51,339 nt of DNA, taken from Candidatus Taylorbacteria bacterium RIFCSPHIGHO2_01_FULL_51_15 (GTDB lineage: Bacteria > Patescibacteriota > Minisyncoccia > Phycocordibacterales > UBA10002). Position numbers and translations under genes: made by a program. The notes beneath the pieces are model-generated. The model was not told the origin of the DNA. It worked only from the letters and a program-made list of their open reading frames with translations, and ran no database searches. The DNA lies in the NCBI GenBank assembly GCA_001820935.1, contig MHRI01000011.1:2718-54056 (forward strand). Direction: 5' to 3'. Positions within the stretch are counted from its first letter, which is position 1. The number at the start of each line of letters is the position of its first letter. Positions 1-51,339 of this stretch are shown here, in pieces.

Positions 1-568
1 CGATACACCATCCATTACCTCCGTCTGCTCCGTTTTGGGTGATACCCGCTTCACCTTGTAGATTGAGAACCGTGCCTCCGCTCCCTATTCCGCCAGCACC
101 TCCTCCGACCATTGGACAGCCCCCGCTCCATCCGCCGTCTCCACCGGTCGCGCTAATGAGTGTGCTAAAACTGCTTGTCCCGCCAGGTCTTCCTAAGTAT
201 CCGCCCATAACTCGGCTACAGGGGCCGTAGGGACCAACAGTCGTGCCAGAGCCGCCGGCCCCTACTTTGATAGAATAGTCATTCCCAGGGACGACGGAGT
301 AGACACCCTTAGCGTAGCCTCCGCCGCCTGCGCCGGAACCGCCATCCCCGACACCTCCATCTCCATCGCCTCCCGCACCTCCCCCTCCCCATACCTCAAC
401 GGTTACTTCAGTCACACCGGAAGGTGCTTTCCAAGTAAAATTCCCGGGAGTGGAAAATTCATCTGTCGCGGCGTTCGCCAGGCTGACTCCCCCAAAAAGC
501 ATCACAAGCACACTTGTGACAAACGGGAGAAGAAAATGTGCGAGGAAAAGCCTCAATCTAAACCTCAT
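1..568 (-). CDS. secreted glycine-rich domain protein, N-terminal part only (gene runs off the left edge)
   Basis: ATG at 568-566. My translation is MRFRLRLFLAHFLLPFVTSVLVMLFGGVSLANA (signal peptide), then FTWKAPSGVTEVTVEVWGGGGAGGDGDGG..., open down to base 2. It is absent from the ORF track because no stop lies inside the window. The 39..230 + Pro-rich ORF is its antisense shadow. Confidence 0.7.
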   Translation of the reverse strand, partial: MRFRLRLFLAHFLLPFVTSVLVMLFGGVSLANAATDEFSTPGNFTWKAPSGVTEVTVEVWGGGGAGGDGDGGVGDGGSGAGGGGYAKGVYSVVPGNDYSIKVGAGGSGTTVGPYGPCSRVMGGYLGRPGGTSSFSTLISATGGDGGWSGGCPMVGGGAGGIGSGGTVLNLQGEAGITQNGADGGNGWCI

Positions 569-699
569 AAATTGTCATGAACACAAACCGCAATACCGAT
601 GTAAAACTACATGTAAATCTTATAGAGTGACGCCACAGGGCTACAGCCCGCTCGGTTCGCCCGAATAGGGCGTTACACCCTGTGGAGCGAAGCCACACC

Positions 700-1065
700 T
701 CATCTACTTAACGCTCCGAAGATTGCAGTTCGTTCACTTTCCGTGAATCCATAGAGATGCGCTTCGGAGAGCATAACGATAGAGATAGACTGTTTCTCTT
801 CGGCGGTGAGGGGCTTCGAGGAATTCGCGCGAGAAAGAATATGCGTCTTGTACGCGGCAATGTCGGTTTTTGTGCCTTGAGGGGGCTGCGCTTTGCCTAA
901 TAGTTCATCTTGGCTTAGTGCCGGACGAGCTTTCAATTCACGTTCAGTTAAAGGATTCTGACCGACTCCACCATCAGACGATCCCCCTCCCCAAAATACC
1001 CAGCCAATAAGGAGGAGCCCGATAACCCCGAGAATGATATAGAGCGTGCGATTTTTATGTTCCAT
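700..1065 (-). CDS. small N-terminally anchored membrane protein, unknown function
   Basis: ORF 700..1101. The internal ATG at 1065 gives MEHKNRTLYIILGVIGLLLIGWVFWGG, one TM helix followed by a soluble tail. The start is uncertain (TTG at 1101 is possible). Confidence 0.5.
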   Translation of the reverse strand: MEHKNRTLYIILGVIGLLLIGWVFWGGGSSDGGVGQNPLTERELKARPALSQDELLGKAQPPQGTKTDIAAYKTHILSRANSSKPLTAEEKQSISIVMLSEAHLYGFTESERTAIFGALSR

Positions 1066-1423
1066 GAAAAAACCACAATTAGTCTTAATAAAAGCGACCA
1101 ACGAGAGTGTTGTTCTATAAGTATAGCACTAGGGGATCGAAATACCCCGCTGGCAGATGTTGATAACGTCAGGCGTATCCCATTACGAGGTAAGAGTCAG
1201 ACTCTCGGCAGAGAGAGTCTGACTCCTACCCTCTTCTACCCCAAAAAGTGATACATCTCGATAACGTAGAAAAAGGGGCTAACTTTTTGACATAGTTATA
1301 GAATCGTGGCCATATTGACTTTGCGCGGGCTTTCATGCGATAATTGCGCCAGATCGCGGTTCTCTGAAATGTTTCTGCATCACGCGGGAAAAGAACACCG
1401 ATCCTTACGAAAGGAGCTCTCGA

Positions 1424-2371
1424 ATGAGAACTCTACTCGCCTTTTCAGGCACACTCCTGTGCCTCATCGGCACACTCTTTGGGGCATCAGAACCACCAAC
1501 GCAATTCTCAATTGCCATCGGAAAGAATCTCGAGAGACATATTGATTGGATAAGCGTCGGTGTCGGCACATCGAAAGGTTGGAGCGCAGCCTACACAAAC
1601 ATTATCTATGACCCTAGGAAAGACTCCGTCCAATCCGTTGTCGCGGAGCAGCTCGGGGCTATGGAGATGAATCCAAGAGCAGAGTTTGCCGACGTCGAAC
1701 ATGGGGTATGGGTGACAGCACATGCTCGACTGGAAGAGTTTGCGTTCCAGTCAGAAGCGGTTATGTTTGCCGCTCCAATCGAGAACGGGGGTTTTGACTC
1801 CTACTTCCGCTTCGAGAAAAGGGATGGAAAGCTGGCGATTCCCGAAAAGAACAAGCATCTCATCTTCAGGTACCCCGGCTCCATTGCTTACCTCTCAAAA
1901 GGGGCAACGGCGCTTAGAATCACCGCAAGGGAAGGAAGTCGGATGGCAATTCTCGACACACGCACGGAGGTGAATGACTTTGGAGTTCTATGTCAGATTC
2001 CTTCAATTCAGAATGGACTTAAGTTTGGGGTCGTCCATCTTCCTAAGGAGTTCGTGGTTCCTACCTCAGACCACTGGTGGACTGACATCGAGTTCATCTA
2101 CTTTTGGGACGAGAAGTTCATACTACTTGACGAGAACGGAGATCCTAAACCGCCTCTATCCATACAAGTAATTGGTGGAGGTCTCGAACTTACCGTTACG
2201 ATTGAGGGTGAGATCGAGGAGAGTGACTCGGTTGACGGAAAGTGGGGTCCAGCTTACTCCCTTACCGCCCTTGTTGAGGAGGAAAGTGCCCCTCGCCGCT
2301 TCCTTGTCACGCAGAGAGGAGCAATGAAGTTGTATCGAGTTCGACAGGACGTCGGACTGCAGAAGCAATAA
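1424..2371 (+). CDS. secreted hypothetical protein
   Basis: 315-aa ORF with a signal-peptide-like N-terminus (MRTLLAFSGTLLCLIGTLFGASEPP). No recognisable motif. Followed by a terminator hairpin. Confidence 0.6.
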   Translation: MRTLLAFSGTLLCLIGTLFGASEPPTQFSIAIGKNLERHIDWISVGVGTSKGWSAAYTNIIYDPRKDSVQSVVAEQLGAMEMNPRAEFADVEHGVWVTAHARLEEFAFQSEAVMFAAPIENGGFDSYFRFEKRDGKLAIPEKNKHLIFRYPGSIAYLSKGATALRITAREGSRMAILDTRTEVNDFGVLCQIPSIQNGLKFGVVHLPKEFVVPTSDHWWTDIEFIYFWDEKFILLDENGDPKPPLSIQVIGGGLELTVTIEGEIEESDSVDGKWGPAYSLTALVEEESAPRRFLVTQRGAMKLYRVRQDVGLQKQ

Positions 2372-2395
2372 TCTGGCGCGGAGGCGCCGCATATC

Positions 2396-2429
2396 GAGGT
2401 CCTGGCCTAGTTGCCTGGACCTCCTTTTT
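2396..2429 (+). terminator. intrinsic terminator
   Basis: gaggtcctggc / gcctggacctc form an 11-bp stem with 1 mismatch, loop ctagtt, followed by a T-run, 25 nt after the stop at 2371. Confidence 0.6.
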
Positions 2430-2574
2430 ATCCACACGAAAATTTGACACAAAATAGCTAACTTGCTAAGGTGTAGATACACGGTGTTCGCCTTCTCGGG
2501 CGGACATTTTTTATAGAAAATTAATGAAGCGTAAGCGGAGTATAATTTTCATAACCCCCTCACTTACAGACAAT

Positions 2575-2832
2575 ATGTTCTACTTCTACGTGTTGCAATC
2601 ACTCACGGACAAGGACTTGTACTTTGGATACACGGACAATCTGAAACGACGATTCAAAGAACATCATGACGGTCGAGTGATTGCAACACGCCGCCGCTTG
2701 CCAATGCATCTTGCATACTATGAGGCGTAAAGCGCGAAGAAAGACGCTAGAAATCGGGAGTTTCAGATTAAGCGGCGGTCTAAAGCACACATAGGTTTGA
2801 AATGTCGCATAATTAATAGTTTAAATCGGTAA
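2575..2832 (+). pseudogene. GIY-YIG (URI) nuclease family gene interrupted by an in-frame TAA
   Basis: MFYFYVLQSLTDKDLYFGYTDNLKRRFKEHHDG...LPMHLAYYEA, then TAA at 2728-2730. The same frame continues SAKKDARNREFQIKRRSKAHIGLKCRIINSLNR to TAA at 2830-2832. Together the two parts give a full-length ~85-aa GIY-YIG protein. Confidence 0.6.
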
Positions 2833-2887
2833 GTGAGGGGGTGATGATTTTTATAGTCGTCGCTACGCTCCTCCTTAAAAATCAATC

Positions 2888-4099
2888 ATGTTTGACCTCA
2901 AAATAATCAATTCCGTCCTCGACCAACTCGAGGAAGAACGCGGCATCCCGCGCGATAAAGTGCTCGAAGCCATCGAGGCTGCGCTCGCGACGGCGTACAA
3001 AAAAGAATATGGCAAGAAGGGCCAGATTGTCCGGGCTAAATTTGATATTGGAAGTGGGGCAACCACCTTTAATCAGGTGAAGATCGTCGTCGACGAGACG
3101 CGCGTCATTCCGGAAACGGAAATCGAGAAAATGAAAGAAACGGAGAAAGAGCGCGATCCTAGCGATGAGCGCATTTATTTCAATCCCGAACACCACATCA
3201 TGATTCATGACGCGAAGAAGATAAAGAAAGACGCGGCCCTCGATGAGGAGATTGTCTTTCCGCTCGAAAGCAAGGGGGATTACGGACGTATCGCGGCGCA
3301 AACGGCGAAACAGGTGATTATTCAAAAAATCCGTGAAGCTGAAAAGACTTCGGTGATGACGGAGTACGGCGCAAGGCAAGGTGAGATCGTTTCGGGTACG
3401 GTGCAGCGCATAGAGCGCGGTAATCTCTTTATCGACATGGGTCGCGCGACAGGGCTTCTCCCCTATGAAGAGCAAATCCCCGGGGAGCGCTACCGTCAGG
3501 GCGAGCGTGTGCGTGCGTATCTCTATCGCGTGGAGGAGTCTCCCAAGGGTATTTTTCTTAAGCTGTCCCGATCGCACCCAAAATTCATTTACGAACTCTT
3601 CAAACAGGAGGCGCCCGAAGTCGCAAGTAGCGCTGTTGAAATCAAGGCGATAGCCCGCGAGCCGGGTTCCCGAACTAAAATCGCGGTGGCTTCGAATGAT
3701 CCGCATATTGACCCGGTTGGTTCTCTCGTGGGACAGCGCGGCGTGCGCGTGTCAACGGTGATGTCGGAACTTGGCGGCGAGAAAATAGATATCATTGAGT
3801 GGTCGCCGGAAGCGGCGAAATTCATAGAAGCGGCGCTCTCGCCTGCTGAAGTACTTTCCGTTAAAGTAGACGAGACAGGGAAAAAGGCCGTCGTAGAAGT
3901 AGCTGAAACCGAACAGTCGCTGGCCATTGGCAAAGGGGGCCAAAATGTCCGCCTCGCCGCGAAGCTCACCGGCTGGAAGATTGATATCCGCTCGGCCAAG
4001 AGTGAAGCCGCCGTGAAAACGGAAGTACCGGAAGCGGAACCAACCACCGACATCTCACAACCAACCACTGAAGAAACGCCGGGGGAGAAAAAAGAATAG
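2888..4099 (+). CDS. nusA: transcription termination/antitermination factor NusA
   Basis: 403 aa. N-terminal domain, S1-like segment (GEIVSGTVQRIERGNLFIDMG) and two KH segments (GSRTKIAV..DPVGSLVGQRGVRV; LAIGKGGQNVRLAAKLTGWKIDI). Confidence 0.9.
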   Translation: MFDLKIINSVLDQLEEERGIPRDKVLEAIEAALATAYKKEYGKKGQIVRAKFDIGSGATTFNQVKIVVDETRVIPETEIEKMKETEKERDPSDERIYFNPEHHIMIHDAKKIKKDAALDEEIVFPLESKGDYGRIAAQTAKQVIIQKIREAEKTSVMTEYGARQGEIVSGTVQRIERGNLFIDMGRATGLLPYEEQIPGERYRQGERVRAYLYRVEESPKGIFLKLSRSHPKFIYELFKQEAPEVASSAVEIKAIAREPGSRTKIAVASNDPHIDPVGSLVGQRGVRVSTVMSELGGEKIDIIEWSPEAAKFIEAALSPAEVLSVKVDETGKKAVVEVAETEQSLAIGKGGQNVRLAAKLTGWKIDIRSAKSEAAVKTEVPEAEPTTDISQPTTEETPGEKKE

Positions 4100-4113
4100 T
4101 CGTCTCCTCTCCT

Positions 4114-4141
4114 CACCCCTCCTCTCTAAGGAGGGGTGTTT
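4114..4141 (+). terminator. hairpin after nusA (family-E repeat word)
   Basis: cacccctcc / ggaggggtg form a 9-bp perfect stem, loop tctctaa, then ttt. Starts 15 nt after the nusA stop. Confidence 0.5.
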
Positions 4142-4308
4142 CGTCTTCGAGACGGGGTGGTAGTGCTCTAACAAAAAATCCCGCTCGGGAAAAGGGAAAC
4201 TCCGCTCTTGTTATTCCCGCGTAGGCGGGAATCCAGTCAAAAACAATGATTACCACTTATTTGCGGTCGTAGATATGTGGTAACTTGCCGCTACACCCAT
4301 TTTTCCGA

Positions 4309-4342
4309 GAAAAAAGGCGGGGCGGCTTGTTTGCCGACCCGC
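4309..4342 (-). terminator. intrinsic terminator of the 4360..4851 gene
   Basis: On the - strand, gcgggtcggc aaacaa gccgccccgcc is followed by tttttt. Lies 18 nt downstream of the stop at 4360. Confidence 0.65.
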
Positions 4343-4359
4343 GTGCGCAAAAACCGAAC

Positions 4360-4851
4360 TTAGTGTGAATTGGGAAATGTTACTTTGTAGTTTCCCTCCT
4401 CTGTTTCCTCAACAATACCGATATTGATACAGCGAGGCCACCCATGCGGCGCAAAAACGAACCTGGAGCGCAGACCTTCTCCACTTACATCGCTCTCCAC
4501 ATCCGCAATGTATTGCGCCAGTTTTTCTTCCATGTACCTTTCCAAATGAACTGACCGGTTCGCGATAAGTTGCCATGAGGGAATACGTGTGTAGTCGCCG
4601 AACCCGGATTCGATGCCGCAAAGAGCGATTGAAATCTTCCCTTCCTTCACTCCTCCAACCTGCGCGAGAGTATGAAATAAGAGAAAGTGCACCGTTTGGT
4701 GTTTCTCCTTCAAGCCCTCACCGGCGCCGGAGGAAGCACTGACGTAAAAAGTAAAGATGATCGCCTTACCTTCTGGAAGGAAGCTTAAGTTGAGACATGT
4801 GGTTGCAACGCGCAGGGCGGTTGAAAAAGGCATGAAAAGTTCTCGATTCAT
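4360..4851 (-). CDS. hypothetical protein
   Basis: 163-aa ORF with its own terminator. No motif recognised. Confidence 0.5.
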   Translation of the reverse strand: MNRELFMPFSTALRVATTCLNLSFLPEGKAIIFTFYVSASSGAGEGLKEKHQTVHFLLFHTLAQVGGVKEGKISIALCGIESGFGDYTRIPSWQLIANRSVHLERYMEEKLAQYIADVESDVSGEGLRSRFVFAPHGWPRCINIGIVEETEEGNYKVTFPNSH

Positions 4852-5016
4852 AGCAGAATTTCTTTCTATCCGAAGTAGAATATGACAATTAAGACACGAC
4901 TTGTCAATCCTCGCCTAATCATAAAACTCTGCTACAATCGGACTTGATATTGGCTTTATTTACCAGTTTTTAACTTCTTACGGCTTCGAACCTAGAACTT
5001 CGAGCTTTTTTATTTC

Positions 5017-7023
5017 ATGAATCCCGTCATCGTATTCGCTCTCGCTTCGTCATTACTCGCGCTTCTCTATGGCATCGTCGCCGCCACTCGTCTTCTCAAA
5101 CAAAACGCCGGAAGCGAACGGATGAAAGAAATCTCCGGGGCGATCGCGCAGGGCGCGAAAGCGTATCTCAACCGCCAGTACAAAACGGTTGCCCTTGTCG
5201 CTCTCATCCTCGCGGTTATTCTTTACTTCGCGTTTAACGCAACCACCGCCATCGGTTTTCTTATCGGTGCCGTTCTTTCGGCGCTCGCCGGGTACATCGG
5301 CATGAACGTCTCGGTGCGCGCGAACGCACGGGTTGCACAGGCGGCAACCGGAGGAATGAAAGGTGCACTCGCGCTCGCGTTCCAGGGCGGCTCAATTACG
5401 GGACTTTTGGTCGTCGGCCTTGCCCTTCTCGGTGTCGCGGGATTTTTTGCGGTAACGGGAGATGTGAAGGCACTTATCGGACTTTCGTTCGGGGCTTCAC
5501 TCATTTCGGTGTTTGCCCGTCTTGGTGGAGGTATTTTTACGAAAGCCGCCGATGTCGGGGCTGACCTTGTCGGAAAGGTTGAAGCGGGTATCCCGGAGGA
5601 TGACCCGAGAAACCCGGCCGTCATCGCGGACAATGTGGGAGATAACGTGGGCGATTGCGCGGGCATGGCTGCGGACCTCTTTGAGACGTACGCGGTTACC
5701 GCGATCGCGGCGATGCTTCTTGGTGTGATTATTTTCCCCGATTTCGAGGGCGCGCTTCTCTACCCTCTCGCGATCGGCGCCGTTTCGATCATTGCCTCGA
5801 TTCTTGGTACGTTCTTCGTAAGGCTTGGCAAAAACGGCTCGATCATGGGTGCGCTGTATAAAGGCCTCATCGCTTCGGGTGTGCTTTCCGCGATTGCGTT
5901 TTACCCGCTCACCCTGCGGCTCATGGAAGGAAACGGCCTCTTTGCTCCAAGCGCGCTTTTCTATGCTTCGCTTGTCGGCCTCTTTGTCACGGGACTGCTT
6001 GTATGGATCACCGAGTATTACACCGGCACGGGACACCCCCCAGTGCAATCAATCGCGGAGGCAAGTCGCTCGGGACATGGAACCAACATCATCCAAGGTC
6101 TCGCGGTCTCGATGAAAGCTACCGCTCTTCCGCTCCTTACTATTGTCGGAGGTATTCTCGCCGCCCATTATTTCGCGGGACTCTATGGCATCGCCATTGC
6201 CGCGATGAGCATGCTTTCGATGGCGGGCATCATTGTCGCGATTGACGCCTATGGCCCGATCACCGACAACGCGGGAGGTATCGCGGAAATGAGTAATCTT
6301 CCAAAGAACGTGCGCGAAGTGACGGACGCGCTCGACGCGGTGGGTAACACGACGAAGGCGGTCACAAAAGGCTACGCCATCGGTTCGGCAGGACTCGCGG
6401 CGATCGTACTGTTTTCTTCGTACACGCAGGAATTTGAAGCGCTCGGGAAAACTCTCTCGTTCGATCTAAGAGATCCTTTGGTGATCATCGGCTTGTTTAT
6501 TGGCGGACTTCTTCCCTACTACTTCGCAGCGATCTCTATGGAGTCGGTGCGTAAAGCCGCAAGCTCGGTGGTGGAAGAAGTGCGGCGTCAGTTTCGTGAG
6601 ATCAAGGGTATCATGACCGGCGACGCGAAACCTGACTACAGCAAGGCGGTAGATATTGTGACGAAAGCAGCCATCAAGGAAATGATTGTGCCCGCCCTTA
6701 TTCCGGTACTTGCTCCGATCATCGTCGGCTTTCTCTTCGGTCCAGTCGCGCTCGGAGGCCTCCTTGTCGGTTCAATCGTCACTGGACTCTTCGTCGCGAT
6801 TTCAATGACGTCAGGCGGTGGCGCGTGGGATAACGCCAAGAAACTGATTGAAAGGGATCCGCCGGGTGTCGGATTTGGCGGCAAAGGATCGGATGCCCAC
6901 AAAGCGGCCGTGACGGGAGATACGGTCGGCGATCCCTATAAAGACACTGCCGGACCGGCGATAAATCCGATGATTAAGATCTTAAATATAGTCGCACTGC
7001 TTCTTATTCCGTTTCTGTTATAA
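5017..7023 (+). CDS. hppA: membrane-bound proton/sodium-translocating pyrophosphatase
   Basis: 668 aa, polytopic. Hallmark segments [39 protein letters not shown] and [18 protein letters not shown]. Confidence 0.93.
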
Positions 7024-7054
7024 TAGGAGACACGGAGAAATCCGAAGCACGGTA

Positions 7055-7155
7055 CACAAAAACCAAACAAACATCCCAAAGCACAATATCCAAAAAGCCA
7101 AACGAGGAAGGAAGATTTGTGTTTTGTTTGGATACTGGGCGGTCTGTGCTTTGTG
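7055..7155. repeat. family-A word element, copy A1 (CCAAACAAA / AAAGCACA / TCCAAAAAGCCAAA words)
   Basis: Its reverse complement aligns at roughly 90 percent identity, with one 18-nt indel, to 8776..8896. Shares the core cccaaagcacaRtRtccaaaaRgccaaac with 42051..42114. Confidence 0.8.
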
Positions 7156-7169
7156 TCACTAATTAAGAC

Positions 7170-7454
7170 ATGTATCCAACCGAAGAAACCGGAGTCACAC
7201 CATTGCGGTCAATGCGGCAGGAGGATGCGGCGGAACAAACGCCTATCCCTAGGCCTCTCCAAAGCCTGCCCGCGACGCCAGAGAAATTTCTTCCGCTGCC
7301 ACGCCATATTTCATGGAGTACCGTCATTGGCATCGTGATCCTCGTCCTCTTTCTCATCCTGGCAGGGCTGTACACTTGGGGCGCCAAGCTTGCCAAAGAA
7401 GATGCTGTATTGCAAAATGCCGAAGTAGGAATTGAGGCGGAAAACACGTTTTAG
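7170..7454 (+). CDS. small single-pass membrane protein
   Basis: 94-aa ORF with one TM helix (WSTVIGIVILVLFLILAGLYTW). Weak call. Confidence 0.4.
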   Translation: MYPTEETGVTPLRSMRQEDAAEQTPIPRPLQSLPATPEKFLPLPRHISWSTVIGIVILVLFLILAGLYTWGAKLAKEDAVLQNAEVGIEAENTF

Positions 7455-7456
7455 AA

Positions 7457-7643
7457 TAGAACTGGTTTCAAAACCTATCGCAATCCAAAGATTCGCGGTA
7501 TTCGAGAGAAAAAGGGCGCAGACGAGGAAGGTGTAGCCGGCTACTCCGACTGAGGATAAGCCATTTTTCACCGAATACCACGAATCGACGATGCGAAATG
7601 GCTTCAATCAACGACGCCATGGTAGGTTTTGAAACCAGTTCTA
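7457..7643. repeat. 187-bp MITE-like hairpin element with 21-bp perfect terminal inverted repeats
   Basis: tagaactggtttcaaaaccta at 7457-7477 is the exact reverse complement of 7623-7643. A nested 15-bp inverted repeat lies at 7490-7504 / 7572-7586 (1 mismatch). Confidence 0.75.
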
Positions 7644-7761
7644 GTCGGGGCGTCTGTCATTTGAGTTCTCGTGCCTGTGTTTTCCAGAGAGCGAGGAGTA
7701 GCAAGTGGCGTTGAGTTTTTGGTTTTTTGTGCCTGTCTGCGTTTTGTGCCTTTTTTGTGTT

Positions 7762-8772
7762 ATGCATTACACCATTAAAGAGAAAAAGTTGCTTCCCAAA
7801 TCACAGCTTCTTGTGACACTCGAGATCCAAAGCGAGGAGATAGCGCAGCACCGCGCCCATGTGCTTGGCCATCTGAAAAAGGACACCGAACTTCCTGGTT
7901 TTCGTAAAGGATTTGTGCCGGAAAAGATGATTCGCGAGCGCATGGGTGAGATGGCACTTTGGGAGGAGGCCGCGATGGAGGCGCTCTCGCACGTGCTTGC
8001 ACAGGTGGTAGAGGCGGAGAAGCTCCGGCTCATCGGCCGACCCAGTGTGGAGGTGAAAAAGCTCGCGCCAGATAATGCCGCCGAGCTTGCGGTTACCCTG
8101 ACGCTGTATCCCGAACTCTCGCTTCCTGACTACAAAAAGATTGCCGCAACGCACGGCGAGAAGAAACCAGAACCGGACGATGTCGATGAAAAAGAGATTG
8201 ATACCGTTGTGGCAGAAATTAAAAAACAGCATGAGGCTTCGGCGGGGAAAAAGGATTTTAACATTACGGATGAAACGGTGAAGGAGTTCGGCGAGTTTAA
8301 GACGGTTTCCGACTTTCGAGCAAAAGTTAAAGAAGGTCTTGCTTCACGTAAAGCAGAACGAAATCGCGAGAAACGTCGTGCGCAGCTTCTCGATGTGCTC
8401 GTGAATGAGAGCGGGGGGGAGATACCGGAGATGATGATTGAAAGTGAACTTTCGCGAATGGAAAATGAGTTTCGTGCGGAGATAGAACGCATGGGCGGGT
8501 CCTTCGAGAACTACCTAAAGGAGCTGAAGAAGGATGTGGCGACCTTGAAAGAGAGCTGGCGAGAGAGTGGGGAGCGGCGTGCAAGGCTGCAACTCATGCT
8601 CTTCCAAATAGCGCGTAAGGAATCCCTTGCCGCAACGAGAGAAGAAATTGAAAAGGAAGTGAAGCACCTTCTCGAGCACTACAAAGACGCAGATGAAGAA
8701 AACGCGCGGAGTTATGTTGAGACACTGCTCACGAACCAGAAAGTGCTGGAATTTCTAGAAAAACAAAAGTAG
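7762..8772 (+). CDS. tig: trigger factor lacking the PPIase domain
   Basis: N-terminal ribosome-binding signature LPGFRKGFVPEKMIRE followed by a C-terminal helical domain. Only 336 aa from ATG 7762. The upstream part of ORF 7705.. is repeat-word sequence. Confidence 0.8.
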   Translation: MHYTIKEKKLLPKSQLLVTLEIQSEEIAQHRAHVLGHLKKDTELPGFRKGFVPEKMIRERMGEMALWEEAAMEALSHVLAQVVEAEKLRLIGRPSVEVKKLAPDNAAELAVTLTLYPELSLPDYKKIAATHGEKKPEPDDVDEKEIDTVVAEIKKQHEASAGKKDFNITDETVKEFGEFKTVSDFRAKVKEGLASRKAERNREKRRAQLLDVLVNESGGEIPEMMIESELSRMENEFRAEIERMGGSFENYLKELKKDVATLKESWRESGERRARLQLMLFQIARKESLAATREEIEKEVKHLLEHYKDADEENARSYVETLLTNQKVLEFLEKQK

Positions 8773-8775
8773 GAA

Positions 8776-8910
8776 CACAACAAAACACAATCCGCCCAGT
8801 ATCCAAACAAAACACAAACTTCCCAAAACACAAATCTTCCTTCCTCGTTTGGCTTTTTTGGATACTGTGCTTTGGTATGTTTGTTTGGTCTTTGTGTACT
8901 GTGCTTTTTG
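8776..8910. repeat. family-A word element, copy A2 (opposite orientation to A1)
   Basis: See 7055..7155. Fills the spacer between the tig stop and the rsmE stop. Confidence 0.8.
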
Positions 8911-9615
8911 CTACGACTCTAGCAGGAGTAGCGCAGTCACTGCCACTGCCGCAGTTTCAGCCCGAAGTGTGGAAGTCCCGAGCGAGTACACGGAGATCTT
9001 TCTCTCACGAAAGAGTTCGAGTTCGCGCGCGCTCCATCCCCCCTCCGGACCAATGAACGCGCCGACTTTTTGAGCTTCGGCCCATTCCTTTTTCCTGAAC
9101 GGCTTACCATAAGGATCGAACGCGATGGAGGTAAAATAGTAATACTCTTTGAACGCGTTTTGGAGCTCCATCGGTTCATACAGGGCTGGCAAGCTCCCCC
9201 GTCCCGATTGTTCCGCGGCTTCCCTAACGATATCTTCGGCGCGTTTCAGGTTAAACGCCTTTACTTCGGAGCGGTCTGCGATAATGGGTCTTATTTGCGC
9301 GACACCAAGCTCCGTTGCTTTTTCGAGAAGCCATTCGAATCGCTCCTTTTTAATGAGCGAGGCGAATAGGAAAAATTGCTGAGTTGGTGCTACCGCGTTT
9401 TTAATGGATTCTCGCACGAGGCAGATCGCTTCTTTTTTATCGAGCGATGCGAGTTCACAGCGGTGATCCATTCCAAATCCGTCGAACAAGATGACTTCAT
9501 TCCCCACCTTAAGACGAAGGACATGTTGCCACTGATGCAGGAGTTTTGGGTCTTTGATCGAAAGCCGAATGTCGGGCGCTATCCGCTCTTCCACAAAAAA
9601 TCTATGTAGTCGCAT
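8911..9615 (-). CDS. rsmE: 16S rRNA (uracil1498-N3)-methyltransferase
   Basis: 234 aa. Begins MRLHRFFV... and ends with the SPOUT motif GPEGGWSARELELF...LGTSTLRAETAAV. Confidence 0.85.
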   Translation of the reverse strand: MRLHRFFVEERIAPDIRLSIKDPKLLHQWQHVLRLKVGNEVILFDGFGMDHRCELASLDKKEAICLVRESIKNAVAPTQQFFLFASLIKKERFEWLLEKATELGVAQIRPIIADRSEVKAFNLKRAEDIVREAAEQSGRGSLPALYEPMELQNAFKEYYYFTSIAFDPYGKPFRKKEWAEAQKVGAFIGPEGGWSARELELFRERKISVYSLGTSTLRAETAAVAVTALLLLES

Positions 9616-9685
9616 TAAAGGAAGTATAGAGTAGAAAGTAGAAAGTAGAAAGTGAGAGGTCGATAAGCTATTAATCCTTCTTCGT

Positions 9686-9714
9686 TTGTCAATTCAGCAT
9701 TTTTTTGTTATTCT
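9686..9714 (+). promoter_or_regulatory. candidate sigma70-type promoter for clpP
   Basis: TTGTCA, 17-nt spacer, TATTCT, about 57 nt upstream of ATG 9771. Confidence 0.3.
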
Positions 9715-9770
9715 CTCCCTGTCTTACTTTATGAATTTTGCGGACATTATTAACTTTTAACTTACTTCTC

Positions 9771-10355
9771 ATGTCAATTTTAATCCCTACAGTCATAGAA
9801 AAAACCACTTACGGCGAACGCGCGTATGACATCTACTCGCGCCTTCTCAAAGAAAACATTATCTTTCTCGGCGGCCCCATCGACGACCATACGGCGAACC
9901 TCATCATCGCCCAGCTCCTGTTTCTCCAATCTGAAGACCCGAAGAAAGAGGTGAATATCTACATCAATTCGCCTGGCGGTTCAGTCACTTCGACCCTCGC
10001 GATCATCGACACCATGAACCATATTAAAAACGACGTTGCCACCACTTGCGTTGGCATCGCCGCGTCGGGCGCCGCGATGGTGCTCTCCTCTGGGAGGAAA
10101 GGCAAGCGCTACATTCTCCCGAACGCGGAGGTCATGATCCACCAGCCACTCGGCGGTGTTGAGGGACAGGCTACGGATATCGCGATTACCGCAAAACATA
10201 TCCTTCAAACAAAGGATAAGCTTAATAAAATGCTCGCGCACAATACCGGAAAGTCGCTCGCTCAAATTGAGAAAGATGTGGAGCGCGACTTCTTTATGAC
10301 CGCTGATGAGGCGAGAAAATACGGCATCATAGATAAGGTCATTCAGGTGGTTTGA
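9771..10355 (+). CDS. clpP: ATP-dependent Clp protease proteolytic subunit
   Basis: [39 protein letters not shown]... Catalytic-site context [11 protein letters not shown] and IHQPLGG. Confidence 0.92.
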
Positions 10356-10686
10356 GTTTCTTAACTCAAATCATACCGAGGCTTTGCGAGGGATACGTCG
10401 CTTCGCTCCTGAAGAGTTGGGCGCCCCGACGCAACGTCGGGGCATCCTCAAAAATCATAGTCGCTTCGCTCCTTGATTTTTGGGAGCTGTACTTTTTTGT
10501 ATGATCTTGTATACTGGGCACATTAGAAATTGACATGGTGACTTCGTTCATTACGCGCTAATTCCCGATTCAAGCCGATTGTTTTTTCTCCCTCGACGTA
10601 TGTCGAAGGACGGACACAGGTATGGTTTCTAAACAACTAGCTTTCATAGGGTCAACGTACGCATAAAAGCGGGGTCTTTTAGCAAT

Positions 10687-12216
10687 ATGGAACTTAAACT
10701 CGTGGCGCTCATTGCGGGCGTCGCGGGCGTTGTCGGTATCGCGCTCGGCTACTATCTTCGACTGATCATTTCGCTCGGGAAGCGCGGCTCAATGGAGCTC
10801 GAGATCAAGTCGATGGAACTTTCCGCGACGGAGGGGGCGAAGAAGATTACTCTCCGCGCGCAGGAAGAAGCGGCCAAGGTGCTTTCCGAAGCCCGCAGTG
10901 AACTCAAAGAAAAAGAGGAGAAGATAAAAAAGACGGAAGATCGCCTAATTAAGAAGGAAGATTTGCTGGACAAGCGACAAGGCGACATCGACAAGGAAGT
11001 CGAGGAAATAAAGGGGAAAATTGCCGAAGTAAAGCGTGTTAAGGAAAAAATAGCGGAGATGGAAGAGAGCAAGCGCGCGGAGCTTGAAAAAATCGCGCAT
11101 CTCTCGGAGGAGGAAGCGAAACAACAACTGTACGCGAACCTCGAGCAGAAGTACGAAGAAGATCTCATCATACGCACTCAAAAACTCGAACGCTCCGGCG
11201 AAGAGCGGCTCGAGAAGCGCGCGAAAGAGATTTTGACGACCTCGATTCAGCGCCTTGGAAACTCTGTTTCGCCTGATATTCTCACCACGACGGTGAATAT
11301 CCCGAGTGATGAGATTAAGGGTAAGATTATTGGCAAGGAAGGACGCAATATCAAAGCGTTCGAACGTGCCACGGGGGTTGAGGTGATCGTCGACGATACG
11401 CCAGGCACCATCACGATTTCTTCATTTGATCCAATTCGCAGGCAAATCGCGCGCATCGCGCTCGAAAACCTCATTCTTGATGGGCGTATTCAGCCCGCCA
11501 AGATCGAGGGCGCGGTTGAGAAGGCGCAGCAAGATATCAATAAAATCATCAAAGAAAAGGGGCAGCAGGCCGCGTATGAGTGCGGGGTCATCAATCTCCC
11601 GCCACAGGTGATCGCAATTTTAGGTCGGTTACATTTCCGCACAAGCTATGGCCAGAATGTGCTCCAGCATTCGATTGAAATGGCGCACATCGCCGGCATG
11701 ATAGCCGAGGAGCTTAAGGCTAATGTCGCGGTCGCGAGGGCGGGTGCGCTCCTGCATGACCTTGGAAAAGCCGTGGATCACGAAGTGCAAGGTACGCACG
11801 TCGAGATCGGCCGCAGGATTCTGCAAAAATTCGGTGTTGACCCCCTGGTCATCAAAGCCATGGAAGCTCATCACGGTGAGTATCCTTACGAAACGCTGGA
11901 ATCCTACATTGTACAGACGGCTGATGCTATTTCGGGAGCCCGTCCCGGGGCGCGTCGCGATTCCGTTGAAAACTATCTGAAGCGCTTGGCAGAGCTTGAG
12001 GCCATTGCGACCTCCTTCAAGGGAGTAGAGAAGGCGTACGCGTTGCAGGCGGGGCGAGAAATTCGCATTTTCGTTAAGCCGGAGGAGATGGGCGATTTAG
12101 AAGCTAAGAATATGGCTCGCGGAGTTGCGGATCGGGTGGAAAAAGAGCTCAAATACCCGGGAGAGATCAAAATAACGGTCATCAGAGAAACTCGCGTTAT
12201 AGAATACGCGAGATAA
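10687..12216 (+). CDS. rny: ribonuclease Y
   Basis: 509 aa. N-terminal TM, K/E-rich coiled coil, KH domain (IKGKIIGKEGRNIKAFE) and HD domain (LLHDLGKAVDHE). Confidence 0.92.
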   Translation: MELKLVALIAGVAGVVGIALGYYLRLIISLGKRGSMELEIKSMELSATEGAKKITLRAQEEAAKVLSEARSELKEKEEKIKKTEDRLIKKEDLLDKRQGDIDKEVEEIKGKIAEVKRVKEKIAEMEESKRAELEKIAHLSEEEAKQQLYANLEQKYEEDLIIRTQKLERSGEERLEKRAKEILTTSIQRLGNSVSPDILTTTVNIPSDEIKGKIIGKEGRNIKAFERATGVEVIVDDTPGTITISSFDPIRRQIARIALENLILDGRIQPAKIEGAVEKAQQDINKIIKEKGQQAAYECGVINLPPQVIAILGRLHFRTSYGQNVLQHSIEMAHIAGMIAEELKANVAVARAGALLHDLGKAVDHEVQGTHVEIGRRILQKFGVDPLVIKAMEAHHGEYPYETLESYIVQTADAISGARPGARRDSVENYLKRLAELEAIATSFKGVEKAYALQAGREIRIFVKPEEMGDLEAKNMARGVADRVEKELKYPGEIKITVIRETRVIEYAR

Positions 12217-12262
12217 ACATACGAAAACACAAATTAAAGTCCAACGAATGACTACGAATAAG
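12213..12262. repeat. left inverted arm of the rny-hup spacer (family B, ACGAAT words)
   Basis: 12213-12227 and 12242-12262 are exact reverse complements of 12643-12657 and 12606-12626. The arm starts at the rny stop codon. Confidence 0.8.
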
Positions 12263-12488
12263 AAACCGAGCATCTTCCCCTCCCCCAGCTCCCCTGCCAG
12301 AGGGGAGCTCCCGAGTCGGCGAGGGTGAGGGGTGTGAGCAAGGGGGAGATCAAGAAGGGGTTCTTCCTCCCCCCTTCCGCCAGCTAGCGGAATAATAAGC
12401 AATGAAAAAGCAGAAAGCACTAGAAACTTTTAGCGCTTTTTGATTTTTAGGACAGTGAACAGAGTTCTTGTCAACATTTTCGGAGGTA

Positions 12489-12516
12489 TTGCACCAAAAA
12501 TGGCCTCCTATATAAT
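12489..12516 (+). promoter_or_regulatory. candidate promoter for hup
   Basis: TTGCAC, 16-nt spacer, TATAAT. Confidence 0.35.
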
Positions 12517-12605
12517 GATTTAACAGTTTTATCAGTCTTTTATTAGGTCGAAGATTTAGTAATCGCAAAGATATACCAAAGTACGGCGCGCGTATTAATG
12601 AATGC

Positions 12606-12657
12606 CTTATTCGTAGTCATTCGTTGATTCGTATCATTCGTATTTTCGTATGTTTAT
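12606..12657. repeat. right inverted arm of the rny-hup spacer (family B)
   Basis: Reverse complement of the left arm at both ends. Its core is 44/46 identical to 50900..50945 inside ORF 49812..51290. Ends 6 nt before the hup ATG. Confidence 0.8.
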
Positions 12658-12663
12658 CTACTT

Positions 12664-12936
12664 ATGAATAAACAAGGTATTGTTGAGGCGGTCCATGGCG
12701 TACTTGGCGGCACGAAGGTGCAGGCAGAGCAAGCCGTTGAAAAGATGCTTGAGTCAATCGTCTCGACCCTCAAGAGTGGCGAAGAGGTTTCGATCGCGGG
12801 TCTTGGCATTTTCTCGGTCAAGCAGCGCGCCGCTCGTCAGGCCCGCAATCCGCGAACCGGTGAGATGGTGCAGGTAGCGGCCATGAAAGTGCCAAAATTC
12901 CGTGCCGCGAAAGCACTCAAGGATGCCGTAAAGTAA
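12664..12936 (+). CDS. hup: HU family DNA-binding protein
   Basis: 90 aa. GLGIFSVKQRAARQARNPRTGEMVQVAAMKVPKFRAAKALKDAV is the typical HU arm. Confidence 0.92.
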   Translation: MNKQGIVEAVHGVLGGTKVQAEQAVEKMLESIVSTLKSGEEVSIAGLGIFSVKQRAARQARNPRTGEMVQVAAMKVPKFRAAKALKDAVK

Positions 12937-13019
12937 ACAGGAGCTAGATACAACAGGCATTAGGCTCTAGAAAATCAAAACCCGCCGTTCTTTAGTCCGT
13001 TTCTACGGACCGGGCGAAC

Positions 13020-13050
13020 AAAATCCTCCCATTCGGGAGGATTTTGTTTT
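13020..13050 (+). terminator. intrinsic terminator of hup
   Basis: aaaatcctccc attc gggaggatttt forms an 11-bp perfect stem, followed by gtttt. Confidence 0.75.
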
Positions 13051-13075
13051 AGTCGACGAGTTTCATGATGCAAGC

Positions 13076-13110
13076 AAAAACCCGCAATTCGTTTTTAGCG
13101 AATCGCGGGG
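13076..13110 (-). terminator. intrinsic terminator of the radical SAM gene
   Basis: On the - strand, cccgcgattcg ctaaaaa cgaattgcggg is followed by ttttt. Confidence 0.6.
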
Positions 13111-13133
13111 GTGAGATCTTCGAGTAAACACTC

Positions 13134-14393
13134 TTAACCTGCAAAGTGCTGCTGAACCCTATTCCACACTTCCGAATAAAACTTCGTGGGAAGTGAGATT
13201 CCATCCTTCACACAGTGATTGTTGAAGGCGTTGACGCGGTAGTTGCTGCTGTTCTGCCAGATCTCCCTAAGAGGCATCGTCCGAACATCGGGATACACCT
13301 CAAAATCCGGCGTGTCGTTCCCCGGACACCTCCAGACTCGTCCGTCCGCGTGAATGTACAGTCCGTGAGTCAGTTGATTGCATGGAGTGGTACCGATGTA
13401 GGGGTGCACTCCCTCCTCTTTGAGCTGCGGGAGGGTCATGACTCCTCGTTCAATCGCCCATGTGTACACGTCAACCGCGAGGTTGATGTAGCGCTCCACG
13501 AAGAGCTCCTCCATGGCGGAGCGTTCACCTGCGTGACCCTTGCCGCTTACCATTGTCGGCGGAAGATACGTGGGCATGTTTCTCTCCACGGCCCATTTGT
13601 ATATCTCAAACACGCCGCCGATGTTCTGATGAGTTACCGGATTGCATTGCACCGTCATGCGCTGGCACATGAGGTCCGCGTTCAGCCCCGCCCGGGCAAG
13701 CCGTTCGTAGGCGATGCACAGAGCCTCGTAATAATTGACGTGCGCCGCATCTTCCCTGTTTCGAATCGGAATGAATCGATTTTCCCACTCTGGGTCGAAC
13801 GAGCGACCTTCAACGTAGAGGTTCACATTGTGGTACTCAAGGATTCTCCGAAGCAATTCTTCCGACCCTATGCCGTGATACTTGTGCGCAAGCCAGTCAT
13901 TTCCGAGTACCGCCGCTTTGGTGAAGATACCCAGAATGATGTGGTGCCTGCGCGTGTACTCCAAGACACTCCAGAGTTCTTTCTTCTCCAAGAGTTCGCC
14001 CGGCCCAAGGAATTTGATTGACTCAAGACCGAGTTCGGGCGCTTGATCAAGAACCCTGAAAACCTCACTCAAGTAGAGAACGTAGTTCTTCAGCATCGCT
14101 TCATTGAAGCAGAGCGGACACTTCATCGTGCATTGATACCATTCCCCGAAAGCACGATTCGCTTCATCCGAGCCGGGAGGAAACTCATTAACCATTCTCG
14201 CGAAGTCATCGCCTGGAATGTTCACATCAAGCGTGAGCAGCTTTTTGATGCGTTTTCCTCCAATTTCAACTGTTTCTGTGTGCCGACCAGGAAGAAACGA
14301 CCAGCTCCGTGCCATCATCCGGTATCCCTCCGGGATCTGACCTTTAGGCGGAAGAATGGCGGGAATGTTCGGGAATTTGTTTACAAGTCGCAT
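13134..14393 (-). CDS. radical SAM protein with SPASM-like C-terminal Cys motifs
   Basis: CTMKCPLC matches CxxxCxxC. FLGPGELL is a GGEP-like motif. C-terminal segment CNQLTHGLYIHADGRVWRCPG...NNHC. The first ATG, at 14393, is used; the ORF track extends to a TTG at 14426. Confidence 0.75.
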   Translation of the reverse strand: MRLVNKFPNIPAILPPKGQIPEGYRMMARSWSFLPGRHTETVEIGGKRIKKLLTLDVNIPGDDFARMVNEFPPGSDEANRAFGEWYQCTMKCPLCFNEAMLKNYVLYLSEVFRVLDQAPELGLESIKFLGPGELLEKKELWSVLEYTRRHHIILGIFTKAAVLGNDWLAHKYHGIGSEELLRRILEYHNVNLYVEGRSFDPEWENRFIPIRNREDAAHVNYYEALCIAYERLARAGLNADLMCQRMTVQCNPVTHQNIGGVFEIYKWAVERNMPTYLPPTMVSGKGHAGERSAMEELFVERYINLAVDVYTWAIERGVMTLPQLKEEGVHPYIGTTPCNQLTHGLYIHADGRVWRCPGNDTPDFEVYPDVRTMPLREIWQNSSNYRVNAFNNHCVKDGISLPTKFYSEVWNRVQQHFAG

Positions 14394-14478
14394 ATGGAGA
14401 TTCTGTTTGGGTTGTTCGGGTTTCAAAGAACTTCAGGTGTCACAATCGTGAGCTGAGTCTCCTTGACTTTCTGGATAG

Positions 14479-14508
14479 ATTATATCGTAATAGTCAGTTG
14501 ATTGTCAA
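14479..14508 (-). promoter_or_regulatory. near-consensus promoter for the radical SAM gene
   Basis: On the - strand: TTGACA, 18-nt spacer, TATAAT. Confidence 0.45.
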
Positions 14509-14591
14509 AGATAATCATCAGATGGAATGTCTACCAAAGCCTTATTTATCAATATTATTAGGTGATATGGACATACTTTTGTGGAAACAGA

Positions 14592-14620
14592 TTGACACAA
14601 TTGCCGTTGTGAGACATACT
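14592..14620 (+). promoter_or_regulatory. candidate promoter for the TrmB-like regulator (would give a near-leaderless mRNA)
   Basis: TTGACA, 17-nt spacer, CATACT. The ATG at 14628 is only 8 nt after the -10 element. Confidence 0.35.
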
Positions 14621-14627
14621 TACAGTT

Positions 14628-15410
14628 ATGCATGACCTCATAAAGGAACTACCGCTGACTCTTCAGAGCCTTGGCTTCAGTGAAAAGGAAGCTACCGTAT
14701 ATGTGGCTTTACTTGAACTTGGCCGTGGAACCGTGACAGAGATCGCACGAAGGGCGGGTATCAACCGCACGACCGGCTATGACATTCTCGATTCCCTTGC
14801 AGGTAAGGGAGTGGTGAACATATCCGGCAAAGAACCAAAACAGGAATATGCGGCTGAACCCCCAGAAGCCGTTGTGCAGTACTTGAAAAAAGAGTTAGGG
14901 GTGGCTAAAGAACGGATTGAAAAAGCGGAAGACTTCCTTCCCCGACTTCGCTCCGTACACGCAACCCAAAATCGCCCACGTATTAAGTTTTACGAGGGAA
15001 CCGAGGGGCTCAAACAGGTGTATGAGGACACACTTACTTCGAGTGAACCGATCCGAGCCTATGCGAACGCCGATGAAGTGCAGAAAGGCATACCGAACTA
15101 CTTCCCTGAGTATTACAAACGAAGAGCGCGAAAGGGTATTTCCATTCGAGCGATATTTCCCCAAACAACTGCGGGAATCGCGCGAAGCGCCTTTGATTTC
15201 GAAGAAAAACGAGAGGTGGCGTTTGTTCCGGCGGACAAATACTATTTTTCTCCAGAAATAAACATTTATGACAACAAGGTTATGATCGCCTCATGGCGAG
15301 AGAAACTTGGGGTCATTATGGAGAGCGCGGAAATTGCCGATGCGATGAAAAAAATCTATGAGCTCGCTTGGGCTGAAGCGAAGCGACTAGACAAGAATCT
15401 TCGTACGTAA
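14628..15410 (+). CDS. TrmB family transcriptional regulator
   Basis: N-terminal wHTH: LGFSEKEATVYVALLELGRGTVTEIARRAGINRTTGYDILDSLAGKGVV. 260 aa. Confidence 0.75.
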   Translation: MHDLIKELPLTLQSLGFSEKEATVYVALLELGRGTVTEIARRAGINRTTGYDILDSLAGKGVVNISGKEPKQEYAAEPPEAVVQYLKKELGVAKERIEKAEDFLPRLRSVHATQNRPRIKFYEGTEGLKQVYEDTLTSSEPIRAYANADEVQKGIPNYFPEYYKRRARKGISIRAIFPQTTAGIARSAFDFEEKREVAFVPADKYYFSPEINIYDNKVMIASWREKLGVIMESAEIADAMKKIYELAWAEAKRLDKNLRT

Positions 15411-15436
15411 TGTTCCAGACTATGACAATTGACGTT

Positions 15437-15507
15437 TGCGGGCGCCGGGAATCGAACCCGGACGTACTGCTTGGAAGGCAATCGTTCTACCATTAAACCA
15501 CGCCCGC
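15437..15507 (-). tRNA. tRNA-Gly (anticodon TCC)
   Basis: The reverse complement gcgggcgtggtttaatggtagaacgattgccttccaagcagtacgtccgggttcgattcccggcgcccgca folds as a cloverleaf. Anticodon loop cTTCCaa, T-loop ttcgatt. Confidence 0.93.
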
Positions 15508-15601
15508 GGTGCTCCGAATCGTAGCAAAAAAGAGACTTACCCGCAATTTTGCGTGAAGGTGTATTCGTCATAAAGTAGCGGGCCCTGTATAATCCATTTC
15601 T

Positions 15602-16726
15602 ATGTTCACGCTCCGTATGAGATATGTTGCGTTTGCAATGCTCGCTCTCTTTTCCGCATTTGGCACAGCGTTATTTACTGCTGAGTCTCTGAGTGCGGAT
15701 ACCGTTATCCCACCTCCGTTTCATTTTGAGCGGACATTGTGGGTTGGCGCGCGAGGAAGCGATGTGCGCTACCTGCAGACGCTCCTCAACCGCGATAGTG
15801 ACACAGCCGTTGGTACGCCAGGACTCCCGGGAAGCTCCGGCAACGAGACCGACTTTTTCGGCGCGGCAACACGAAGAGCTGTAGTGAAGTTCCAGGAAAA
15901 ATACGCCGCGGAGGTCCTAAAGCCCGCGGGTCTCACGCGAGGCACGGGTTTTGTGGGTTCCTTCACGATAAAAAAGCTAAACTCACTTCTAGAAAATGCT
16001 AGGGGGGAAGCGTTGGAAGTACCTCCACCAGAAGTACCGCTCCCACCCCGGCAGATCGACGCCGCACCGAAATTTTCTTTTGATGAGCTTAATTCGCGCA
16101 CGCGCGAAGCGCTCGTAAATATCATCTGCACGAGTAAGCAAGGTGGATCGTTTAACCCCGTATCTGGAAGTGGGGTGCTTGTGGATTCGCGTGGGGTGAT
16201 CCTCACTAACGCGCATGTGGGGCAGTACTTCTTACTTGGAGATTATCCAACGCCTGATTTTATTGACTGTCTCATTCGCACCGGAGAACCTGCGCGAAAC
16301 CGCTACAAAGCGAAGGTGCTCTACCTTTCTTTGCCTTGGATCAAAGAGAATGCGAAAGAGATAAACGCGGAGCGCGCGACCGGAACGGGAGAAAACGATT
16401 TTGCGTTACTCCTCATCACCGATTCGATAAACGCGGAGCTCCCACTTCCACCTGCCTTCCCCTTCCTTCCTATGAAGAGTGCACATGCGCCTGTTCGAAC
16501 GGGGGCGAAAGTACTTGCGGCCGGATACCCGGCGGGATTTCTTGGCGGTATTAGCATCCAGAGAGATTTGTACCCTAGTTCGTCCGTGGTCTCTGTGGAA
16601 GCACAGTACAGTTTCGACGAGGGTGCAGCCGACGTACTCTCGATCGGCGGCTCTGTCCTAGCTCAACAGGGTTCAAGCGGAGGCGCGGTGGTAAACGATG
16701 AGGGTCGTCTGGTTGAACCCTGTTGA
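15602..16726 (+). CDS. secreted peptidoglycan-binding-domain / trypsin-like serine protease, apparently C-terminally truncated
   Basis: Signal peptide. PG_binding_1-like segment (GSDVRYLQTLLN...FGAATRRAVVKFQ). Protease motifs GSGVLVDSRGVILTNAHV and QQGSSGGAVVN. The ORF stops only 16 aa after the catalytic Ser. Confidence 0.7.
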   Translation: MFTLRMRYVAFAMLALFSAFGTALFTAESLSADTVIPPPFHFERTLWVGARGSDVRYLQTLLNRDSDTAVGTPGLPGSSGNETDFFGAATRRAVVKFQEKYAAEVLKPAGLTRGTGFVGSFTIKKLNSLLENARGEALEVPPPEVPLPPRQIDAAPKFSFDELNSRTREALVNIICTSKQGGSFNPVSGSGVLVDSRGVILTNAHVGQYFLLGDYPTPDFIDCLIRTGEPARNRYKAKVLYLSLPWIKENAKEINAERATGTGENDFALLLITDSINAELPLPPAFPFLPMKSAHAPVRTGAKVLAAGYPAGFLGGISIQRDLYPSSSVVSVEAQYSFDEGAADVLSIGGSVLAQQGSSGGAVVNDEGRLVEPC

Positions 16727-16808
16727 GACAATCAGAAAAATTCTCACAGACGCGATCGAGGGGGATTAGAAGTGTGCACTCTGATCAAAGACGGCTCGGT
16801 CTCAGAAG

Positions 16809-17123
16809 TCACGAGGGATACTGAAAAGGCTGCTCTGAAAGTTCAATGAGGCGCTCCATGTTGTCTTCTTTGGCGACATCCTGCGCGCGAATGAAACCGC
16901 ACCGAGTGCATTTATGTATGATTCGGGAAACTCCGCCTGAAGAAACGAGGGCACTTTGCGGCTCCATAGAGCCTCCGCAGAGGGAAGCGCGATCACCAGG
17001 GTTCTCGTCGACATGTTTGCTCCAAAGGCACGCGGGACAGTGGTTGGTATACCCGCTGCCGGTTACACGCGCGCCGCACTCCTCACAGACAAAGTCTTCG
17101 ATGTTACGAATAAAGCGTTTCAT
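16809..17123 (-). CDS. RNHCP domain zinc-ribbon protein
   Basis: CEECGARVTGSGYTNHCPACLWSKHVD, plus a second Cys pair (CTRCGF). 104 aa. Confidence 0.7.
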   Translation of the reverse strand: MKRFIRNIEDFVCEECGARVTGSGYTNHCPACLWSKHVDENPGDRASLCGGSMEPQSALVSSGGVSRIIHKCTRCGFIRAQDVAKEDNMERLIELSEQPFQYPS

Positions 17124-17126
17124 AGA

Positions 17127-18044
17127 CTACTTTGCGAGTACAAATACCCTGCCTTTTCTTTCCAAGAAACCTTCAGCGGTGAGCTGTAAAAATATCTCCT
17201 TGATGGGAAATGCGAACTCTTGCGCTCTAAAGTCGGAGAAAGCCACGACGTCGTTTTCTGTAGCCCGCCGCAGTATTGCCCCTCGAAGCTCTCTTTTTGA
17301 TCCTTTGAACTTCGATTGCCTCAAGTATGCTCTCGCGCGAACGTTTGGATTGCCTACAGTTTTCTTAAGCATCGCTCCATAATCCATGAGCGCGTGGTAC
17401 CACTCTCGTATCTGTTGTCGACTTCCGATTCTTTTCCCCACCTGCCCGAGGAGGGGTGCCGAGTCCGCGCCGCGCCCCGTAACCGTCTTCGTGGTGCTGG
17501 GGAGGCGGGGTGGTGGGAGCAAAGGGGTAGTTATTTGGATCACCTCTAAGATCTCCGCATCCCGTACCTTCCACTTGCCCTTGAAGAAGGAATGAAGGTA
17601 TACGGTTCGAATATTTGTCTCGATAATTGGGGAGGCGACGCCAAAGGCAAACGCGGCGATGGCGCCCGCAGTGTATGGGCCAACGCCGGGAAGCGCGTCT
17701 ATGGCGGCGATACTCCGAGGAAAGATGCCGCGATGCTTACTCACAATTATTTCCGCCGCGTTTTTCAGAGCGAGCGCCCGCCGATTATAGCCAAGCCCCT
17801 GCCACGCCTTGAGGACGTCGCGGACTGGCGCCTTGGCAAGTGCGTAGGGAGTCGGAAATTTCTCGAGAAAGGCGGTGAAAAACGGGATGACCCTATCAGC
17901 CTGCGTTTGCTGAAGCATTATTTCCGAAACAAGAATCGCGTACGGATCCTTCGTCTCTCGCCACGGAAAATTCCGCTTGTGCGTTCGATAGTAGCTCGTG
18001 ATCGTCTTTTGAAACGCCTTCACGCTCGATGTGCTAAGTTTCAT
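17127..18044 (-). CDS. MutY-like HhH-GPD DNA glycosylase without Fe-S cysteines
   Basis: FPWRETKDPYAILVSEIMLQQTQADRV...LPGVGPYTAGAIAAFAFG. There is no C-x6-C-x2-C-x5-C motif and no NUDIX-like C-terminal domain. Contains a low-complexity insert made of repeat words. Confidence 0.75.
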   Translation of the reverse strand: MKLSTSSVKAFQKTITSYYRTHKRNFPWRETKDPYAILVSEIMLQQTQADRVIPFFTAFLEKFPTPYALAKAPVRDVLKAWQGLGYNRRALALKNAAEIIVSKHRGIFPRSIAAIDALPGVGPYTAGAIAAFAFGVASPIIETNIRTVYLHSFFKGKWKVRDAEILEVIQITTPLLPPPRLPSTTKTVTGRGADSAPLLGQVGKRIGSRQQIREWYHALMDYGAMLKKTVGNPNVRARAYLRQSKFKGSKRELRGAILRRATENDVVAFSDFRAQEFAFPIKEIFLQLTAEGFLERKGRVFVLAK

Positions 18045-18048
18045 GGAG

Positions 18049-18708
18049 TCATCTTAGCGCCTCTTTCTGTCTTCGCCAATGACGACTTTTGATGCGTTGA
18101 AGCAGCGCGTCTTTCTTCATCCGACTCATATATGATTTCCCAAACCGGACACACACGCTGTTCACGCGACTCCAATAATTCTGGGGGAAGAGCTTCTTCA
18201 GATCCTCCTCTATTTTGTCCGGATTGGTATGTGCGGTCCATCCGAGTTGTCGTGAGATGTAGGCTACATGTGTGTCGACGCCGATTGCGTCAGCTCCATA
18301 TTCAGAAAGGAATACGTTGGCAGTCTTACGGCCAACACCGGGAAGGAGAATGAGTCTCGCGTGATCGTGCGGAAGTTTCCCGGCATGTTCTTCGATAAGC
18401 ACTCGGGCAAGAGAGATGACATACTTTGTTTTATTCTGAAAGAAGTTTACTGGTCGGATAATGGCGGCAACCTCTTCTGGTCTCGCTCTTGCCAATGCTT
18501 CAGGTGTTTTGAAAAAAGAGAAGAGTTTTTCCGCAACAAAAACCGTCACCTCGTCCCGCGTCCGCGCGGACATGAGAATCGAGATGAGGGTTTGCCACTC
18601 TTCCTTCCACCCTTCGGCGGCAAGGCGCATGGTTTTTACCCCGCCCAGCCGCTCCAGTACTTCCAGTTGTCTAATCGCCGTTTTTTGCTGCATTGTATTG
18701 TTCCCCAA
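18049..18708 (-). CDS. nth: endonuclease III-like HhH-GPD glycosylase
   Basis: LISILMSARTRDE...LLPGVGRKTANVFLSEYGADAIGVDTHV. Only one Cys in the C-terminal tail. Confidence 0.8.
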   Translation of the reverse strand: MGNNTMQQKTAIRQLEVLERLGGVKTMRLAAEGWKEEWQTLISILMSARTRDEVTVFVAEKLFSFFKTPEALARARPEEVAAIIRPVNFFQNKTKYVISLARVLIEEHAGKLPHDHARLILLPGVGRKTANVFLSEYGADAIGVDTHVAYISRQLGWTAHTNPDKIEEDLKKLFPQNYWSRVNSVCVRFGKSYMSRMKKDALLQRIKSRHWRRQKEALR

Positions 18709-19309
18709 GATTTAGTTCACACTGTGCCAAAATTTTTCTGCAGGTAGAGTGCGCGCCCAGGTGGCAGAGCGCGAGGGTGGAAGCTTTGAGCGCGAGTGGC
18801 TTCTCAAGGGGAGGTAGCGTACCAAACCCTATAGTGATATGGGGATGGAACTGTGCATGTATGTTGGTGCTCACCTTCCCGCTCGCCCAGTACTCGGAAA
18901 GCTTCGCAGGCGTTCCATAAAACATATCCGTGCGCACGCCTTCATACGTGCACCGCGCGATAATGTCGGTGAGAATGCGCTCATGCAGGTGCTGTAGTTC
19001 ATCCGTCTTCCGTACGTTCAGGCCGGAAATAACCCGCCCATCACGACGAACGGGCCCGACCTCGACACCCTGCACCACGAGGTCAAGTGGAGCATAGCTT
19101 CCCGCTATTTTTTCCAGTCTCTGTGAAATTTCCGGGAGCTTATCCTCCTCCATAAGTCCCATGGCAAGCGTCACATGTGGAATACCGCCTTTCTCTCCCA
19201 GTACGATTTCGTCCTCCGCGCCGGTGAGCAGCTCTTTGTTTAGAGCAATGACAATATTTGATGCGGCCTCATCGACAAGTAGCGCCACGTCAATAGCAAG
19301 TTTAGACAT
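18671..19309 (-). CDS. 2H phosphoesterase superfamily protein (LigT / cyclic phosphodiesterase-like)
   Basis: Two HxT motifs (PHVTLAMG and HPHITIGFG). Overlaps the nth start by 38 nt. Confidence 0.65.
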   Translation of the reverse strand: MSKLAIDVALLVDEAASNIVIALNKELLTGAEDEIVLGEKGGIPHVTLAMGLMEEDKLPEISQRLEKIAGSYAPLDLVVQGVEVGPVRRDGRVISGLNVRKTDELQHLHERILTDIIARCTYEGVRTDMFYGTPAKLSEYWASGKVSTNIHAQFHPHITIGFGTLPPLEKPLALKASTLALCHLGAHSTCRKILAQCELNLGEQYNAAKNGD

Positions 19310-19427
19310 AATATCAGATTAGCACAGAGAAGACGCTCTGCCATTCTGAATAAAAAACATCTTCAAGACCGGGGTGCATTGGGAGCGATGTTTACATGCT
19401 CCACCATTTATGTGTTACTCTTATAAC

Positions 19428-19772
19428 ATGCAATTCAACAGGTGGCCTTATTGGCTAAAGGGTAGCGTATTTATGGCAATCATTCTCTTGATGCCCCTGC
19501 TGTTAAGCATTCTTGCCCCTCAATTCGCTGCTTGGTTTGTGATCCCATTCGTGATGCTTCAGTCAATTTTTGAGGAAGCGTTCGGGTTTTTGTATGTGCA
19601 TAGCTTCTTCATGAAGATTCTTTTTGGCGGTGAAACCGTCGGCTCGCTTGGCCAATTCTGGCGGGAGCTTATCGTGATGCTTATGATCTATCTCGCAGTG
19701 GGAGCTTTTCTTGGTTGGCTCTATGGTAAAAACGAGGAACTGAAGATGCGTAAACGCATGAAGCACATTTAG
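19428..19772 (+). CDS. small multi-pass membrane protein
   Basis: MQFNRWPYWLKGSVFMAIILLMPLLLSILAPQFAAWFVIPFVML... has 3-4 hydrophobic helices. ATG 19428 is chosen inside ORF 19374... Confidence 0.5.
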   Translation: MQFNRWPYWLKGSVFMAIILLMPLLLSILAPQFAAWFVIPFVMLQSIFEEAFGFLYVHSFFMKILFGGETVGSLGQFWRELIVMLMIYLAVGAFLGWLYGKNEELKMRKRMKHI

Positions 19773-19900
19773 ATTTAGACAAAAATCACGGGGTAGAAAA
19801 GAATATTCACAGCCATCGCTAAACTTTGTTCGCACTTGATAACCTTGAGTAGGTTGACTCACTTAATGTTAGCACCGAAGACTAGGAATTAAAGAAGGAG

Positions 19901-21091
19901 TTATTGTACCTTAGAGCCACTAACTCTTTTCAGGATTTCGGAAGAAAAAGTATGAGTGAGGCCTTGCTCGGCGGCGAAACGTTCCTCGGCGAGCGACACG
20001 AGTTTCGTGATGAGCTCCACGCCGGAGACGCCTTTTTTCTTCCAATTGTGGACGTAGAGACTTCCGGGAAGTGTATTGACCTCATTCACAAAGACTTTTT
20101 GCGTTGCATTATCAATGAGAAAGTCTACTCGAGCGATGCCGGTACAGCCGAGCGTTCTGTAGGTTTTTTCTCCGAGTTCGCGTACTTGTGTCGCTTGTAC
20201 TTCGGAAATCGTAGCCGGTATTTCGCTGTACTGAGTATGCATGCCGCTTCCCTGTTTGCCACCTGAAAGATATTTGTCATTGAAGTCGAAGAACTCGCTT
20301 TTATTGAGCGGCCGCTCGACATGAGCAAACTCCACCGTCTCATTACCTATGATTGGGAGAGTCACTTCGGTCAGATTTTCAACTCCCTCCTCGACGAGAA
20401 CTTTGTCATCGTAGTGAAAAGCCACTTCAATCGCATTTTCTAGGCCTTTTTTGTCCTTCACCTTTGTCATTCCGACACTTGAGCCAAGATGCACCGGCTT
20501 AACGAAAAGCGGGTATTTCAATTTTGCGATTTTGTCGAGAAAAGACTGTTGCGCTTTCTCATAGCCTGACTTCGTAAACCACACAAATGGCACGACCGGC
20601 ACACCCTCCGCCAAAAGCACCTGTTTGGTAAAAGCTTTATCCATCGCGACGGCCGAAGCCGCCATATCGCACCCGACAAAAGGAACCTGTGCCATGCGCA
20701 GGAGGCCCATAAGCGAGCCGTCTTCGCCGTAGGTCCCGTGCATCGCCGGAAACACGACGTCTATTCGTACTTTTCTCTCCCGACTAAAGCCCGTTGGGCT
20801 CGCCCATCTAGGGAAGCCGGGCAAGATGAGCTCCAGCCCATTATCAAACAGGAGGTGAACCTTCTTCTTCCCTTTTAACACATCCGTGTAGTTTGACTGC
20901 TTGAAAAACGAAAGGTCGTTCATCACCTTGTCCGCGTACCAGTCCCCTTCTTTCGTGATATAGATCGGCCATACATCAAAATTACCACTCGCGGTGAGCG
21001 AATCTATAATCGGGATATGCGCGGTGATGATCGAAACATCGTGCTCCGCGCTCCTCCCACCAAATATTACAGCAACTGTTTTCTTAGTCAT
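19901..21091 (-). CDS. ddl: D-alanine--D-alanine ligase
   Basis: MTKKTVAVIFGGRSAEHDVSIITA..., with ATP-grasp segments (FVKPVHLGSSVGMTKV, ARVDFLI...VFVNEVNTLPG). Confidence 0.9.
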   Translation of the reverse strand: MTKKTVAVIFGGRSAEHDVSIITAHIPIIDSLTASGNFDVWPIYITKEGDWYADKVMNDLSFFKQSNYTDVLKGKKKVHLLFDNGLELILPGFPRWASPTGFSRERKVRIDVVFPAMHGTYGEDGSLMGLLRMAQVPFVGCDMAASAVAMDKAFTKQVLLAEGVPVVPFVWFTKSGYEKAQQSFLDKIAKLKYPLFVKPVHLGSSVGMTKVKDKKGLENAIEVAFHYDDKVLVEEGVENLTEVTLPIIGNETVEFAHVERPLNKSEFFDFNDKYLSGGKQGSGMHTQYSEIPATISEVQATQVRELGEKTYRTLGCTGIARVDFLIDNATQKVFVNEVNTLPGSLYVHNWKKKGVSGVELITKLVSLAEERFAAEQGLTHTFSSEILKRVSGSKVQ

Positions 21092-21144
21092 GAATCTCGG
21101 AAATTGATTAGCTTACGATACTATGCATTTTATTTGATAGAAGG

Positions 21145-21258
21145 AACAAAGCACAGACCGCACAAAAATCCAAACAAAACACAACTGCTCAAAACACAAA
21201 TTATTTTCTGCCTGTTTGGTCTTTGTCCGCCAGCTGGCGGATTGTGCTTTGTGCTTTC
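21145..21258. repeat. family-A word element, copy A3, carrying the 16-nt palindrome
   Basis: Starts caaagcacagaccgc...tccaaacaaaacacaa, like the reverse complement of A1. The outer arms caaagcacagaccgc / gcggattgtgctttg pair at 13/15. Contains tccgccagctggcgga at 21226-21241. Confidence 0.75.
21226..21241. repeat. 16-nt perfect palindrome TCCGCCAGCTGGCGGA (copy 1)
   Basis: Identical copies at 30863-30878 and 50750-50765. One-mismatch variants at 12376-12391 and 35023-35037. Confidence 0.9.
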
Positions 21259-21262
21259 GCCC

Positions 21263-22690
21263 TTAGGCGTATTGGTCCGGCCAATCGTTCTGAAGCACCA
21301 CTACATCGCCCTTCACTGTAAGATTCGGCAGTGCCGCAAACGCGTCAAGCGCCCTATCGAACCACATAATTTCTCCCTTGTAGTTCTCTTCCTGTAACCC
21401 CTTCTCGATGAGGGGAGTGACGGAATTCCTTATGAGCACGACCTTATCTATGTGAGCGCGGGCAAGTTCTCTCCCGATGTCCATATGCACTTCTTCCTTT
21501 TTTGCCCCCATTTCCACCAAACCCGGCGTCAAGTACCAGCGTCGAACATTCTTCAGGCTTGAAAGAAATTCGAGAACTGCGCGGACCCCATCCGGATTCC
21601 CGTTGTAGCTATCATCGAGGGTGATAACCCCCGCGGTGTCAGTCTTTGGCTCCAAACGATGCTCAAATGGCTTCGTTCTTTGAATTCCTAGCCCAATACG
21701 TTCAGTGGATATGCCGAGCTTACACGCGATATCTGCAGCGACGGAGAGTGGTCCGACCTGGTGAAGTCCGAGGAGATGAGATTCTGCCTGTATTCTTTGC
21801 GGACCGTTTCGAAGCATAAACAAGGTGCCTTTAAGACTCGCCTTCGCATCCTCTACTCTCCACTCCCCTGCTCCGGCGCGACTATAGAGTATATCGCCCG
21901 TGCGAGCATACGTTCGCGCCAGAATGTTTTCTCCATTTATGTAGAGAGGCCTGTCCCGGAAATATCCTGCTAGTTCAAAAATAGTCTTTCGGGTCTCTCC
22001 TATACTTCCGAATTTCGCAAGATGTGCTTCGTTTACTCCAGTAATGATTCCTATGTCCGGCGCCACTAGCTTGCATAGTCGCCTTATATCGCCAGGATAG
22101 TATTCGCCAAGTTCGAAAACAAGTATCTCTTCATCGCCCCCAAGACTCCGAATAAACGAGCTAATACCAAGCGGCGTATTGTAGCTTCCGGGGGGCGCTG
22201 CCACTCTTTTCCCCGCGCCGAGCACAGTTTTGAGGATTTCTCGCATGCTGGTTTTCCCAAAACTTCCTGCGATGGCGATCCTAAACCCCTTATGAGCCTT
22301 GAGTTTCCTCTTCGCGTGAACGAGGATCCCATATTCTACAGGTATTTGTACAATCCGTGACAAAACCATGAGTCCGATGAAGAAATCAACAAGAAGATAG
22401 GGAGCGACAAAAGCGGTGAGTAAAAAAGCGGGATATTTCCAGCTCTCCTCTGCTACGACAAGCATTCCAAACGCGAAAACGTAAAGAAAAAAGAGGACTG
22501 CATATCCTGCGATGAGAAAAAGAAGGCTCTTAGGAGTTTTGACGAGGGATTTCCTTTGCTCCACGCGCAAAAAGTCACGGGTGCGCCAAAACCAACGGAG
22601 GAAGTCGCGGATATGGTATTCACTCGCCTGCATCATGTAAACGAGTGAACGGACGTACCGCGGGTGGTAGCGTGAAAGTAAGTTTTTCAT
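21263..22690 (-). CDS. murF: MurF-like Mur ligase (UDP-MurNAc-tripeptide--D-Ala-D-Ala ligase) with hydrophobic N-terminal extension
   Basis: IAIAGSFGKTSMREIL (P-loop), ITGVNEAHLAKFGS, DDSYNGNPDGVRAVLEFL and TPGLVEMGAKKEEVH. The N-terminal ~125 aa carry two long hydrophobic segments. Adjacent to ddl. Confidence 0.8.
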   Translation of the reverse strand: MKNLLSRYHPRYVRSLVYMMQASEYHIRDFLRWFWRTRDFLRVEQRKSLVKTPKSLLFLIAGYAVLFFLYVFAFGMLVVAEESWKYPAFLLTAFVAPYLLVDFFIGLMVLSRIVQIPVEYGILVHAKRKLKAHKGFRIAIAGSFGKTSMREILKTVLGAGKRVAAPPGSYNTPLGISSFIRSLGGDEEILVFELGEYYPGDIRRLCKLVAPDIGIITGVNEAHLAKFGSIGETRKTIFELAGYFRDRPLYINGENILARTYARTGDILYSRAGAGEWRVEDAKASLKGTLFMLRNGPQRIQAESHLLGLHQVGPLSVAADIACKLGISTERIGLGIQRTKPFEHRLEPKTDTAGVITLDDSYNGNPDGVRAVLEFLSSLKNVRRWYLTPGLVEMGAKKEEVHMDIGRELARAHIDKVVLIRNSVTPLIEKGLQEENYKGEIMWFDRALDAFAALPNLTVKGDVVVLQNDWPDQYA

Positions 22691-23448
22691 TGAAGGAGGA
22701 ATGTCTTGATAAGTGCGGCCATCTCTTCAGGTCTTTCCTGATGCACAAAGTGGCCATTCCCTTTGAGTATCTCCAGTCTTGAGTGAGCAATAAGGCGCTG
22801 TAAACGCCTTCCGTCCCAAATTGGAGTGGTCACATCCCGTTCCCCCCAAATCAGGAGTGTGGGGATATGAATCTCCTTGGCGGCGACTGAAAGATCTTCC
22901 TGAATCGCTTTCAGGAAGGTTTCCTTCAGTACCCCACTGTGAATGTGTATGTAGTCCCCGCTCCCCGCCATGCCGTATAGCCTGCGGCGAAAACGCTCTT
23001 GTACGGTTCGGGGAAAGAAGAATAGAGCTATCTTCCCTACTTTGGCAGCAAGCAGGAAAAATCTAGCATGAAAGGTCTTATACTTCGCAAGTCCGGCTGA
23101 TGCGATGAGCACGATCTTCTTCGGAGTGAAAAGACCTTCAGCTACTCCTTTTATAATCACACGACCGCCAAAAGAGTGACCAACTAATATTTCGGGCTGA
23201 ACCCCGACTTTTTGGCAGAAATCCTCGACAAAGTGCGCATACTCTCCCGTTGACCACACCTCTTTAGGAAGTTCGCTTCCTCCAAAACCGGGAAAATCAA
23301 GACGCACGAGTCGAAAACCGGCCGGGAAAACCCGGACAAGCTCATTAAAAGTGTGCAGATCGTCCTTCCAGCCGTGTAAAAATAAGACAACCGGCCCTTC
23401 TCCGATATCTTCATACTCGATTGCGAGATTGTTGACGATAGTCTTCAT
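22687..23448 (-). CDS. alpha/beta hydrolase
   Basis: VVLFLHGW...LVGHSFGG (nucleophile elbow)...GHFVHQERPEE. ATG 23448 is chosen. 4-nt overlap with murF. Confidence 0.8.
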   Translation of the reverse strand: MKTIVNNLAIEYEDIGEGPVVLFLHGWKDDLHTFNELVRVFPAGFRLVRLDFPGFGGSELPKEVWSTGEYAHFVEDFCQKVGVQPEILVGHSFGGRVIIKGVAEGLFTPKKIVLIASAGLAKYKTFHARFFLLAAKVGKIALFFFPRTVQERFRRRLYGMAGSGDYIHIHSGVLKETFLKAIQEDLSVAAKEIHIPTLLIWGERDVTTPIWDGRRLQRLIAHSRLEILKGNGHFVHQERPEEMAALIKTFLLQ

Positions 23449-23461
23449 ATCTCTGATTTCT

Positions 23462-23842
23462 TCATTTGGCCCGAAAATCAACCTGGTGCGCTGGTATACC
23501 AATTGATACGCCATAAGCCTTCGCCTCGTCATACTGCGCCTGATCTCTCATATCAATTCTGAAAATCCTCCCAGGAAAGATAATGTAGTGCTCTGTCCCA
23601 TCATCAAAATCCGCGTACCAGGAATGTGCATGCGCTGAATCAAGATTCCTGCTAATATTCTCTGCGATTTTCTCTACCTCTCCCCTCTCGACTTCAACTG
23701 TATGTAGTGTCCAGTTGCTAAGCCAAGGTGTTTGGTGTTTCTTCTTAACAGGAGAGATTCTTGTTGAAAGAATTTTCACGTCACGAAGGAGTGAGACATC
23801 CTCAAGCGACTCCTCGATGATGACGCCGATATATTTTTTCAT
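23462..23842 (-). CDS. hypothetical protein
   Basis: 126 aa from MKKYIGVIIEESLEDVS. No motif recognised. Confidence 0.5.
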   Translation of the reverse strand: MKKYIGVIIEESLEDVSLLRDVKILSTRISPVKKKHQTPWLSNWTLHTVEVERGEVEKIAENISRNLDSAHAHSWYADFDDGTEHYIIFPGRIFRIDMRDQAQYDEAKAYGVSIGIPAHQVDFRAK

Positions 23843-24052
23843 TTCGGGGAGCCGAGAATCGGACTCGGACCTCACGCTCCCAAAGCGTGTATACTACCAC
23901 TATACTACTCCCCGATAGTTATCCCTGAAGAAGGTTTCTGAGTCACATTCTTCCCTGTCCCACCTCAACATTTTTCATCGCACATGGTCTCCTATCTACT
24001 GAAAAAAGCTTCACACGAGAACTATGCGATACTATCATAGTTACTACAATTT

Positions 24053-24122
24053 CATAAAGGACATCAATAAAGGACACTGTGCACACCCTGTGTCCTTTAT
24101 GATTTCTAAAGGACTATGTCCT
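24053..24122. repeat. family-F cluster: ATAAAGGACA words in both orientations
   Basis: Forward copies at 24054, 24067 and 24107; reverse copies at 24090 and 24116. 24067-24077 and 24090-24100 form an 11-bp perfect hairpin just downstream of yraN. Confidence 0.8.
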
Positions 24123-24567
24123 CTAGTAATTTTATTTTTGCTCTTCTTTTCTTCTCATCTATGAAGACTGTCGCAACATCGAATTGCCAGCTCGTTTCAT
24201 CTGAAACATGTTTCCCCATAAGATAAGTTTGTATTATACGCCCTAAACGCTTCATTTTATTGAAGTTTACATTGTCCTCCGGTCTGAACGCATCTTTTCT
24301 AATTTTTGAGCGAATATACGTGAGAGCTGCCCGTCTTTTATCTCCGGTGGTTTCAGATGAAACCTTCTTTCTTGTTTCACCCGAAACAATTTCTGCTGTT
24401 TTTGTCTTAACCTCAACAAAGTGTATTCTTTCGTTTCGCTTAGCCACAACATCGAGTTCGCCCCACGGACGACGATAGTTTCGATCAAGAATCCGGTAGC
24501 CTCTTTTCACAAGAAACTTTACGACGAGCTCCTCACCAAGTGCGCCGACTTTTTGTGTTGAACTCAT
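24106..24567 (-). CDS. yraN: YraN family (UPF0102) endonuclease-like protein with internal insert
   Basis: GALGEELVVKFLVKRGYRILDRNYRRPWGELDVVAKRNERIHFVEVKTKT. The insert carries three VS[SGD]ET words. Confidence 0.75.
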   Translation of the reverse strand: MSSTQKVGALGEELVVKFLVKRGYRILDRNYRRPWGELDVVAKRNERIHFVEVKTKTAEIVSGETRKKVSSETTGDKRRAALTYIRSKIRKDAFRPEDNVNFNKMKRLGRIIQTYLMGKHVSDETSWQFDVATVFIDEKKRRAKIKLLEDIVL

Positions 24568-24602
24568 GTGTACTTATTTTGTTAGACACGAGGCTCCAAT
24601 CT

Positions 24603-25079
24603 CTACTCTGAGGTTTCAGATGAAACAGCCAAGATCTTAGAAAAATTGTTTTCCAAGATTTCTCGCGTAAATTCATCAAGCTTCTTGATGGTCTGTATCT
24701 GCTCAAGTGTCATCCAGGCAAACTCGAGATGCTCCTCATCAAGAACCGGGTCACCCGAAGTTACTCCGGAAAATGTTAATCGCACGATATGCTTTTCAGG
24801 AAGTCGGAGAATGTCCTGAACAGAGATGAGTTCAGGTGTGCCTAGAATCCGAAGTCTCGTTTCCTCAAAAACCTCTCTCTCAATATTTTCCAAAAGAGAG
24901 GTGCCCGGGAAAATCCTCCCCCCAACTATATCCCAACAATTTTTAATATTTGGATACCGAATTGGAGATCTCTTCAACAGCAAATATTTGCCCTTTTCAT
25001 TTCTCAAAAATATTTTTACTTCAACCTGCAAGGGTATTGACGAGCTTATACTTTTGATTCCTGATGATTTATGTTTCAT
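24603..25079 (-). CDS. NUDIX hydrolase
   Basis: Nudix box GGRIFPGTSLLENIEREVFEETRL. Confidence 0.85.
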   Translation of the reverse strand: MKHKSSGIKSISSSIPLQVEVKIFLRNEKGKYLLLKRSPIRYPNIKNCWDIVGGRIFPGTSLLENIEREVFEETRLRILGTPELISVQDILRLPEKHIVRLTFSGVTSGDPVLDEEHLEFAWMTLEQIQTIKKLDEFTREILENNFSKILAVSSETSE

Positions 25080-25087
25080 GTGAAACT

Positions 25088-25175
25088 ATAAAGGACTTGT
25101 CGTCGCGTGTCTTTTTGAAAAGCCCTATCTAGGGCCGTAGTAGAGAATTTCATGTGAACCCGAAATGTCCTTTAT
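25088..25175. repeat. family-F inverted pair
   Basis: ataaaggac at 25088-25096 and atgtcctttat at 25165-25175 flank a 68-bp core containing the palindrome gccctatctagggc. Confidence 0.7.
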
Positions 25176-25231
25176 GCACATATCCCCTGTCTTATCCACA
25201 GTTTTTTCCACCGGAGCAGTTTGTTAGCGTT

Positions 25232-25302
25232 TGCGGGTACCGGGAATCGAACCCGAATCTCGTCCTTGGCAAGGACGCGTTCTACCACTAAACCATACCC
25301 GC
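25232..25302 (-). tRNA. tRNA-Gly (anticodon GCC)
   Basis: Reverse complement gcgggtatggtttagtggtagaacgcgtccttgccaaggacgagattcgggttcgattcccggtacccgca. Anticodon loop tTGCCaa. Confidence 0.93.
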
Positions 25303-25372
25303 ACGGAGCTCATCTTACCTAACGATTCTAAAAGAAGAATACCAGAAAGCTCTGGTGGAACAAAATGCGCCC

Positions 25373-25445
25373 GGCAGGACTCGAACCTGCAACCCCTTGG
25401 TTCGAAGCCAAGTACTCTATCCTTTGAGCTACGGGCGCGCGGAAA
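25373..25445 (-). tRNA. tRNA-Arg (anticodon TCG)
   Basis: Reverse complement gcgcccgtagctcaaaggatagagtacttggcttcgaaccaaggggttgcaggttcgagtcctgccgggcgca. Anticodon loop cTTCGaa. Confidence 0.9.
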
Positions 25446-25499
25446 GATAAATCATACGTCAGATTAGGCGAATCGCAAAAGAGATACTACAATATCGCT

Positions 25500-26984
25500 G
25501 TGAAAGAGTCTAAGAAAACGCTTGATGTAGAGGTCCCGAGTGAGGTTCTGCGGGTCGCAAAAACGCTTGAGAGCAACGGCTTTGAGGCGTATCTTGTGGG
25601 TGGATGCGTCCGTGATCTTCTCATAGGGAGAAAGCCGAATGATTGGGATATTACCACAAACGCGATTCCAGAGAAGATTACGGCTATTTTCCCCAATACA
25701 TTTTACGAAAATGAGTACGGCACTGTCGGAGTGGTAAATGAGGGGGTAGAGGATGAGACATTGAAGGTGATTGAAGTAACTCCGTATCGATTGGAGGGGG
25801 GCTACTCCGACAAACGCCGCCCCGACTCGGTAGAGTGGAGTTCTAAACTTGAGGACGATTTAAGACGTCGCGATTTTACGATCAACGCCATCGCACTCAA
25901 ACTTCCCTCTACGATCGTGGACCTATTTGAAGGGGAAGAAGACTTAAAAAATAGGACTGTGCGCTCGGTAGGTGAGCCGGAGGCACGTTTCAATGAGGAT
26001 GCCCTTAGAATGCTTCGCGCGATACGTATTGCCGTGGAGCTTGATTTTACGCTTGATCCGAAAACGCAAAACGCGATTGCATTTAACGCAAAACATCTAA
26101 AGGAAATGGCGCCGGAGCGTATTCGCGATGAATTCATCCGCATCGTCATGTCCCCAAGGCCTCATATTGGCCTTATTTTAAGCCATAAATTGGGACTTTT
26201 AGGACATATCGTACCTGAACTGGAAGAGGGGATTGGCGTTGCTCAAAATAAGGCCCACTCCTATGATGTATTCGAGCACATTCTTAGAACTGTTGAGCAC
26301 GCCGCAAAAAAGGAATTCACATTGGAAACTCGTCTTGCAGCTCTGTTCCACGACATCGGAAAACCAGCGACGCGCCGCTGGTCAGAGGAGAAAAAAGATT
26401 GGACATTCTATGGACATGATGTGGTGGGAGCGAAGATGGCGGCAAAAATTATGGCGAGGCTGGCGTTTCCTAAGAAAACAGCCGAAAACATTGTTGCACT
26501 TGTGCGGTGGCACATGTTCTTTTCCGACACTGAACAGATTACTCACTCGGCGGTGCGCCGAATGGTTGCGCGCGTGGGAACTGAAAATATATGGCATCTT
26601 ATGGATGTCCGAACATGTGACCGTATAGGAACGGGGAGGCCGAAAGAAAGTCCGTACCGCCTTAGGAAGTACCACGCAATGATCGACGAGGTAATGCGCG
26701 ATCCGCTTTCCGTGGGAATGCTAAAAATTAGTGGGGGAAGGATTATGGAGCTTTGTGGCATTGAGCCGGGCCCTAAAATAGGGCATATATTACACGCCTT
26801 GCTCGAGGAGGTGCTTGATGAGCCCGGTAAAAACACCAAGGAATACCTAGAAAAAAGGGTCCTGGAATTGAATCAATTGTCTGAAAAAGAGCTCGTGGCC
26901 ATCGGCACAAAAGCGAAACAGGCTAAAGAAAAACAGGAAGAGAAAACGTTGAAAGAAATACGCAAAAAACATTGGGTGAGCTAG
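25500..26984 (+). CDS. cca: CCA-adding enzyme / poly(A) polymerase family nucleotidyltransferase with HD domain
   Basis: GTG start. YLVGGCVRDLLIGRKPNDWDITT, RRDFTINA, and HD motif LFHDIGKP. Confidence 0.88.
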   Translation: MKESKKTLDVEVPSEVLRVAKTLESNGFEAYLVGGCVRDLLIGRKPNDWDITTNAIPEKITAIFPNTFYENEYGTVGVVNEGVEDETLKVIEVTPYRLEGGYSDKRRPDSVEWSSKLEDDLRRRDFTINAIALKLPSTIVDLFEGEEDLKNRTVRSVGEPEARFNEDALRMLRAIRIAVELDFTLDPKTQNAIAFNAKHLKEMAPERIRDEFIRIVMSPRPHIGLILSHKLGLLGHIVPELEEGIGVAQNKAHSYDVFEHILRTVEHAAKKEFTLETRLAALFHDIGKPATRRWSEEKKDWTFYGHDVVGAKMAAKIMARLAFPKKTAENIVALVRWHMFFSDTEQITHSAVRRMVARVGTENIWHLMDVRTCDRIGTGRPKESPYRLRKYHAMIDEVMRDPLSVGMLKISGGRIMELCGIEPGPKIGHILHALLEEVLDEPGKNTKEYLEKRVLELNQLSEKELVAIGTKAKQAKEKQEEKTLKEIRKKHWVS

Positions 26985-27016
26985 ATTTACGGGGGATAGG
27001 CTGTAGACATAAAGAA

Positions 27017-27037
27017 AGCCGCCCGATTAGGGCGGCC
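27017..27037 (+). terminator. hairpin after cca
   Basis: gccgccc gatta gggcggc forms a 7-bp GC stem, followed by a U-rich cttcttagttcttt. Confidence 0.45.
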
Positions 27038-27043
27038 TTCTTA

Positions 27044-27259
27044 GTTCTTTGAAAGAAGACTTACCCGAAAGGGACGGCTTGTACCGAAGTCTAACCTAAG
27101 TTAGATCGGTAAAATAGGAGAATCGGAAAGAAAAGACGGTAAAGAGCCGGCTTAAGAAAATAATTTCCGAAAAAAGCAAATTGTGAAAATATTTCTTAAG
27201 AATCCGAGCTGTGGAATTTTTCTTCCGATTAGAGAGAGTTTAGCCCTCTTTCAAAGAAC
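27044..27259 (+). other. 216-nt nested imperfect hairpin, candidate structured sRNA or repeat element
   Basis: Three nested complementary pairs: 27044-27055/27248-27259 (12/12), 27121-27134/27227-27240 (13 bp plus a bulge), and 27151-27162/27190-27200 (11 bp plus a bulge). A ccc-GAAA-ggg tetraloop hairpin is at 27064-27073. No ORF. Confidence 0.35.
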
Positions 27260-27319
27260 CGCTTTTCAGGACAATGCAATCTACGCATTCCCCCGACTAG
27301 CAACAATGATACCTCTTCC

Positions 27320-27480
27320 TAAAGGACAATGTAAAGGACATGGATGTGGATAACTATGCCGGGTGCCCGAAGGCTATATTCATGGCCGCAAATCTTGCCC
27401 TATCAGGGAACACACCTGGCAAAGATTTACAATTGTTGCTTTTTCGAGAAATGTCCCTTAATTGCAAGAATGTCCTTTAT
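27320..27480. repeat. family-F inverted pair enclosing a DnaA-box 9-mer
   Basis: taaaggaca at 27320 and 27332 (forward). atgtccctta at 27451 and atgtcctttat at 27470 (reverse). tgtggataa at 27345-27353. Confidence 0.7.
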
Positions 27481-27591
27481 AGGTGCTGATGGAGACGAAA
27501 ATCCCACCAAAGCGCACCTCGGAATATGCTGAAACAGTGCGAAGTCTTGCAACACAACATCTTTTATGCTACTGTTGTAGCACATAAAAAT

Positions 27592-27858
27592 ATGCTGTCG
27601 AAAACACGAAAGCAGAAGGTCGTCAGGGAAGCTGGTATTCACGGAAAGGATACGGGCTCTCCTGAAGTGCAGATCGCGATTTTGACGAAACGCATTGGTG
27701 AGCTCTCTACTCACCTAAAGGAGCACAAAAAAGACACGCATTCCCGTCGCGGGCTTCTTTCCATGGTGGCGGACCGACAATCACATCTTCGTTATCTTCA
27801 GAAGAAGAATACGCGGCGGTACAATGCTATTGTCAAGAAGCTGGAGCTTAAGAAATAG
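27592..27858 (+). CDS. rpsO: 30S ribosomal protein S15
   Basis: [56 protein letters not shown]. 88 aa from ATG 27592. Confidence 0.92.
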
Positions 27859-27977
27859 TTTCTTGAATTTTCAAGTTTCAATTATCAATTTTCAATCAAT
27901 GTAGCAATACTCAATTCTTAATTAAGAAATTGGGTGTTGTTTGATAATTGAAAATTGTAAATTGATAATTTTCTTCA

Positions 27978-28490
27978 ATGGCAGTCATCAAACACGTGGA
28001 ACAGCGAGTGGGGGTATTTATCGATACGCAAAACCTCTACCACAGCGCTAAGAATCTCTATCGAGCGAACGTTAACTTCGGTCAGGTGCTTAAGGACGCG
28101 GTTGCGAACCGCACGCTTACCCGTGCGATTGCGTATCTTATCACGACGGAAGGAGCCGAGGAGAAAGGGTTTTTCGAGGCGTTAGAGAAGATTGGTATTG
28201 AAACGAAGTCGAAACCTTTGCAAATCTTCGGCAGTGGCGCGAAAAAAGCTGATTGGGACGTGGGGCTCGCCATAGACGCGGTAAAGCTCGCGCCTAAACT
28301 CGACGCGGTGATCATCGCCTCGGGTGATGGAGATTATGTCCCGCTCGTGGAATACCTCAAAAATCTGGGGTGCCAGGTGGAAGTGGTGGCGTTTGGCAAA
28401 TCAACATCGAGCAAACTTCTTGAAGTTGCGGACGACTTTATCGATCTCGACGAAAATCCAAGAAAGTATCTTCTTGGAAGCAGAAGATAG
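27978..28490 (+). CDS. NYN domain (LabA/DUF88-like) protein
   Basis: VGVFIDTQNLYHSAKN...DWDVGLAIDAV...IIASGDGDYVPLVEYLKNLGCQVEVVAF. Confidence 0.8.
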   Translation: MAVIKHVEQRVGVFIDTQNLYHSAKNLYRANVNFGQVLKDAVANRTLTRAIAYLITTEGAEEKGFFEALEKIGIETKSKPLQIFGSGAKKADWDVGLAIDAVKLAPKLDAVIIASGDGDYVPLVEYLKNLGCQVEVVAFGKSTSSKLLEVADDFIDLDENPRKYLLGSRR

Positions 28491-28719
28491 GAGAACGGCT
28501 TCTATACTTAGTAGATGCGTCAAGTGTAAAAAAGAGAAATTTTTGCTACACTGACGGCAATTACCAGTAACGATTGGTCTCTGGAAACAGAGATTTGAAC
28601 AGTAGTTCAGGTCTTCTTTCCGGAGAACAATCACTAATCAATCGCGAATTGAAGACGCGAATCGCCCAAATGCGGTATTCGGGCTATTCGAGAGAAAAAT
28701 TCGAGTTTGATTCGGGATT

Positions 28720-30840
28720 ATGAAGAAACAAGAATTCTCGATTGAGCTTGGTGGAAAAACACTCACCGCCGAGTTTACTGATCTTGCCGAGCAAGCGAAC
28801 GGCTCGGTCATTATGAAATACGGCAACACCACCGCGCTTATCACCGCGACCATGTCTAAAGGAGAGAAGGATATGGATTTCTTTCCTCTCACGGTTGATT
28901 ACGAGGAGAGATTTTACGCGGCAGGTGAAATCTTAGGATCGCGCTTCATCCGCCGCGAGGGAAGACCTACCGACGAGGCGGTGCTCTCGGGGCGCATCGT
29001 GGATCGCACGATTCGCCCGCTTTTCGACCAGCGCATGCGGCGCGATGTACAGGTGGTTATTACGATTCTCTCGATCGATGAGGACGATCCTGACATTCTT
29101 GCGGTCATCGGCGCCTCGCTCGCGCTTGGGACTTCAGATATTCCGTGGAACGGTCCCGTTTCGGCGGTACGCATCGGGAAACTCAAGGACACGAACCATC
29201 TCATCATTAATCCTATTTACAAGGACCGAGCAGAAAACCCCGAATTTGAAATGGATCTCGTGGCTTGTGGCAAGGATGGACTCGTGAATATGATCGAGGT
29301 GGGAGGGAAGGAGGTCCAGGAATCGGTAATCGTCGCCGGACTTGAAGAGGCGGAAAAAGAAATCGAGAAGCTACAGAAATGGCAGAAGGAAATTGTCGCT
29401 AAAATCGGCAAGAAAAAACAAACGGTGACTCTGCCAGAAATTTCTCCAGCATTGAAACAGTTATTTGCGGAGAAGGTTTCCTCGCGCATGAAGGAGTACG
29501 TTTTCGGACAGGCGGGGAACGCGCGTATATATGAACTCAAAGGGGAATGGATGGCTGTTGCCAAAGAACGTTTCCCGAACGAAAAAGCGAGCATCGCCGA
29601 CAACCTCTTTGAAGAGGAGATTAACACTCTCATTCATAACGAGGCGGTAGATAATAACCGTCGGCCAGACGGGCGAGGTATGGACGAGGTGCGGCCACTC
29701 TTCGCGAAGGCAGGCGGCATTTCCAAAATCCTTCATGGTGCCGGCATGTTTTACCGCGGGCAGACTCATATTCTATCGGTGCTGACTCTTGGCGGACCTG
29801 GGGACGCGCAGATTATTGATAACATGGAGATTCAGGAATCGAAGAAGCGATTCTTGCACCACTACAACTTCCCGCCATTTTCGACGGGGGAAACCGGCCG
29901 CATCGGTTCGACGAATCGCCGTATGATCGGCCACGGCGCGCTTGCCGAAAAGGCCCTTATCCCGGTGATACCACCGATGGAAAAGTTTCCTTACACCATC
30001 CGTCTTGTGTCCGAAGCCTTCGCTTCCAACGGCTCCACCTCGATGGGGAGCGTGTGTGGCTCCACGCTTGCGCTCATGGACGGCGGGGTACCTATTACCG
30101 CGCCAGTTGCAGGCATCGCATCCGGTTTAATGATGCGTAGCGCGAAAGAATACAAGGTGCTTACCGACATTCAGGGACCGGAAGACCATCACGGAGATAT
30201 GGACTTTAAGGTGGCTGGAACAAGAACGGGAGTCACGGCGGTACAAATGGATGTGAAGGTAAACGGCGTACCGATCCCAATTCTTTCTGAAGCGTTCGAG
30301 AAAGCGAAACAAGCTCGTTATAAAATTCTGGACGTCATAGAGAAAGAAATCTCGGCTCCTCGACCCGATATTTCTCCCCTTGCTCCCAAGATTGTCACGA
30401 TACGGGTGAAGAAAGACCAAATCGGTCTTGTGATCGGCGGAGGAGGAAAAACGATCAACGGCATTAAAGAAAAGACGGGTGTTGATGCGATAGACATTGA
30501 GGAAGATGGCACGATTTTCATCTCCGGAAGAGAGGGGAGCGCAGATAAGGCCGCGAAAATGATAGAGGAACTCACCCATGAATTTTCTCCCGGTGACCGC
30601 CTCACGGGCACGGTGGTGAAAATAGCCGAGTTTGGTGCCTTCGTGGCGCTAAATGAGAACACCGATGGAATGGTGCACGTGTCCGAAATCGCTCCGTTCC
30701 GCATTGACCGCGTAGAAGCGGTGCTGAAAGTGGGTGACAAGGTGCCGGTGGTGGTAAAGGAAATTGATAAGGAACGCGGGCGCATCAAACTCTCGATTAA
30801 GGACGCGGACCCAAACTTCATTAAGCGCAAGGCCGCTTAG
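28720..30840 (+). CDS. pnp: polyribonucleotide nucleotidyltransferase (PNPase)
   Basis: 706 aa. Two RNase PH domains (RPDGRGMDEVRPL), a KH domain (GLVIGGGGKTINGIKEKTG) and an S1 domain (GTVVKIAEFGAFVAL). Confidence 0.95.
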   Translation: MKKQEFSIELGGKTLTAEFTDLAEQANGSVIMKYGNTTALITATMSKGEKDMDFFPLTVDYEERFYAAGEILGSRFIRREGRPTDEAVLSGRIVDRTIRPLFDQRMRRDVQVVITILSIDEDDPDILAVIGASLALGTSDIPWNGPVSAVRIGKLKDTNHLIINPIYKDRAENPEFEMDLVACGKDGLVNMIEVGGKEVQESVIVAGLEEAEKEIEKLQKWQKEIVAKIGKKKQTVTLPEISPALKQLFAEKVSSRMKEYVFGQAGNARIYELKGEWMAVAKERFPNEKASIADNLFEEEINTLIHNEAVDNNRRPDGRGMDEVRPLFAKAGGISKILHGAGMFYRGQTHILSVLTLGGPGDAQIIDNMEIQESKKRFLHHYNFPPFSTGETGRIGSTNRRMIGHGALAEKALIPVIPPMEKFPYTIRLVSEAFASNGSTSMGSVCGSTLALMDGGVPITAPVAGIASGLMMRSAKEYKVLTDIQGPEDHHGDMDFKVAGTRTGVTAVQMDVKVNGVPIPILSEAFEKAKQARYKILDVIEKEISAPRPDISPLAPKIVTIRVKKDQIGLVIGGGGKTINGIKEKTGVDAIDIEEDGTIFISGREGSADKAAKMIEELTHEFSPGDRLTGTVVKIAEFGAFVALNENTDGMVHVSEIAPFRIDRVEAVLKVGDKVPVVVKEIDKERGRIKLSIKDADPNFIKRKAA

Positions 30841-30850
30841 TGAAGTAAAA

Positions 30851-30980
30851 CCCAAAGCCTGATCCGCCAGCTGGCGGACAAAAAACCAAACAAACATCCC
30901 AAAATCCCAAAACAAAGACGGTTTGTATTTTGGATAATTGTGTTTTGTTTGGTTCTTTGGACGGCCTGTGTTTTGTGTAT
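30851..30980. repeat. family-A word element, copy A4, with the 16-nt palindrome at 30863-30878
   Basis: aaaaaccaaacaaacatcccaaaa..., as in A1, with the right arm ttggataattgtgttttgtttgg. Confidence 0.75.
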
Positions 30981-31016
30981 TCTTTGCCGCAGTCATACTT
31001 GCGATATACTTACCCT

Positions 31017-31973
31017 ATGTCTCCGCAATCTTCAGAGCCGAAACCGCCGAGTGAACTCAAGCGTATTCGAACGTATCAAAGCGACGTCGAGGAGCTCCTG
31101 CAAAAACAGAACGTCTCTAAGGCCTCCATTGCACTTGCGGAAAGTGAGCGGCAGGTGGAAAAACAAAAAAAAGAGGAGGTAAAAAAGACGGAGACCTCTC
31201 CTCGGGAGCCTGATCCGTCAAGGGTGTTCAAGATATCAGGGGAATTGCCGACTGGAACAGGCGTGAATCTCCGCCGCTCCGTCATGGTTTTCGTAGGTCT
31301 CTTCGTGCTCGGGGGAGTAGCGGCTGGAGCGTTCTTCTCTTTTAAAAAAGATGAGTTACCTGTTGGTCCCGCTCCGATAGCGAGAGTCTCCGAGACCCCG
31401 ACCATCGTACTTAGCGGGGGAGAGAAGAGGGCAGGGGCGATTAAGGCGATACAGCAGGGTCTCTCGGCGTTATCGGTTCCGCAAAATGAGCTTCGTCGTG
31501 CTCTGCTACGACGAGGAGAAGCACTGATTACCACACCAGAATTATTCGAGCTCCTTGAAACCGGTGCGTCGCCCGCTCTGATTCGAGCGCTCACAAAATG
31601 GCCTACACTCGGCGTACATGGATTTCAGGGCGGGCAACCGTTTCTCCTCTTTGGCGTCACTTCGTACGACCATGCGTTTGCCGGTATGCTCGCGTGGGAG
31701 CAAAGACTAGTTGCCGACATTGCCCCTCTCTTTGGAGTGTCTATAAGAGAAGTGCTCGCAAATGTGGGCAGCACGACTGCGGAGGCGCTGCAGAACACCA
31801 TAGAGATAAAAGATGTCATTATCCGCAACAAGGATGGCCGCGCGGTATTTGGTCCTGGAGGGGATATACTCTTTGTGTACTCTTTTGTAGATAAGGAAAC
31901 GCTTGTACTCACGACAGGGGAGGACACCATGCGAGCCTTGATTAGCAAAGCGGGAGGAGGTCAACTCAAATGA
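31017..31973 (+). CDS. single-pass membrane protein, unknown function
   Basis: 318 aa from ATG 31017. Charged N-terminus, one TM (VMVFVGLFVLGGVAAGAFFSF), extracytoplasmic domain. The upstream part of ORF 30930.. is repeat sequence. Confidence 0.6.
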   Translation: MSPQSSEPKPPSELKRIRTYQSDVEELLQKQNVSKASIALAESERQVEKQKKEEVKKTETSPREPDPSRVFKISGELPTGTGVNLRRSVMVFVGLFVLGGVAAGAFFSFKKDELPVGPAPIARVSETPTIVLSGGEKRAGAIKAIQQGLSALSVPQNELRRALLRRGEALITTPELFELLETGASPALIRALTKWPTLGVHGFQGGQPFLLFGVTSYDHAFAGMLAWEQRLVADIAPLFGVSIREVLANVGSTTAEALQNTIEIKDVIIRNKDGRAVFGPGGDILFVYSFVDKETLVLTTGEDTMRALISKAGGGQLK

Positions 31974-32095
31974 AATATGAAGTATGGGATATGGAATATT
32001 AAAGAGGTTCGATTAGGTATTACATATTCCATACTTCATATCCCATATTTCATATTCCATGCTCCATATTTCATTTGATATGGTATACTGCTTTT

Positions 32096-32452
32096 ATGAC
32101 GATAGATACCAACGTATTTCAAAAGAAATTGCTCGCGGAGAAAGAGCTGGTGGAAAAAGAGCTGGCGACCGTTGGCCGGCGTAATCCGCAAAACGCCGCG
32201 GATTGGGAGCCGATCTCCGGAGTGATGGAGCGGCCGGCGGAGCGCGATGAGGTGGCTGATAAACTTGAATCTTTTGAAGAGAATGTGGCGATCGTGCGCC
32301 AGCTTGAACTTCGTCTTGCGGAAATTCAAAATGCGCTCGAGCGAGTGCAAGGTGGAACATACGGAACTTGTAGTGTGTGTGGTAAGGAGATAGAAACGGC
32401 ACGCCTTGAAGCGAATCCTGCGGCAGCGACGTGCAAGCAACACTTAAAGTAA
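32096..32452 (+). CDS. TraR/DksA family zinc-finger protein
   Basis: Coiled-coil N-terminus followed by GTYGTCSVCGKEIETARLEANPAAATCKQH. Confidence 0.75.
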   Translation: MTIDTNVFQKKLLAEKELVEKELATVGRRNPQNAADWEPISGVMERPAERDEVADKLESFEENVAIVRQLELRLAEIQNALERVQGGTYGTCSVCGKEIETARLEANPAAATCKQHLK

Positions 32453-32582
32453 TTATCGAATACCAAATTTCGAATCTTGAAAAATGTTTAAACGCGGGCA
32501 ACCAGGAATAATAACTTATTCTCTTTATTGGGTATTCGATATTTTTAGACATTAGATATTCGAAATTCGATATTTCTCTTCC

Positions 32583-34157
32583 ATGAGTTTCGCCTCCGTT
32601 TCCAGCGCCCAGGTGCACCTCTTAAGCACCTATCTCGTGCGCGTTGAAGTGGATCTCTCGAAAGGCCTGAACGCCTTTTCTATCGTCGGGTTGCCTGACA
32701 AAGCGGTGGAGGAAGCGAAAGATCGCATTGCCGCCGCGATCAAAAACACCGGCTTTAAATCCCCGAAGCAGAAAAATCACAAAATAGTTATTTCACTTGC
32801 GCCGGCGGATGTGAGGAAGGAGGGACCAAGTTTCGATCTGCCGATGGCTATTGGATACCTCATCGCCTCTAAATGCCTACCAGCAGACGTGAAGGAAAAA
32901 CTGTTTGTAGGCGAGCTCTCACTCGACGGTATGGTACAGCCAATTGACGGCGTGCTTCCCATCGTCCAAGAAGCGAAGCGGGCAGGCTTCAGGGAAATAT
33001 ATGTACCCAAAGAGAACGCAAAGGAAGCGGCGCTCATCGGTGAGATTGATGTGTACGGTGTAAAGAATTTGTGGGAACTTGTTGCCCACCTTACTAAGAA
33101 AGATATTTTACCAGACGAGAATTGTCCCTTTATACAAAAAAAGAGGATGAGTCCGGTGCCGCAAACCGCGTTTGAAGTCGGTACGCGAGAGTATCAAGTT
33201 GATTTTGCCGATGTGAAGGGTCAGCGCACCGCGAAGCGCGGTTTAGAGATTGCCGCGGCTGGAGGACACAATATCGCCATGTGGGGCCCCCCTGGTACCG
33301 GAAAGACACTGCTCGCGAAAGCGTTCATCTCCATCCTCCCGCCGCTCGATATTGAGGAGGCGCTTGAGGTTACGGGGATTCATTCGGTCGCGGGAGCGCT
33401 CCATGAGCCCCTCATCACGTACCCGCCTTTCCGCGCTCCGCATCATACTGCTTCTTACATCGCGCTTGTCGGAGGGGGTTCAGTGCCTAAGCCCGGTGAG
33501 ATCACGCTCGCGCACCGAGGAGTGCTCTTTCTTGATGAATTTCCAGAATTCGAGCGGCGCGTGATTGACGCGCTTAGGCAGCCGCTTGAGGATCGGATTG
33601 TAAGCGTGTCCCGAGTGAAAGGTTCAGCCCAATTCCCGGCACACTTCACCCTTATCACGGCCATGAATCCTTGCCCGTGCGGAAACAACGGGGTAAAGGG
33701 GAAGCAGTGCACCTGCGCGCAGCATCAGATTGACAGATACAAGCGAAAAATCTCCGGCCCTATCGTGGATCGCATAGATTTGTGGACGGAGGTTTCGATT
33801 GTCGAACATGAAAAGTTGACCGAAGGACGCGGGAGTGAAAAGACGAGCGAAGAAATACGCAGGAAGGTGGAAGCCGCTCGCAAAAAAGCCGAAGAACGGT
33901 ACCACACGCTAAAACTCCCGTTCAAGACAAACAGCGAAGTGGGAGCGCGCGATATCGGAGCGGCAATCCCTCTTAGCGACGAAGTAAAAAAGACATTGAA
34001 TCTTGCCGCGAAAAAGCACGACCTTTCTGCGCGCTCGTATCATCGACTGATCAAACTCGCTCGAACTGTCGCCGACCTCGAGGGCCACGATGAGGTGGCG
34101 GTGGATGATCTTATGGAAGCACTCACATATCGACCGAAACAACTCTCAAATAGTTAG
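32583..34157 (+). CDS. comM: YifB/ComM family Mg-chelatase-like AAA+ ATPase
   Basis: Lon-protease-like N-terminal domain, Walker A GPPGTGKT, Walker B VLFLDEFPEF, and the CPCGN...C.C zinc motif. Confidence 0.88.
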   Translation: MSFASVSSAQVHLLSTYLVRVEVDLSKGLNAFSIVGLPDKAVEEAKDRIAAAIKNTGFKSPKQKNHKIVISLAPADVRKEGPSFDLPMAIGYLIASKCLPADVKEKLFVGELSLDGMVQPIDGVLPIVQEAKRAGFREIYVPKENAKEAALIGEIDVYGVKNLWELVAHLTKKDILPDENCPFIQKKRMSPVPQTAFEVGTREYQVDFADVKGQRTAKRGLEIAAAGGHNIAMWGPPGTGKTLLAKAFISILPPLDIEEALEVTGIHSVAGALHEPLITYPPFRAPHHTASYIALVGGGSVPKPGEITLAHRGVLFLDEFPEFERRVIDALRQPLEDRIVSVSRVKGSAQFPAHFTLITAMNPCPCGNNGVKGKQCTCAQHQIDRYKRKISGPIVDRIDLWTEVSIVEHEKLTEGRGSEKTSEEIRRKVEAARKKAEERYHTLKLPFKTNSEVGARDIGAAIPLSDEVKKTLNLAAKKHDLSARSYHRLIKLARTVADLEGHDEVAVDDLMEALTYRPKQLSNS

Positions 34158-34255
34158 TAGAAGGTAGCTAGTAGTAAGTAGTTTATCGGAAAAGAAAAAC
34201 CGCAACGAGGCCAAGTCGCTGCGGGTGAAATTGTACTCTCTCGATGCTTTCTGAC

Positions 34256-34888
34256 TTACAGGAAGGGCGAGACGAGGATTCGTAACCCAAACCCGATAAG
34301 AACTATCCCAAATACTCGAGCCAAGTAGTGCAACTTCGAAGTGAAGCGAGTCTTGACGAGTGGACTTGAGAGCAGAAAGGCAACAAAGGCAAACCACACA
34401 ATGTCGACCAGTGACATCCACACCCCGTACAGCACCTTAATGATGATTGGTGTCGCACCAACTACCTGTGTGAACAGAGCAAAAACGAACAGGTAGGCTT
34501 TCGGATTGCCCATCATGTTAATAAAGCCTTCACGGAACGCGGTGCACGCGGTTGAAACTCTCGCTGAATGAGCAACCTCCGCGTCCACATCATAAGGTTT
34601 CGTCTTGAGAGCTTTGAAGCCAACGTAGATAAGATAGCTTGCGCCCAGAAACTGTAGCGCAAGATACAAGGTGGGTACTCTCACCACAAATCCGCTTAGC
34701 CCCAAAATCGCAAAGCTTACGTGCAGGAACGAACCGACAGCGATTCCGAATACGCAGTATAATGTAAGTCGAAACTGCATGGTCACACTGTTTTTGGCAA
34801 CGAGCGTAAGGTTCGGCCCAGGGCTTATCACCACAGCGATGTGCAGAGCGGCCAACATAAGAAACTCCGACAAATAGGGGATAGTCAT
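34256..34888 (-). CDS. LysE/RhtB family amino-acid exporter
   Basis: 210 aa, six hydrophobic helices. N-terminal AALHIAVVISPGPNLTLV signature. Confidence 0.8.
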   Translation of the reverse strand: MTIPYLSEFLMLAALHIAVVISPGPNLTLVAKNSVTMQFRLTLYCVFGIAVGSFLHVSFAILGLSGFVVRVPTLYLALQFLGASYLIYVGFKALKTKPYDVDAEVAHSARVSTACTAFREGFINMMGNPKAYLFVFALFTQVVGATPIIIKVLYGVWMSLVDIVWFAFVAFLLSSPLVKTRFTSKLHYLARVFGIVLIGFGLRILVSPFL

Positions 34889-34976
34889 AAGTCGTTCATT
34901 GATGGAAGGAACTGTTTTGACTCCAGGATACTGCCATACAATGTGCTGAAAGTCAATGTGCCGTGGTAATATATGG

Positions 34977-35006
34977 AAAAAGACCGCACGGTCAGTGCGG
35001 CTTTTT
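34977..35006 (-). terminator. bidirectional hairpin, terminator of the M23 peptidase gene
   Basis: aaaaa-gaccgcac ggtca gtgcggc-ttttt. Confidence 0.6.
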
Positions 35007-35056
35007 AGGTCTACTAACTGCTCCCCCAGCTGGCGGGCTACTAGCTACTTACTTCT

Positions 35057-36055
35057 TTAGAAGGGATTTTTTGCTCCGCGGACCTCGAAGTGGAGGTGCG
35101 TACCGGTCGAGCGACCCGTCGACCCCATGTAGCCGATGATTTCGCCTCGAGTCACCGTATTTCCGACCAAAACCGCGAGAGTTGAAAGGTGGCCGTAGAG
35201 CGTTTGCGTGCCGTTTTGGTGATTGACGACAATGTAATTTCCGTATCCTCCATTCCATCCAGACGAGCGTGCGATAATCACCTCACCGGAGGCTGAAGCG
35301 AGAACGGGTGCTCCCGAATAGCTTGCGATATCAATACCGTTATAGCCGTGAAGTCCTTGTGTTTTCTTGCCACCGATAACCGGGCGGAGGTAGTAGCCTT
35401 CATAGCTCGGGCCAGCAGTACCCCGAAGTGTCGCCGGGCGGCCCGCCAATGAAGCGCTTGGGGGAGCGGCGATTTCGCCGTCAGGCACGAGCACAATATC
35501 GCCAATCGAAAGTCTCGCATTCTCGGTAAGGTGGTTGTATTGAGATATTTCAGTCACATCGGCTTTGTATTTCTTGGCGATGCTTTGCAGTGTGTCGCCT
35601 TTCACGACAGTATGGCGAACGCCGGAGATGGGGAGAATGATGAGCGTCTGACCAGGGCGGATCATGCCGCGACTTATGTCGTTGGCCCAACTGATCGTAT
35701 TCGTGGTCACCCCAAACATCTTCGCAATCGCGCTTAGGGTATCTCCTTCGCGCACGACATAGGTGCTGATGGCCCCGCTCTGATTTTCTTCAATATCCGC
35801 AAGGGTGCCTTCAGGGCCGATTTCGGCAAAAAGCGCCACCCCTCCTACGATGGTAATGTCGCCACCACCCTTTCCTGGATTCGGGTCAAGATTCCGAGCC
35901 GCAACAAGAAGGCCAACGTTTTGGGAATTGACCGGAGAGGAGGTGGTTTCGGCTTTCGCTTCTTCCGTGAAGAGATTAGTGACGAAAGAAACCACACCAG
36001 CGTGAAGATTCTGCGGTGGGAACATAACATAGAAGCTCCACGCCAAAAGCCACAC
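35057..36055 (-). CDS. LysM-domain M23 family metallopeptidase
   Basis: Two LysM repeats (YVVREGDTLSAIAKMFGV..., HTVVKGDTLQSIAKKYKA...). M23 motifs GIDIA and GSTGRSTGTHLHFEV. Confidence 0.9.
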   Translation of the reverse strand: MWLLAWSFYVMFPPQNLHAGVVSFVTNLFTEEAKAETTSSPVNSQNVGLLVAARNLDPNPGKGGGDITIVGGVALFAEIGPEGTLADIEENQSGAISTYVVREGDTLSAIAKMFGVTTNTISWANDISRGMIRPGQTLIILPISGVRHTVVKGDTLQSIAKKYKADVTEISQYNHLTENARLSIGDIVLVPDGEIAAPPSASLAGRPATLRGTAGPSYEGYYLRPVIGGKKTQGLHGYNGIDIASYSGAPVLASASGEVIIARSSGWNGGYGNYIVVNHQNGTQTLYGHLSTLAVLVGNTVTRGEIIGYMGSTGRSTGTHLHFEVRGAKNPF

Positions 36056-36328
36056 CGCCCCATAACCTACAAGGCGGGTCTTTCGGGTTGCCCTACGGCA
36101 AAAAAGAGGTGTTCTGGAGGCCTCTTTGCCCCCACTGGCAAAAGAATTGTGAGTTGGTTGTGAGATAAGCGAGGGGCCGAAAAAGGAGAACTTGTGAGAA
36201 TCAACCGTGCTCTCAAAAGACAGAAACCCTACGAGGTGTTACATGGGTTGCTGTGATTCTGGCTCTGCACTGATTAGATTGCTTTTAAAGCTCTGCTCTC
36301 GGTGGTCATTTCTGTCGTGAATCTTCCG

Positions 36329-36354
36329 AAAAAAGGCCTTGTAAGGCCATTTTT
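36329..36354. terminator. isolated bidirectional hairpin inside the 750-bp M23-pcrA spacer
   Basis: aaaaaa ggcct tgta aggcc attttt. Confidence 0.45.
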
Positions 36355-36385
36355 GACTTACCGTACGGCACTCCTGTACCCTCCT

Positions 36386-36414
36386 ACAATAGCCGATGGG
36401 GCACTCTAAGTCAA
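36386..36414 (-). promoter_or_regulatory. candidate promoter with upstream DnaA-box 9-mer
   Basis: On the - strand: TTATCCACA (36439-36431), 16 nt, TTGACT, 17-nt spacer, TATTGT. The hairpin at 36329-36354 lies about 30-50 nt downstream. Confidence 0.35.
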
Positions 36415-36803
36415 CCGAGCAATCCACCCCTGTGGATAACGAAAAGAGATGAAATATGAAACATGAAATATGAACTATTAGATATAGGTGATTGAGAAGA
36501 CAAGCGATTTATTATTCCATAGTACATATTACATAATTCATCCATACATTATGGTTCTAGGAGTCCTGAGGCTTTGCGAAGGGCAACGAAAACGAAGCCT
36601 AAATATCGAATCTCGAATACCTAATCTTGAAAAAATCTGAATACAAAATACTAAACAAAATCCTCCGTCTCGAAGACTCGACCACCCTCCTTTAGAAAAG
36701 GAGGAATTCAGAAATATGTTTGTAGTTTCTTCTTTTCTATTGAGTTTTTTCGAAATTCGAAATTCGGTATTCGATATTTTTTTTGTGCTATAGTGTCCAC
36801 GCT

Positions 36804-38822
36804 ATGTTGCATCTTGAAGGACTGAATGAGCGACAGCAAACAGCCGTGCGGCACAAAGACGGACCGCTTCTCATCGTCGCGGGAGCCGGAGCGGGGAAAA
36901 CTCGGGTCATCACCCACCGAATTCTGCATCTCATTAAGGAAGGCATCGCGCCGGAGTCTATCCTGGCGATTACCTTTACGAATAAGGCGGCTAAAGAGAT
37001 GAAGGATCGCGTTGAAAAGCTTCTGGCTTCCCGCCTTCAGCTTTCGGAAGCTCTGTCTGTACGAACCAGAGGCCGTGATCTTGAGGCTAAACATTTCCCC
37101 TGGCTGGGCACGTTCCATGCGCTCGGCGTCCACATTATCCGTGAGAATAGCGATCGGCTCTCGCTCCCTAAGCGATTTGCTATTTTTGACCGCAGTGATT
37201 CACTCGCCGCGATCAGGGAAGCGGTCAAAGAGAGCGAGCTTGACCCGAAACAGTTTGAACCGGGTAAAATACTCGCGGCTATCAGCCGCGAGAAGGGGAA
37301 AATGATGACGCTTCAAGAATTCACGGTTCACTCGGAAGGAGAGTATTTCCCGAGCATTATCGCCAGTGTGTGGCAAAAGTACGAAGCAACTCTCAAAAAG
37401 GAGAGAGCGCTTGATTTTGACGATCTCCTGCTTAAAACAGCGCTGCTTCTCCAATCGGAAGAGGAGATACGGAAGCATTACGGACGGCGGTGGCAGTACA
37501 TCCATATTGACGAGTACCAAGACACGAATCACGTGCAGTATATGATCACGAAACTCCTCGCAAAAGAACATACAAACATCGCGGTAGTGGGCGACATTGA
37601 CCAAAATATCTACAGCTGGCGCGGGGCGAGTATCAAGAATATTCTCAATTTCGAGAAAGATTACCCTACCGCGAAAGTGGTGCTTCTGGAAGAAAATTAT
37701 CGATCAACGCAGACGATCCTCACGGTCGCCAACCGTATCATCTCGAAGAATAAAATGCGCCGCGAGAAAACGCTGTTTACCAAAAATCACGAGGGAGAGA
37801 AGGTTGGCCTTTTCACCGCGTATGACGAAGCTGGGGAGGCTTCATTCATCGCCGGACGCGCAAAACAGCTTATCGCCGGAGGGGTTTCGCCTGCGGGGAT
37901 CGCCGTGCTCTTTCGCGCGAACTTTCAAAGTCGAGTGCTTGAGGAAGCTTTTCTGCGCGAAGACGTTCCCTATCAGGTGCTGGGGGTTCGCTTCTTTGAG
38001 CGTAAGGAGGTCAAAGATGTGCTTGCCTACGTGCGAGCCGCCCAAACCGCTTTTGCCTCGCAAAACTTGAACGAGCAGGCTCTCAATCTAAGCGGGGGTT
38101 TTTCTGATGTGCGTCGCATTATCAATGTGCCACCGCGTGGAATCGGAAAGGTAACGCTCCTAAAGATCCTTGCCGGAAAGGAGAGTGAACTCCCGCCCGC
38201 GATGCAGGGCAAGTTCACCGCATTCAAAAAACTCCTCCTTGAGCTGCGCGTGAAGCTGCATAATGTGCCGCTTTCCGAAGCGATCAAGTGGATTGTGAGC
38301 GAAAGTGGACTTGAAACCGAGCTTAAAAAAGGAGGGAGCGAGGACGAAGAGCGTCTTGAAAACATAAAAGAGCTTGTGACCTTCGCGACAAGGTATGACA
38401 CCCTTCTTCCGAATAACTCGCGCGAGGAAGCGCTCGATGCGTTTCTCGCCGATGTGGCGCTTCAGAGCGATCAAGATGAGCTTAAGGACGACATGCCAAG
38501 CGTGAAGCTCATGACGGTGCATGCCTCCAAAGGTCTTGAGTTCGACTACGTCTTCATTGGTGGGCTCGAAGAGGGCCTCTTCCCTCATGAGCGGCTGTCT
38601 GAAACTCAAAGCGAAGGTGATGCTGAAGAAGAGCGTCGCCTCTTCTATGTCGCTCTTACCCGGGCCAAGAAAAAAGTGTTTCTCTCCTACGCGGGGGTGC
38701 GCACGATCTTCGGCTCACGGCAGGTGACGGTACCTTCAGAATTCATCTTCGACATCGATGAGGAATTTCTAGAAGCCGAGAATTATGTGGAGGGCGGAGG
38801 GAAGATCATCTATTTGGATTAG
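36804..38822 (+). CDS. pcrA: UvrD/PcrA family ATP-dependent DNA helicase
   Basis: LNERQQTAV...LLIVAGAGAGKTRVITHR (motif I), HIDEYQDTN (motif II), and MTVHASKGLEFDYVFI...EERRLFYVALTRAK. Confidence 0.92.
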   Translation: MLHLEGLNERQQTAVRHKDGPLLIVAGAGAGKTRVITHRILHLIKEGIAPESILAITFTNKAAKEMKDRVEKLLASRLQLSEALSVRTRGRDLEAKHFPWLGTFHALGVHIIRENSDRLSLPKRFAIFDRSDSLAAIREAVKESELDPKQFEPGKILAAISREKGKMMTLQEFTVHSEGEYFPSIIASVWQKYEATLKKERALDFDDLLLKTALLLQSEEEIRKHYGRRWQYIHIDEYQDTNHVQYMITKLLAKEHTNIAVVGDIDQNIYSWRGASIKNILNFEKDYPTAKVVLLEENYRSTQTILTVANRIISKNKMRREKTLFTKNHEGEKVGLFTAYDEAGEASFIAGRAKQLIAGGVSPAGIAVLFRANFQSRVLEEAFLREDVPYQVLGVRFFERKEVKDVLAYVRAAQTAFASQNLNEQALNLSGGFSDVRRIINVPPRGIGKVTLLKILAGKESELPPAMQGKFTAFKKLLLELRVKLHNVPLSEAIKWIVSESGLETELKKGGSEDEERLENIKELVTFATRYDTLLPNNSREEALDAFLADVALQSDQDELKDDMPSVKLMTVHASKGLEFDYVFIGGLEEGLFPHERLSETQSEGDAEEERRLFYVALTRAKKKVFLSYAGVRTIFGSRQVTVPSEFIFDIDEEFLEAENYVEGGGKIIYLD

Positions 38823-38908
38823 TCACGAATCAAACGCGAATCGTTCACTTGAATCACGCGAAAGGGATTAGCGATATTCGCGACAGAAATTCGAGTATGA
38901 TTAGAGAT

Positions 38909-39685
38909 ATGTTTAAAAAGAAATCCTTAGGTCAACACTTCCTCCGCGATCCGAAGATTCTCGGCAAGATTGTCGCGGCGGGGAAACTGACACTTGAAGA
39001 CTCTGTACTAGAAATCGGTCCCGGGGAAGGAGGGCTCACGATGCTCTTGCTGGCGAAGGTAAGGAAGGTCGTCGCGGTGGAGAAAGATGATCGCTTGATT
39101 CCCATACTGCGAGAAAGATTCGCTTCGGAAATTGCCTCGGGCAGACTTGAGCTTATCCACGCCGACATTCTTGACTTCTCCCCTACTAACTACTCACTAC
39201 TAGCTACTAACTACAAAGTGGTCGCCAACATCCCCTACTACATTACGGGCGCGCTCATGCGGAAATTTCTGCAGGAGGGACCAGAGCCTTGCATGATGGT
39301 GCTTCTCGTGCAAAAGGAGGTGGCAAGACGGATTGTGGCACAGGACGGTAGGGAGAGTATTCTTTCAATAAGCGTAAAAGCGTATGGAACTCCAAGATAC
39401 GTGGATACGGTCAAGGCGGGCTCATTTTCGCCACCACCGAACGTAGATTCAGCGATTATCGCAATTGAAGGAATTTCGAAAGAGTTTTTTACTCATTGCG
39501 GCGAGAAAAAATTCTTCGCGCTTCTCAAAAAGGGGTTCGCTCACCCAAGAAAGCTCCTCGCGTCAAACCTTGGGATTGAAACGGGGGTACTCGAAACGGC
39601 CGGCATCGCTCCAAACGCTCGGGCGGAAGTTCTCTCTCCAGAAGCTTGGAAAGATCTCGCGACTAAAATACTAGACGGACGCTAA
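38909..39685 (+). CDS. rsmA: 16S rRNA (adenine1518/1519-N6)-dimethyltransferase
   Basis: MFKKKSLGQHFLRDPKILGKIV...VLEIGPGEGGLT...VVANIPYYITGAL. Confidence 0.9.
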   Translation: MFKKKSLGQHFLRDPKILGKIVAAGKLTLEDSVLEIGPGEGGLTMLLLAKVRKVVAVEKDDRLIPILRERFASEIASGRLELIHADILDFSPTNYSLLATNYKVVANIPYYITGALMRKFLQEGPEPCMMVLLVQKEVARRIVAQDGRESILSISVKAYGTPRYVDTVKAGSFSPPPNVDSAIIAIEGISKEFFTHCGEKKFFALLKKGFAHPRKLLASNLGIETGVLETAGIAPNARAEVLSPEAWKDLATKILDGR

Positions 39686-40194
39686 GGAGTTGACCCGTTA
39701 TAAATGATAAGTGGCGCGAAAAAGAAAGGGAGCGGGGTCACCACGGGACAGAGCGATAGACCACAATAGACCCAGGAGACAAAAGGCGCTATGCATACCA
39801 TCGTCGGCAAATATTTGCCTATGATCTTTTGTCCGGGATGCATAGCCGGCCCCCATGGAAACGTGTATGCTCCCACACCTTGAAGCATGACAACTGGGGT
39901 ACCAACCGCAAGGGGAGTTAAGTTTACTTCCTGTACGCCATTGAGGCATCCTGGGCCTACCGGATACCAAAAGCTGTAGACCCCGGGGGGAGGAAACGTA
40001 GGGAGCGCACCTGCGCTCATGATACTTCCGGGGACGCCCGGTACGTTTAGCACTATGCCGGCAAAGTGAGGCAAGAGCGTGAGTCCCAATCCGAGGAAGC
40101 CCACGCCCAGAGCTTGTGCATGAACGCTTCCAGGAAGAACACACAGCATGAGCGCACAGAGACCCCCTCTCCACAATAGCGACAAGCTACGCAT
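39682..40194 (-). CDS. secreted Gly/Pro/Val-rich protein, unknown function
   Basis: MRSLSLLWRGGLCALMLCVLPGSVHA signal peptide. Hydrophobic C-terminus. Divergent from the 40213 block. Confidence 0.5.
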   Translation of the reverse strand: MRSLSLLWRGGLCALMLCVLPGSVHAQALGVGFLGLGLTLLPHFAGIVLNVPGVPGSIMSAGALPTFPPPGVYSFWYPVGPGCLNGVQEVNLTPLAVGTPVVMLQGVGAYTFPWGPAMHPGQKIIGKYLPTMVCIAPFVSWVYCGLSLCPVVTPLPFFFAPLIIYNGSTP

Positions 40195-40212
40195 ATATGA
40201 AATAATAGTAAC

Positions 40213-41064
40213 ATGAAATTTAGCTTGCAAAGCGCTATCGTACTTTTCGTGCTAGCGATAGCAATAGTCGGAGGGGTACTCTGGAGCACTCGTTTTGCCA
40301 CTACAGCTGTCGAGAATTCTCCCGGCCTATCGAGAACATACAAACATCCAATTTTGTCCGAAGTATACATGTCGGAGAACGCTTCTGACACAGACGGTGA
40401 CGGAATTCCTGATTGGGAGGAGAAACTTCGCGGAATGGATCCGAACAAACCTGACTCAGAAGTAAGAGAGGCGAGCTCAGGAATTATACATGATCTTACT
40501 TTGCCCACATTGGAGACACCGGTATCTCCATCGTACAGGAGTGCTACAGCAATTCCCACAGAAACCCCTGCGATACCGCTCGAAGCAGGTAGCGAGAGTG
40601 CATCTCAAGATACCGCAGTTTCTATTGAGTTGCGTACACTTCTGCATAGTTTCGGAAATAATGTTGGTCTTGCATTATCACTCATATTTAATCAGTCCTT
40701 CGCAAGTGAAGAACAGGCATTATTCAAAAACACCGTTGGAACTTCGAGCGTGGATGCTTTGAAGAAACTTGCTCCGGTCGGAAACGCCTATAAAACTGTG
40801 TCGGAAACGCTTCGTCAAGTACAGCCTACTCCTGAAACACGGGAATTGCTCGCTAATCTCCACCGTGCGTATGATAGGATCGGAGGTGCAGTACTCTCAC
40901 TCGCTGATGCACCTACCGAAATACCCATTCTTGGAGAGAGATGGACGCGCTACTCTGAAGCGGCACTTGGTGTAGGAAAAGCTGTCTCTGACATGATTGT
41001 ATTTTTCAAGAAACAGGGAGTTGTATTTTCGCCAAGTGAACCGGGAAGTATTATTTCGTATTAA
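40213..41064 (+). CDS. N-terminally anchored protein with TSP3-like Ca-binding repeat (paralog 1)
   Basis: TM helix (SAIVLFVLAIAIVGGVLW), DTDGDGIPDWEEKLRGMDPNKPDS, helical C-domain ending FFKKQGVVFSPSEPG. Confidence 0.65.
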   Translation: MKFSLQSAIVLFVLAIAIVGGVLWSTRFATTAVENSPGLSRTYKHPILSEVYMSENASDTDGDGIPDWEEKLRGMDPNKPDSEVREASSGIIHDLTLPTLETPVSPSYRSATAIPTETPAIPLEAGSESASQDTAVSIELRTLLHSFGNNVGLALSLIFNQSFASEEQALFKNTVGTSSVDALKKLAPVGNAYKTVSETLRQVQPTPETRELLANLHRAYDRIGGAVLSLADAPTEIPILGERWTRYSEAALGVGKAVSDMIVFFKKQGVVFSPSEPGSIISY

Positions 41065-41081
41065 CTTGTTAATCCATAACC

Positions 41082-42041
41082 ATGTCATGGGGTATGAAAA
41101 TTATGTTAGGAATCGGAGCAGCCATCCTGCTCGGCGGGGGTCTCTGGTTTTTATACACCGGTCGGAGTGAAGCTACGTTCAGGCGCGTGAGCCCCGAAGA
41201 TGCCAAGAGGGCAGCCGCGGTGCTCTCGAAGGATCAAGACGGCGACGAGCTTAAGGACTGGGAGGAAGAATTGTGGCGCACTGACCCCTTGAGCTCCGAC
41301 TCTGATGGAGATGGGACGCTCGATGGGGAAGAGATCAAACTCGGCAGAAATCCTCTGAAGGCAGGGTCCAATGATGAGCTGGATAAAGAAACGATTGAAT
41401 CAAAAACGGTTCCGGGAGGAGGGGATTGGACCGAGACCGATCGCCTTTCTCGAGAGCTTTTCGCCAAATACCTCGCTATCAAGCAATCGGGAGCGCCTTT
41501 CACCGCCGAGGAAGAAGAGGCACTGCTTGCAGATTTTATACACCGATACCCGGAACCAGCATCCATTACCGTATACACGGAAAGCGATATCCGTCTGACC
41601 GAAAAAGACGACGTTGCGGCCTGGCATGGGTATGGGAACGCGATTGGATCGGTGCTTGAGAAGCATAGAAATACAGGGGGCGAGAGTGAGCTTATCATAT
41701 TCGAGCGCGCGCTTGAAAATGAGGACGAAACCGATCTTGCGAGCATAGAGACCCGCGTAGAGCGTTATGAACGGCTACTTCTTGACTTTAAAGCTCTACC
41801 GGCACCAAAAAGTATGCAGCCTATGGCTGTGGCCCTCCTTAATGCCCTTGAAGCCCTCAAACAGAGCGTCGGTGGTATGACGCTTGCGTTTACCGATCCC
41901 GTGCGGGCGCTCTCTTTTGCAACCGCGTATCCGAGCGCGATAGATACGCTCACCGAAAGCTTTGGGCGTATCGCCCTGTTTTTCCAAGATAATGAAGTGG
42001 TGTTTGGGAAGGATGAAGCGGGATACATTCTTACCCAATAA
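41082..42041 (+). CDS. N-terminally anchored protein with TSP3-like Ca-binding repeats (paralog 2)
   Basis: TM helix (IMLGIGAAILLGGGLWFLY), DQDGDELKDWEEELWRTDPLSSDSDGDGTLDGEEIKLGRNP, C-terminus LFFQDNEVVFGKDEAG. Confidence 0.65.
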   Translation: MSWGMKIMLGIGAAILLGGGLWFLYTGRSEATFRRVSPEDAKRAAAVLSKDQDGDELKDWEEELWRTDPLSSDSDGDGTLDGEEIKLGRNPLKAGSNDELDKETIESKTVPGGGDWTETDRLSRELFAKYLAIKQSGAPFTAEEEEALLADFIHRYPEPASITVYTESDIRLTEKDDVAAWHGYGNAIGSVLEKHRNTGGESELIIFERALENEDETDLASIETRVERYERLLLDFKALPAPKSMQPMAVALLNALEALKQSVGGMTLAFTDPVRALSFATAYPSAIDTLTESFGRIALFFQDNEVVFGKDEAGYILTQ

Positions 42042-42050
42042 GCAAGATGT

Positions 42051-42114
42051 AAAGCACAGTGTCCAAAAAGCCAAATAATGAAACAACCCAAAGCACAGTG
42101 TCCAAAAGGCCAAA
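42051..42114. repeat. family-A left arm: 25-nt direct repeat aaagcacagtgtccaaaaRgccaaa x2
   Basis: 42051-42075 and 42090-42114 are 24/25 identical. The same core occurs in A1 (7075-7105) and, inverted, in A2. Confidence 0.8.
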
Positions 42115-42137
42115 CAAAAAAGTAGAATTCACAAAAA

Positions 42138-42512
42138 ATGGGACAGCGTATGGAATCAAAGGAGACAAACAGATATCGAGAGTTGGAAAATCGCACGGCA
42201 ACATTTGCAAAGCAAACGATTGGAGTTTGCCTTAAATTACCGAGGAATAGAGTAAACGATCCACTAGTTAGCCAAGTTATTAGAGCCTCGGGGTCAGTCG
42301 GAGCAAATTATCGTGAAGCAAACGAAGCGTTGGGAAAGAAAGACTTTGTGTATCGTTTAGGGGTTGCTCGTAAGGAGGCGAAGGAAGCACAGTACTGGTT
42401 TGAACTACTAGTGGAGGCAAATCCCCTGCAAAGGGAAGCATTAACGGTGCTTTTGAGAGAGGCGGAAGAACTTCGCAACATCTTATCTGCAATCATAAAC
42501 AAGGTCTCTTAG
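42138..42512 (+). CDS. four-helix-bundle protein (23S rRNA intervening-sequence protein / Avd family)
   Basis: 124 aa. Family-typical pattern: LENRTATFAKQTIGVCLKLPRNRVNDPLVSQVIRASGSVGANYREANEALGKKDFVYRLGVARKEAKEAQYWFELL. Confidence 0.8.
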   Translation: MGQRMESKETNRYRELENRTATFAKQTIGVCLKLPRNRVNDPLVSQVIRASGSVGANYREANEALGKKDFVYRLGVARKEAKEAQYWFELLVEANPLQREALTVLLREAEELRNILSAIINKVS

Positions 42513-42516
42513 CCCC

Positions 42517-42550
42517 TTTGTTTGGCTTTTTGGGTATTGTGTTTTGTGCT
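42517..42550. repeat. family-A right arm (inverted relative to 42051..42119)
   Basis: tttgtttggctttttggg is complementary to ccaaaaagccaaa / gccaaacaaa of the left arm. Starts 5 nt after the ORF stop. Confidence 0.7.
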
Positions 42551-42558
42551 ACTGCGTC

Positions 42559-42604
42559 TTATCCACTTTGTATACACCGCTTATCCACAATCCTCTGCTA
42601 TAAT
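42559..42604 (+). promoter_or_regulatory. tandem DnaA-box-like 9-mers overlapping an extended -10 promoter
   Basis: ttatccact at 42559-42567, ttatccaca at 42581-42589, and tgcTATAAT at 42596-42604. Upstream of the 927-codon ORF. Confidence 0.35.
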
Positions 42605-42727
42605 GGAAGGGATGTGAGAGCGGTTCACACCAAACCCAGCACCTTTGTCGTGAAGCCAGAAGCTTTACGGGGCATTTGTGTATGGAAAAAGGGAGGAAAT
42701 GCGTTCGGCCCATACCGAATCTCAAGG

Positions 42728-45301
42728 GTGTTGGGCAAGCTACTCCTCGGTTTTTTGACTGCACTACTAATTATGCCGGTCTTCTTTTTCATGCGTCCTC
42801 AAAAAGCTGAAGCGCTGGTTTCGTTAGCCCAATGTTTTGCCGCTAAAGGAACCGCTTCGGCCACTGCTGGATCCTCTGCGGCAGCAGCAGCGGTTGCGAG
42901 CGTACCGACAAGCGACGTCACGAATACCGTTACGACGGCGCAAGGCACTGCTGGTACTGATTGGTCCGCCTGCTTCATGAAGGGACTCACGAAGGTGATC
43001 GCGAAAACGCTTCTGCACACCTTTACGCAGTCAATCGTGAACTGGATCAATACCGGTTTCGAAGGGTCGCCTTCGTTCATCACCAATCCCGAAGGGTTCT
43101 TGAACGACATTGCCGATCAGACGATCGGACGTGTGATAGAAGATATTTCGCCGCTCCTCTGTTCTCCATTTAGGTTAGATATAAAGTTTGCACTCGGACT
43201 TAACATGTCGCTGAACACCCGAGAAGAGATTCATTGCCGCCTTACGGATGTGATCGCGAATGTCCGCGGAGCTTATGACGGATTCGTCGCTGGTACCGTT
43301 GGGTCTGGCAATTTGAGCAACTGGATACATATCGCGGGGACTCCACAGAATAATCCCTACGGCGCCTACATCGCAACCACGAATAAATTGAGTGCGAGTA
43401 TCACATCAGCTACCGGACAACAAATCAAACTCCTCGATTGGGGCAAAGGATTCAAGTCATGGAGAAGCTGTAAGAAGTGGGGACCCGATATCAAAGAAGG
43501 AAATCCTCCCAGAGTCGTGCGTAAGGGAGCTTGTATCGAGGAAGGTCCTATCAAAACCCCAGGTTCTATCATTCAAGATCAGGCTACCGGAGCGCTCGGC
43601 ACCACACTGCGTGAGCTTGAAGTTGCCGATGAGATTGATGAGGTGGTCGGAGCGCTTATCAACCAACTCCTCGTAAAGGTGATGAGTGCCGGAGGAGGAC
43701 TCCTCGGTGCGAGTAGTGGTGGCGGTTCAAGTGGCGGAAGCGCTACCGGCTCTCTAGCTACCAACCCGAACTTTGTGCTCGCTAACGCGGATGCCAAAAC
43801 GCCCGAAGGTATCAACTGCCGCTTGCGGTATTATCCGGCAACCGTAGAAGATCCTGAGGGGAGCGGGGTATATGTACCCGATAACAGCGCTGCAAGTGCG
43901 CTCAACAATAGCAATCAAGTATGGACAGACAATCTAGGCGTTGGCAAAACAGTGGGCGTGACAGGAAATGATACCCGACCGCTCGTGCCAGCAAAATATA
44001 TCAAGCAAGGAGTCGCCGAACCTGTAAGCGTGGAAAAAGATCCCGGACAAACCTGGGAAGTCTATTTCGCGAAGATCCGAGCCGGGTGCGAAAATGAGTG
44101 GAACACGCTTATTGATAATGCTTCGACAGTGGGGCTTGGGAAGTATACAGGGGGATCGGTGACCACTTCAGACAAACCAACTACTCCTCAAACTCAAACG
44201 GTGGAAGGCAACATGGCACAGGGAAAAAGGGTGACGCAATCAAGCTCATGTGTTGGTTTTCCTCTATTTCTGCCTGAACCATATGCGTATGTTGCGGTTG
44301 ACGGAAACCGTTCGCCGGGCAATGCGTACATTGCCACCATTGCGTGCACACAGAGGGAGGCAAATCCATGGTGGGAAGTTGACCTTGAAACCAATGACCG
44401 TAGCAACAAAAAGGAAACGGAAACGAAAGAAATTACGAGCATACGAATTTATGGTGCCGGCAGCTGGAATAACGGTACCGACCTTGGGAATAATGCCCTC
44501 TTCTCGCCGGGAGTGATCGTATCCGTGCTCGACAGCAATCGGATGACAGTCTACACGGTAGCGGGCCTGTTGCGGATTGACTCACAGCGCCCATTCGTTG
44601 AGGCATCAATTCCGAAAATACGCGGAAGGTACGTCCGGATAGAGGCGAAAATGGAACCGGGGAAAGCCCCACGCCCTCTGCTCATTGCCGAAGTTGAAGT
44701 CTTCGGGACACAAATTCGCCTTGACGCATCGGGAAACACTACGGCGCCTATTGTTCCCTTCGGCTTTTCCTCGATCAAACCACAGAATCTGCCCAGGCCA
44801 GAGCCCGGTGTGACATTCGGATGGAGTAATATAACCTTTGTGCCAAACCAGTCACAGAGCAAGGCGGAGGAGGGTATCAGACTGCGAGCAAGATTCTACG
44901 AATGTAAGAATGAGCAGAATTGCACGGGAAAAGATGATGAGTTCCAGCAAAACCCAAGCCCATTTACCAACTGGTTCACACAGTTAGAACTCACGTATAG
45001 CGTGCAGAATGTGAGGAGCAACAAATTCGCCATTATGCCTTCTTCTGGAGGGTATATCTACAATACAGATCCAGATACGGGAGTCTTGGTTGAGCCGCCG
45101 CCCAATTGTGATGAAGAGTGTGTACACGGGATTGTCTTCGCCAAAAATCTTTCGGTTGAAAACTATTCGATCAACGTCTCTATGACAGGAACCCTCAATA
45201 CGGGAACTAAAGCGAAGAAACCATTGCGACTTGTAGTCGAAGTCCTCGACAGAACTGGAATCCCAATCGGATCAGCTATAGCAAATTTCGTGACGCAATA
45301 G
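42728..45301 (+). CDS. large secreted protein with C-terminal F5/8-type-C / F-type-lectin-like domain
   Basis: A GTG at 42728 gives the signal peptide VLGKLLLGFLTALLIMPVFFFMRPQKAEA (the start is uncertain; the ORF is open from 42518). Lectin signature GKRVTQSSS...YVAVDGNRS...NPWWEVDL...IRIYG...GRYVRIE...IAEVEVFG. Confidence 0.7.
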   Translation: MLGKLLLGFLTALLIMPVFFFMRPQKAEALVSLAQCFAAKGTASATAGSSAAAAAVASVPTSDVTNTVTTAQGTAGTDWSACFMKGLTKVIAKTLLHTFTQSIVNWINTGFEGSPSFITNPEGFLNDIADQTIGRVIEDISPLLCSPFRLDIKFALGLNMSLNTREEIHCRLTDVIANVRGAYDGFVAGTVGSGNLSNWIHIAGTPQNNPYGAYIATTNKLSASITSATGQQIKLLDWGKGFKSWRSCKKWGPDIKEGNPPRVVRKGACIEEGPIKTPGSIIQDQATGALGTTLRELEVADEIDEVVGALINQLLVKVMSAGGGLLGASSGGGSSGGSATGSLATNPNFVLANADAKTPEGINCRLRYYPATVEDPEGSGVYVPDNSAASALNNSNQVWTDNLGVGKTVGVTGNDTRPLVPAKYIKQGVAEPVSVEKDPGQTWEVYFAKIRAGCENEWNTLIDNASTVGLGKYTGGSVTTSDKPTTPQTQTVEGNMAQGKRVTQSSSCVGFPLFLPEPYAYVAVDGNRSPGNAYIATIACTQREANPWWEVDLETNDRSNKKETETKEITSIRIYGAGSWNNGTDLGNNALFSPGVIVSVLDSNRMTVYTVAGLLRIDSQRPFVEASIPKIRGRYVRIEAKMEPGKAPRPLLIAEVEVFGTQIRLDASGNTTAPIVPFGFSSIKPQNLPRPEPGVTFGWSNITFVPNQSQSKAEEGIRLRARFYECKNEQNCTGKDDEFQQNPSPFTNWFTQLELTYSVQNVRSNKFAIMPSSGGYIYNTDPDTGVLVEPPPNCDEECVHGIVFAKNLSVENYSINVSMTGTLNTGTKAKKPLRLVVEVLDRTGIPIGSAIANFVTQ

Positions 45302-45311
45302 AATACATTTC

Positions 45312-48300
45312 ATGACCTTCTTTCGCGACAAAAAATACCATACCATCTGTGCCAGCGTTGCCCTGCTTATCATGCTGGGCACTTCGGGGATGCTGGCTTT
45401 GCCGCTCATCGCAAGCGCGCAACGTCTACCCACGCCGAAGCTCCAAGGCGATAATATTGACTTCTTCAACCCAAACGCCAATAACGATTTCCTCACACCG
45501 GTATATATACCTTCAAATTCTGTGGAGTTACCACAAGCGGGAGTAGGGACGGCGGCTGAAAAGCAAGCCAATGACGCGAGAATAGCGGTGAATCAACGAA
45601 GTCAGGCGGATGAACTCGCCGCAAAGTTTACCTGTTTGGGGTGGAATGTCGGCATTAACATAAAGGGATGCCTAGCCGGTATCATGGACATTATTATGTG
45701 GATTGCCGCGCGGGCACTATGGGTCGCGGGAATCCTCTTTAACGTTACCCTCTACTTCACCCTCAATTTGAGTGCACTCCTCGACAAGATGCCGATTGTG
45801 GATATCGGCTGGAAGGTGCTTCGCGATCTTGCGAACATCGTGTTCATTTTCATCACACTCTGGTGCGGTATCTCGATCACGCTCGGCATCGGGGATAACG
45901 GCAAGAAAGCGTGGGGCTACCTCGCGCAGATGGTGCTGGTCGCGCTTTTCATTAACTTCTCGCTCTTTATCACAAAAGCCGTGGTGGATGTTTCGAACAT
46001 TGCCGCACTCCACTTCTATTCGCTCACCGTGGATCCAGAACACCAAAAGGACTGGGATGGGGGAATTTCCGAAGCGTATCTCTACGGCCTCAAGCTCTCT
46101 ACGCTGTATAACATTAAGCAGATCGGCGCATGGGATTCAAACAGGAACTCTCTTGTTGGGTCACAGCTCAAAAGTGCCGGAAAAGATAATCTAGATTTCG
46201 GTAATATCATCCTTATCGGCTTTTTCGGTTCGCTCCTCATCATCGTGACGGCGTGGGTATTCTTCGCGGGAGCAATCATGTTTATCTACCGCGCCATCAC
46301 ACTTATCATCCTTATGATGCTCTCACCGCTCGCGTTCGTCGGACTCATTCTCCCCGGCGCGTCCGGCATGGCGCATCAGTGGTGGAGCAAGCTCTGGAGT
46401 CAGGCATTCTTCGCACCACTCTACCTCGCGCTTGCCTACATTGTCGTGCGCACGATTAATTCAGATAGCTTTCAACTCTCGCTACTAGGGGGCGCGAGTG
46501 GATCAGGTCTTGTTGGGGCCCTTACCGGCAGCGACCCGAATGCGATCGCCGTTATCTTCAACTTCATCATCCTCATCGGGCTTATGGTGGGGTCGCTTAT
46601 GGTCGCTTCGCACCTCGGTGCCCGCGGAAGCGAAATGGCCATGGCCGGGTGGGAGAAAAGCCAGGGGGCAACTATTGGTATCGTCGGAGCTACTACGCGC
46701 GGTATAATTAAGACACCTTCAGCCACATTACGCGGGGCGGGAAATATAGTCTCAAACACTCCAAAAGGTTTGGGCAGAGCAACTAGCTGGATGGCGAACA
46801 CGCGATTGCTTAAGGGCAGCCGCCTCGGCAATGTCGTCGCCGGTCTTGGAAACAAAATGCAAAAACGTGGACAAGAATTTCATGAGCGTGGGATCGGGAA
46901 AAAAATTCGCAAGGTTACGGGGGTGGCCAGCAAGGCTATGGACGTGCGCTATTTGGAAGAGAGAGCTGGGCAGAGCTGGCTCGGTAATACCACTATAGGG
47001 AAAGGCGTACGTGCCGCAACGATAGGGGGCGCTGCCAATCTGAAAATTGGCGACAAGTCACTGCAAGAAGCACACGAGGTAGGTGAGGAGCAAGAAACTG
47101 CCCGCCACATCATCAGTCTTATTGCGGAGGCGAGAGGGAGAGGCAGCGAGCTTGAGCCCCTGTGGCACGAACAGGATCACCTGAATCAGGAAAAAGTAGA
47201 CGCGGAGAAAAAGCAGGAGGAAGGTAGAAAAGAGCTGGAACAGGCAGAACGGCGGCCACTCACGGCACAGGAGAAGAAGAAAGTGCAGGAAGCCGAAAAG
47301 GAACTCGAACAAGCAAAGGTAATACCCGACGAGCGCAAGAAAGAGATACAGAAACAAAAACAAAAAATCCAGGAGTCGGACAAAAACGTCGCTGCCGCGA
47401 AAACCTACGCGGCGGCGCATCCCAACGATGCAAACGCACAAGAGGAGGTGAAAAAAGCAGACGCCGAACTCGCGAAGCGCTTCGAACGTCTCAAGGAGCT
47501 CGAAACGCACACGCCCGAAGAACAGGAACGCATCGCAGCGGCCGAAGCGAGGCTGGAGGCGGCCCGGTATAGGGCTGATCCGGAGCTTATCAAACAGCGG
47601 AAGACAGAGTTAGTCGCGGCGAAGCAGCCGACTCCCGAGCATCAGGAGAAGATACAGAAGTCCGAATCAACGCTCGAAGAAGCAAAGACGTTGCTTAAGA
47701 AAAAAACAGAGGAGCGTGAGGAGAGTGAGAGGAAGACGGGGGTGCGGGACATTGTGCTTCGCTCCGAAGAGGAAAAGCTCGAAAATCTAGTCAAACGCCG
47801 TACGGAAGCCGCCGAAGAAACAAGGAAACTGACCGCCGAAGAACAGGGCAGAGTGGCAAAGGCCGAAAAAGCGCTTGATGAAGCTTTGCATCCGCCGCTC
47901 ACCAAGGAGCAGGAAGACGCAAAGGAAGTCGCGATCAGAGTGGCTAATGACAAACTGGATAAAGCAGCTGAAGATCTTGAAAGAGCGAGCAAAAATCTTG
48001 CCAAGTTTAAACAGGAGAAAGGAGCTAAGATGGCGGAACTGGTCGCAAAGCGTTCGAACGCCTTCTCGAAGATGTCGGCGCAGGAGTTCGTCCACTATGC
48101 CCCGAAGGAAGACAAGAAGCGCATGGACTTCGAAAGCGATCCGCCAGGCCACTTCCTCGCCGTGATGGAGGATGAGCACTTAACCGAGGAGGAAAAAGAG
48201 GAGGCGACGCATCATTATGTACATCGTCTATGGCAAGAGGCGCGCCGAGGAGAGAATCGAAATGAACGCTTTAATGAACTCCTCCTCAATTTCCAAAAGA

Positions 48301-48446
48301 AATTTGGCAAAAAAATGCAAGTGGTGGAGCGTCTTGCCAAGGAGCTTGAACGTCAGGGTTTTGTAGAGCAGCTGAAAGAATTGCGACGTAAAATTACTGA
48401 AGCGGAGGAAAGGGAAGAGGAGGAGCGGAGAAGGAGGAATGGTTAA
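45312..48446 (+). CDS. polytopic membrane protein with 460-aa K/E-rich coiled-coil tail
   Basis: Signal peptide (LALPLIASAQ), about 9 hydrophobic helices between aa 110 and 470, then a charged repeat region. The TrbL/VirB6-like topology is my inference only. Confidence 0.7.
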   Translation: MTFFRDKKYHTICASVALLIMLGTSGMLALPLIASAQRLPTPKLQGDNIDFFNPNANNDFLTPVYIPSNSVELPQAGVGTAAEKQANDARIAVNQRSQADELAAKFTCLGWNVGINIKGCLAGIMDIIMWIAARALWVAGILFNVTLYFTLNLSALLDKMPIVDIGWKVLRDLANIVFIFITLWCGISITLGIGDNGKKAWGYLAQMVLVALFINFSLFITKAVVDVSNIAALHFYSLTVDPEHQKDWDGGISEAYLYGLKLSTLYNIKQIGAWDSNRNSLVGSQLKSAGKDNLDFGNIILIGFFGSLLIIVTAWVFFAGAIMFIYRAITLIILMMLSPLAFVGLILPGASGMAHQWWSKLWSQAFFAPLYLALAYIVVRTINSDSFQLSLLGGASGSGLVGALTGSDPNAIAVIFNFIILIGLMVGSLMVASHLGARGSEMAMAGWEKSQGATIGIVGATTRGIIKTPSATLRGAGNIVSNTPKGLGRATSWMANTRLLKGSRLGNVVAGLGNKMQKRGQEFHERGIGKKIRKVTGVASKAMDVRYLEERAGQSWLGNTTIGKGVRAATIGGAANLKIGDKSLQEAHEVGEEQETARHIISLIAEARGRGSELEPLWHEQDHLNQEKVDAEKKQEEGRKELEQAERRPLTAQEKKKVQEAEKELEQAKVIPDERKKEIQKQKQKIQESDKNVAAAKTYAAAHPNDANAQEEVKKADAELAKRFERLKELETHTPEEQERIAAAEARLEAARYRADPELIKQRKTELVAAKQPTPEHQEKIQKSESTLEEAKTLLKKKTEEREESERKTGVRDIVLRSEEEKLENLVKRRTEAAEETRKLTAEEQGRVAKAEKALDEALHPPLTKEQEDAKEVAIRVANDKLDKAAEDLERASKNLAKFKQEKGAKMAELVAKRSNAFSKMSAQEFVHYAPKEDKKRMDFESDPPGHFLAVMEDEHLTEEEKEEATHHYVHRLWQEARRGENRNERFNELLLNFQKKFGKKMQVVERLAKELERQGFVEQLKELRRKITEAEEREEEERRRRNG

Positions 48447-48505
48447 AAACTCATAAGAATAATAGGCGAGTGACGTTGGTAAATATTAATAAGTAATAAG
48501 CCATT

Positions 48506-49756
48506 ATGCCGTACGAAACACCTCCAACTGTCGCAGAAACGGTAGTCGAGCGACTCAAACGACAAGCTGCCGAAGTGGAGAAGAAAATAGTCGAGATCGA
48601 TGAAACGATCGATGAGCGAATCGAGCTCATGTACAAATCGGGCGAGCTTGAGCGACCGGAGAAACCGACTGCCGCGGACCAGCTGGGATGGGAATCTCCG
48701 GGCCATCGCACGGCACTTCGTAACATGCGTAATACTGACATGATTCGGGTATGGTATCAGTACACACCTGAAATATTCGAGCAGGAGTTACTCACGGAAA
48801 CCATTATGCAAGGCGTTTGGGTGGATGTGCGTAAAAGTGAGAAATTTGATTCCGGCTTCAAGGACAGGATGCGCGTAAAAAAACGTCAGTACGTACGATA
48901 CAGCGGTGACCTTACTCTTGGATTCCACCCTAACGTGACAAAACGGCTAAATGAAACGCATGGGCACGCACTAGATGAGCTTCGCAAACTGGCTAATAAG
49001 CGCATGCAGGAGCTCGGTCCGACGGGGAAAAATGAAAAGGGAGAAGAGATACGGAGCTATTTCGATGTGTTCGCCGAAGATTTCATATACGATGAAAAGA
49101 AGCGCAATATAAGTGAAGAGTATCGAAAACTCATTGAAGAGCATAATGCGATGGTACCGGAGGAGGAGAGGATTTCGGACGCAGTCACCCCAAAAGAGCG
49201 CGCGACATTGTACTATGGCGCTGGTCAGGCTATGTGGGATGCCGTATCGCAGAATCTTGCGGATAATGAATTCACGCTCATGCCCGGTTCACTTCGAGAG
49301 CTCTACGTCGTCATGCGAAATATGGATGAAAACAAACTTCAGAATTACCGTGATCGCGACCTTGACGTTAAGATACCCATGGTGGAGTTCTTCATAGAGC
49401 AATTTAAGGATGAGGTGCTCGGTGTGCGCGAAGCGACCAAGAACAACCTCGAACTCTTTACTTGGTTTGTCAACAAACAAGGCCAAAGTTTCATCCCATT
49501 TAACGCCTTACGCGAAGATTTGAAAGACTGGTGGGAAATTATCAAGTCGCTCCTTGGTCGACCCAAAGATTCTCGAGTACAACCATCTATATATCCGTAT
49601 TTACAAGATGATAGGTCGGGGGGGAACAATTCGAAGGTCATGCAGAAGCTCAATGAATTCCGAGCCGAGCGGGGACTTTCGCGTTGGACTGTGGATGAAA
49701 CGCCATTCGCGCGTATCGGGTTTACCACCGGGTTTGCAAAACAGCAAAAAAAGTGA
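48506..49756 (+). CDS. soluble hypothetical protein
   Basis: 416-aa ORF, no TM helix, no recognised motif. Co-directional, 59 nt after the previous gene. Confidence 0.6.
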   Translation: MPYETPPTVAETVVERLKRQAAEVEKKIVEIDETIDERIELMYKSGELERPEKPTAADQLGWESPGHRTALRNMRNTDMIRVWYQYTPEIFEQELLTETIMQGVWVDVRKSEKFDSGFKDRMRVKKRQYVRYSGDLTLGFHPNVTKRLNETHGHALDELRKLANKRMQELGPTGKNEKGEEIRSYFDVFAEDFIYDEKKRNISEEYRKLIEEHNAMVPEEERISDAVTPKERATLYYGAGQAMWDAVSQNLADNEFTLMPGSLRELYVVMRNMDENKLQNYRDRDLDVKIPMVEFFIEQFKDEVLGVREATKNNLELFTWFVNKQGQSFIPFNALREDLKDWWEIIKSLLGRPKDSRVQPSIYPYLQDDRSGGNNSKVMQKLNEFRAERGLSRWTVDETPFARIGFTTGFAKQQKK

Positions 49757-49811
49757 TGTCGTAGCGCTGTAGTAAAGGTCAACGTCAAGTGGTAGGTAAG
49801 TGAAATGAACT

Positions 49812-51290
49812 ATGGATCCTCAAGACGCAAGAATACAACTGAATATTTTCATCGACAATCTGCCCGACAGTGTTTTCATTCCGCTCCGTGATAGAAATAT
49901 TGACCCAAGTCTCGTTACGACCGACATTACCTCGGCGTATGAATTCGTTATTCGAGAAACAGGACACATTGTGGAAGGTGTGCGGCGTGTGCTGGCAGGA
50001 GAAGATTCACCAAACAACTTCGTGGCGTTCATTCAAAAAGACGAACATATAGAAGAAGATAACCGTCAGAAGATACCTGTGCTTGCATATGAAATCCAGA
50101 CAAAGGTATTCGATCCAGTACTGCCGATTTTGAAACAAGCGGGGTTCACAATAAAGGAAGGAAGGGTGCCGGAGCCGCCGAAATCGGTGGTGAAGGATGA
50201 AGTAAGAAGTGTGAATTATGGGAGGGAGACACCCCCCGCTTCCGAAGACGGAGGCGCCCCCTTTGCTAAGGGAGATATCCGACCACCTATAGATGAAAAG
50301 AATGCTCGATCCCTCCTTCGCATCGCGGCCGGCACCACATATACCGAAGGGGACCTTAGGAGCGCCTTCGAGGCATTACCGCAAGGACTCCGGCAATCAA
50401 TCTCATCGGTTGATACCGCGAACGCCATCCAGGACGTCGCCAAAAAGCATCTCTTGCATGTTGACCAGATGGCGGCACTCGCGAGCGAAACGGGGCTGGT
50501 GCTTCTTGGGCTCACGCATCCTAGGGATTTTATCCTAAATCTTGCAAGACGCCTGCGGGTGCCTGAAGAAAAGGCGCGAGAGGTCGCAAGAGACATAAGC
50601 GGGCAGATACTTTCGAAAGTCCGAGAAGCTCTCCGCGGTCTTCACGAAGACGTGAAGCCGCCGAAAGAAAATACCGAATATCGAAGTTCGAATATCGAAA
50701 AATCTCGAACCACACAACAAGAGAACACTGAACTAAACGCTAAACGCTATCCGCCAGCTGGCGGACTAAACGCTTCTCTCAAAACTCCCTATTCTGCCGG
50801 AGCAAAATGGAATGTGGGAGAAAATATCCTTGCTAAACAAGCCGAGGAAAAACTCTCTCGGGAGGAGATGCTTCATGGGATTGAAAATCCTAAATCGATA
50901 TACGAAAATACGAATTATACGAATCAACGAATGGCTACGAATAAGACGAGGGCGTCAGTAGCCGAGAAGAAAGAAGCGGTGGGACCGACGGGGTGGAAAG
51001 CGGTGCAGAATGAAGTACGAAGTATGAATTATGAAGTAGGGAAGAGCCAAATCCCATCGAAACCAGTCGTTCCCGCATCCCCCATTACCGCGCCTAGACC
51101 GTCCATGACGGCGGAAAAAGTTCGACCGCAAAGCGAGGGAGATACCCCACCTCAACCCTCACCTCTAAAGAGGGGAGGAAAGGCCGATGACGCGGCAAGC
51201 TTCTTGGAGCAGAAATTGGAACAACCCATGTCCATTCCGAGGGAGGAGAAGCGGTATACGACAGATCCGTATAGAGAGCCACTCGCGTAA
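49812..51290 (+). CDS. hypothetical protein with repeat-word mosaic in its C-terminal half
   Basis: 492-aa ORF. The N-terminal 270 aa look like ordinary protein. From ~50660 the ORF runs through five intergenic repeat families without a stop and ends ...RYTTDPYREPLA. Confidence 0.6.
   Translation: MDPQDARIQLNIFIDNLPDSVFIPLRDRNIDPSLVTTDITSAYEFVIRETGHIVEGVRRVLAGEDSPNNFVAFIQKDEHIEEDNRQKIPVLAYEIQTKVFDPVLPILKQAGFTIKEGRVPEPPKSVVKDEVRSVNYGRETPPASEDGGAPFAKGDIRPPIDEKNARSLLRIAAGTTYTEGDLRSAFEALPQGLRQSISSVDTANAIQDVAKKHLLHVDQMAALASETGLVLLGLTHPRDFILNLARRLRVPEEKAREVARDISGQILSKVREALRGLHEDVKPPKENTEYRSSNIEKSRTTQQENTELNAKRYPPAGGLNASLKTPYSAGAKWNVGENILAKQAEEKLSREEMLHGIENPKSIYENTNYTNQRMATNKTRASVAEKKEAVGPTGWKAVQNEVRSMNYEVGKSQIPSKPVVPASPITAPRPSMTAEKVRPQSEGDTPPQPSPLKRGGKADDAASFLEQKLEQPMSIPREEKRYTTDPYREPLA
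50750..50765. repeat. 16-nt palindrome TCCGCCAGCTGGCGGA inside a coding region
   Basis: Identical to 21226-21241 and 30863-30878. Here it is translated as YPPAGGL. Confidence 0.9.
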
Positions 51291-51339
51291 GCGCGAGTGT
51301 CGAATTATGAAGTATGAATACTGAATTAAGGGAAAGAAA

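Follow-up and report, generated by a model that had tools for sequence, protein, structure and literature searches.

T4SSs of Patescibacteria have already been published, in 2023-2025, and at the level of the system nothing in the locus described here is new. A survey of 2,474 virB4 genes found that KsgA, DnaA and RnpA are often encoded near virB4, and that relaxase is absent (PMC12102498). In Southlakia epibionticum the T4SS has no recognisable coupling protein or relaxase, and was found by Tn-seq to be essential for epibiotic growth (PMC10633639). A review covering the Patescibacteria T4SS has also appeared (PMC12857230). It is the first T4SS reported to be essential for the survival of its own bacterium. 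In these papers we found no mention of TSP3, lectin or discoidin, nor any discussion of the roles of the proteins that we term B, C and F.

We have analysed a block of genes at the end of the window, by which we mean the whole stretch of 51,339 nucleotides studied. The block comprises six open reading frames, A to F, and one inserted gene, all on the forward strand in the list of reading frames (Table 1). Very probably it is the promoter-proximal half of a chromosomal, monoderm-type (MPF-FATA-like) Patescibacteria T4SS lying beside the replication origin. The initial annotation had guessed at a machine for cell contact or transfer, and this is borne out by the VirB6-family protein D together with the PrgI/VirB3, TrsD-like and VirB4 genes that lie downstream in relatives. 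Its description of the genes as orphan and lineage-specific is not sustained, since the block belongs to the published Patescibacteria T4SS (PMC12102498, PMC10633639, PMC12857230) and the C core by itself defines a very large family, with 6356 cluster representatives when clustered at 50% identity.

Table 1. Positions within the window of the genes and domains of the block and its flanks.
Feature	Position	Strand	Description
ComM homolog	32583-34157		6 kb upstream; syntenic in 28 loci
LysM-LysM-Peptidase_M23 wall hydrolase	35057..36055	-	Divergent from uvrD; same position in 45 related loci
ksgA	38849-39685		Directly upstream of block; homologous ORFs in L002/L003 carry PF00398 RrnaAD
A	40213..41064	+	283 aa; N-terminal anchor; one predicted TSP3-type Ca-binding repeat ~40381-40461
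B	41082..42041	+	319 aa; TM helix residues 3-26; two predicted TSP3 Ca-binding repeats ~41229-41366
B helical bundle, extracytoplasmic	~41424-42038	+	All-helical in AF2 model
Inserted four-helix-bundle gene	42138..42512	+	PF05635/TIGR02436 (Pfam/NCBIfam)
C	42518..45301	+	927 aa if TTG start; secreted; directly upstream of VirB6 gene
C conserved helical core	42935-43717	+	Residues ~140-400
C F-type lectin fold	44192-44734	+	Residues ~560-740; beta-rich domains from there to C-terminus
D	45312..48446	+	1044 aa; predicted extended VirB6/TrbL-family polytopic membrane protein
D TM domain	45609-46751	+	Residues ~100-480
D charged cytoplasmic tail	~47109-48443	+	Probably coiled-coil
E	48506..49756	+	416 aa; soluble
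F	49812..51290	+	492 aa; soluble; conserved domain 50289-50666
Second PF05635 four-helix-bundle gene	51314..51339	+	Start only; interrupted by window end

The genes are closely spaced, as first described, with gaps of 17 nt (A-B), 96 nt (B to the insert), 5 nt (insert to C), 10 nt (C-D), 59 nt (D-E) and 55 nt (E-F). Profile searches of Pfam and NCBIfam gave no enzymatic domain in any of A to F, agreeing with the initial view that none has an assignable enzymatic function, and a hydropathy scan revealed no hydrophobic segment in E or F, the two proteins held to be soluble. The PF05635 insert is not part of the machine. Similar small PF05635 genes occupy other intergenic operon positions in other genomes.

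The neighbourhood was compared with that of 83 related Paceibacteria loci, using the window proteins as tblastn queries. The shared order is uvrD-ksgA-(A)-B-C-VirB6-(E)-F-PrgI/VirB3-TrsD-VirB4. D was detected in all 83 loci, PrgI in 71, C in 70, the TrsD-like protein in 67, VirB4 in 63, B in 55, ksgA in 54 and F in 52. Order and strand are constant wherever the genes were detected, the exception being weak matches to A. Pfam domains of the downstream genes in relatives are PrgI, TraC-like and P-loop_TraG/AAA_10/CagE_TrbE_VirB, and a 215-aa protein has NCBIfam matches to TrsD and to the VirB4 N-terminal region. Where loci are fully sampled, the string goes on with a VirB2-like pilin, yidC, rnpA and dnaA; a T4SS pilin (PF18895) is seen as a single gene in L045, and both L086 and L090 have yidC, rnpA and dnaA downstream, L090 ending in yidC-rnpA-dnaA.

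The source organism itself shows only the first part of this arrangement. The block was said to run to the window edge, and indeed the contig terminates ~0.45 kb past the window, or ~0.5 kb past F; both assemblies of the organism end within ~0.5 kb of F, so the ATPase gene is probably cut off. VirB3, TrsD and VirB4 are absent from this contig and present downstream in relatives (~45-70% identity), VirB4 in the proportion given above, as expected from the suggestion that the block may continue to an ATPase. Because the assemblies stop near F, the completeness of the system in the source organism is inferred from these relatives.

D had been likened to TrbL/VirB6/TcpH-type proteins and credited with a signal peptide, about nine helices and a cytoplasmic coiled coil. 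A hydropathy scan gives a closely similar topology, with an N-terminal signal or anchor followed by ~7-8 hydrophobic helices within residues 113-437. Residues 431-520 are K/R-rich (13 K/R vs 2 D/E), and the tail is rich in E, K, R and A (E 19% and K 13% over residues 600-1044). Tested against the Pfam TrbL-family profiles, D itself gave no match at threshold, the best being TrbL_4 with E = 0.083 and 12.7 bits vs a cut-off of 27. The consensus of the D family scored 20.2 bits against TrbL_4 (E = 4e-4) over the same helices as D, and 10 of 30 family members match TrbL_4 while 5 of 30 match TrbL. The cut-off of 25.9 bits for TrbL (PF04610) is passed by the D homologs P0074 (42.5 bits), P0089 (31.3 bits), P0067 (28.5 bits) and P0068 (27.3 bits), with matches spanning profile positions ~25-213 of 215. 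Similarity of D to these proteins is strong, with E values of 3e-55, 2.5e-39, 8.7e-62 and 7.7e-61, respectively. Because such close homologs exceed the cut-off, despite the weak score of D alone, we assign D by sequence to the VirB6/TrbL family, as a predicted membrane translocon subunit of the 'extended' form with a long charged cytoplasmic tail. Homologous reading frames range from 575 to 1254 aa, with one outlier of 1960 aa.

E aligns with residues 932-1211 of P0012, the C-terminal domain of a longer VirB6 homolog, with 35% identity (E = 2e-40). It was found in 7 related loci, as a separate gene in L002 and L005, within the VirB6 reading frame in L003, L004, L006 and L007, and marginally in L011. 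As judged from these alignments, E is the detached C-terminal tail domain of VirB6.

Protein C combines a conserved helical core with interchangeable carbohydrate- or surface-binding modules, which in this locus take the form of an F-type lectin fold. Its start is likely the GTG at 42728, as indicated by the sequence itself (MLGKLLLGF... with an AEA cleavage site) and by the consensus of homologs, giving a secreted protein of ~857 aa, in keeping with the ~860 aa first proposed. The F5/8-type-C or F-type-lectin signature noted at the outset is also upheld. The motifs QSSS, AVDGN, NPWWEVDL and RYVRIE occur at residues 574, 593, 616 and 704; a phmmer search of PDB sequences matched the region to FBP32 (3cqo, E = 4.3e-9) and to the eel agglutinin (1k12, E = 1.1e-4); and in a Foldseek search the AF2 model matched the lectin domain of lectinolysin (4gwi/3lei) with E = 1.6e-10, a TM score of 0.82 and 27% identity. 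The match to Pfam F5_F8_type_C_2 is sub-threshold (E = 8.7e-5). C thus shares its fold and the motifs AxDGN and NPWWxVDL with the F-type lectin domains 1K12, 3CQO and Streptococcus mitis lectinolysin (3LEI/4GWI). It differs from them in the canonical fucose-binding His/Arg/Arg triad, of which only the second Arg is kept, His being replaced by Cys and the first Arg by Thr (HMMER alignment to 1K12, read by eye).

The lectin part is not a conserved feature of the family and is instead a variable module. The C-termini of C homologs carry discoidin, PKD or DUF5011 domains, and the proteins range in length from 301 to 1063 aa. A profile of 56 core sequences found nothing relevant to the core among all PDB sequences, VirB5-type structures included. 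The core is modelled with moderate confidence (pLDDT ~50-86), and the Foldseek lists for the C model, of 50 rows each, seem to be largely taken up by targets with lectin and Ig domains.

A and B had been described as N-terminally anchored paralogs with TSP3-like repeats, and DxDGDG..DWEE motifs are visible in both. Their scores against TSP3_bac (PF18884), 22.2 and 18.5 bits, fall below the cut-off of 25 bits; the family consensus reaches 40.5 bits with two repeats, and PF18884 is present in many homologs. We assign predicted bacterial TSP3 calcium-binding repeats to both. Their mutual similarity is weak (BLASTP 1e-5 and 5e-4), and A is best described as a putative divergent, local paralog of B; it was detected in 23 of the 83 related loci, several of these being weak cross-matches at the position of B. 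In its AF2 model (pLDDT 82.8) the bitopic protein B consists entirely of helices beyond the TM segment. Compared with the PDB by Foldseek, the model gave no match below E = 0.77, the top rows being four-helix-bundle sensor domains. We considered whether B is VirB8-like, with the NTF2 fold of TcpC/PrgL/ConB, and rejected this, given an extracytoplasmic part that is all-helical and has no PDB fold match. Conservation in F is confined to a domain of ~110 aa (residues ~160-285), invariably placed between VirB6 and PrgI/VirB3. Neither a fold nor a family could be assigned to F, to the C core or to the B helical domain.

Are B, C and F parts of the machine? The stretch reaching from ComM and the M23 hydrolase to yidC, uvrD and ksgA included, is collinear across the lineage, so that a conserved neighbourhood alone does not prove it. 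B, C and perhaps A could be free-standing surface adhesins or wall proteins, with only D (and E) belonging to the T4SS and the rest neighbours through frozen gene order. The housekeeping genes uvrD and ksgA are equally syntenic; profile and fold searches relate none of B, C and F to a known T4SS component; and essential lectin-like adhesins unrelated to T4SSs exist in Saccharibacteria (PMC10633639). We nevertheless regard this reading as improbable. The distance from the stop codon of C to the VirB6 start has a median of 3 nt in relatives, the two overlapping or lying within 30 nt in 54 of 68 cases, and B and C are similarly tightly coupled (median 8.5 nt), as are D and F (15.5 nt). Moreover, C stays beside PrgI, TrsD and VirB4 even in L088, which carries the most distant C homolog. 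Evidently B, C, D and F form a conserved, tightly coupled set, which in relatives is co-directional with PrgI/VirB3, TrsD-like and VirB4 genes. The proposed six-gene unit therefore stands in part: the homologs of B, C, D and F are syntenic, whereas, of the other two, A is a local B paralog and E a split tail of VirB6. In the large class Paceibacteria the three unassigned genes B, C and F match the recognised components both in conservation and in tightness of coupling to VirB6.

An integrated conjugative element, whose T4SS sends DNA to other cells, would fit a VirB4 phylogeny that sets the Patescibacteria systems beside MPF-FATA conjugation machines (PMC12102498), and selfish genes do occur across the locus (an intein with LAGLIDADG, PDDEXK_3, DUF559 and PF05635). 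However, the same chromosomal place (uvrD-ksgA ... yidC-rnpA-dnaA) is occupied in >50 species-level genomes, no relaxase, coupling protein (T4CP) or integrase appears among the Pfam domains tabulated for 10-kb flanks of syntenic loci, GC content has no island-like shift across the block, and relaxases occur in only 103 Patescibacteria genomes (PMC12102498). We consider conjugation extremely improbable.

The ComM homolog raises instead the prospect of a ComB-like T4SS taking up DNA for natural transformation or nucleotide scavenging. Patescibacteria do not synthesise nucleotides themselves. Competence genes lie together with T4SS loci in the ABY1 class (PMC12102498). Yet housekeeping genes on both strands separate ComM from the block. 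In S. epibionticum, according to the account of PMC10633639 given in PMC12857230, competence needs ComEC and type IV pili, and deletion of comEC abolishes competence without loss of viability, whereas the T4SS is essential. DNA uptake is thus highly unlikely. From the lack of a nearby relaxase or coupling protein, and by analogy with S. epibionticum, we think that the T4SS would probably move proteins or host-derived molecules across the host contact, rather than conjugating DNA. The M23 hydrolase may tentatively be a VirB1-type wall-opening enzyme of the system; VirB1 homologs are reported to carry LysM/M23 domains and, in Paceibacteria, to be associated with VirB4 (PMC12102498).

A working model of this secretion machine can be outlined. 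C would be exported by Sec, its core docking onto the VirB6 channel from outside or onto the pilus, and its variable module binding the surface of the host cell. B (and A) might form membrane-anchored, Ca2+-stabilised helical struts of the wall zone, filling the scaffolding place that VirB8-like proteins hold elsewhere among Gram-positive systems. The cytoplasmic platform that meets VirB3, TrsD and VirB4 could be provided by F and the D/E tail. These genes, C with its modules among them, offer definite candidates for host recognition by the machine, as well as for VirB8 and adhesin functions, which the 2025 survey could not find. A bolder proposal, possible but doubtful, is that C fills, in a monoderm T4SS, the functional role of the missing VirB5, with its helical core on the VirB6 channel or at the tip of the VirB2-like pilus, its swappable modules (F-type lectin, discoidin, PKD, DUF5011) setting which host surface can be engaged, and the Ca2+-binding B replacing VirB8 as wall-zone scaffold. 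If so, one could read the host range of Paceibacteria from a single gene, in its C-terminal module.

Comparison with known systems places these components in context. C resembles the VirB5/TraC/CagL tip or stalk proteins of Gram-negative T4SSs in function and position only: it is likewise presumably Sec-exported, largely helical and encoded immediately upstream of virB6, with an adhesive function and a VirB2-like pilin also shared. It differs in having no sequence similarity to solved VirB5-type structures in the profile search, in its larger core (~260 aa), and in carrying its adhesive portion as a distinct lectin or Ig module. With extended VirB6 proteins such as the Rickettsiales Rvh VirB6 paralogs and F-plasmid TraG (Alvarez-Martinez and Christie, 2009, as cited in PMC12857230), D would share the TrbL/VirB6 membrane domain and, after it, a large hydrophilic extension at the C-terminus; that of D is ~450 aa, charged, probably coiled-coil and variable in length, its terminal domain being either fused or separate (E).

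The conjugative MPF-FATA T4SSs of Gram-positive bacteria (pCF10 Prg, pCW3 Tcp, ICEBs1 Con and Tn916) have in common with this system a VirB6-like polytopic protein (PrgH/TcpH/ConG), a PrgI-family VirB3, VirB4 and a wall hydrolase close by, and no outer-membrane core components. In contrast to them, the locus here has no adjacent relaxase or T4CP, and no VirB8/TcpC-like NTF2 protein was found in it, B being all-helical; a VirB2-like pilin is present, and the locus is chromosomal and vertically inherited rather than a mobile element. The chromosomal T4SS of Patescibacteria, exemplified by S. epibionticum ML1 (SEML1_0006-0019), is of the same monoderm type, with VirB6 and, in relatives of our source organism, VirB3/PrgI, TrsD, VirB4 and a VirB2-like pilin. 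It too is chromosomal and lies close to the origin, near KsgA, RnpA and DnaA, with no adjacent relaxase or coupling protein. The locus described here differs in that one pilin gene, not an array, was seen in L045, and represents the Paceibacteria/Parcubacteria version of that system, the first half of which lies on the contig.

The six open reading frames proposed by the initial annotation (A to F) are all present on the plus strand. With the inserted four-helix-bundle gene included, the gaps from A to F are 17, 96, 5, 10, 59 and 55 nt in order. As had been stated, none of them matches an enzymatic domain in Pfam or NCBIfam scans. A promoter-like site lies directly 5′ of A, in a promoter and terminator scan whose counts were not above shuffled expectation. 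Between ksgA and A there is a minus-strand ORF of 182 aa that overlaps the start of A by 18 nt. Its product has a high content of Cys, Gly and Pro and an N terminus resembling a signal peptide. The source assembly annotates it as a gene; a homologue was found in the related locus L002 alone (59% identity), and it gave no family match.

Features of the gene block and of related loci. Positions refer to the window unless a locus is named; the last column gives the loci with a tblastn match, out of 83.
Feature	Position	Strand	Source	Loci
ComM (Mg-chelatase-like helicase), 5′ of uvrD	32583-34157
LysE exporter, 5′ of uvrD	34256-34888	-
LysM-LysM-Peptidase_M23 hydrolase, precedes uvrD	35057-36055	-
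UvrD				52
KsgA				54
182-aa ORF	39682-40230	-
Promoter-like site	40179-40206		promoter scan
A	40213-41064	+	ORF listing	23
B	41082-42041	+	ORF listing	55
PF05635/TIGR02436 four-helix-bundle gene (small, selfish-looking)	42138-42512	+	Pfam, NCBIfam
C	42518-45301	+	ORF listing	70
C lectin module	44237-44734
D (loci: N-terminal part)	45312-48446	+	ORF listing	83
E	48506-49756	+	ORF listing	7
F	49812-51290	+	ORF listing	52
Small selfish-looking gene (cut)	51314-51339
PrgI				71
TrsD-like				67
VirB4				63
Small selfish-looking gene	L002 17030-17305
Small selfish-looking genes	L003 6169-6618, 15423-15782, 16261-16671, 17393-17809
Three genes in VirB6/F place	L088 3970-7481
Genes from virB4 to yidC	L045 15920-19019; L086 15970-20301; L090 16235-20019
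PF18895 T4SS pilin	L045 17361-17753

At the level of sequence, D belongs to the VirB6 family, in its "extended" form. The suggested likeness to TrbL/VirB6 is marginal for D by itself (TrbL_4, E = 0.083). The assignment follows from its homologues P0074, P0089, P0067 and P0068 (E = 1e-39 to 1e-62 against D), which score 42.5, 31.3, 28.5 and 27.3 bits over nearly the whole PF04610 profile, exceeding the Pfam gathering score of 25.9 bits. Among 30 aligned family members, TrbL_4 is matched by 10 and TrbL by five; the family consensus aligns to TrbL_4 through the helices that match it in D, and family searches with this consensus gave nothing beyond this weak match. About nine hydrophobic helices and a long tail had been described. 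A signal or anchor is present, with some 7-8 further hydrophobic helices up to residue 437; a stretch rich in K/R leads from these to the E/K/R/A-rich tail. The length of this tail varies greatly between homologues, with ORFs of 575-1254 aa and one outlier of 1960 aa. E is a homologue of the C-terminal domain found in longer VirB6 proteins, matching residues 932-1211 of P0012 (35% identity, E = 2e-40), and is assigned as a VirB6 tail domain that is here a separate gene. Neither E nor F has a hydrophobic segment, in keeping with their description as soluble.

We compared this block with related loci in the Paceibacteria. One genome per GTDB species was scanned with the VirB6 alignment, giving 80 loci, and the window proteins together with the downstream proteins of L002 were used as tblastn queries against all 83 loci (Table). 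In both L002 and L003 the genes run as follows: a minus-strand LysM-M23 gene, uvrD, ksgA, one or more TSP3 proteins, a large secreted protein and VirB6, then homologues of E/F, PrgI (VirB3 family), a TraC-like protein of 215 aa matching the NCBIfam TrsD and VirB4 N-terminal models, and a P-loop_TraG/AAA_10 VirB4. Order and strand are identical wherever the genes are detected, except for some weak A matches (e.g., on the minus strand in L003). Of the six genes, only B, C, D and F are conserved. In L002 and L003 virB4 contains an intein with a LAGLIDADG endonuclease. Small selfish-looking genes (PF05635/bAvd-like, PDDEXK_3, DUF559) occupy differing intergenic sites of the T4SS operon in differing genomes.

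The presence of VirB4 downstream in these loci bears out the suggestion that the block continues to an ATPase past the window edge. The contig (ENA ERZ28563803, scaffold_298, 131,644 bp) ends ~0.45 kb beyond the window, the sole gene 3′ of F being a second PF05635 gene, and another assembly of this organism (ERZ27254752) breaks off inside F. Since both assemblies stop at or near F, the ATPase is absent from the window simply because the contig is cut off. The two independent assemblies stop inside F or within ~0.5 kb of it (L001 11480-11971; the end of L085), and the breaks fall where prgI, trsD and virB4 are expected. A repeat-induced break found no support, the two PF05635 genes sharing no detectable similarity in a protein comparison.

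Beyond virB4, L045, L086 and L090 carry four to five more conserved co-directional genes before yidC, and these are further, unassigned parts of the same machine. In L045 they encode proteins of 102 and 353 aa, a PF18895 T4SS pilin (130 aa) and a 414-aa protein, followed by jag and yidC; L090 ends with yidC-rnpA-dnaA. A protein of ~410 aa among the post-virB4 genes gives weak β-propeller matches.

Conserved order is weak evidence by itself, because gene order is shared across the entire stretch between ComM and dnaA in this lineage. With the LysM-M23 gene present in 45 loci and ComM in 28, collinearity reaches well past the T4SS. The stronger argument for a meaningful neighborhood is gene coupling. 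In the related loci the median gap is 8.5 nt between B and C, 3 nt between C and VirB6, and 15.5 nt between VirB6 and F; the C-VirB6 gap is ≤30 nt in 54 of 68 cases, many being 4-nt overlaps. Larger gaps of ~450-520 nt are inserted small genes. Even in L088, which carries the most remote C homologue detected, C stays in the cluster. Between C and PrgI this locus has three genes (413, 407 and 342 aa) that lack Pfam matches; they may represent VirB6, either split or strongly diverged.

C, which bears a lectin module, is a secreted partner of the Sec type. Its true start is probably GTG 42728, judging from the sequence itself and the homologue consensus, so that the protein begins MLGKLLLGF... 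and has an AEA cleavage site; the longer ORF from TTG probably extends too far upstream. This in-frame GTG has a poor Shine-Dalgarno sequence. A perfect one, AGGGAGG, accompanies an ATG at 42699 (window 42690-42760) that lies in another frame than C and begins an ORF of just 19 codons, which could reflect a leader peptide, an assembly frameshift or chance.

Conservation of C is confined to residues ~140-400. An AF2 model from an 88-sequence alignment (mean pLDDT 73) comprises a helical core (moderate confidence), a β-sandwich (high confidence) and further β domains. The F5/8-type-C or F-type lectin signature noted earlier (residues 574-709) is upheld by structure and sequence searches alike. 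The best Foldseek match in the PDB is the F-type lectin domain of lectinolysin (E = 1.6e-10, TM 0.82, 27% identity), followed by CBM32 and discoidin modules and weakly by MSCRAMM-type Ig adhesins; phmmer matches FBP32 and eel agglutinin. Against viral structures Foldseek returned solely lectin and Ig receptor-binding domains. A tape-measure match sits in an Ala/Ser-rich low-complexity stretch. In the alignment to 1K12, the module (residues ~574-740) lacks the canonical fucose-binding His/Arg/Arg triad: His is replaced by Cys and the first Arg by Thr, and the second Arg is kept. Its sugar specificity may therefore differ from that of fucolectins. Homologues of C, 301-1063 aa long, have discoidin, PKD or DUF5011 modules or lack such a module altogether, so the binding part is swappable on a constant core. 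A search of 1.84 billion proteins gave 6356 representatives of this core at 50% identity (4082 with E < 1e-30); the best 150 of these are all close and none is named. Profile, per-member and consensus searches gave no relative in the PDB, Pfam or NCBIfam, the lone DUF4141 match (1 of 56 members, E = 2e-4) being taken as noise.

B is a membrane-anchored protein with Ca-binding repeats. The TSP3-type DxDGDG..DWEE repeats are indeed present in both A and B; each protein itself falls below the Pfam threshold, and the family consensus scores 40.5 bits. The two had been called paralogues, and they are homologous, if weakly (E = 1e-5 and 5e-4). B is conserved along its full length, and its AF2 model (pLDDT 82.8) has a TM helix, loops with the repeats and an all-helical bundle. 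Profile and consensus scans (Pfam, NCBIfam) gave no family for B except TSP3. A VirB8-like (NTF2) identity is rejected for A and B, since the model is all-helical and Foldseek gave no match under E = 0.77. F contributes a small conserved cytoplasmic domain, its conservation being confined to residues ~160-285. For this core no family was found with a PDB-sequence profile, per-member Pfam, or consensus Pfam and NCBIfam searches; HAAS matches (4 of 43 members) were taken as noise.

VirB6, a translocon subunit whose cytoplasmic tail is split, lies with C, B and F in one tight co-directional string, extended in relatives to VirB3, TrsD, VirB4 and a VirB2-like pilin. In the mechanism we propose, C would dock on VirB6 or the pilus and bind the host surface, B and A would scaffold the wall zone, and F with the D/E tail would meet the ATPase platform. 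The LysM-M23 hydrolase is a plausible VirB1-type wall opener; VirB1 homologues with LysM and M23 domains are described, their association with VirB4 being specific to Paceibacteria (PMC12102498). The cargo of the system would be proteins or host-derived molecules and not conjugative DNA, since the flanking gene tables of L002, L003, L045 and L090 contain no relaxase or coupling protein (nor an integrase), and since Southlakia epibionticum depends on the T4SS, and not on competence, for epibiotic growth (PMC10633639, PMC12857230). That C corresponds to VirB5 in a monoderm system and helps to determine host range we consider rather unlikely.

Reading the block as an attachment or translocation apparatus is supported overall, and the observation behind it stands. 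The terms "orphan" and "lineage-specific" were wrong. The system is the T4SS already described for Patescibacteria by Wang et al. 2023 (PMC10633639), with a later survey from Quinonero-Coronel et al. 2025 (PMC12102498; review PMC12857230); the window holds a truncated member that a specialist would recognize. In that survey VirB6 was detected by HMM in 480 proteins only, VirB8 homologues were almost solely in ABY1 and adhesins were not found; TSP3, lectin or discoidin components are not mentioned (PMC12102498). To the published system we make a modest addition: in Paceibacteria, conservation and operon coupling extend to B and to the cores of C and F, and C carries swappable binding modules.

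Follow-up and report, generated by a model that had tools for sequence, protein, structure and literature searches.

The gene at 42150–42512 of the window (the whole 51,339-nucleotide stretch of DNA analysed here) encodes a four-helix-bundle (4HB) protein and lies in the loop of a long stem formed by two flanking arms of repeated words. The architecture of this cassette, its spread and its polymorphism are directly observed, and the arms accompany the gene to different spacers. On balance, we lean towards the view that the 4HB gene and its arms constitute a portable cassette of the type known from intervening sequences (IVSs) in rRNA, with a stem that RNase III probably cleaves and/or the cassette's own Avd-like pentamer probably binds, and that the solo hairpins found elsewhere are its ORF-less derivatives.

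The 4HB gene and its stem

The window is a chromosome segment of Patescibacteria/Parcubacteria type (G+C 50%) that carries housekeeping genes for NusA, H+-PPase, trigger factor, ClpP, RNase Y, HU, Ddl, S15, PNPase, ComM, UvrD and KsgA, together with four tRNAs. The tRNAs are the only Rfam matches in the window, and rRNA is absent from it. The cassette is flanked by protein genes and not by an rRNA helix, in agreement with the placement given in the initial annotation. Its parts are as follows.

42045–42084, + strand: distal copy of the left arm (unit 1 of family A), AAAGCACAGTGTCCAAAAAGCCAAATAA; repeats the proximal copy in direct orientation
42085–42125, + strand: left arm, proximal copy, CCCAAAGCACAGTGTCCAAAAGGCCAAACAAA; 30-nt arm that closes the MFE fold
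42126–42149, + strand: short A-rich leader from the arm to the start codon; contains the alternative ATG 42138
42150–42512, + strand: gene for the 4HB protein, PF05635/TIGR02436; 120 aa from ATG 42150, 124 aa from ATG 42138
42517–42550, + strand: right arm, TTTGTTTGGCTTTTTGGGTATTGTGTTTTGTGCT; inverted complement of the left arms

The protein scores well above the cut-offs of both PF05635 (62.4 bits, cut-off 33.8) and TIGR02436 (~79 bits, 79.1 exactly, cut-off 24), so the family proposed for a 124-aa ORF stands. Its proposed start is less secure: in most homologues the start corresponds to the second ATG (42150, residue M5), which favors a protein of 120 aa, and ATG 42138 is also possible. The nearest solved relative is BT_0352 (PDB 2rld, E = 1e-14). 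In the AlphaFold (AF2) monomer model (pLDDT 92.7), four helices are predicted at residues 6–32, 40–62, 67–94 and 96–123, and Foldseek searches with this model returned 2rld (TM 0.73–0.87), 2gsc (TM 0.74–0.83) and, more distantly, Avd (4dwl and 8ube, TM 0.65–0.78), with which the sequence identity is only 13–17%. The family motif GxxRxxxSxxxNxxE (PMC3936711) is present as Q46-x2-R49-x3-S53-x3-N57-x2-E60, with Q and not G in the first position; among 29 relatives, the R, S and N of the motif are invariant and E60 is nearly so (at least 90%). The protein is basic (pI 9.4; range given, 9.4–9.7). No catalytic domain was matched in this protein, which is the sole ORF of the cassette; PADLOC offers no model for it, and exact-sequence look-ups of it and of protein P0001 returned no match. 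PF05635/TIGR02436 is a very large orphan family, with 7,230 clusters at 50% identity in a single-sequence search. Its members also turn up in restriction/defence operons and as strain-specific genes, and Avd is, to our knowledge, the only relative that is understood. PF05635 genes have been noticed within cas operons as well (PMC3936711).

On the left side of the ORF lie two copies of a ~28-nt unit (42051–42078 and 42090–42117), and the right arm begins 4 nt past the TAG stop codon (42510–42512). An ORF set between family-A words, with a direct repeat on its left and an inverted arm on its right, is what the initial annotation had described, and the inverted arms at 42089–42118 and 42517–42546 are indeed 30 nt long and 83% complementary. 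Either left copy pairs about equally well with the right arm (−41.5 kcal/mol for the proximal copy alone and −39.9 kcal/mol for the distal copy alone); with both left copies, the duplex reaches −44.3 kcal/mol (z = −5.2). A duplex of this strength was found in none of 500 dinucleotide shuffles and at 4 of 1000 positions of the same geometry in the window, and the MFE fold of 42040–42560 (521 nt) is closed by the arm stem (z = −2.25). The arms are thus predicted to pair across the ORF, and they fold far better than shuffled controls, both as had been anticipated. The core CCCAAAGCACARTRTCCAAAARGCCAAAC is exact at 42087–42115 and at 7075–7103, which bears out the proposed sharing of a core between these places, and recurs with 3 mismatches at 42520–42548 on the − strand; the number of matches expected from shuffles is 0. 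The family-A arms of the window consist of degenerate strings of words, not of perfect tandems, and have a modest lag-7 excess (0.38–0.49). No Rfam family covers the arms at gathering thresholds or at permissive E-values. We found no transposase or recombinase for the cassette, and no target-site duplication is evident at its borders.

The stop codon of the upstream gene is at 42041. A scan for consensus sites revealed neither a promoter nor a terminator on the + strand between this stop and the 4HB ORF or within the cassette. Downstream, a 927-aa ORF has its nominal start at 42518; its most likely true start is GTG 42614, which is preceded by a conserved block of two TTATCCAC(A) boxes and TGCTATAAT, and the right arm would therefore be non-coding.

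Hairpins without an ORF and relatives of the cassette

Elements built of the same words and lacking an ORF had been reported at four sites in the window. All four were confirmed, with the following limits; no strand is assigned to them.

7045–7155: ORF-less family-A hairpin after the H+-pyrophosphatase gene; inverted near-copy of 8776–8906
8776–8906: family-A hairpin without ORF, between the convergent genes for trigger factor and RsmE
21139–21258: family-A hairpin without ORF, flanked by the ddl gene and the mur-ligase gene; z = −3.98
30847–30983: family-A hairpin without ORF, immediately past the stop codon of PNPase; z = −2.5

These hairpins form two pairs of mutually inverted copies. The 7045/8776 pair, which lies on both sides of the trigger-factor gene, is 92–100% identical over ~110 nt, and the 21139/30847 pair is 77–81% identical; one arm of the 21139–21258 hairpin contains a nested TCCGCCAGCTGGCGGA palindrome. 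At least five other hairpin families, all of them 7-nt periodic, occur at gene ends in the window, and ordinary GC-stem/T-tail terminators are present separately. Because such terminators coexist with the hairpins, we rejected the idea that the hairpins are simply the terminators of this genome; together with the 7-nt periodicity of the other families, this makes heptamer-word hairpins a class of their own. Searches with 120 diverse 4HB queries found no 4HB remnants in the loops of other bracketed spacers (12263–12605, 36636–36745 and others).

Close homologues of the 4HB protein (55–84% amino acid identity) at loci L001, L002/5, L004, L006, L008, L084, L085 and L089 have family-A words upstream and their complement downstream, in at least four different genomic contexts. 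Whether other 4HB genes are flanked by family-A words was a test set beforehand, and it came out positive at L001, L002, L004, L006, L008, L084, L085 and L089. Across nine related loci the 4HB gene always sits in family A and never in another word family, and clusters of family-A words in the relatives' loci occur almost exclusively beside the 4HB gene. From one relative to another, the arms themselves differ in length and in the order of their words.

Several of these loci share a conserved cluster, UvrD-KsgA-x-TSP3(~300 aa)-319aa-885aa-~1100aa, of which two spacers have different contents.

319/885 spacer, window, L001 and L084: family-A arms and 4HB ORF
319/885 spacer, L167: ORF-less TAGCTTA-heptamer hairpin; no 4HB gene
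319/885 spacer, L169: hairpin of other words; no 4HB gene
319/885 spacer, L004: DUF559 gene within a 40-nt perfect inverted repeat
300/319 spacer, L004: family-A arms and 4HB ORF
300/319 spacer, L167: family-A arms without ORF
300/319 spacer, L169: hairpin of other words
300/319 spacer, L165 and L166: DUF559 gene
300/319 spacer, window: empty (17 nt)

The inverted repeat around the DUF559 gene is not built of heptamers.

The L004 cassette and the L167 solo hairpin have the same nucleotides at 37/40 and 19/22 positions of their outer ends. With the L084 cassette from which the ORF had been deleted in silico, the L167 spacer aligns at 82%, and the ORF-less loop of L167 keeps an SD-like AGGAG...ATG. 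These alignments indicate that L167, L004 and L084 represent a presence/absence polymorphism of the ORF, for which gain and loss fit alike. Insertion polymorphism between relatives, on which the initial annotation had staked its proposal, is therefore seen as cassettes, solo arms or other hairpins at orthologous spacers (window/L001/L084, L004, L167 and L169). Its further suggestion of an ORF-bearing copy accompanied by solo hairpins is likewise supported, since the ORF-less forms have the same ends and one of them lies at an orthologous site.

When the window, L001, L002, L004 and L084 were compared, dN was ~0.1, dS was saturated (>1.9) and dN/dS was ~0.05. Judged by these ratios, the 4HB ORF is under strong purifying selection; the protein is functional and these copies are old. 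A 32-nt arm core, CACAAAGCACAGTGCACAAAAACCAAACAAAC, is kept with at most 8 mismatches in ten loci, including some whose proteins are only 55–58% identical. Neutral sequence would have been randomised at saturated dS, so the arm sequence itself is constrained, and not merely its pairing. Such a constraint fits a sequence-specific partner.

Heptamer stems across the 4HB family

To ask how far this architecture extends, we drew on GTDB genomes and JGI metagenomes for 160 loci that contain homologues, each with ±5 kb of flanking DNA, and determined the highest-scoring inverted repeat that links the 150 nt preceding the start with the 150 nt following the stop. The scored set comprised 149 non-redundant 4HB genes with complete flanks, and the controls were 522 ORFs of at least 150 aa that lie >500 nt from any 4HB gene. 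The median inverted-repeat score was 36 for the 4HB genes and 16 for the controls (Mann–Whitney p = 1.5e-69). Of the 149 4HB genes, 86% exceed the 95th percentile of the controls and 81% the 99th, and 85% outscore at least 99 of 100 shuffled versions of their own flanks. Median arm length is 34 nt, with 87% complementarity; the median distance from the end of the left arm to the start codon is 11.5 nt, and that from the stop to the right arm is 27 nt. Mismatches within the arms are G·U in 118 cases and A·C in 102, a ratio that does not favor pairing of sense RNA over symmetry at the DNA level.

The arms are also periodic at 7 nt. Their lag-7 autocorrelation is 0.43/0.46 against a baseline of ~0.30, with peaks at lags 7 and 14, and 7 is the best lag in 94/149 upstream and 109/149 downstream flanks. 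The lag-7 excess is 0.12/0.16, compared with 0.003/0.010 for the controls (p = 1e-46 and 1e-52). Strict tandem arrays (at least 82% self-match at lag 7) are enriched beside the 4HB gene and make up only ~1% of the flanking bases. Outside the cyanobacteria, perfect heptamer arrays are rare and most arms are degenerate word strings. The words are lineage-specific (AAATTCC..., AATAACC..., AAATCCG..., AAACTCT...), and the hosts include Patescibacteria, Flavobacterium isolates, Bacteroidota, Omnitrophota, Planctomycetota, Nitrospirota, Desulfobacterota and others. None of the ~170 loci lies in rRNA, and at most an isolated rRNA-motif match was seen at any related locus.

The most extreme brackets are on finished plasmids of cultured cyanobacteria. 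On Dolichospermum pAfl69, the 4HB gene is part of a helicase–methyltransferase operon and stands between (TAATTCG)4(AATTTGG)6 and (CGAATTA)4, with an inverted repeat that is perfect over 33 nt; the Gloeocapsa arms consist of (TTTTAGA) and (TCTAAAA). Since these plasmids and the Flavobacterium isolates share the same build, we rejected an artefact of MAG assembly. On the Dolichospermum plasmid, arrays of the same heptamer words also occur inside neighbouring CDSs, which suggests that more is going on there than one stem. Words of a gene's own arms recur elsewhere within ±5 kb at 15–18% of loci, compared with 1.5–4.5% for foreign arms, and some of these recurrences are ORF-less hairpins. On a 69-kb plasmid, all ten AATTACG/CGTAATT arrays fall within 6.4 kb around the single 4HB gene. 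Where a locus holds 4HB paralogues (L012, L070 and L072), their word families differ.

An ORF-bracketing heptamer stem is therefore characteristic of the 4HB family in many phyla, outside rRNA. The initial annotation identified a real element and understated its scale: the architecture is family-wide and crosses phyla, and its arms are periodic at 7 nt.

Function of the arms and comparison with known systems

The reading that we favor, a portable IVS-type cassette, would work in the following way. Lacking a promoter of its own, the cassette would be transcribed by read-through from the upstream gene, much as an rRNA IVS is transcribed with its rRNA. The A/C-rich 5' arm would be inert by itself and wait for the U/G-rich 3' arm, which, once made, would pair with it across the ~400-nt ORF to give a stem of ~30–37 bp. 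By analogy with the rRNA elements, RNase III may then cut the stem, freeing the cassette RNA from the host transcript and leaving a stem stub on the upstream mRNA, and the basic Avd-like protein would probably bind the arm stem. Such self-insulation could let the module sit harmlessly between genes, within operons and in rRNA helices; detachment by RNase III would thus account for its tolerance within rRNA and operons as well as at the ends of operons. As for the solo hairpins, they would have arisen by deletion and, in the manner of MITEs, would persist and multiply. Hairpin-to-hairpin gene conversion is one possibility for how the module moves.

Some observations weigh against this cassette model. 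The arm mismatches show no preference for G·U, neither a target-site duplication nor a recombinase was found, and a single stem does not account for the arrays inside CDSs of the Dolichospermum plasmid. The excised IVS RNA of Coxiella is labile and S23p is possibly not made from it, so that 'release for expression' is not established even there (PMC4990558).

A possible but rather less probable explanation overlaps with the cassette model and differs from it in taking protein recognition, and not insulation by RNase III, as the purpose of the arms. Here the arms would chiefly serve, as RNA or as DNA, for specific binding by the 4HB pentamer, as in REP/RAYT- or Avd-like systems, with autoregulation at the pentamer's own gene, and the ORF-less hairpins would be further targets, either a regulon of stability or termination or sites that the protein helps to copy. 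Conservation of the arm sequence beyond its pairing, despite saturated dS in the ORF, speaks for such a system, as do the local recurrence of own-arm words and the clustering of the ten plasmid arrays around one 4HB gene. The binding of an RNA stem-loop by Avd and the high pI of the 4HB protein would also suit it. Different words for paralogues within one locus are what cognate words predict, but co-inheritance alone would also yield them. Moreover, the other heptamer-hairpin families of the 51-kb window have no cognate 4HB gene there, and a RAYT-like role in copying is without basis in a protein with no known catalytic motif.

We consider it unlikely that the cassette is instead a mobile element at the DNA level, small and transposon-like, whose terminal inverted repeats are the arms and whose MITEs are the ORF-less copies. 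Movement would then depend on a host or trans-acting enzyme, or on hairpin-to-hairpin gene conversion after palindrome breakage, and RNA pairing would be incidental. The occurrence of the cassette in different spacers of one conserved cluster, the outer ends shared by ORF-less forms, the near-identical inverted hairpins that flank the trigger-factor gene and the strand-symmetric mismatch spectrum of the arms are all in keeping with this explanation. However, transposase, recombinase and target-site duplication were not found, arms that are periodic and variable in length and word order are unlike defined transposon ends, and members of the family that reside in rRNA are demonstrably substrates of RNA processing (PMC4990558).

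That the heptamer hairpins are host terminators or mRNA stabilisers among which a 4HB gene merely landed or was tolerated is very improbable: several hairpin families do occur at gene ends in the window, STRR hairpins have been proposed to stabilise transcripts in cyanobacteria (PMC2670836) and a DUF559 gene also occupies an inverted-repeat loop in the same spacers, but this idea is largely refuted by the survey, in which the bracket occurs at 86% of homologues across phyla and 5% of control genes, by the placement of family-A words almost only next to the 4HB gene and by the constancy of family A at all nine related loci, while the DUF559 repeat lacks heptamers and the window has separate classical terminators.

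If the cassette model is true and these are self-contained modules of an ORF in a heptamer stem, they offer a concrete handle on 4HB function, namely RNase III processing and stem binding, and explain why 4HB genes reside harmlessly inside rRNA and operons. Many dispersed intergenic hairpins could then be flagged in annotation as probable cassette derivatives. The model would also bring together the free-standing relatives of Avd, the significance of STRR heptamers and the question of where ORF-bearing rRNA IVSs come from. A wider proposal, which we put forward only tentatively and regard as doubtful, is that heptamer hairpins (STRR and their counterparts in Patescibacteria, Bacteroidota and others) and ORF-bearing rRNA IVSs are one widespread system centred on PF05635, in which each 4HB paralogue recognises a stem of its own 7-nt words and maintains, regulates or propagates its hairpin family; such a system would resemble REP/RAYT and be built on an Avd-type RNA-binding pentamer, not on a transposase. 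We found no paper that links IVS ORFs, STRR heptamers and Avd relatives, and none that describes an inverted-repeat bracket around 4HB copies outside rRNA; the family-wide reach of the IVS-type heptamer-arm cassette appears not to have been described before.

Avd is similar to the cassette protein in its four-helix-bundle fold and in being basic. The Avd pentamer grips an 11-bp RNA stem-loop adjoining its own gene, repeated protomers meet flipped-out bases of the RNA, and DGR RNA forms a duplex between segments upstream and downstream of the TR (bioRxiv 10.1101/2023.10.23.563531). The cassette differs in that its stem encloses the protein's own ORF and in that there is no RT, TR/VR pair or target gene within 51 kb of it: no reverse transcriptase domain was found among the ~43 window proteins and no TR/VR-like long direct repeat in the window. 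The absence of an RT means that the cassette does not encode a DGR Avd.

REP/RAYT systems and MITE/parent pairs (Correia, ERIC) share with the cassette a gene that lies between inverted repeats that are also scattered as gene-less hairpins at gene ends, with gene-less copies outnumbering the gene-bearing one. Some gene-less hairpins of this kind (Correia elements) are RNase III substrates and transcript stabilisers. Shared termini of gene-less and gene-bearing copies, as expected of a MITE pair, are found in L167 compared with L004/L084 and in the window hairpins, whereas the encoded transposase and target-site duplication of such pairs are lacking. The cassette differs further in its heptamer-periodic repeats and in encoding a protein other than a transposase, one that lacks any known nuclease motif.

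STRR repeats have been known since 1990. In cyanobacteria, they are 7-nt repeats that form intergenic hairpins at gene borders and have no known function (PMC2670836). Cyanobacterial 4HB genes are bracketed by perfect heptamer arrays of the STRR kind, and across the family the peaks at lags 7 and 14 reveal arms of tandem 7-nt units. STRRs were described without an associated gene, whereas here they are the arms of one gene family that extends well beyond cyanobacteria.

The closest parallel is the ORF-bearing IVS of 23S rRNA in Leptospira and Coxiella burnetii, which encodes a protein of the same family, PF05635. In Coxiella, RNase III cleaves a 28-bp terminal stem in its middle, the loop of this stem contains the S23p ORF, tandem GACAGAT heptamers precede the ORF and the element depends on host transcription (PMC4990558), and rRNA insertions in CPR bacteria sometimes carry a PF05635 ORF at varied sites (bioRxiv 10.1101/2024.02.27.582315). 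The cassette likewise has terminal inverted repeats forming an enclosing stem of at least ~20 bp; in both, an ORF occupies the loop of a stem of ~28–30 bp, the element measures ~430–500 nt and a promoter of its own is absent. The likeness to rRNA IVSs noted in the initial annotation thus extends to the heptamers. Because it lies between protein-coding genes and not in an rRNA helix, the cassette is not an rRNA IVS; its arms are long, lineage-specific strings of 7-nt words with the left arm duplicated, it has dispersed ORF-less copies in the same genome, and RNase III cleavage, demonstrated for the rRNA IVS, is predicted for the cassette by analogy. With these differences, the cassette is related to the ORF-bearing IVSs and probably works like them.

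Conserved sequence and other insertions beside the cassette

Between the right arm of the cassette, the 3' inverted complement of the left arms around the gene for the four-helix-bundle protein (4HB), and the large downstream gene, the window carries a conserved block at 42559-42604. Its counterpart occupies the same place in the related loci L001, L004, L084, L167 and L169. The block contains the following features:

42559-66 and 42581-89, two DnaA-box-like TTATCCAC(A) motifs
42596-604, an extended -10 element, TGCTATAAT
within 42559-42604, a conserved GATGTGAGAG(C/A)GG

The start codon of the 927-aa ORF is probably the GTG at 42614 rather than a codon at 42518.

In relatives, a small gene encoding a DUF559 (endonuclease-like) protein occupies the same two spacers as the cassette (300/319 and 319/885, named by the lengths in aa of the flanking gene products):

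L004, 2010-2800, DUF559 gene
L165, 3122-3493, DUF559 gene
L166, 795-1166, DUF559 gene

The 40-nt inverted repeat around the L004 gene is perfect and is not built from heptamers. The DUF559 gene is a second type of small gene-in-a-hairpin and a competitor for the cassette spacers. A further insertion polymorphism of this neighbourhood is provided by the UvrD orthologue of L169 (1-1014), which has Hint/intein-splicing domains that are absent from the window UvrD.

4HB genes in Dolichospermum and Flavobacterium

The 69-kb Dolichospermum plasmid NZ_CP051207.1 (L174/L175) has a single 4HB gene, and all of its AATTACG/CGTAATT heptamer arrays (10/10) lie within 6.4 kb around that gene (27263-33647). 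Those in forward orientation contain no stops in any frame and are located inside CDSs annotated as helicase, hypothetical protein and methyltransferase. Those in reverse orientation extend over the ends of two of these CDSs, whose stop codons they seem to provide.

In several Flavobacterium species (L038, L041, L042, L048, L051 and L053) the position of the 4HB cassette is conserved, with the S16 (rpsP) leader ∼1.3 kb upstream of it. This conservation points to long vertical retention within a ribosomal-protein operon.

Other inverted repeats in the window

The trigger-factor gene is flanked by two family-A hairpins (built from the heptamer words of the cassette arms), at 7045-7155 and 8776-8906, which are inverted relative to one another and 92-100% identical; this arrangement could permit inversion of the intervening segment. 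The adjoining 550 nt (7156-7704) are unannotated and hold more strong inverted repeats, among them:

7454-7477/7623-7646, inverted repeat, 96%

Between the genes for RNase Y and HU, a 46-nt inverted repeat of a distinct, ATTCGTA-type word family (12217-12262/12606-12653) encloses a spacer of 343 nt. This spacer yielded no convincing ORF, 4HB remnant or Rfam match, and may represent an RNA missing from the annotation or a cassette that has been emptied.

The 16-nt palindrome TCCGCCAGCTGGCGGA is present five times:

12376-12391, copy of TCCGCCAGCTGGCGGA
21226-21241, copy of TCCGCCAGCTGGCGGA
30863-30878, copy of TCCGCCAGCTGGCGGA
35022-35037, copy of TCCGCCAGCTGGCGGA
50750-50765, copy of TCCGCCAGCTGGCGGA

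Two of the five are nested within family-A hairpin arms, like a smaller element inserted into a larger one.

Heptamer-word hairpins also lie between and after rpsO, an NYN-domain gene and pnp (27878-27965, 28629-28719 and 30847-30983), one of them immediately 5' of the pnp start codon. The E. coli pnp leader hairpin, which is processed by RNase III, occupies the equivalent position.

Follow-up and report, generated by a model that had tools for sequence, protein, structure and literature searches.

Single heptamer-word repeat arms probably translated within the disordered linkers of a conserved gene of a Patescibacteria type IV secretion locus

The linkers of a real gene of a type IV secretion system (T4SS) locus, open reading frame (ORF) 49812..51290, probably carry translated single arms made of heptamer words, which would have been copied or exchanged without a dedicated transposase and would be either constrained as nucleic acid or re-seeded. 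Coordinates are those of the window, i.e., the whole 51,339-nucleotide stretch of DNA that was analyzed. A first-pass annotation had noticed that sequences resembling intergenic spacers occur in frame inside this ORF; at the level of sequence, this observation mostly holds and is confirmed in part.

The ORF has an architecture of two helical domains, long disordered linkers, and few short conserved motifs, with the following features:

49812..51290, + strand: gene encoding a conserved 492-aa protein of Parcubacteria, function unassigned, in a T4SS-like locus immediately 5′ of PrgI/VirB3
49812..50171, + strand: all-helical domain 1, aa 1-120, pLDDT 85-93, conserved in the ortholog alignment
50289..50651, + strand: all-helical domain 2, aa 160-280, pLDDT 80-91, with many invariant columns
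50784..50834, + strand: conserved island TPYSAGAKWNVGENIL, columns T325-G336 invariant or near-invariant
50979..50999, + strand: conserved island VGPTGWK, near-invariant, with synonymous sites that differ among orthologs
51192..51290, + strand: conserved C-terminal motif DAASFLEQKLEQPMSIPREEKRYTTDPYREPLA and stop codon, near-invariant F464...P490, identical in P0086
51279..51298, + strand: small hairpin CACTCGCG-TAAG-CGCGAGTG whose loop holds the stop codon, read from sequence, identical in L001

Searches with the 492-aa protein gave zero matches in Pfam and no fold match using Foldseek against the PDB. There are >50 full-length homologs with 40-55% identity, and the neighbors in the locus are PrgI, TraC-like, and VirB4-like genes. 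These comparisons argue that ORF 49812..51290 is a genuine full-length gene of a Patescibacteria type IV secretion locus. All 492 codons are open, as had been claimed, and the DPYREPLA tail is conserved in orthologs. The C-terminal motif DFLxQKL...EEKRYTxDPYREPL, located 3′ of every block described below, is found together with the conserved islands in >30 orthologs, which contradicts a true stop before ~50650. Translation to the annotated end is thus supported by ortholog conservation. The proposal that the repeats lie in a disordered linker also stands: in the AlphaFold model, pLDDT is <50 at aa 125-156, 280-324, 362-388, and 399-461, and every block is inside these low-confidence stretches. 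The blocks are as follows:

50189..50226, + strand: block iv_b, aa 126-139, VKDEVRSVNYGR, in linker 1, GAAGTAT/GAATTAT heptamer words, pLDDT <50
50664..50712, + strand: block i, aa 285-301, KENTEYRSSNIEKSRT, linker 2 start, ATCGAAT-type heptamer words, z 13
50729..50777, + strand: block ii, aa 306-322, ELNAKRYPPAGGLNAS, CTAAACG heptamer words flanking the palindrome TCCGCCAGCTGGCGGA, single open frame
50891..50946, + strand: block iii, aa 360-379, KSIYENTNYTNQRMATNK, ACGAAT-word family, z 21
51002..51046, + strand: block iv_a, aa 397-412, VQNEVRSMNYEVGK, GAAGTAC/GAAGTAT/GAATTAT/GAAGTAG heptamers, period-7 array
51144..51178, + strand: block v, aa 445-456, TPPQPSPLKRG, C-rich run and TCTAAAGAGGGG, marginal member

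Outside the ORF, the same vocabulary is present as paired inverted arms of intergenic hairpins, some of which enclose a PF05635 gene. The fold z-scores of the hairpins are as low as −7, and the intergenic copies of the block families contain stops. The relevant copies in the window are:

12219..12263, + strand: family iii copy, sense arm, directly 3′ of rny
12606..12660, − strand: family iii copy, antisense arm, directly 5′ of hup, with stops in all three sense-equivalent frames
21139..21257, − strand: intergenic hairpin with the palindrome at 21226-21241
30841..30983, + strand: intergenic hairpin 3′ of pnp, with the palindrome at 30863-30878 within CAAAGCAC-type words
31966..32078, + strand: family iv hairpin, ATGAAAT/ATGAAGT heptamer words, MFE −44 kcal/mol, z −6.9
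32446..32582, + strand: intergenic spacer with both family i arms, fold z −1.6
36742..36784, − strand: family i copy, arm directly 5′ of uvrD

Of the five repeat families originally proposed, i to iv match intergenic DNA far above shuffled controls, while family v is marginal. The strongest case is block iii, for which the reported 44/46 identity between 50900-50945 and the reverse complement of 12606-12651 was reproduced and extends to 50891-50945 versus 12606-12660 (55 nt, 89%, E 1e-14); a second copy of this family in direct orientation is at 12219-12263 (E 1e-5). Block i indeed resembles spacer DNA, but its best partners are not the stretches cited in the first-pass annotation, although they lie in the same spacers: 50664-50712 is 86-87% identical over 39-43 nt to the reverse complement of 36742-36784 (E 6e-8), with further matches at 32519-32575 (reverse complement) and 32454-32485. 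In block ii, the perfect 16-nt palindrome TCCGCCAGCTGGCGGA was found at 50750-50765; it recurs exactly at 21226 and 30863 and in variant form at 12376 and 35022, and its 43-nt context is 81% identical to 30841-30883 (E 4e-5). The two copies of block iv are 88% identical to each other across 32 nt (50189-50220 versus 51002-51033), and each is similar to 51299-51336 and to the hairpin at 31966-32078 (E ~1e-3), as had been suggested, although iv_b is not significant alone (z 1.9 against intergenic DNA, compared with z 5.9 for iv_a). Block iv_a resembles 51299-51336 and 32027-32066, and block iv_b, which has a single open sense frame, is 75.7% identical to 51297-51333. The similarity claimed for block v amounts to 25/31 identity to 4105-4136 and z = 6.4 versus mononucleotide shuffles, whereas BLAST gave no hit at E ≤ 0.01. 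We note that block v overlaps the semi-conserved protein motif RPQSE..TPP. As a control, the ORF was locally shuffled 100 times, and at most one of these versions gave a hit at E ≤ 1e-3; the similarity of blocks i to iv to spacers persists under this check. ORF 49812..51290 is the only one among the 41 genes of the window with several internal matches to intergenic DNA. The gene names nusA, rny, and hup used in the first-pass annotation agree with ours.

The ORF linkers are written largely in a clade-wide vocabulary of degenerate 7-nt word arrays, with words including GAAGTAT, ATCGAAT, CTAAACG, and ACGAAT, plus the 16-nt GC-rich palindrome. The ORF linkers had the highest self-match at lag 7 (0.369), followed by intergenic DNA (0.300) and the remaining coding DNA (0.244). 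Ten ortholog genes contain 19 arrays at lag 7 and zero at lags 3, 5, 6, and 8-12, and intergenic DNA contains 6 lag-7 arrays and zero arrays at lags 5, 6, and 8-11; shuffled sequences gave ~0 arrays. The ortholog genes have ~21 arrays per 17.5 kb, compared with 7 per 158 kb for the rest of the coding DNA. At the site of block i, orthologs have arrays of other words, e.g., GAATCTC×4, GAAATCC×4, and AAGCTCG×4. An in-frame array is also present in ksgA. We set it aside as a clean insertion because the loop at that site in B. subtilis KsgA is of similar length, and a net insertion in ksgA is, therefore, not demonstrated.

Comparison with orthologs supports that the block DNA is unusually well conserved and that the DNA rather than the peptide is the unit of conservation. 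Between orthologs, block DNA is 88-96% identical, whereas domain 2 of the same orthologs, which is the best conserved part of the protein, has a DNA identity of only 66-75% and a third-position identity of 0.37-0.52 in its core (saturated). The earlier suggestion that the inserts are tolerated, or selected, is accordingly too weak in its first half. The higher conservation of block DNA than of folded-domain DNA points to constraint at the nucleotide level or to repeated re-seeding from a conserved pool. Block ii shares 45/48 positions with a copy that occupies another linker in L002 and 42/46 positions with L001, and the block iii family recurs in L006 at the corresponding site (38/43) and in L009 behind VGPTGW (42/52). 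For block iv_a, the identity is 43/45 in L002, 37/40 in L011, and 34/37 in L012 with zero synonymous differences, while the neighboring VGPTGWK codons vary synonymously. No antisense partner of block iv_a was detected within ±10 kb in L002, L011, and L012, and local RNA pairing thus fails to explain its conservation. Part of the cross-genome block identity could come from peptide-level selection plus codon bias.

The anticipated discrete in-frame indels are exemplified by a single 48-nt indel between loci that are 99.94% identical, and protein lengths within one 90% cluster are 543, 559, and 575 aa. In P0086, aa 1-360 are identical, and the region of blocks iii and iv_a is swapped for other word blocks; P0086 and P0001, an alternative allele compared at the protein level only, both have another block in place of block iii. 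By these comparisons, blocks are gained, lost, and swapped as discrete units between close strains. The patchy distribution of blocks on the gene tree and the presence of one family in different linkers of different orthologs also speak for turnover. Several arrays at fixed linker positions with differing words may be long-term residents evolving in concert, since the same position with different words across orthologs argues for resident arrays rather than fresh insertions.

The vocabulary also frames PF05635 genes, as in these cassettes of the window:

42089..42546, + strand: complete PF05635 cassette, gene 42138..42512 enclosed by arms 42089-42118 and 42517-42546
51299..51339, + strand: PF05635 (23S rRNA IVS protein) cassette, with left arm, heptamer words, and first codons, continuing past the window end

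Inverted heptamer arms flank 11/12 PF05635 genes; PF05635 was confirmed by Pfam, and the duplex energy of the cassette arms is −31 kcal/mol. As in IVS-type elements, a PF05635 ORF lies between inverted stem-forming flanks, but the cassettes are located between protein-coding genes and not in helix 9, 25, or 45 of 23S rRNA. The cassette at 51299 begins just 3′ of the stop codon of ORF 49812..51290, and the order in L015 (100% identical) is IVP gene, inverted right arm, and PrgI. Between L015 and L001, the IVP gene has 77% DNA identity with third positions at 0.48, and the arms are almost unchanged; the IVP protein has 90% aa identity versus the 48% third-position identity. These values indicate strong purifying selection on the IVP protein and, judged from L015 versus L001, constraint on the cassette arms. 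The synonymous sites of IVP are saturated, and we therefore rejected the idea that the cassette passed horizontally between the lineages of the window and L001 in recent times. In the lineage of the window, the right arm of the cassette is predicted to be able to pair with block iv_a. Comparing the linker vocabulary with the adjacent cassette in the same genome gave no diagonal enrichment, and the vocabulary is common across genomes.

To account for these observations, we suggest that blocks would be copied into or exchanged within linkers via slippage of heptamer arrays, while ectopic recombination or gene conversion with dispersed copies would also move them, all with no dedicated transposase. 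Selection would then retain only frame-preserving and stop-free variants. The arms are predicted to be translated in whichever frame lacks stops, and the words would be constrained as nucleic acid or re-seeded repeatedly from constrained hairpin arms. Target-site duplications, clear microhomology, and recombination junctions were not found at the blocks. More tentatively, it is conceivable that the clade keeps a vocabulary of heptanucleotide hairpin arms under nucleotide selection that frames mobile PF05635 cassettes, and that single arms are exported and translated as linkers, with dual use as nucleic acid signal and protein; the factor reading the signal would then possibly be the IVP protein or RNase III.

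We weighed these proposals against the possibility that the blocks are true mobile elements similar to Rickettsia palindromic elements (RPEs) or MITEs, i.e., non-autonomous elements that transpose and land in frame by chance. The block distribution on the gene tree is patchy, one repeat family occupies different linkers in different orthologs, blocks are replaced in otherwise identical strains, the 16-nt palindrome occurs in several unrelated word contexts, and PF05635 subfamily and arm words move together to different sites, all of which are in agreement with such elements. We nevertheless consider them unlikely. The blocks are single sense arms of 35-56 nt with no fixed length, of which the sole palindrome is the 16-nt one in block ii; neither an inverted partner arm nor terminal inverted repeats (TIRs) are present inside the ORF, no target duplication is visible, and same-site arrays show concerted word change across orthologs. 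The TIRs and target-site duplication expected of MITEs are, thus, lacking for the ORF blocks, and no transposase family turned up among the window ORFs that were annotated. Alternatively, the peptides ELNAKRYPPAGGLNAS, NEVRSMNYE, and TNQRMATN could be functional short linear motifs, with the spacer similarity being incidental or stemming from pieces of genes. Many orthologs contain identical peptide modules in the same frame, and the 492-aa protein has other clearly conserved short motifs; however, family i is translated in other frames in L002, L007, and L009, and families ii and iv always use their one open frame, a constancy that is accounted for by stops in the two remaining frames. Together with block codons free of synonymous variation next to conserved codons that vary, a period of 7 with no triplet-multiple periods, and intergenic copies that are stop-containing paired hairpin arms, this makes selection on the peptides a rather improbable explanation.

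Slippage of non-triplet heptamer tracts might also switch the C-terminal part on and off, as at a contingency locus. Perfect (7-nt)×4 tracts are present in several orthologs, heptanucleotide coding tracts are known as switches, as in neuO, and in L016 a 49-nt (7×7) stretch of the linker-1 array is deleted, which leaves the gene in two parts of 150 and 362 aa. We did not retain this deletion as evidence of heptamer indels or phase variation; the NCBI copy of the scaffold (L019) has Ns at the same stretch, and the L016 allele is, therefore, unreliable. Moreover, no ±7-nt variants were seen among near-identical loci, and the tracts are short and, in this window, degenerate, such that we regard switching as very improbable. 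The junctions of the 48-nt and 49-nt indels showed no duplication. Finally, all data are metagenome assemblies, in which repeats can collapse or mis-join, and the ORF could be over-extended, fused, or mis-assembled across repeats. Some contigs of relatives are broken or mis-joined at repeats (L017, L020, and L019), and P0064 and L020 were set aside as contig-end or mis-join artifacts. An artifact in the window itself is extremely unlikely: L015, an independent contig, matches the 3′ half of the ORF and the DNA beyond it at 100% identity, P0002 is 100% identical, and the architecture and C terminus are common to >30 orthologs. A metagenome scan for close relatives returned one short contig.

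If true, our preferred reading of copied or exchanged single arms would place this lineage next to Rickettsia as a second well-documented case of dispersed non-coding repeats turned into translated protein segments, with a different sequence class. Non-triplet 7-nt arrays reside in a conserved gene of ultra-small, genome-reduced bacteria, and the blocks are the best conserved DNA within the least conserved part of the protein, which points to an unrecognized function at the nucleic acid level or to active homogenization or re-seeding. The tie to the poorly understood PF05635 family, with arms at 11/12 genes, offers a handle on the role of this family. Were the dual use as signal and protein to hold, it would represent a previously undescribed route by which selfish or regulatory repeats remodel the linkers of a T4SS component. 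From a practical perspective, heptamer repeats explain contig breaks, N-masked stretches, and over-extended ORF starts in the metagenome-assembled genomes of this group.

A literature search returned no account of such translated heptamer repeats in CPR/Patescibacteria, and we compared the blocks with related systems. The heptanucleotide tracts of neuO are long and perfect, and their copy number switches expression. Here, the 7-nt unit is similarly translated in all three phases, giving a peptide period of 7 residues, but switching of unit number is not demonstrated for ORF 49812..51290. In Borgs, genic repeat units are reportedly divisible by three and arise locally. These fast-evolving genic nucleotide repeats generate disordered protein segments (PMC9879509). 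The unit here is instead 7 nt, and its sequences are shared with dispersed intergenic hairpins.

Small palindromic repeats nested in heptamer arrays are said to have been described in Nostoc by Elhai et al. in 2008. The cyanobacterial STRR and the heptameric SSRs of Xanthomonas and Nostoc have a period of 7, are over-represented in intergenic DNA, and vary between close relatives, and the arrays are sometimes inverted and able to form stem-loops (PMC4692102). The blocks share with them the tandem 7-nt arrays and the intergenic enrichment. However, descriptions of STRR and SSRs place them in intergenic DNA, with each genome having one or a few types of word, whereas here there are many word families, PF05635 cassette arms, and predicted translation inside a conserved gene. 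The 23S rRNA IVS of Coxiella and Leptospira encodes PF05635/S23p and is considered a selfish element that RNase III excises (PMC4990558), and PF05635 occurs in rRNA insertions of CPR (PMC11270868). The cassettes resemble it in that their inverted flanks form a long stem with a PF05635 gene in its loop; they differ in lying between protein-coding genes, in having arms made of heptamer arrays, and in encoding an IVP under strong purifying selection.

The parallel with Rickettsia drawn in the first-pass annotation stands in that copies are both non-coding and in-frame coding, and fails in that a fixed unit of ~100-150 bp, TIRs, and a partner arm are lacking. RPEs are dispersed families located between genes and in frame inside genes, where a peptide is added and the protein is not destroyed; they comprise about ten families of ~150-bp palindromic units, each with its own conserved ORF (PMC10969869). 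Instead of foldable 100-150 bp units, the blocks here are 35-56 nt single heptamer-array arms, concentrated in the disordered linkers of one gene family and partly fixed in position. The RPE feature of one peptide per family holds for families ii and iv but not for family i. The RPE families are set apart from the blocks here by their published description. We read the blocks as intragenic repeat colonization of a new sort that differs from RPEs in sequence class, and for which we infer the mechanism and any function.

The window (50% GC), from a Parcubacteria/Patescibacteria genome, contains the housekeeping genes nusA, rny, hup, tig, pnp, ksgA, and uvrD parted by short spacers. ORF 49812..51290 encodes a 492-aa protein, which matched no family in a Pfam search and no fold using Foldseek against the PDB (best E value 0.5). 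We identified >50 homologs in Taylorbacteria and other Parcubacteria MAGs, mostly full length (460-620 aa) and with 40-55% identity to the ORF protein. In the relatives, the ortholog lies downstream of genes for three large conserved proteins and upstream of those for PrgI/VirB3, a TraC-like protein, and a VirB4-like ATPase; this neighborhood is the T4SS locus of Patescibacteria (PMC12102498). In L002/L003, two of these related loci, the VirB4-like ATPase has an intein bearing a LAGLIDADG domain (13550-17155), and the operon is interspersed with small PDDEXK_3 and DUF559 nuclease-like genes. An alignment of orthologs (A1) and an AlphaFold model concur on the architecture of the protein:

aa 1-120, helical domain 1 (pLDDT 80-93 for both domains)
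aa 160-280, helical domain 2
aa 125-156, 280-324, 362-388, and 399-461, variable linkers between the conserved parts (pLDDT <50)
short conserved islands in A1: TPYSAGAKWNxGENIL, LSRxEVLRGIENP, VGPTGWKP, RPQSE, and C-terminal DFLxQKL..P..EEKRYTxDPYREPL

Because the C-terminus is conserved 3' of all repeat blocks, the frame appears to be read through to the annotated stop codon. The independent contig L015 and the ortholog protein P0002, both 100% identical to the window, back this reading; thus, the possibility that the true stop lies before ~50650 fails, and the full-length ORF of the first-pass annotation stands. An 8-bp GC-rich hairpin (51279-51298; CACTCGCG-TAAG-CGCGAGTG) holds the stop codon in its loop and is identical in the related locus L001, although the gene is only 55% identical there at the protein level.

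The first-pass annotation also proposed that intergenic repeat families occur in frame in the disordered part of a real protein, and our analyses support this core idea. All blocks map to the low-confidence linkers of the AlphaFold model:

50189-50226, forward strand, block iv_b
50664-50712, forward strand, block i
50729-50777, forward strand, block ii
50891-50946, forward strand, block iii
51002-51046, forward strand, block iv_a
51144-51178, forward strand, block v

The reported 44/46 match of block iii to the reverse complement of 12606-12651 grows to 55 nt at 89% identity against the reverse complement of 12606-12660 (E value 1e-14); a direct copy is present at 12219-12263, and these two intergenic copies are arms bracketing the rny-hup spacer. 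Likewise, block i resembles spacers as claimed, with arms matched in those at 36.7 kb and 32.5 kb (E values 6e-8 to 1e-3), and block ii contains the perfect palindrome TCCGCCAGCTGGCGGA, of which the 51 kb holds two additional exact copies and two variants, all intergenic. Blocks iv_a and iv_b are 88% identical over 32 nt, and both show the expected likeness to the hairpin at 31966-32078 and to the DNA right after the stop codon. The proposed match of block v to the hairpin downstream of nusA is marginal, i.e., 25/31 to 4105-4136 but short of BLAST significance. The similarities persist in comparison with shuffled controls, as locally shuffled ORFs almost never yielded such matches (z-scores of 10-21 for blocks i-iii).

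Among the 41 genes in the window, only ORF 49812..51290 has several internal spacer matches; the remaining matches comprise ORF starts mechanically over-extended into hairpin arms and one ksgA array. The TTG starts of three mechanically called ORFs (30930, 38849, and 42518) run back into hairpin arms; their real starts lie downstream, and the repeat matches there are therefore intergenic. In ksgA (true start near 38912), an in-frame array of CTACTAA words at 39182-39217, 95% identical over 20 nt to spacer 34164-34183, encodes PTNYSLLATNY in the variable loop ahead of the KsgA VVANIPYY motif, making ksgA a probable second gene with a translated array. A short repeat, GAGGGAGAyAyCCC(C), is present in three copies in ORF 49812..51290 (50222-50235, 50269-50284, and 51135-51151), beside blocks iv_b and v, and is akin to a GKGETTP/GTPFGKGE 48-nt module of variable copy number in L002 and L004.

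The repeat words have a period of 7 nt. Lag-7 self-identity was 0.369 in the ORF linkers, 0.300 in intergenic DNA, and 0.244 in other coding DNA. Using a threshold of 17/21 matches, we identified 6 lag-7 arrays in intergenic DNA, where lags 5, 6, and 8-11 yielded none, and 19 lag-7 arrays in ten ortholog genes, where lags 3, 5, 6, and 8-12 yielded none; shuffled controls gave ~0. All orthologs examined have 1-3 linker arrays, often perfect fourfold tracts, with words such as GAATCTC, GAAATCC (twice within one gene), AGATTCA, and AAGCTCG, and non-ortholog coding DNA in ~158 kb of loci contains almost no arrays. Since this coding region lacks periodicity in multiples of three, the arrays obey a nucleic acid rule and not a protein rule. 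Across orthologs, arrays occupy matching positions in linker 1 and where linker 2 begins, but their words differ around a common CGAA core, as expected if a resident array evolves in concert.

Within the ORF, we found no inverted partner for any block, and the blocks are single sense arms. Stop codons interrupt the intergenic copies but not those in the ORF. For families ii and iv, a single sense frame is free of stops, and it is the one used in every case; in family i, none of the three frames is closed, and L002, L007, and L009 read it in different frames. Together, these observations argue that the inherited unit is DNA and not peptide. Ortholog comparisons gave block DNA identities of 88-96% (L002: 43/45 for iv_a and 45/48 for ii; L006: 38/43 for iii), while the best conserved protein domain has a DNA identity of 66-75% and a third-position identity of 0.37-0.52. 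Block iv_a has zero synonymous changes across four lineages, while the adjoining VGPTGWK codons vary. This high conservation implies that the words may be under constraint as nucleic acid or may be continually re-seeded from arms that are constrained. The blocks also turn over, with one family occupying different linkers in different orthologs: block ii has its best match after IENP in L001, L002, and L006 and lies after domain 2 in the window, and block iii follows VGPTGW in L009. Their distribution is patchy on a domain-based tree. L002 and L004 are 99.94% identical save one 48-nt in-frame module, and a single 90% cluster includes proteins of 543, 559, and 575 aa. By protein comparison, the orthologs P0086 and P0001 do not differ from the window protein in aa 1-360 or in the last 30 residues, but in them other word blocks replace block iii and the region around block iv_a.

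The spacers fold as long imperfect hairpins (z-scores down to −7), both arms of which are inverted heptamer arrays. In the window and related loci, 11 of 12 PF05635 genes (23S rRNA IVS protein [IVP]), including that of the cassette at 42089-42546, lie between such arms, and these cassettes are placed between ordinary genes. The arm word family co-varies with the PF05635 subfamily, and a given type is found at sites that differ between genomes. Positions 51299-51339 represent the left arm and start of a cassette continued at L015 556-997, where the PF05635 gene and the right arm are followed by prgI. Between L015 and L001, this IVP is 90% identical in protein but only 48% at third codon positions, supporting purifying selection and, with synonymous sites saturated, a selected gene instead of a decaying selfish ORF; as the cassette arms and the stop-codon hairpin are nearly unchanged, the arms are under nucleotide-level constraint. 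The same IVP gene has TAG in the window lineage (L015 887-892) and TGG (Trp) in L001, and the downstream sequence still aligns in frame, pointing to a nonsense mutation of recent origin or possibly to read-through. In the window lineage, the right arm has a predicted pairing of −31 kcal/mol with its own left arm and of −25 and −28 kcal/mol with in-ORF copies, with which it could pair almost as well; because block iv_a persists, with no local partner, in relatives that lack the cassette, we do not rely on this pairing. Elsewhere in the window, a ~110-nt hairpin of CAAAGCAC words is present twice in inverted orientation (7045-7154 and 8780-8906; 92-100% identity), flanking a segment with a small ORF for a membrane protein (7170..7451) and the gene for trigger factor (7705..8772). 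At 2538-2858, a 33-nt inverted repeat (2538-2570 and 2826-2858) encloses a truncated GIY-YIG nuclease ORF (2575..2730; PF01541, E value 8.5e-9), a further case of a hairpin-flanked cassette with a small nuclease-type gene.

All sequences are from metagenome assemblies. We discounted a 49-nt (7 × 7) deletion splitting the gene in L016, because the NCBI copy of that scaffold is N-masked at this position; further variant alleles were artifacts of contig ends and were not counted. Assemblies of relatives are interrupted, masked with Ns, or diverted to another locus precisely at the linker-1 repeat modules (L017, about 2900-3057; L019, N-run; L020, 1-340), e.g., at the CCCCCTTTnGTAAGGGGG hairpin in a module also found outside the gene, which makes the repeats a practical cause of fragmented MAGs.

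We infer that the blocks most likely arose by a process in which slippage would occur within heptamer arrays, ectopic recombination or conversion would take place with dispersed copies, and selection would retain open, frame-preserving variants. We found no paper on translated heptamer-word repeats in the Patescibacteria literature, our coverage of which is incomplete. The suggested analogy to Rickettsia palindromic elements is not supported, as those are fixed palindromic elements of about 150 bp (PMC10969869), whereas the blocks are heptanucleotide arrays plus a short palindrome. Sequences of this class have been described between the genes of cyanobacteria and Xanthomonas (PMC4692102); here, the class is linked to PF05635 cassettes, which resemble rRNA intervening sequences (PMC4990558; PMC11270868).
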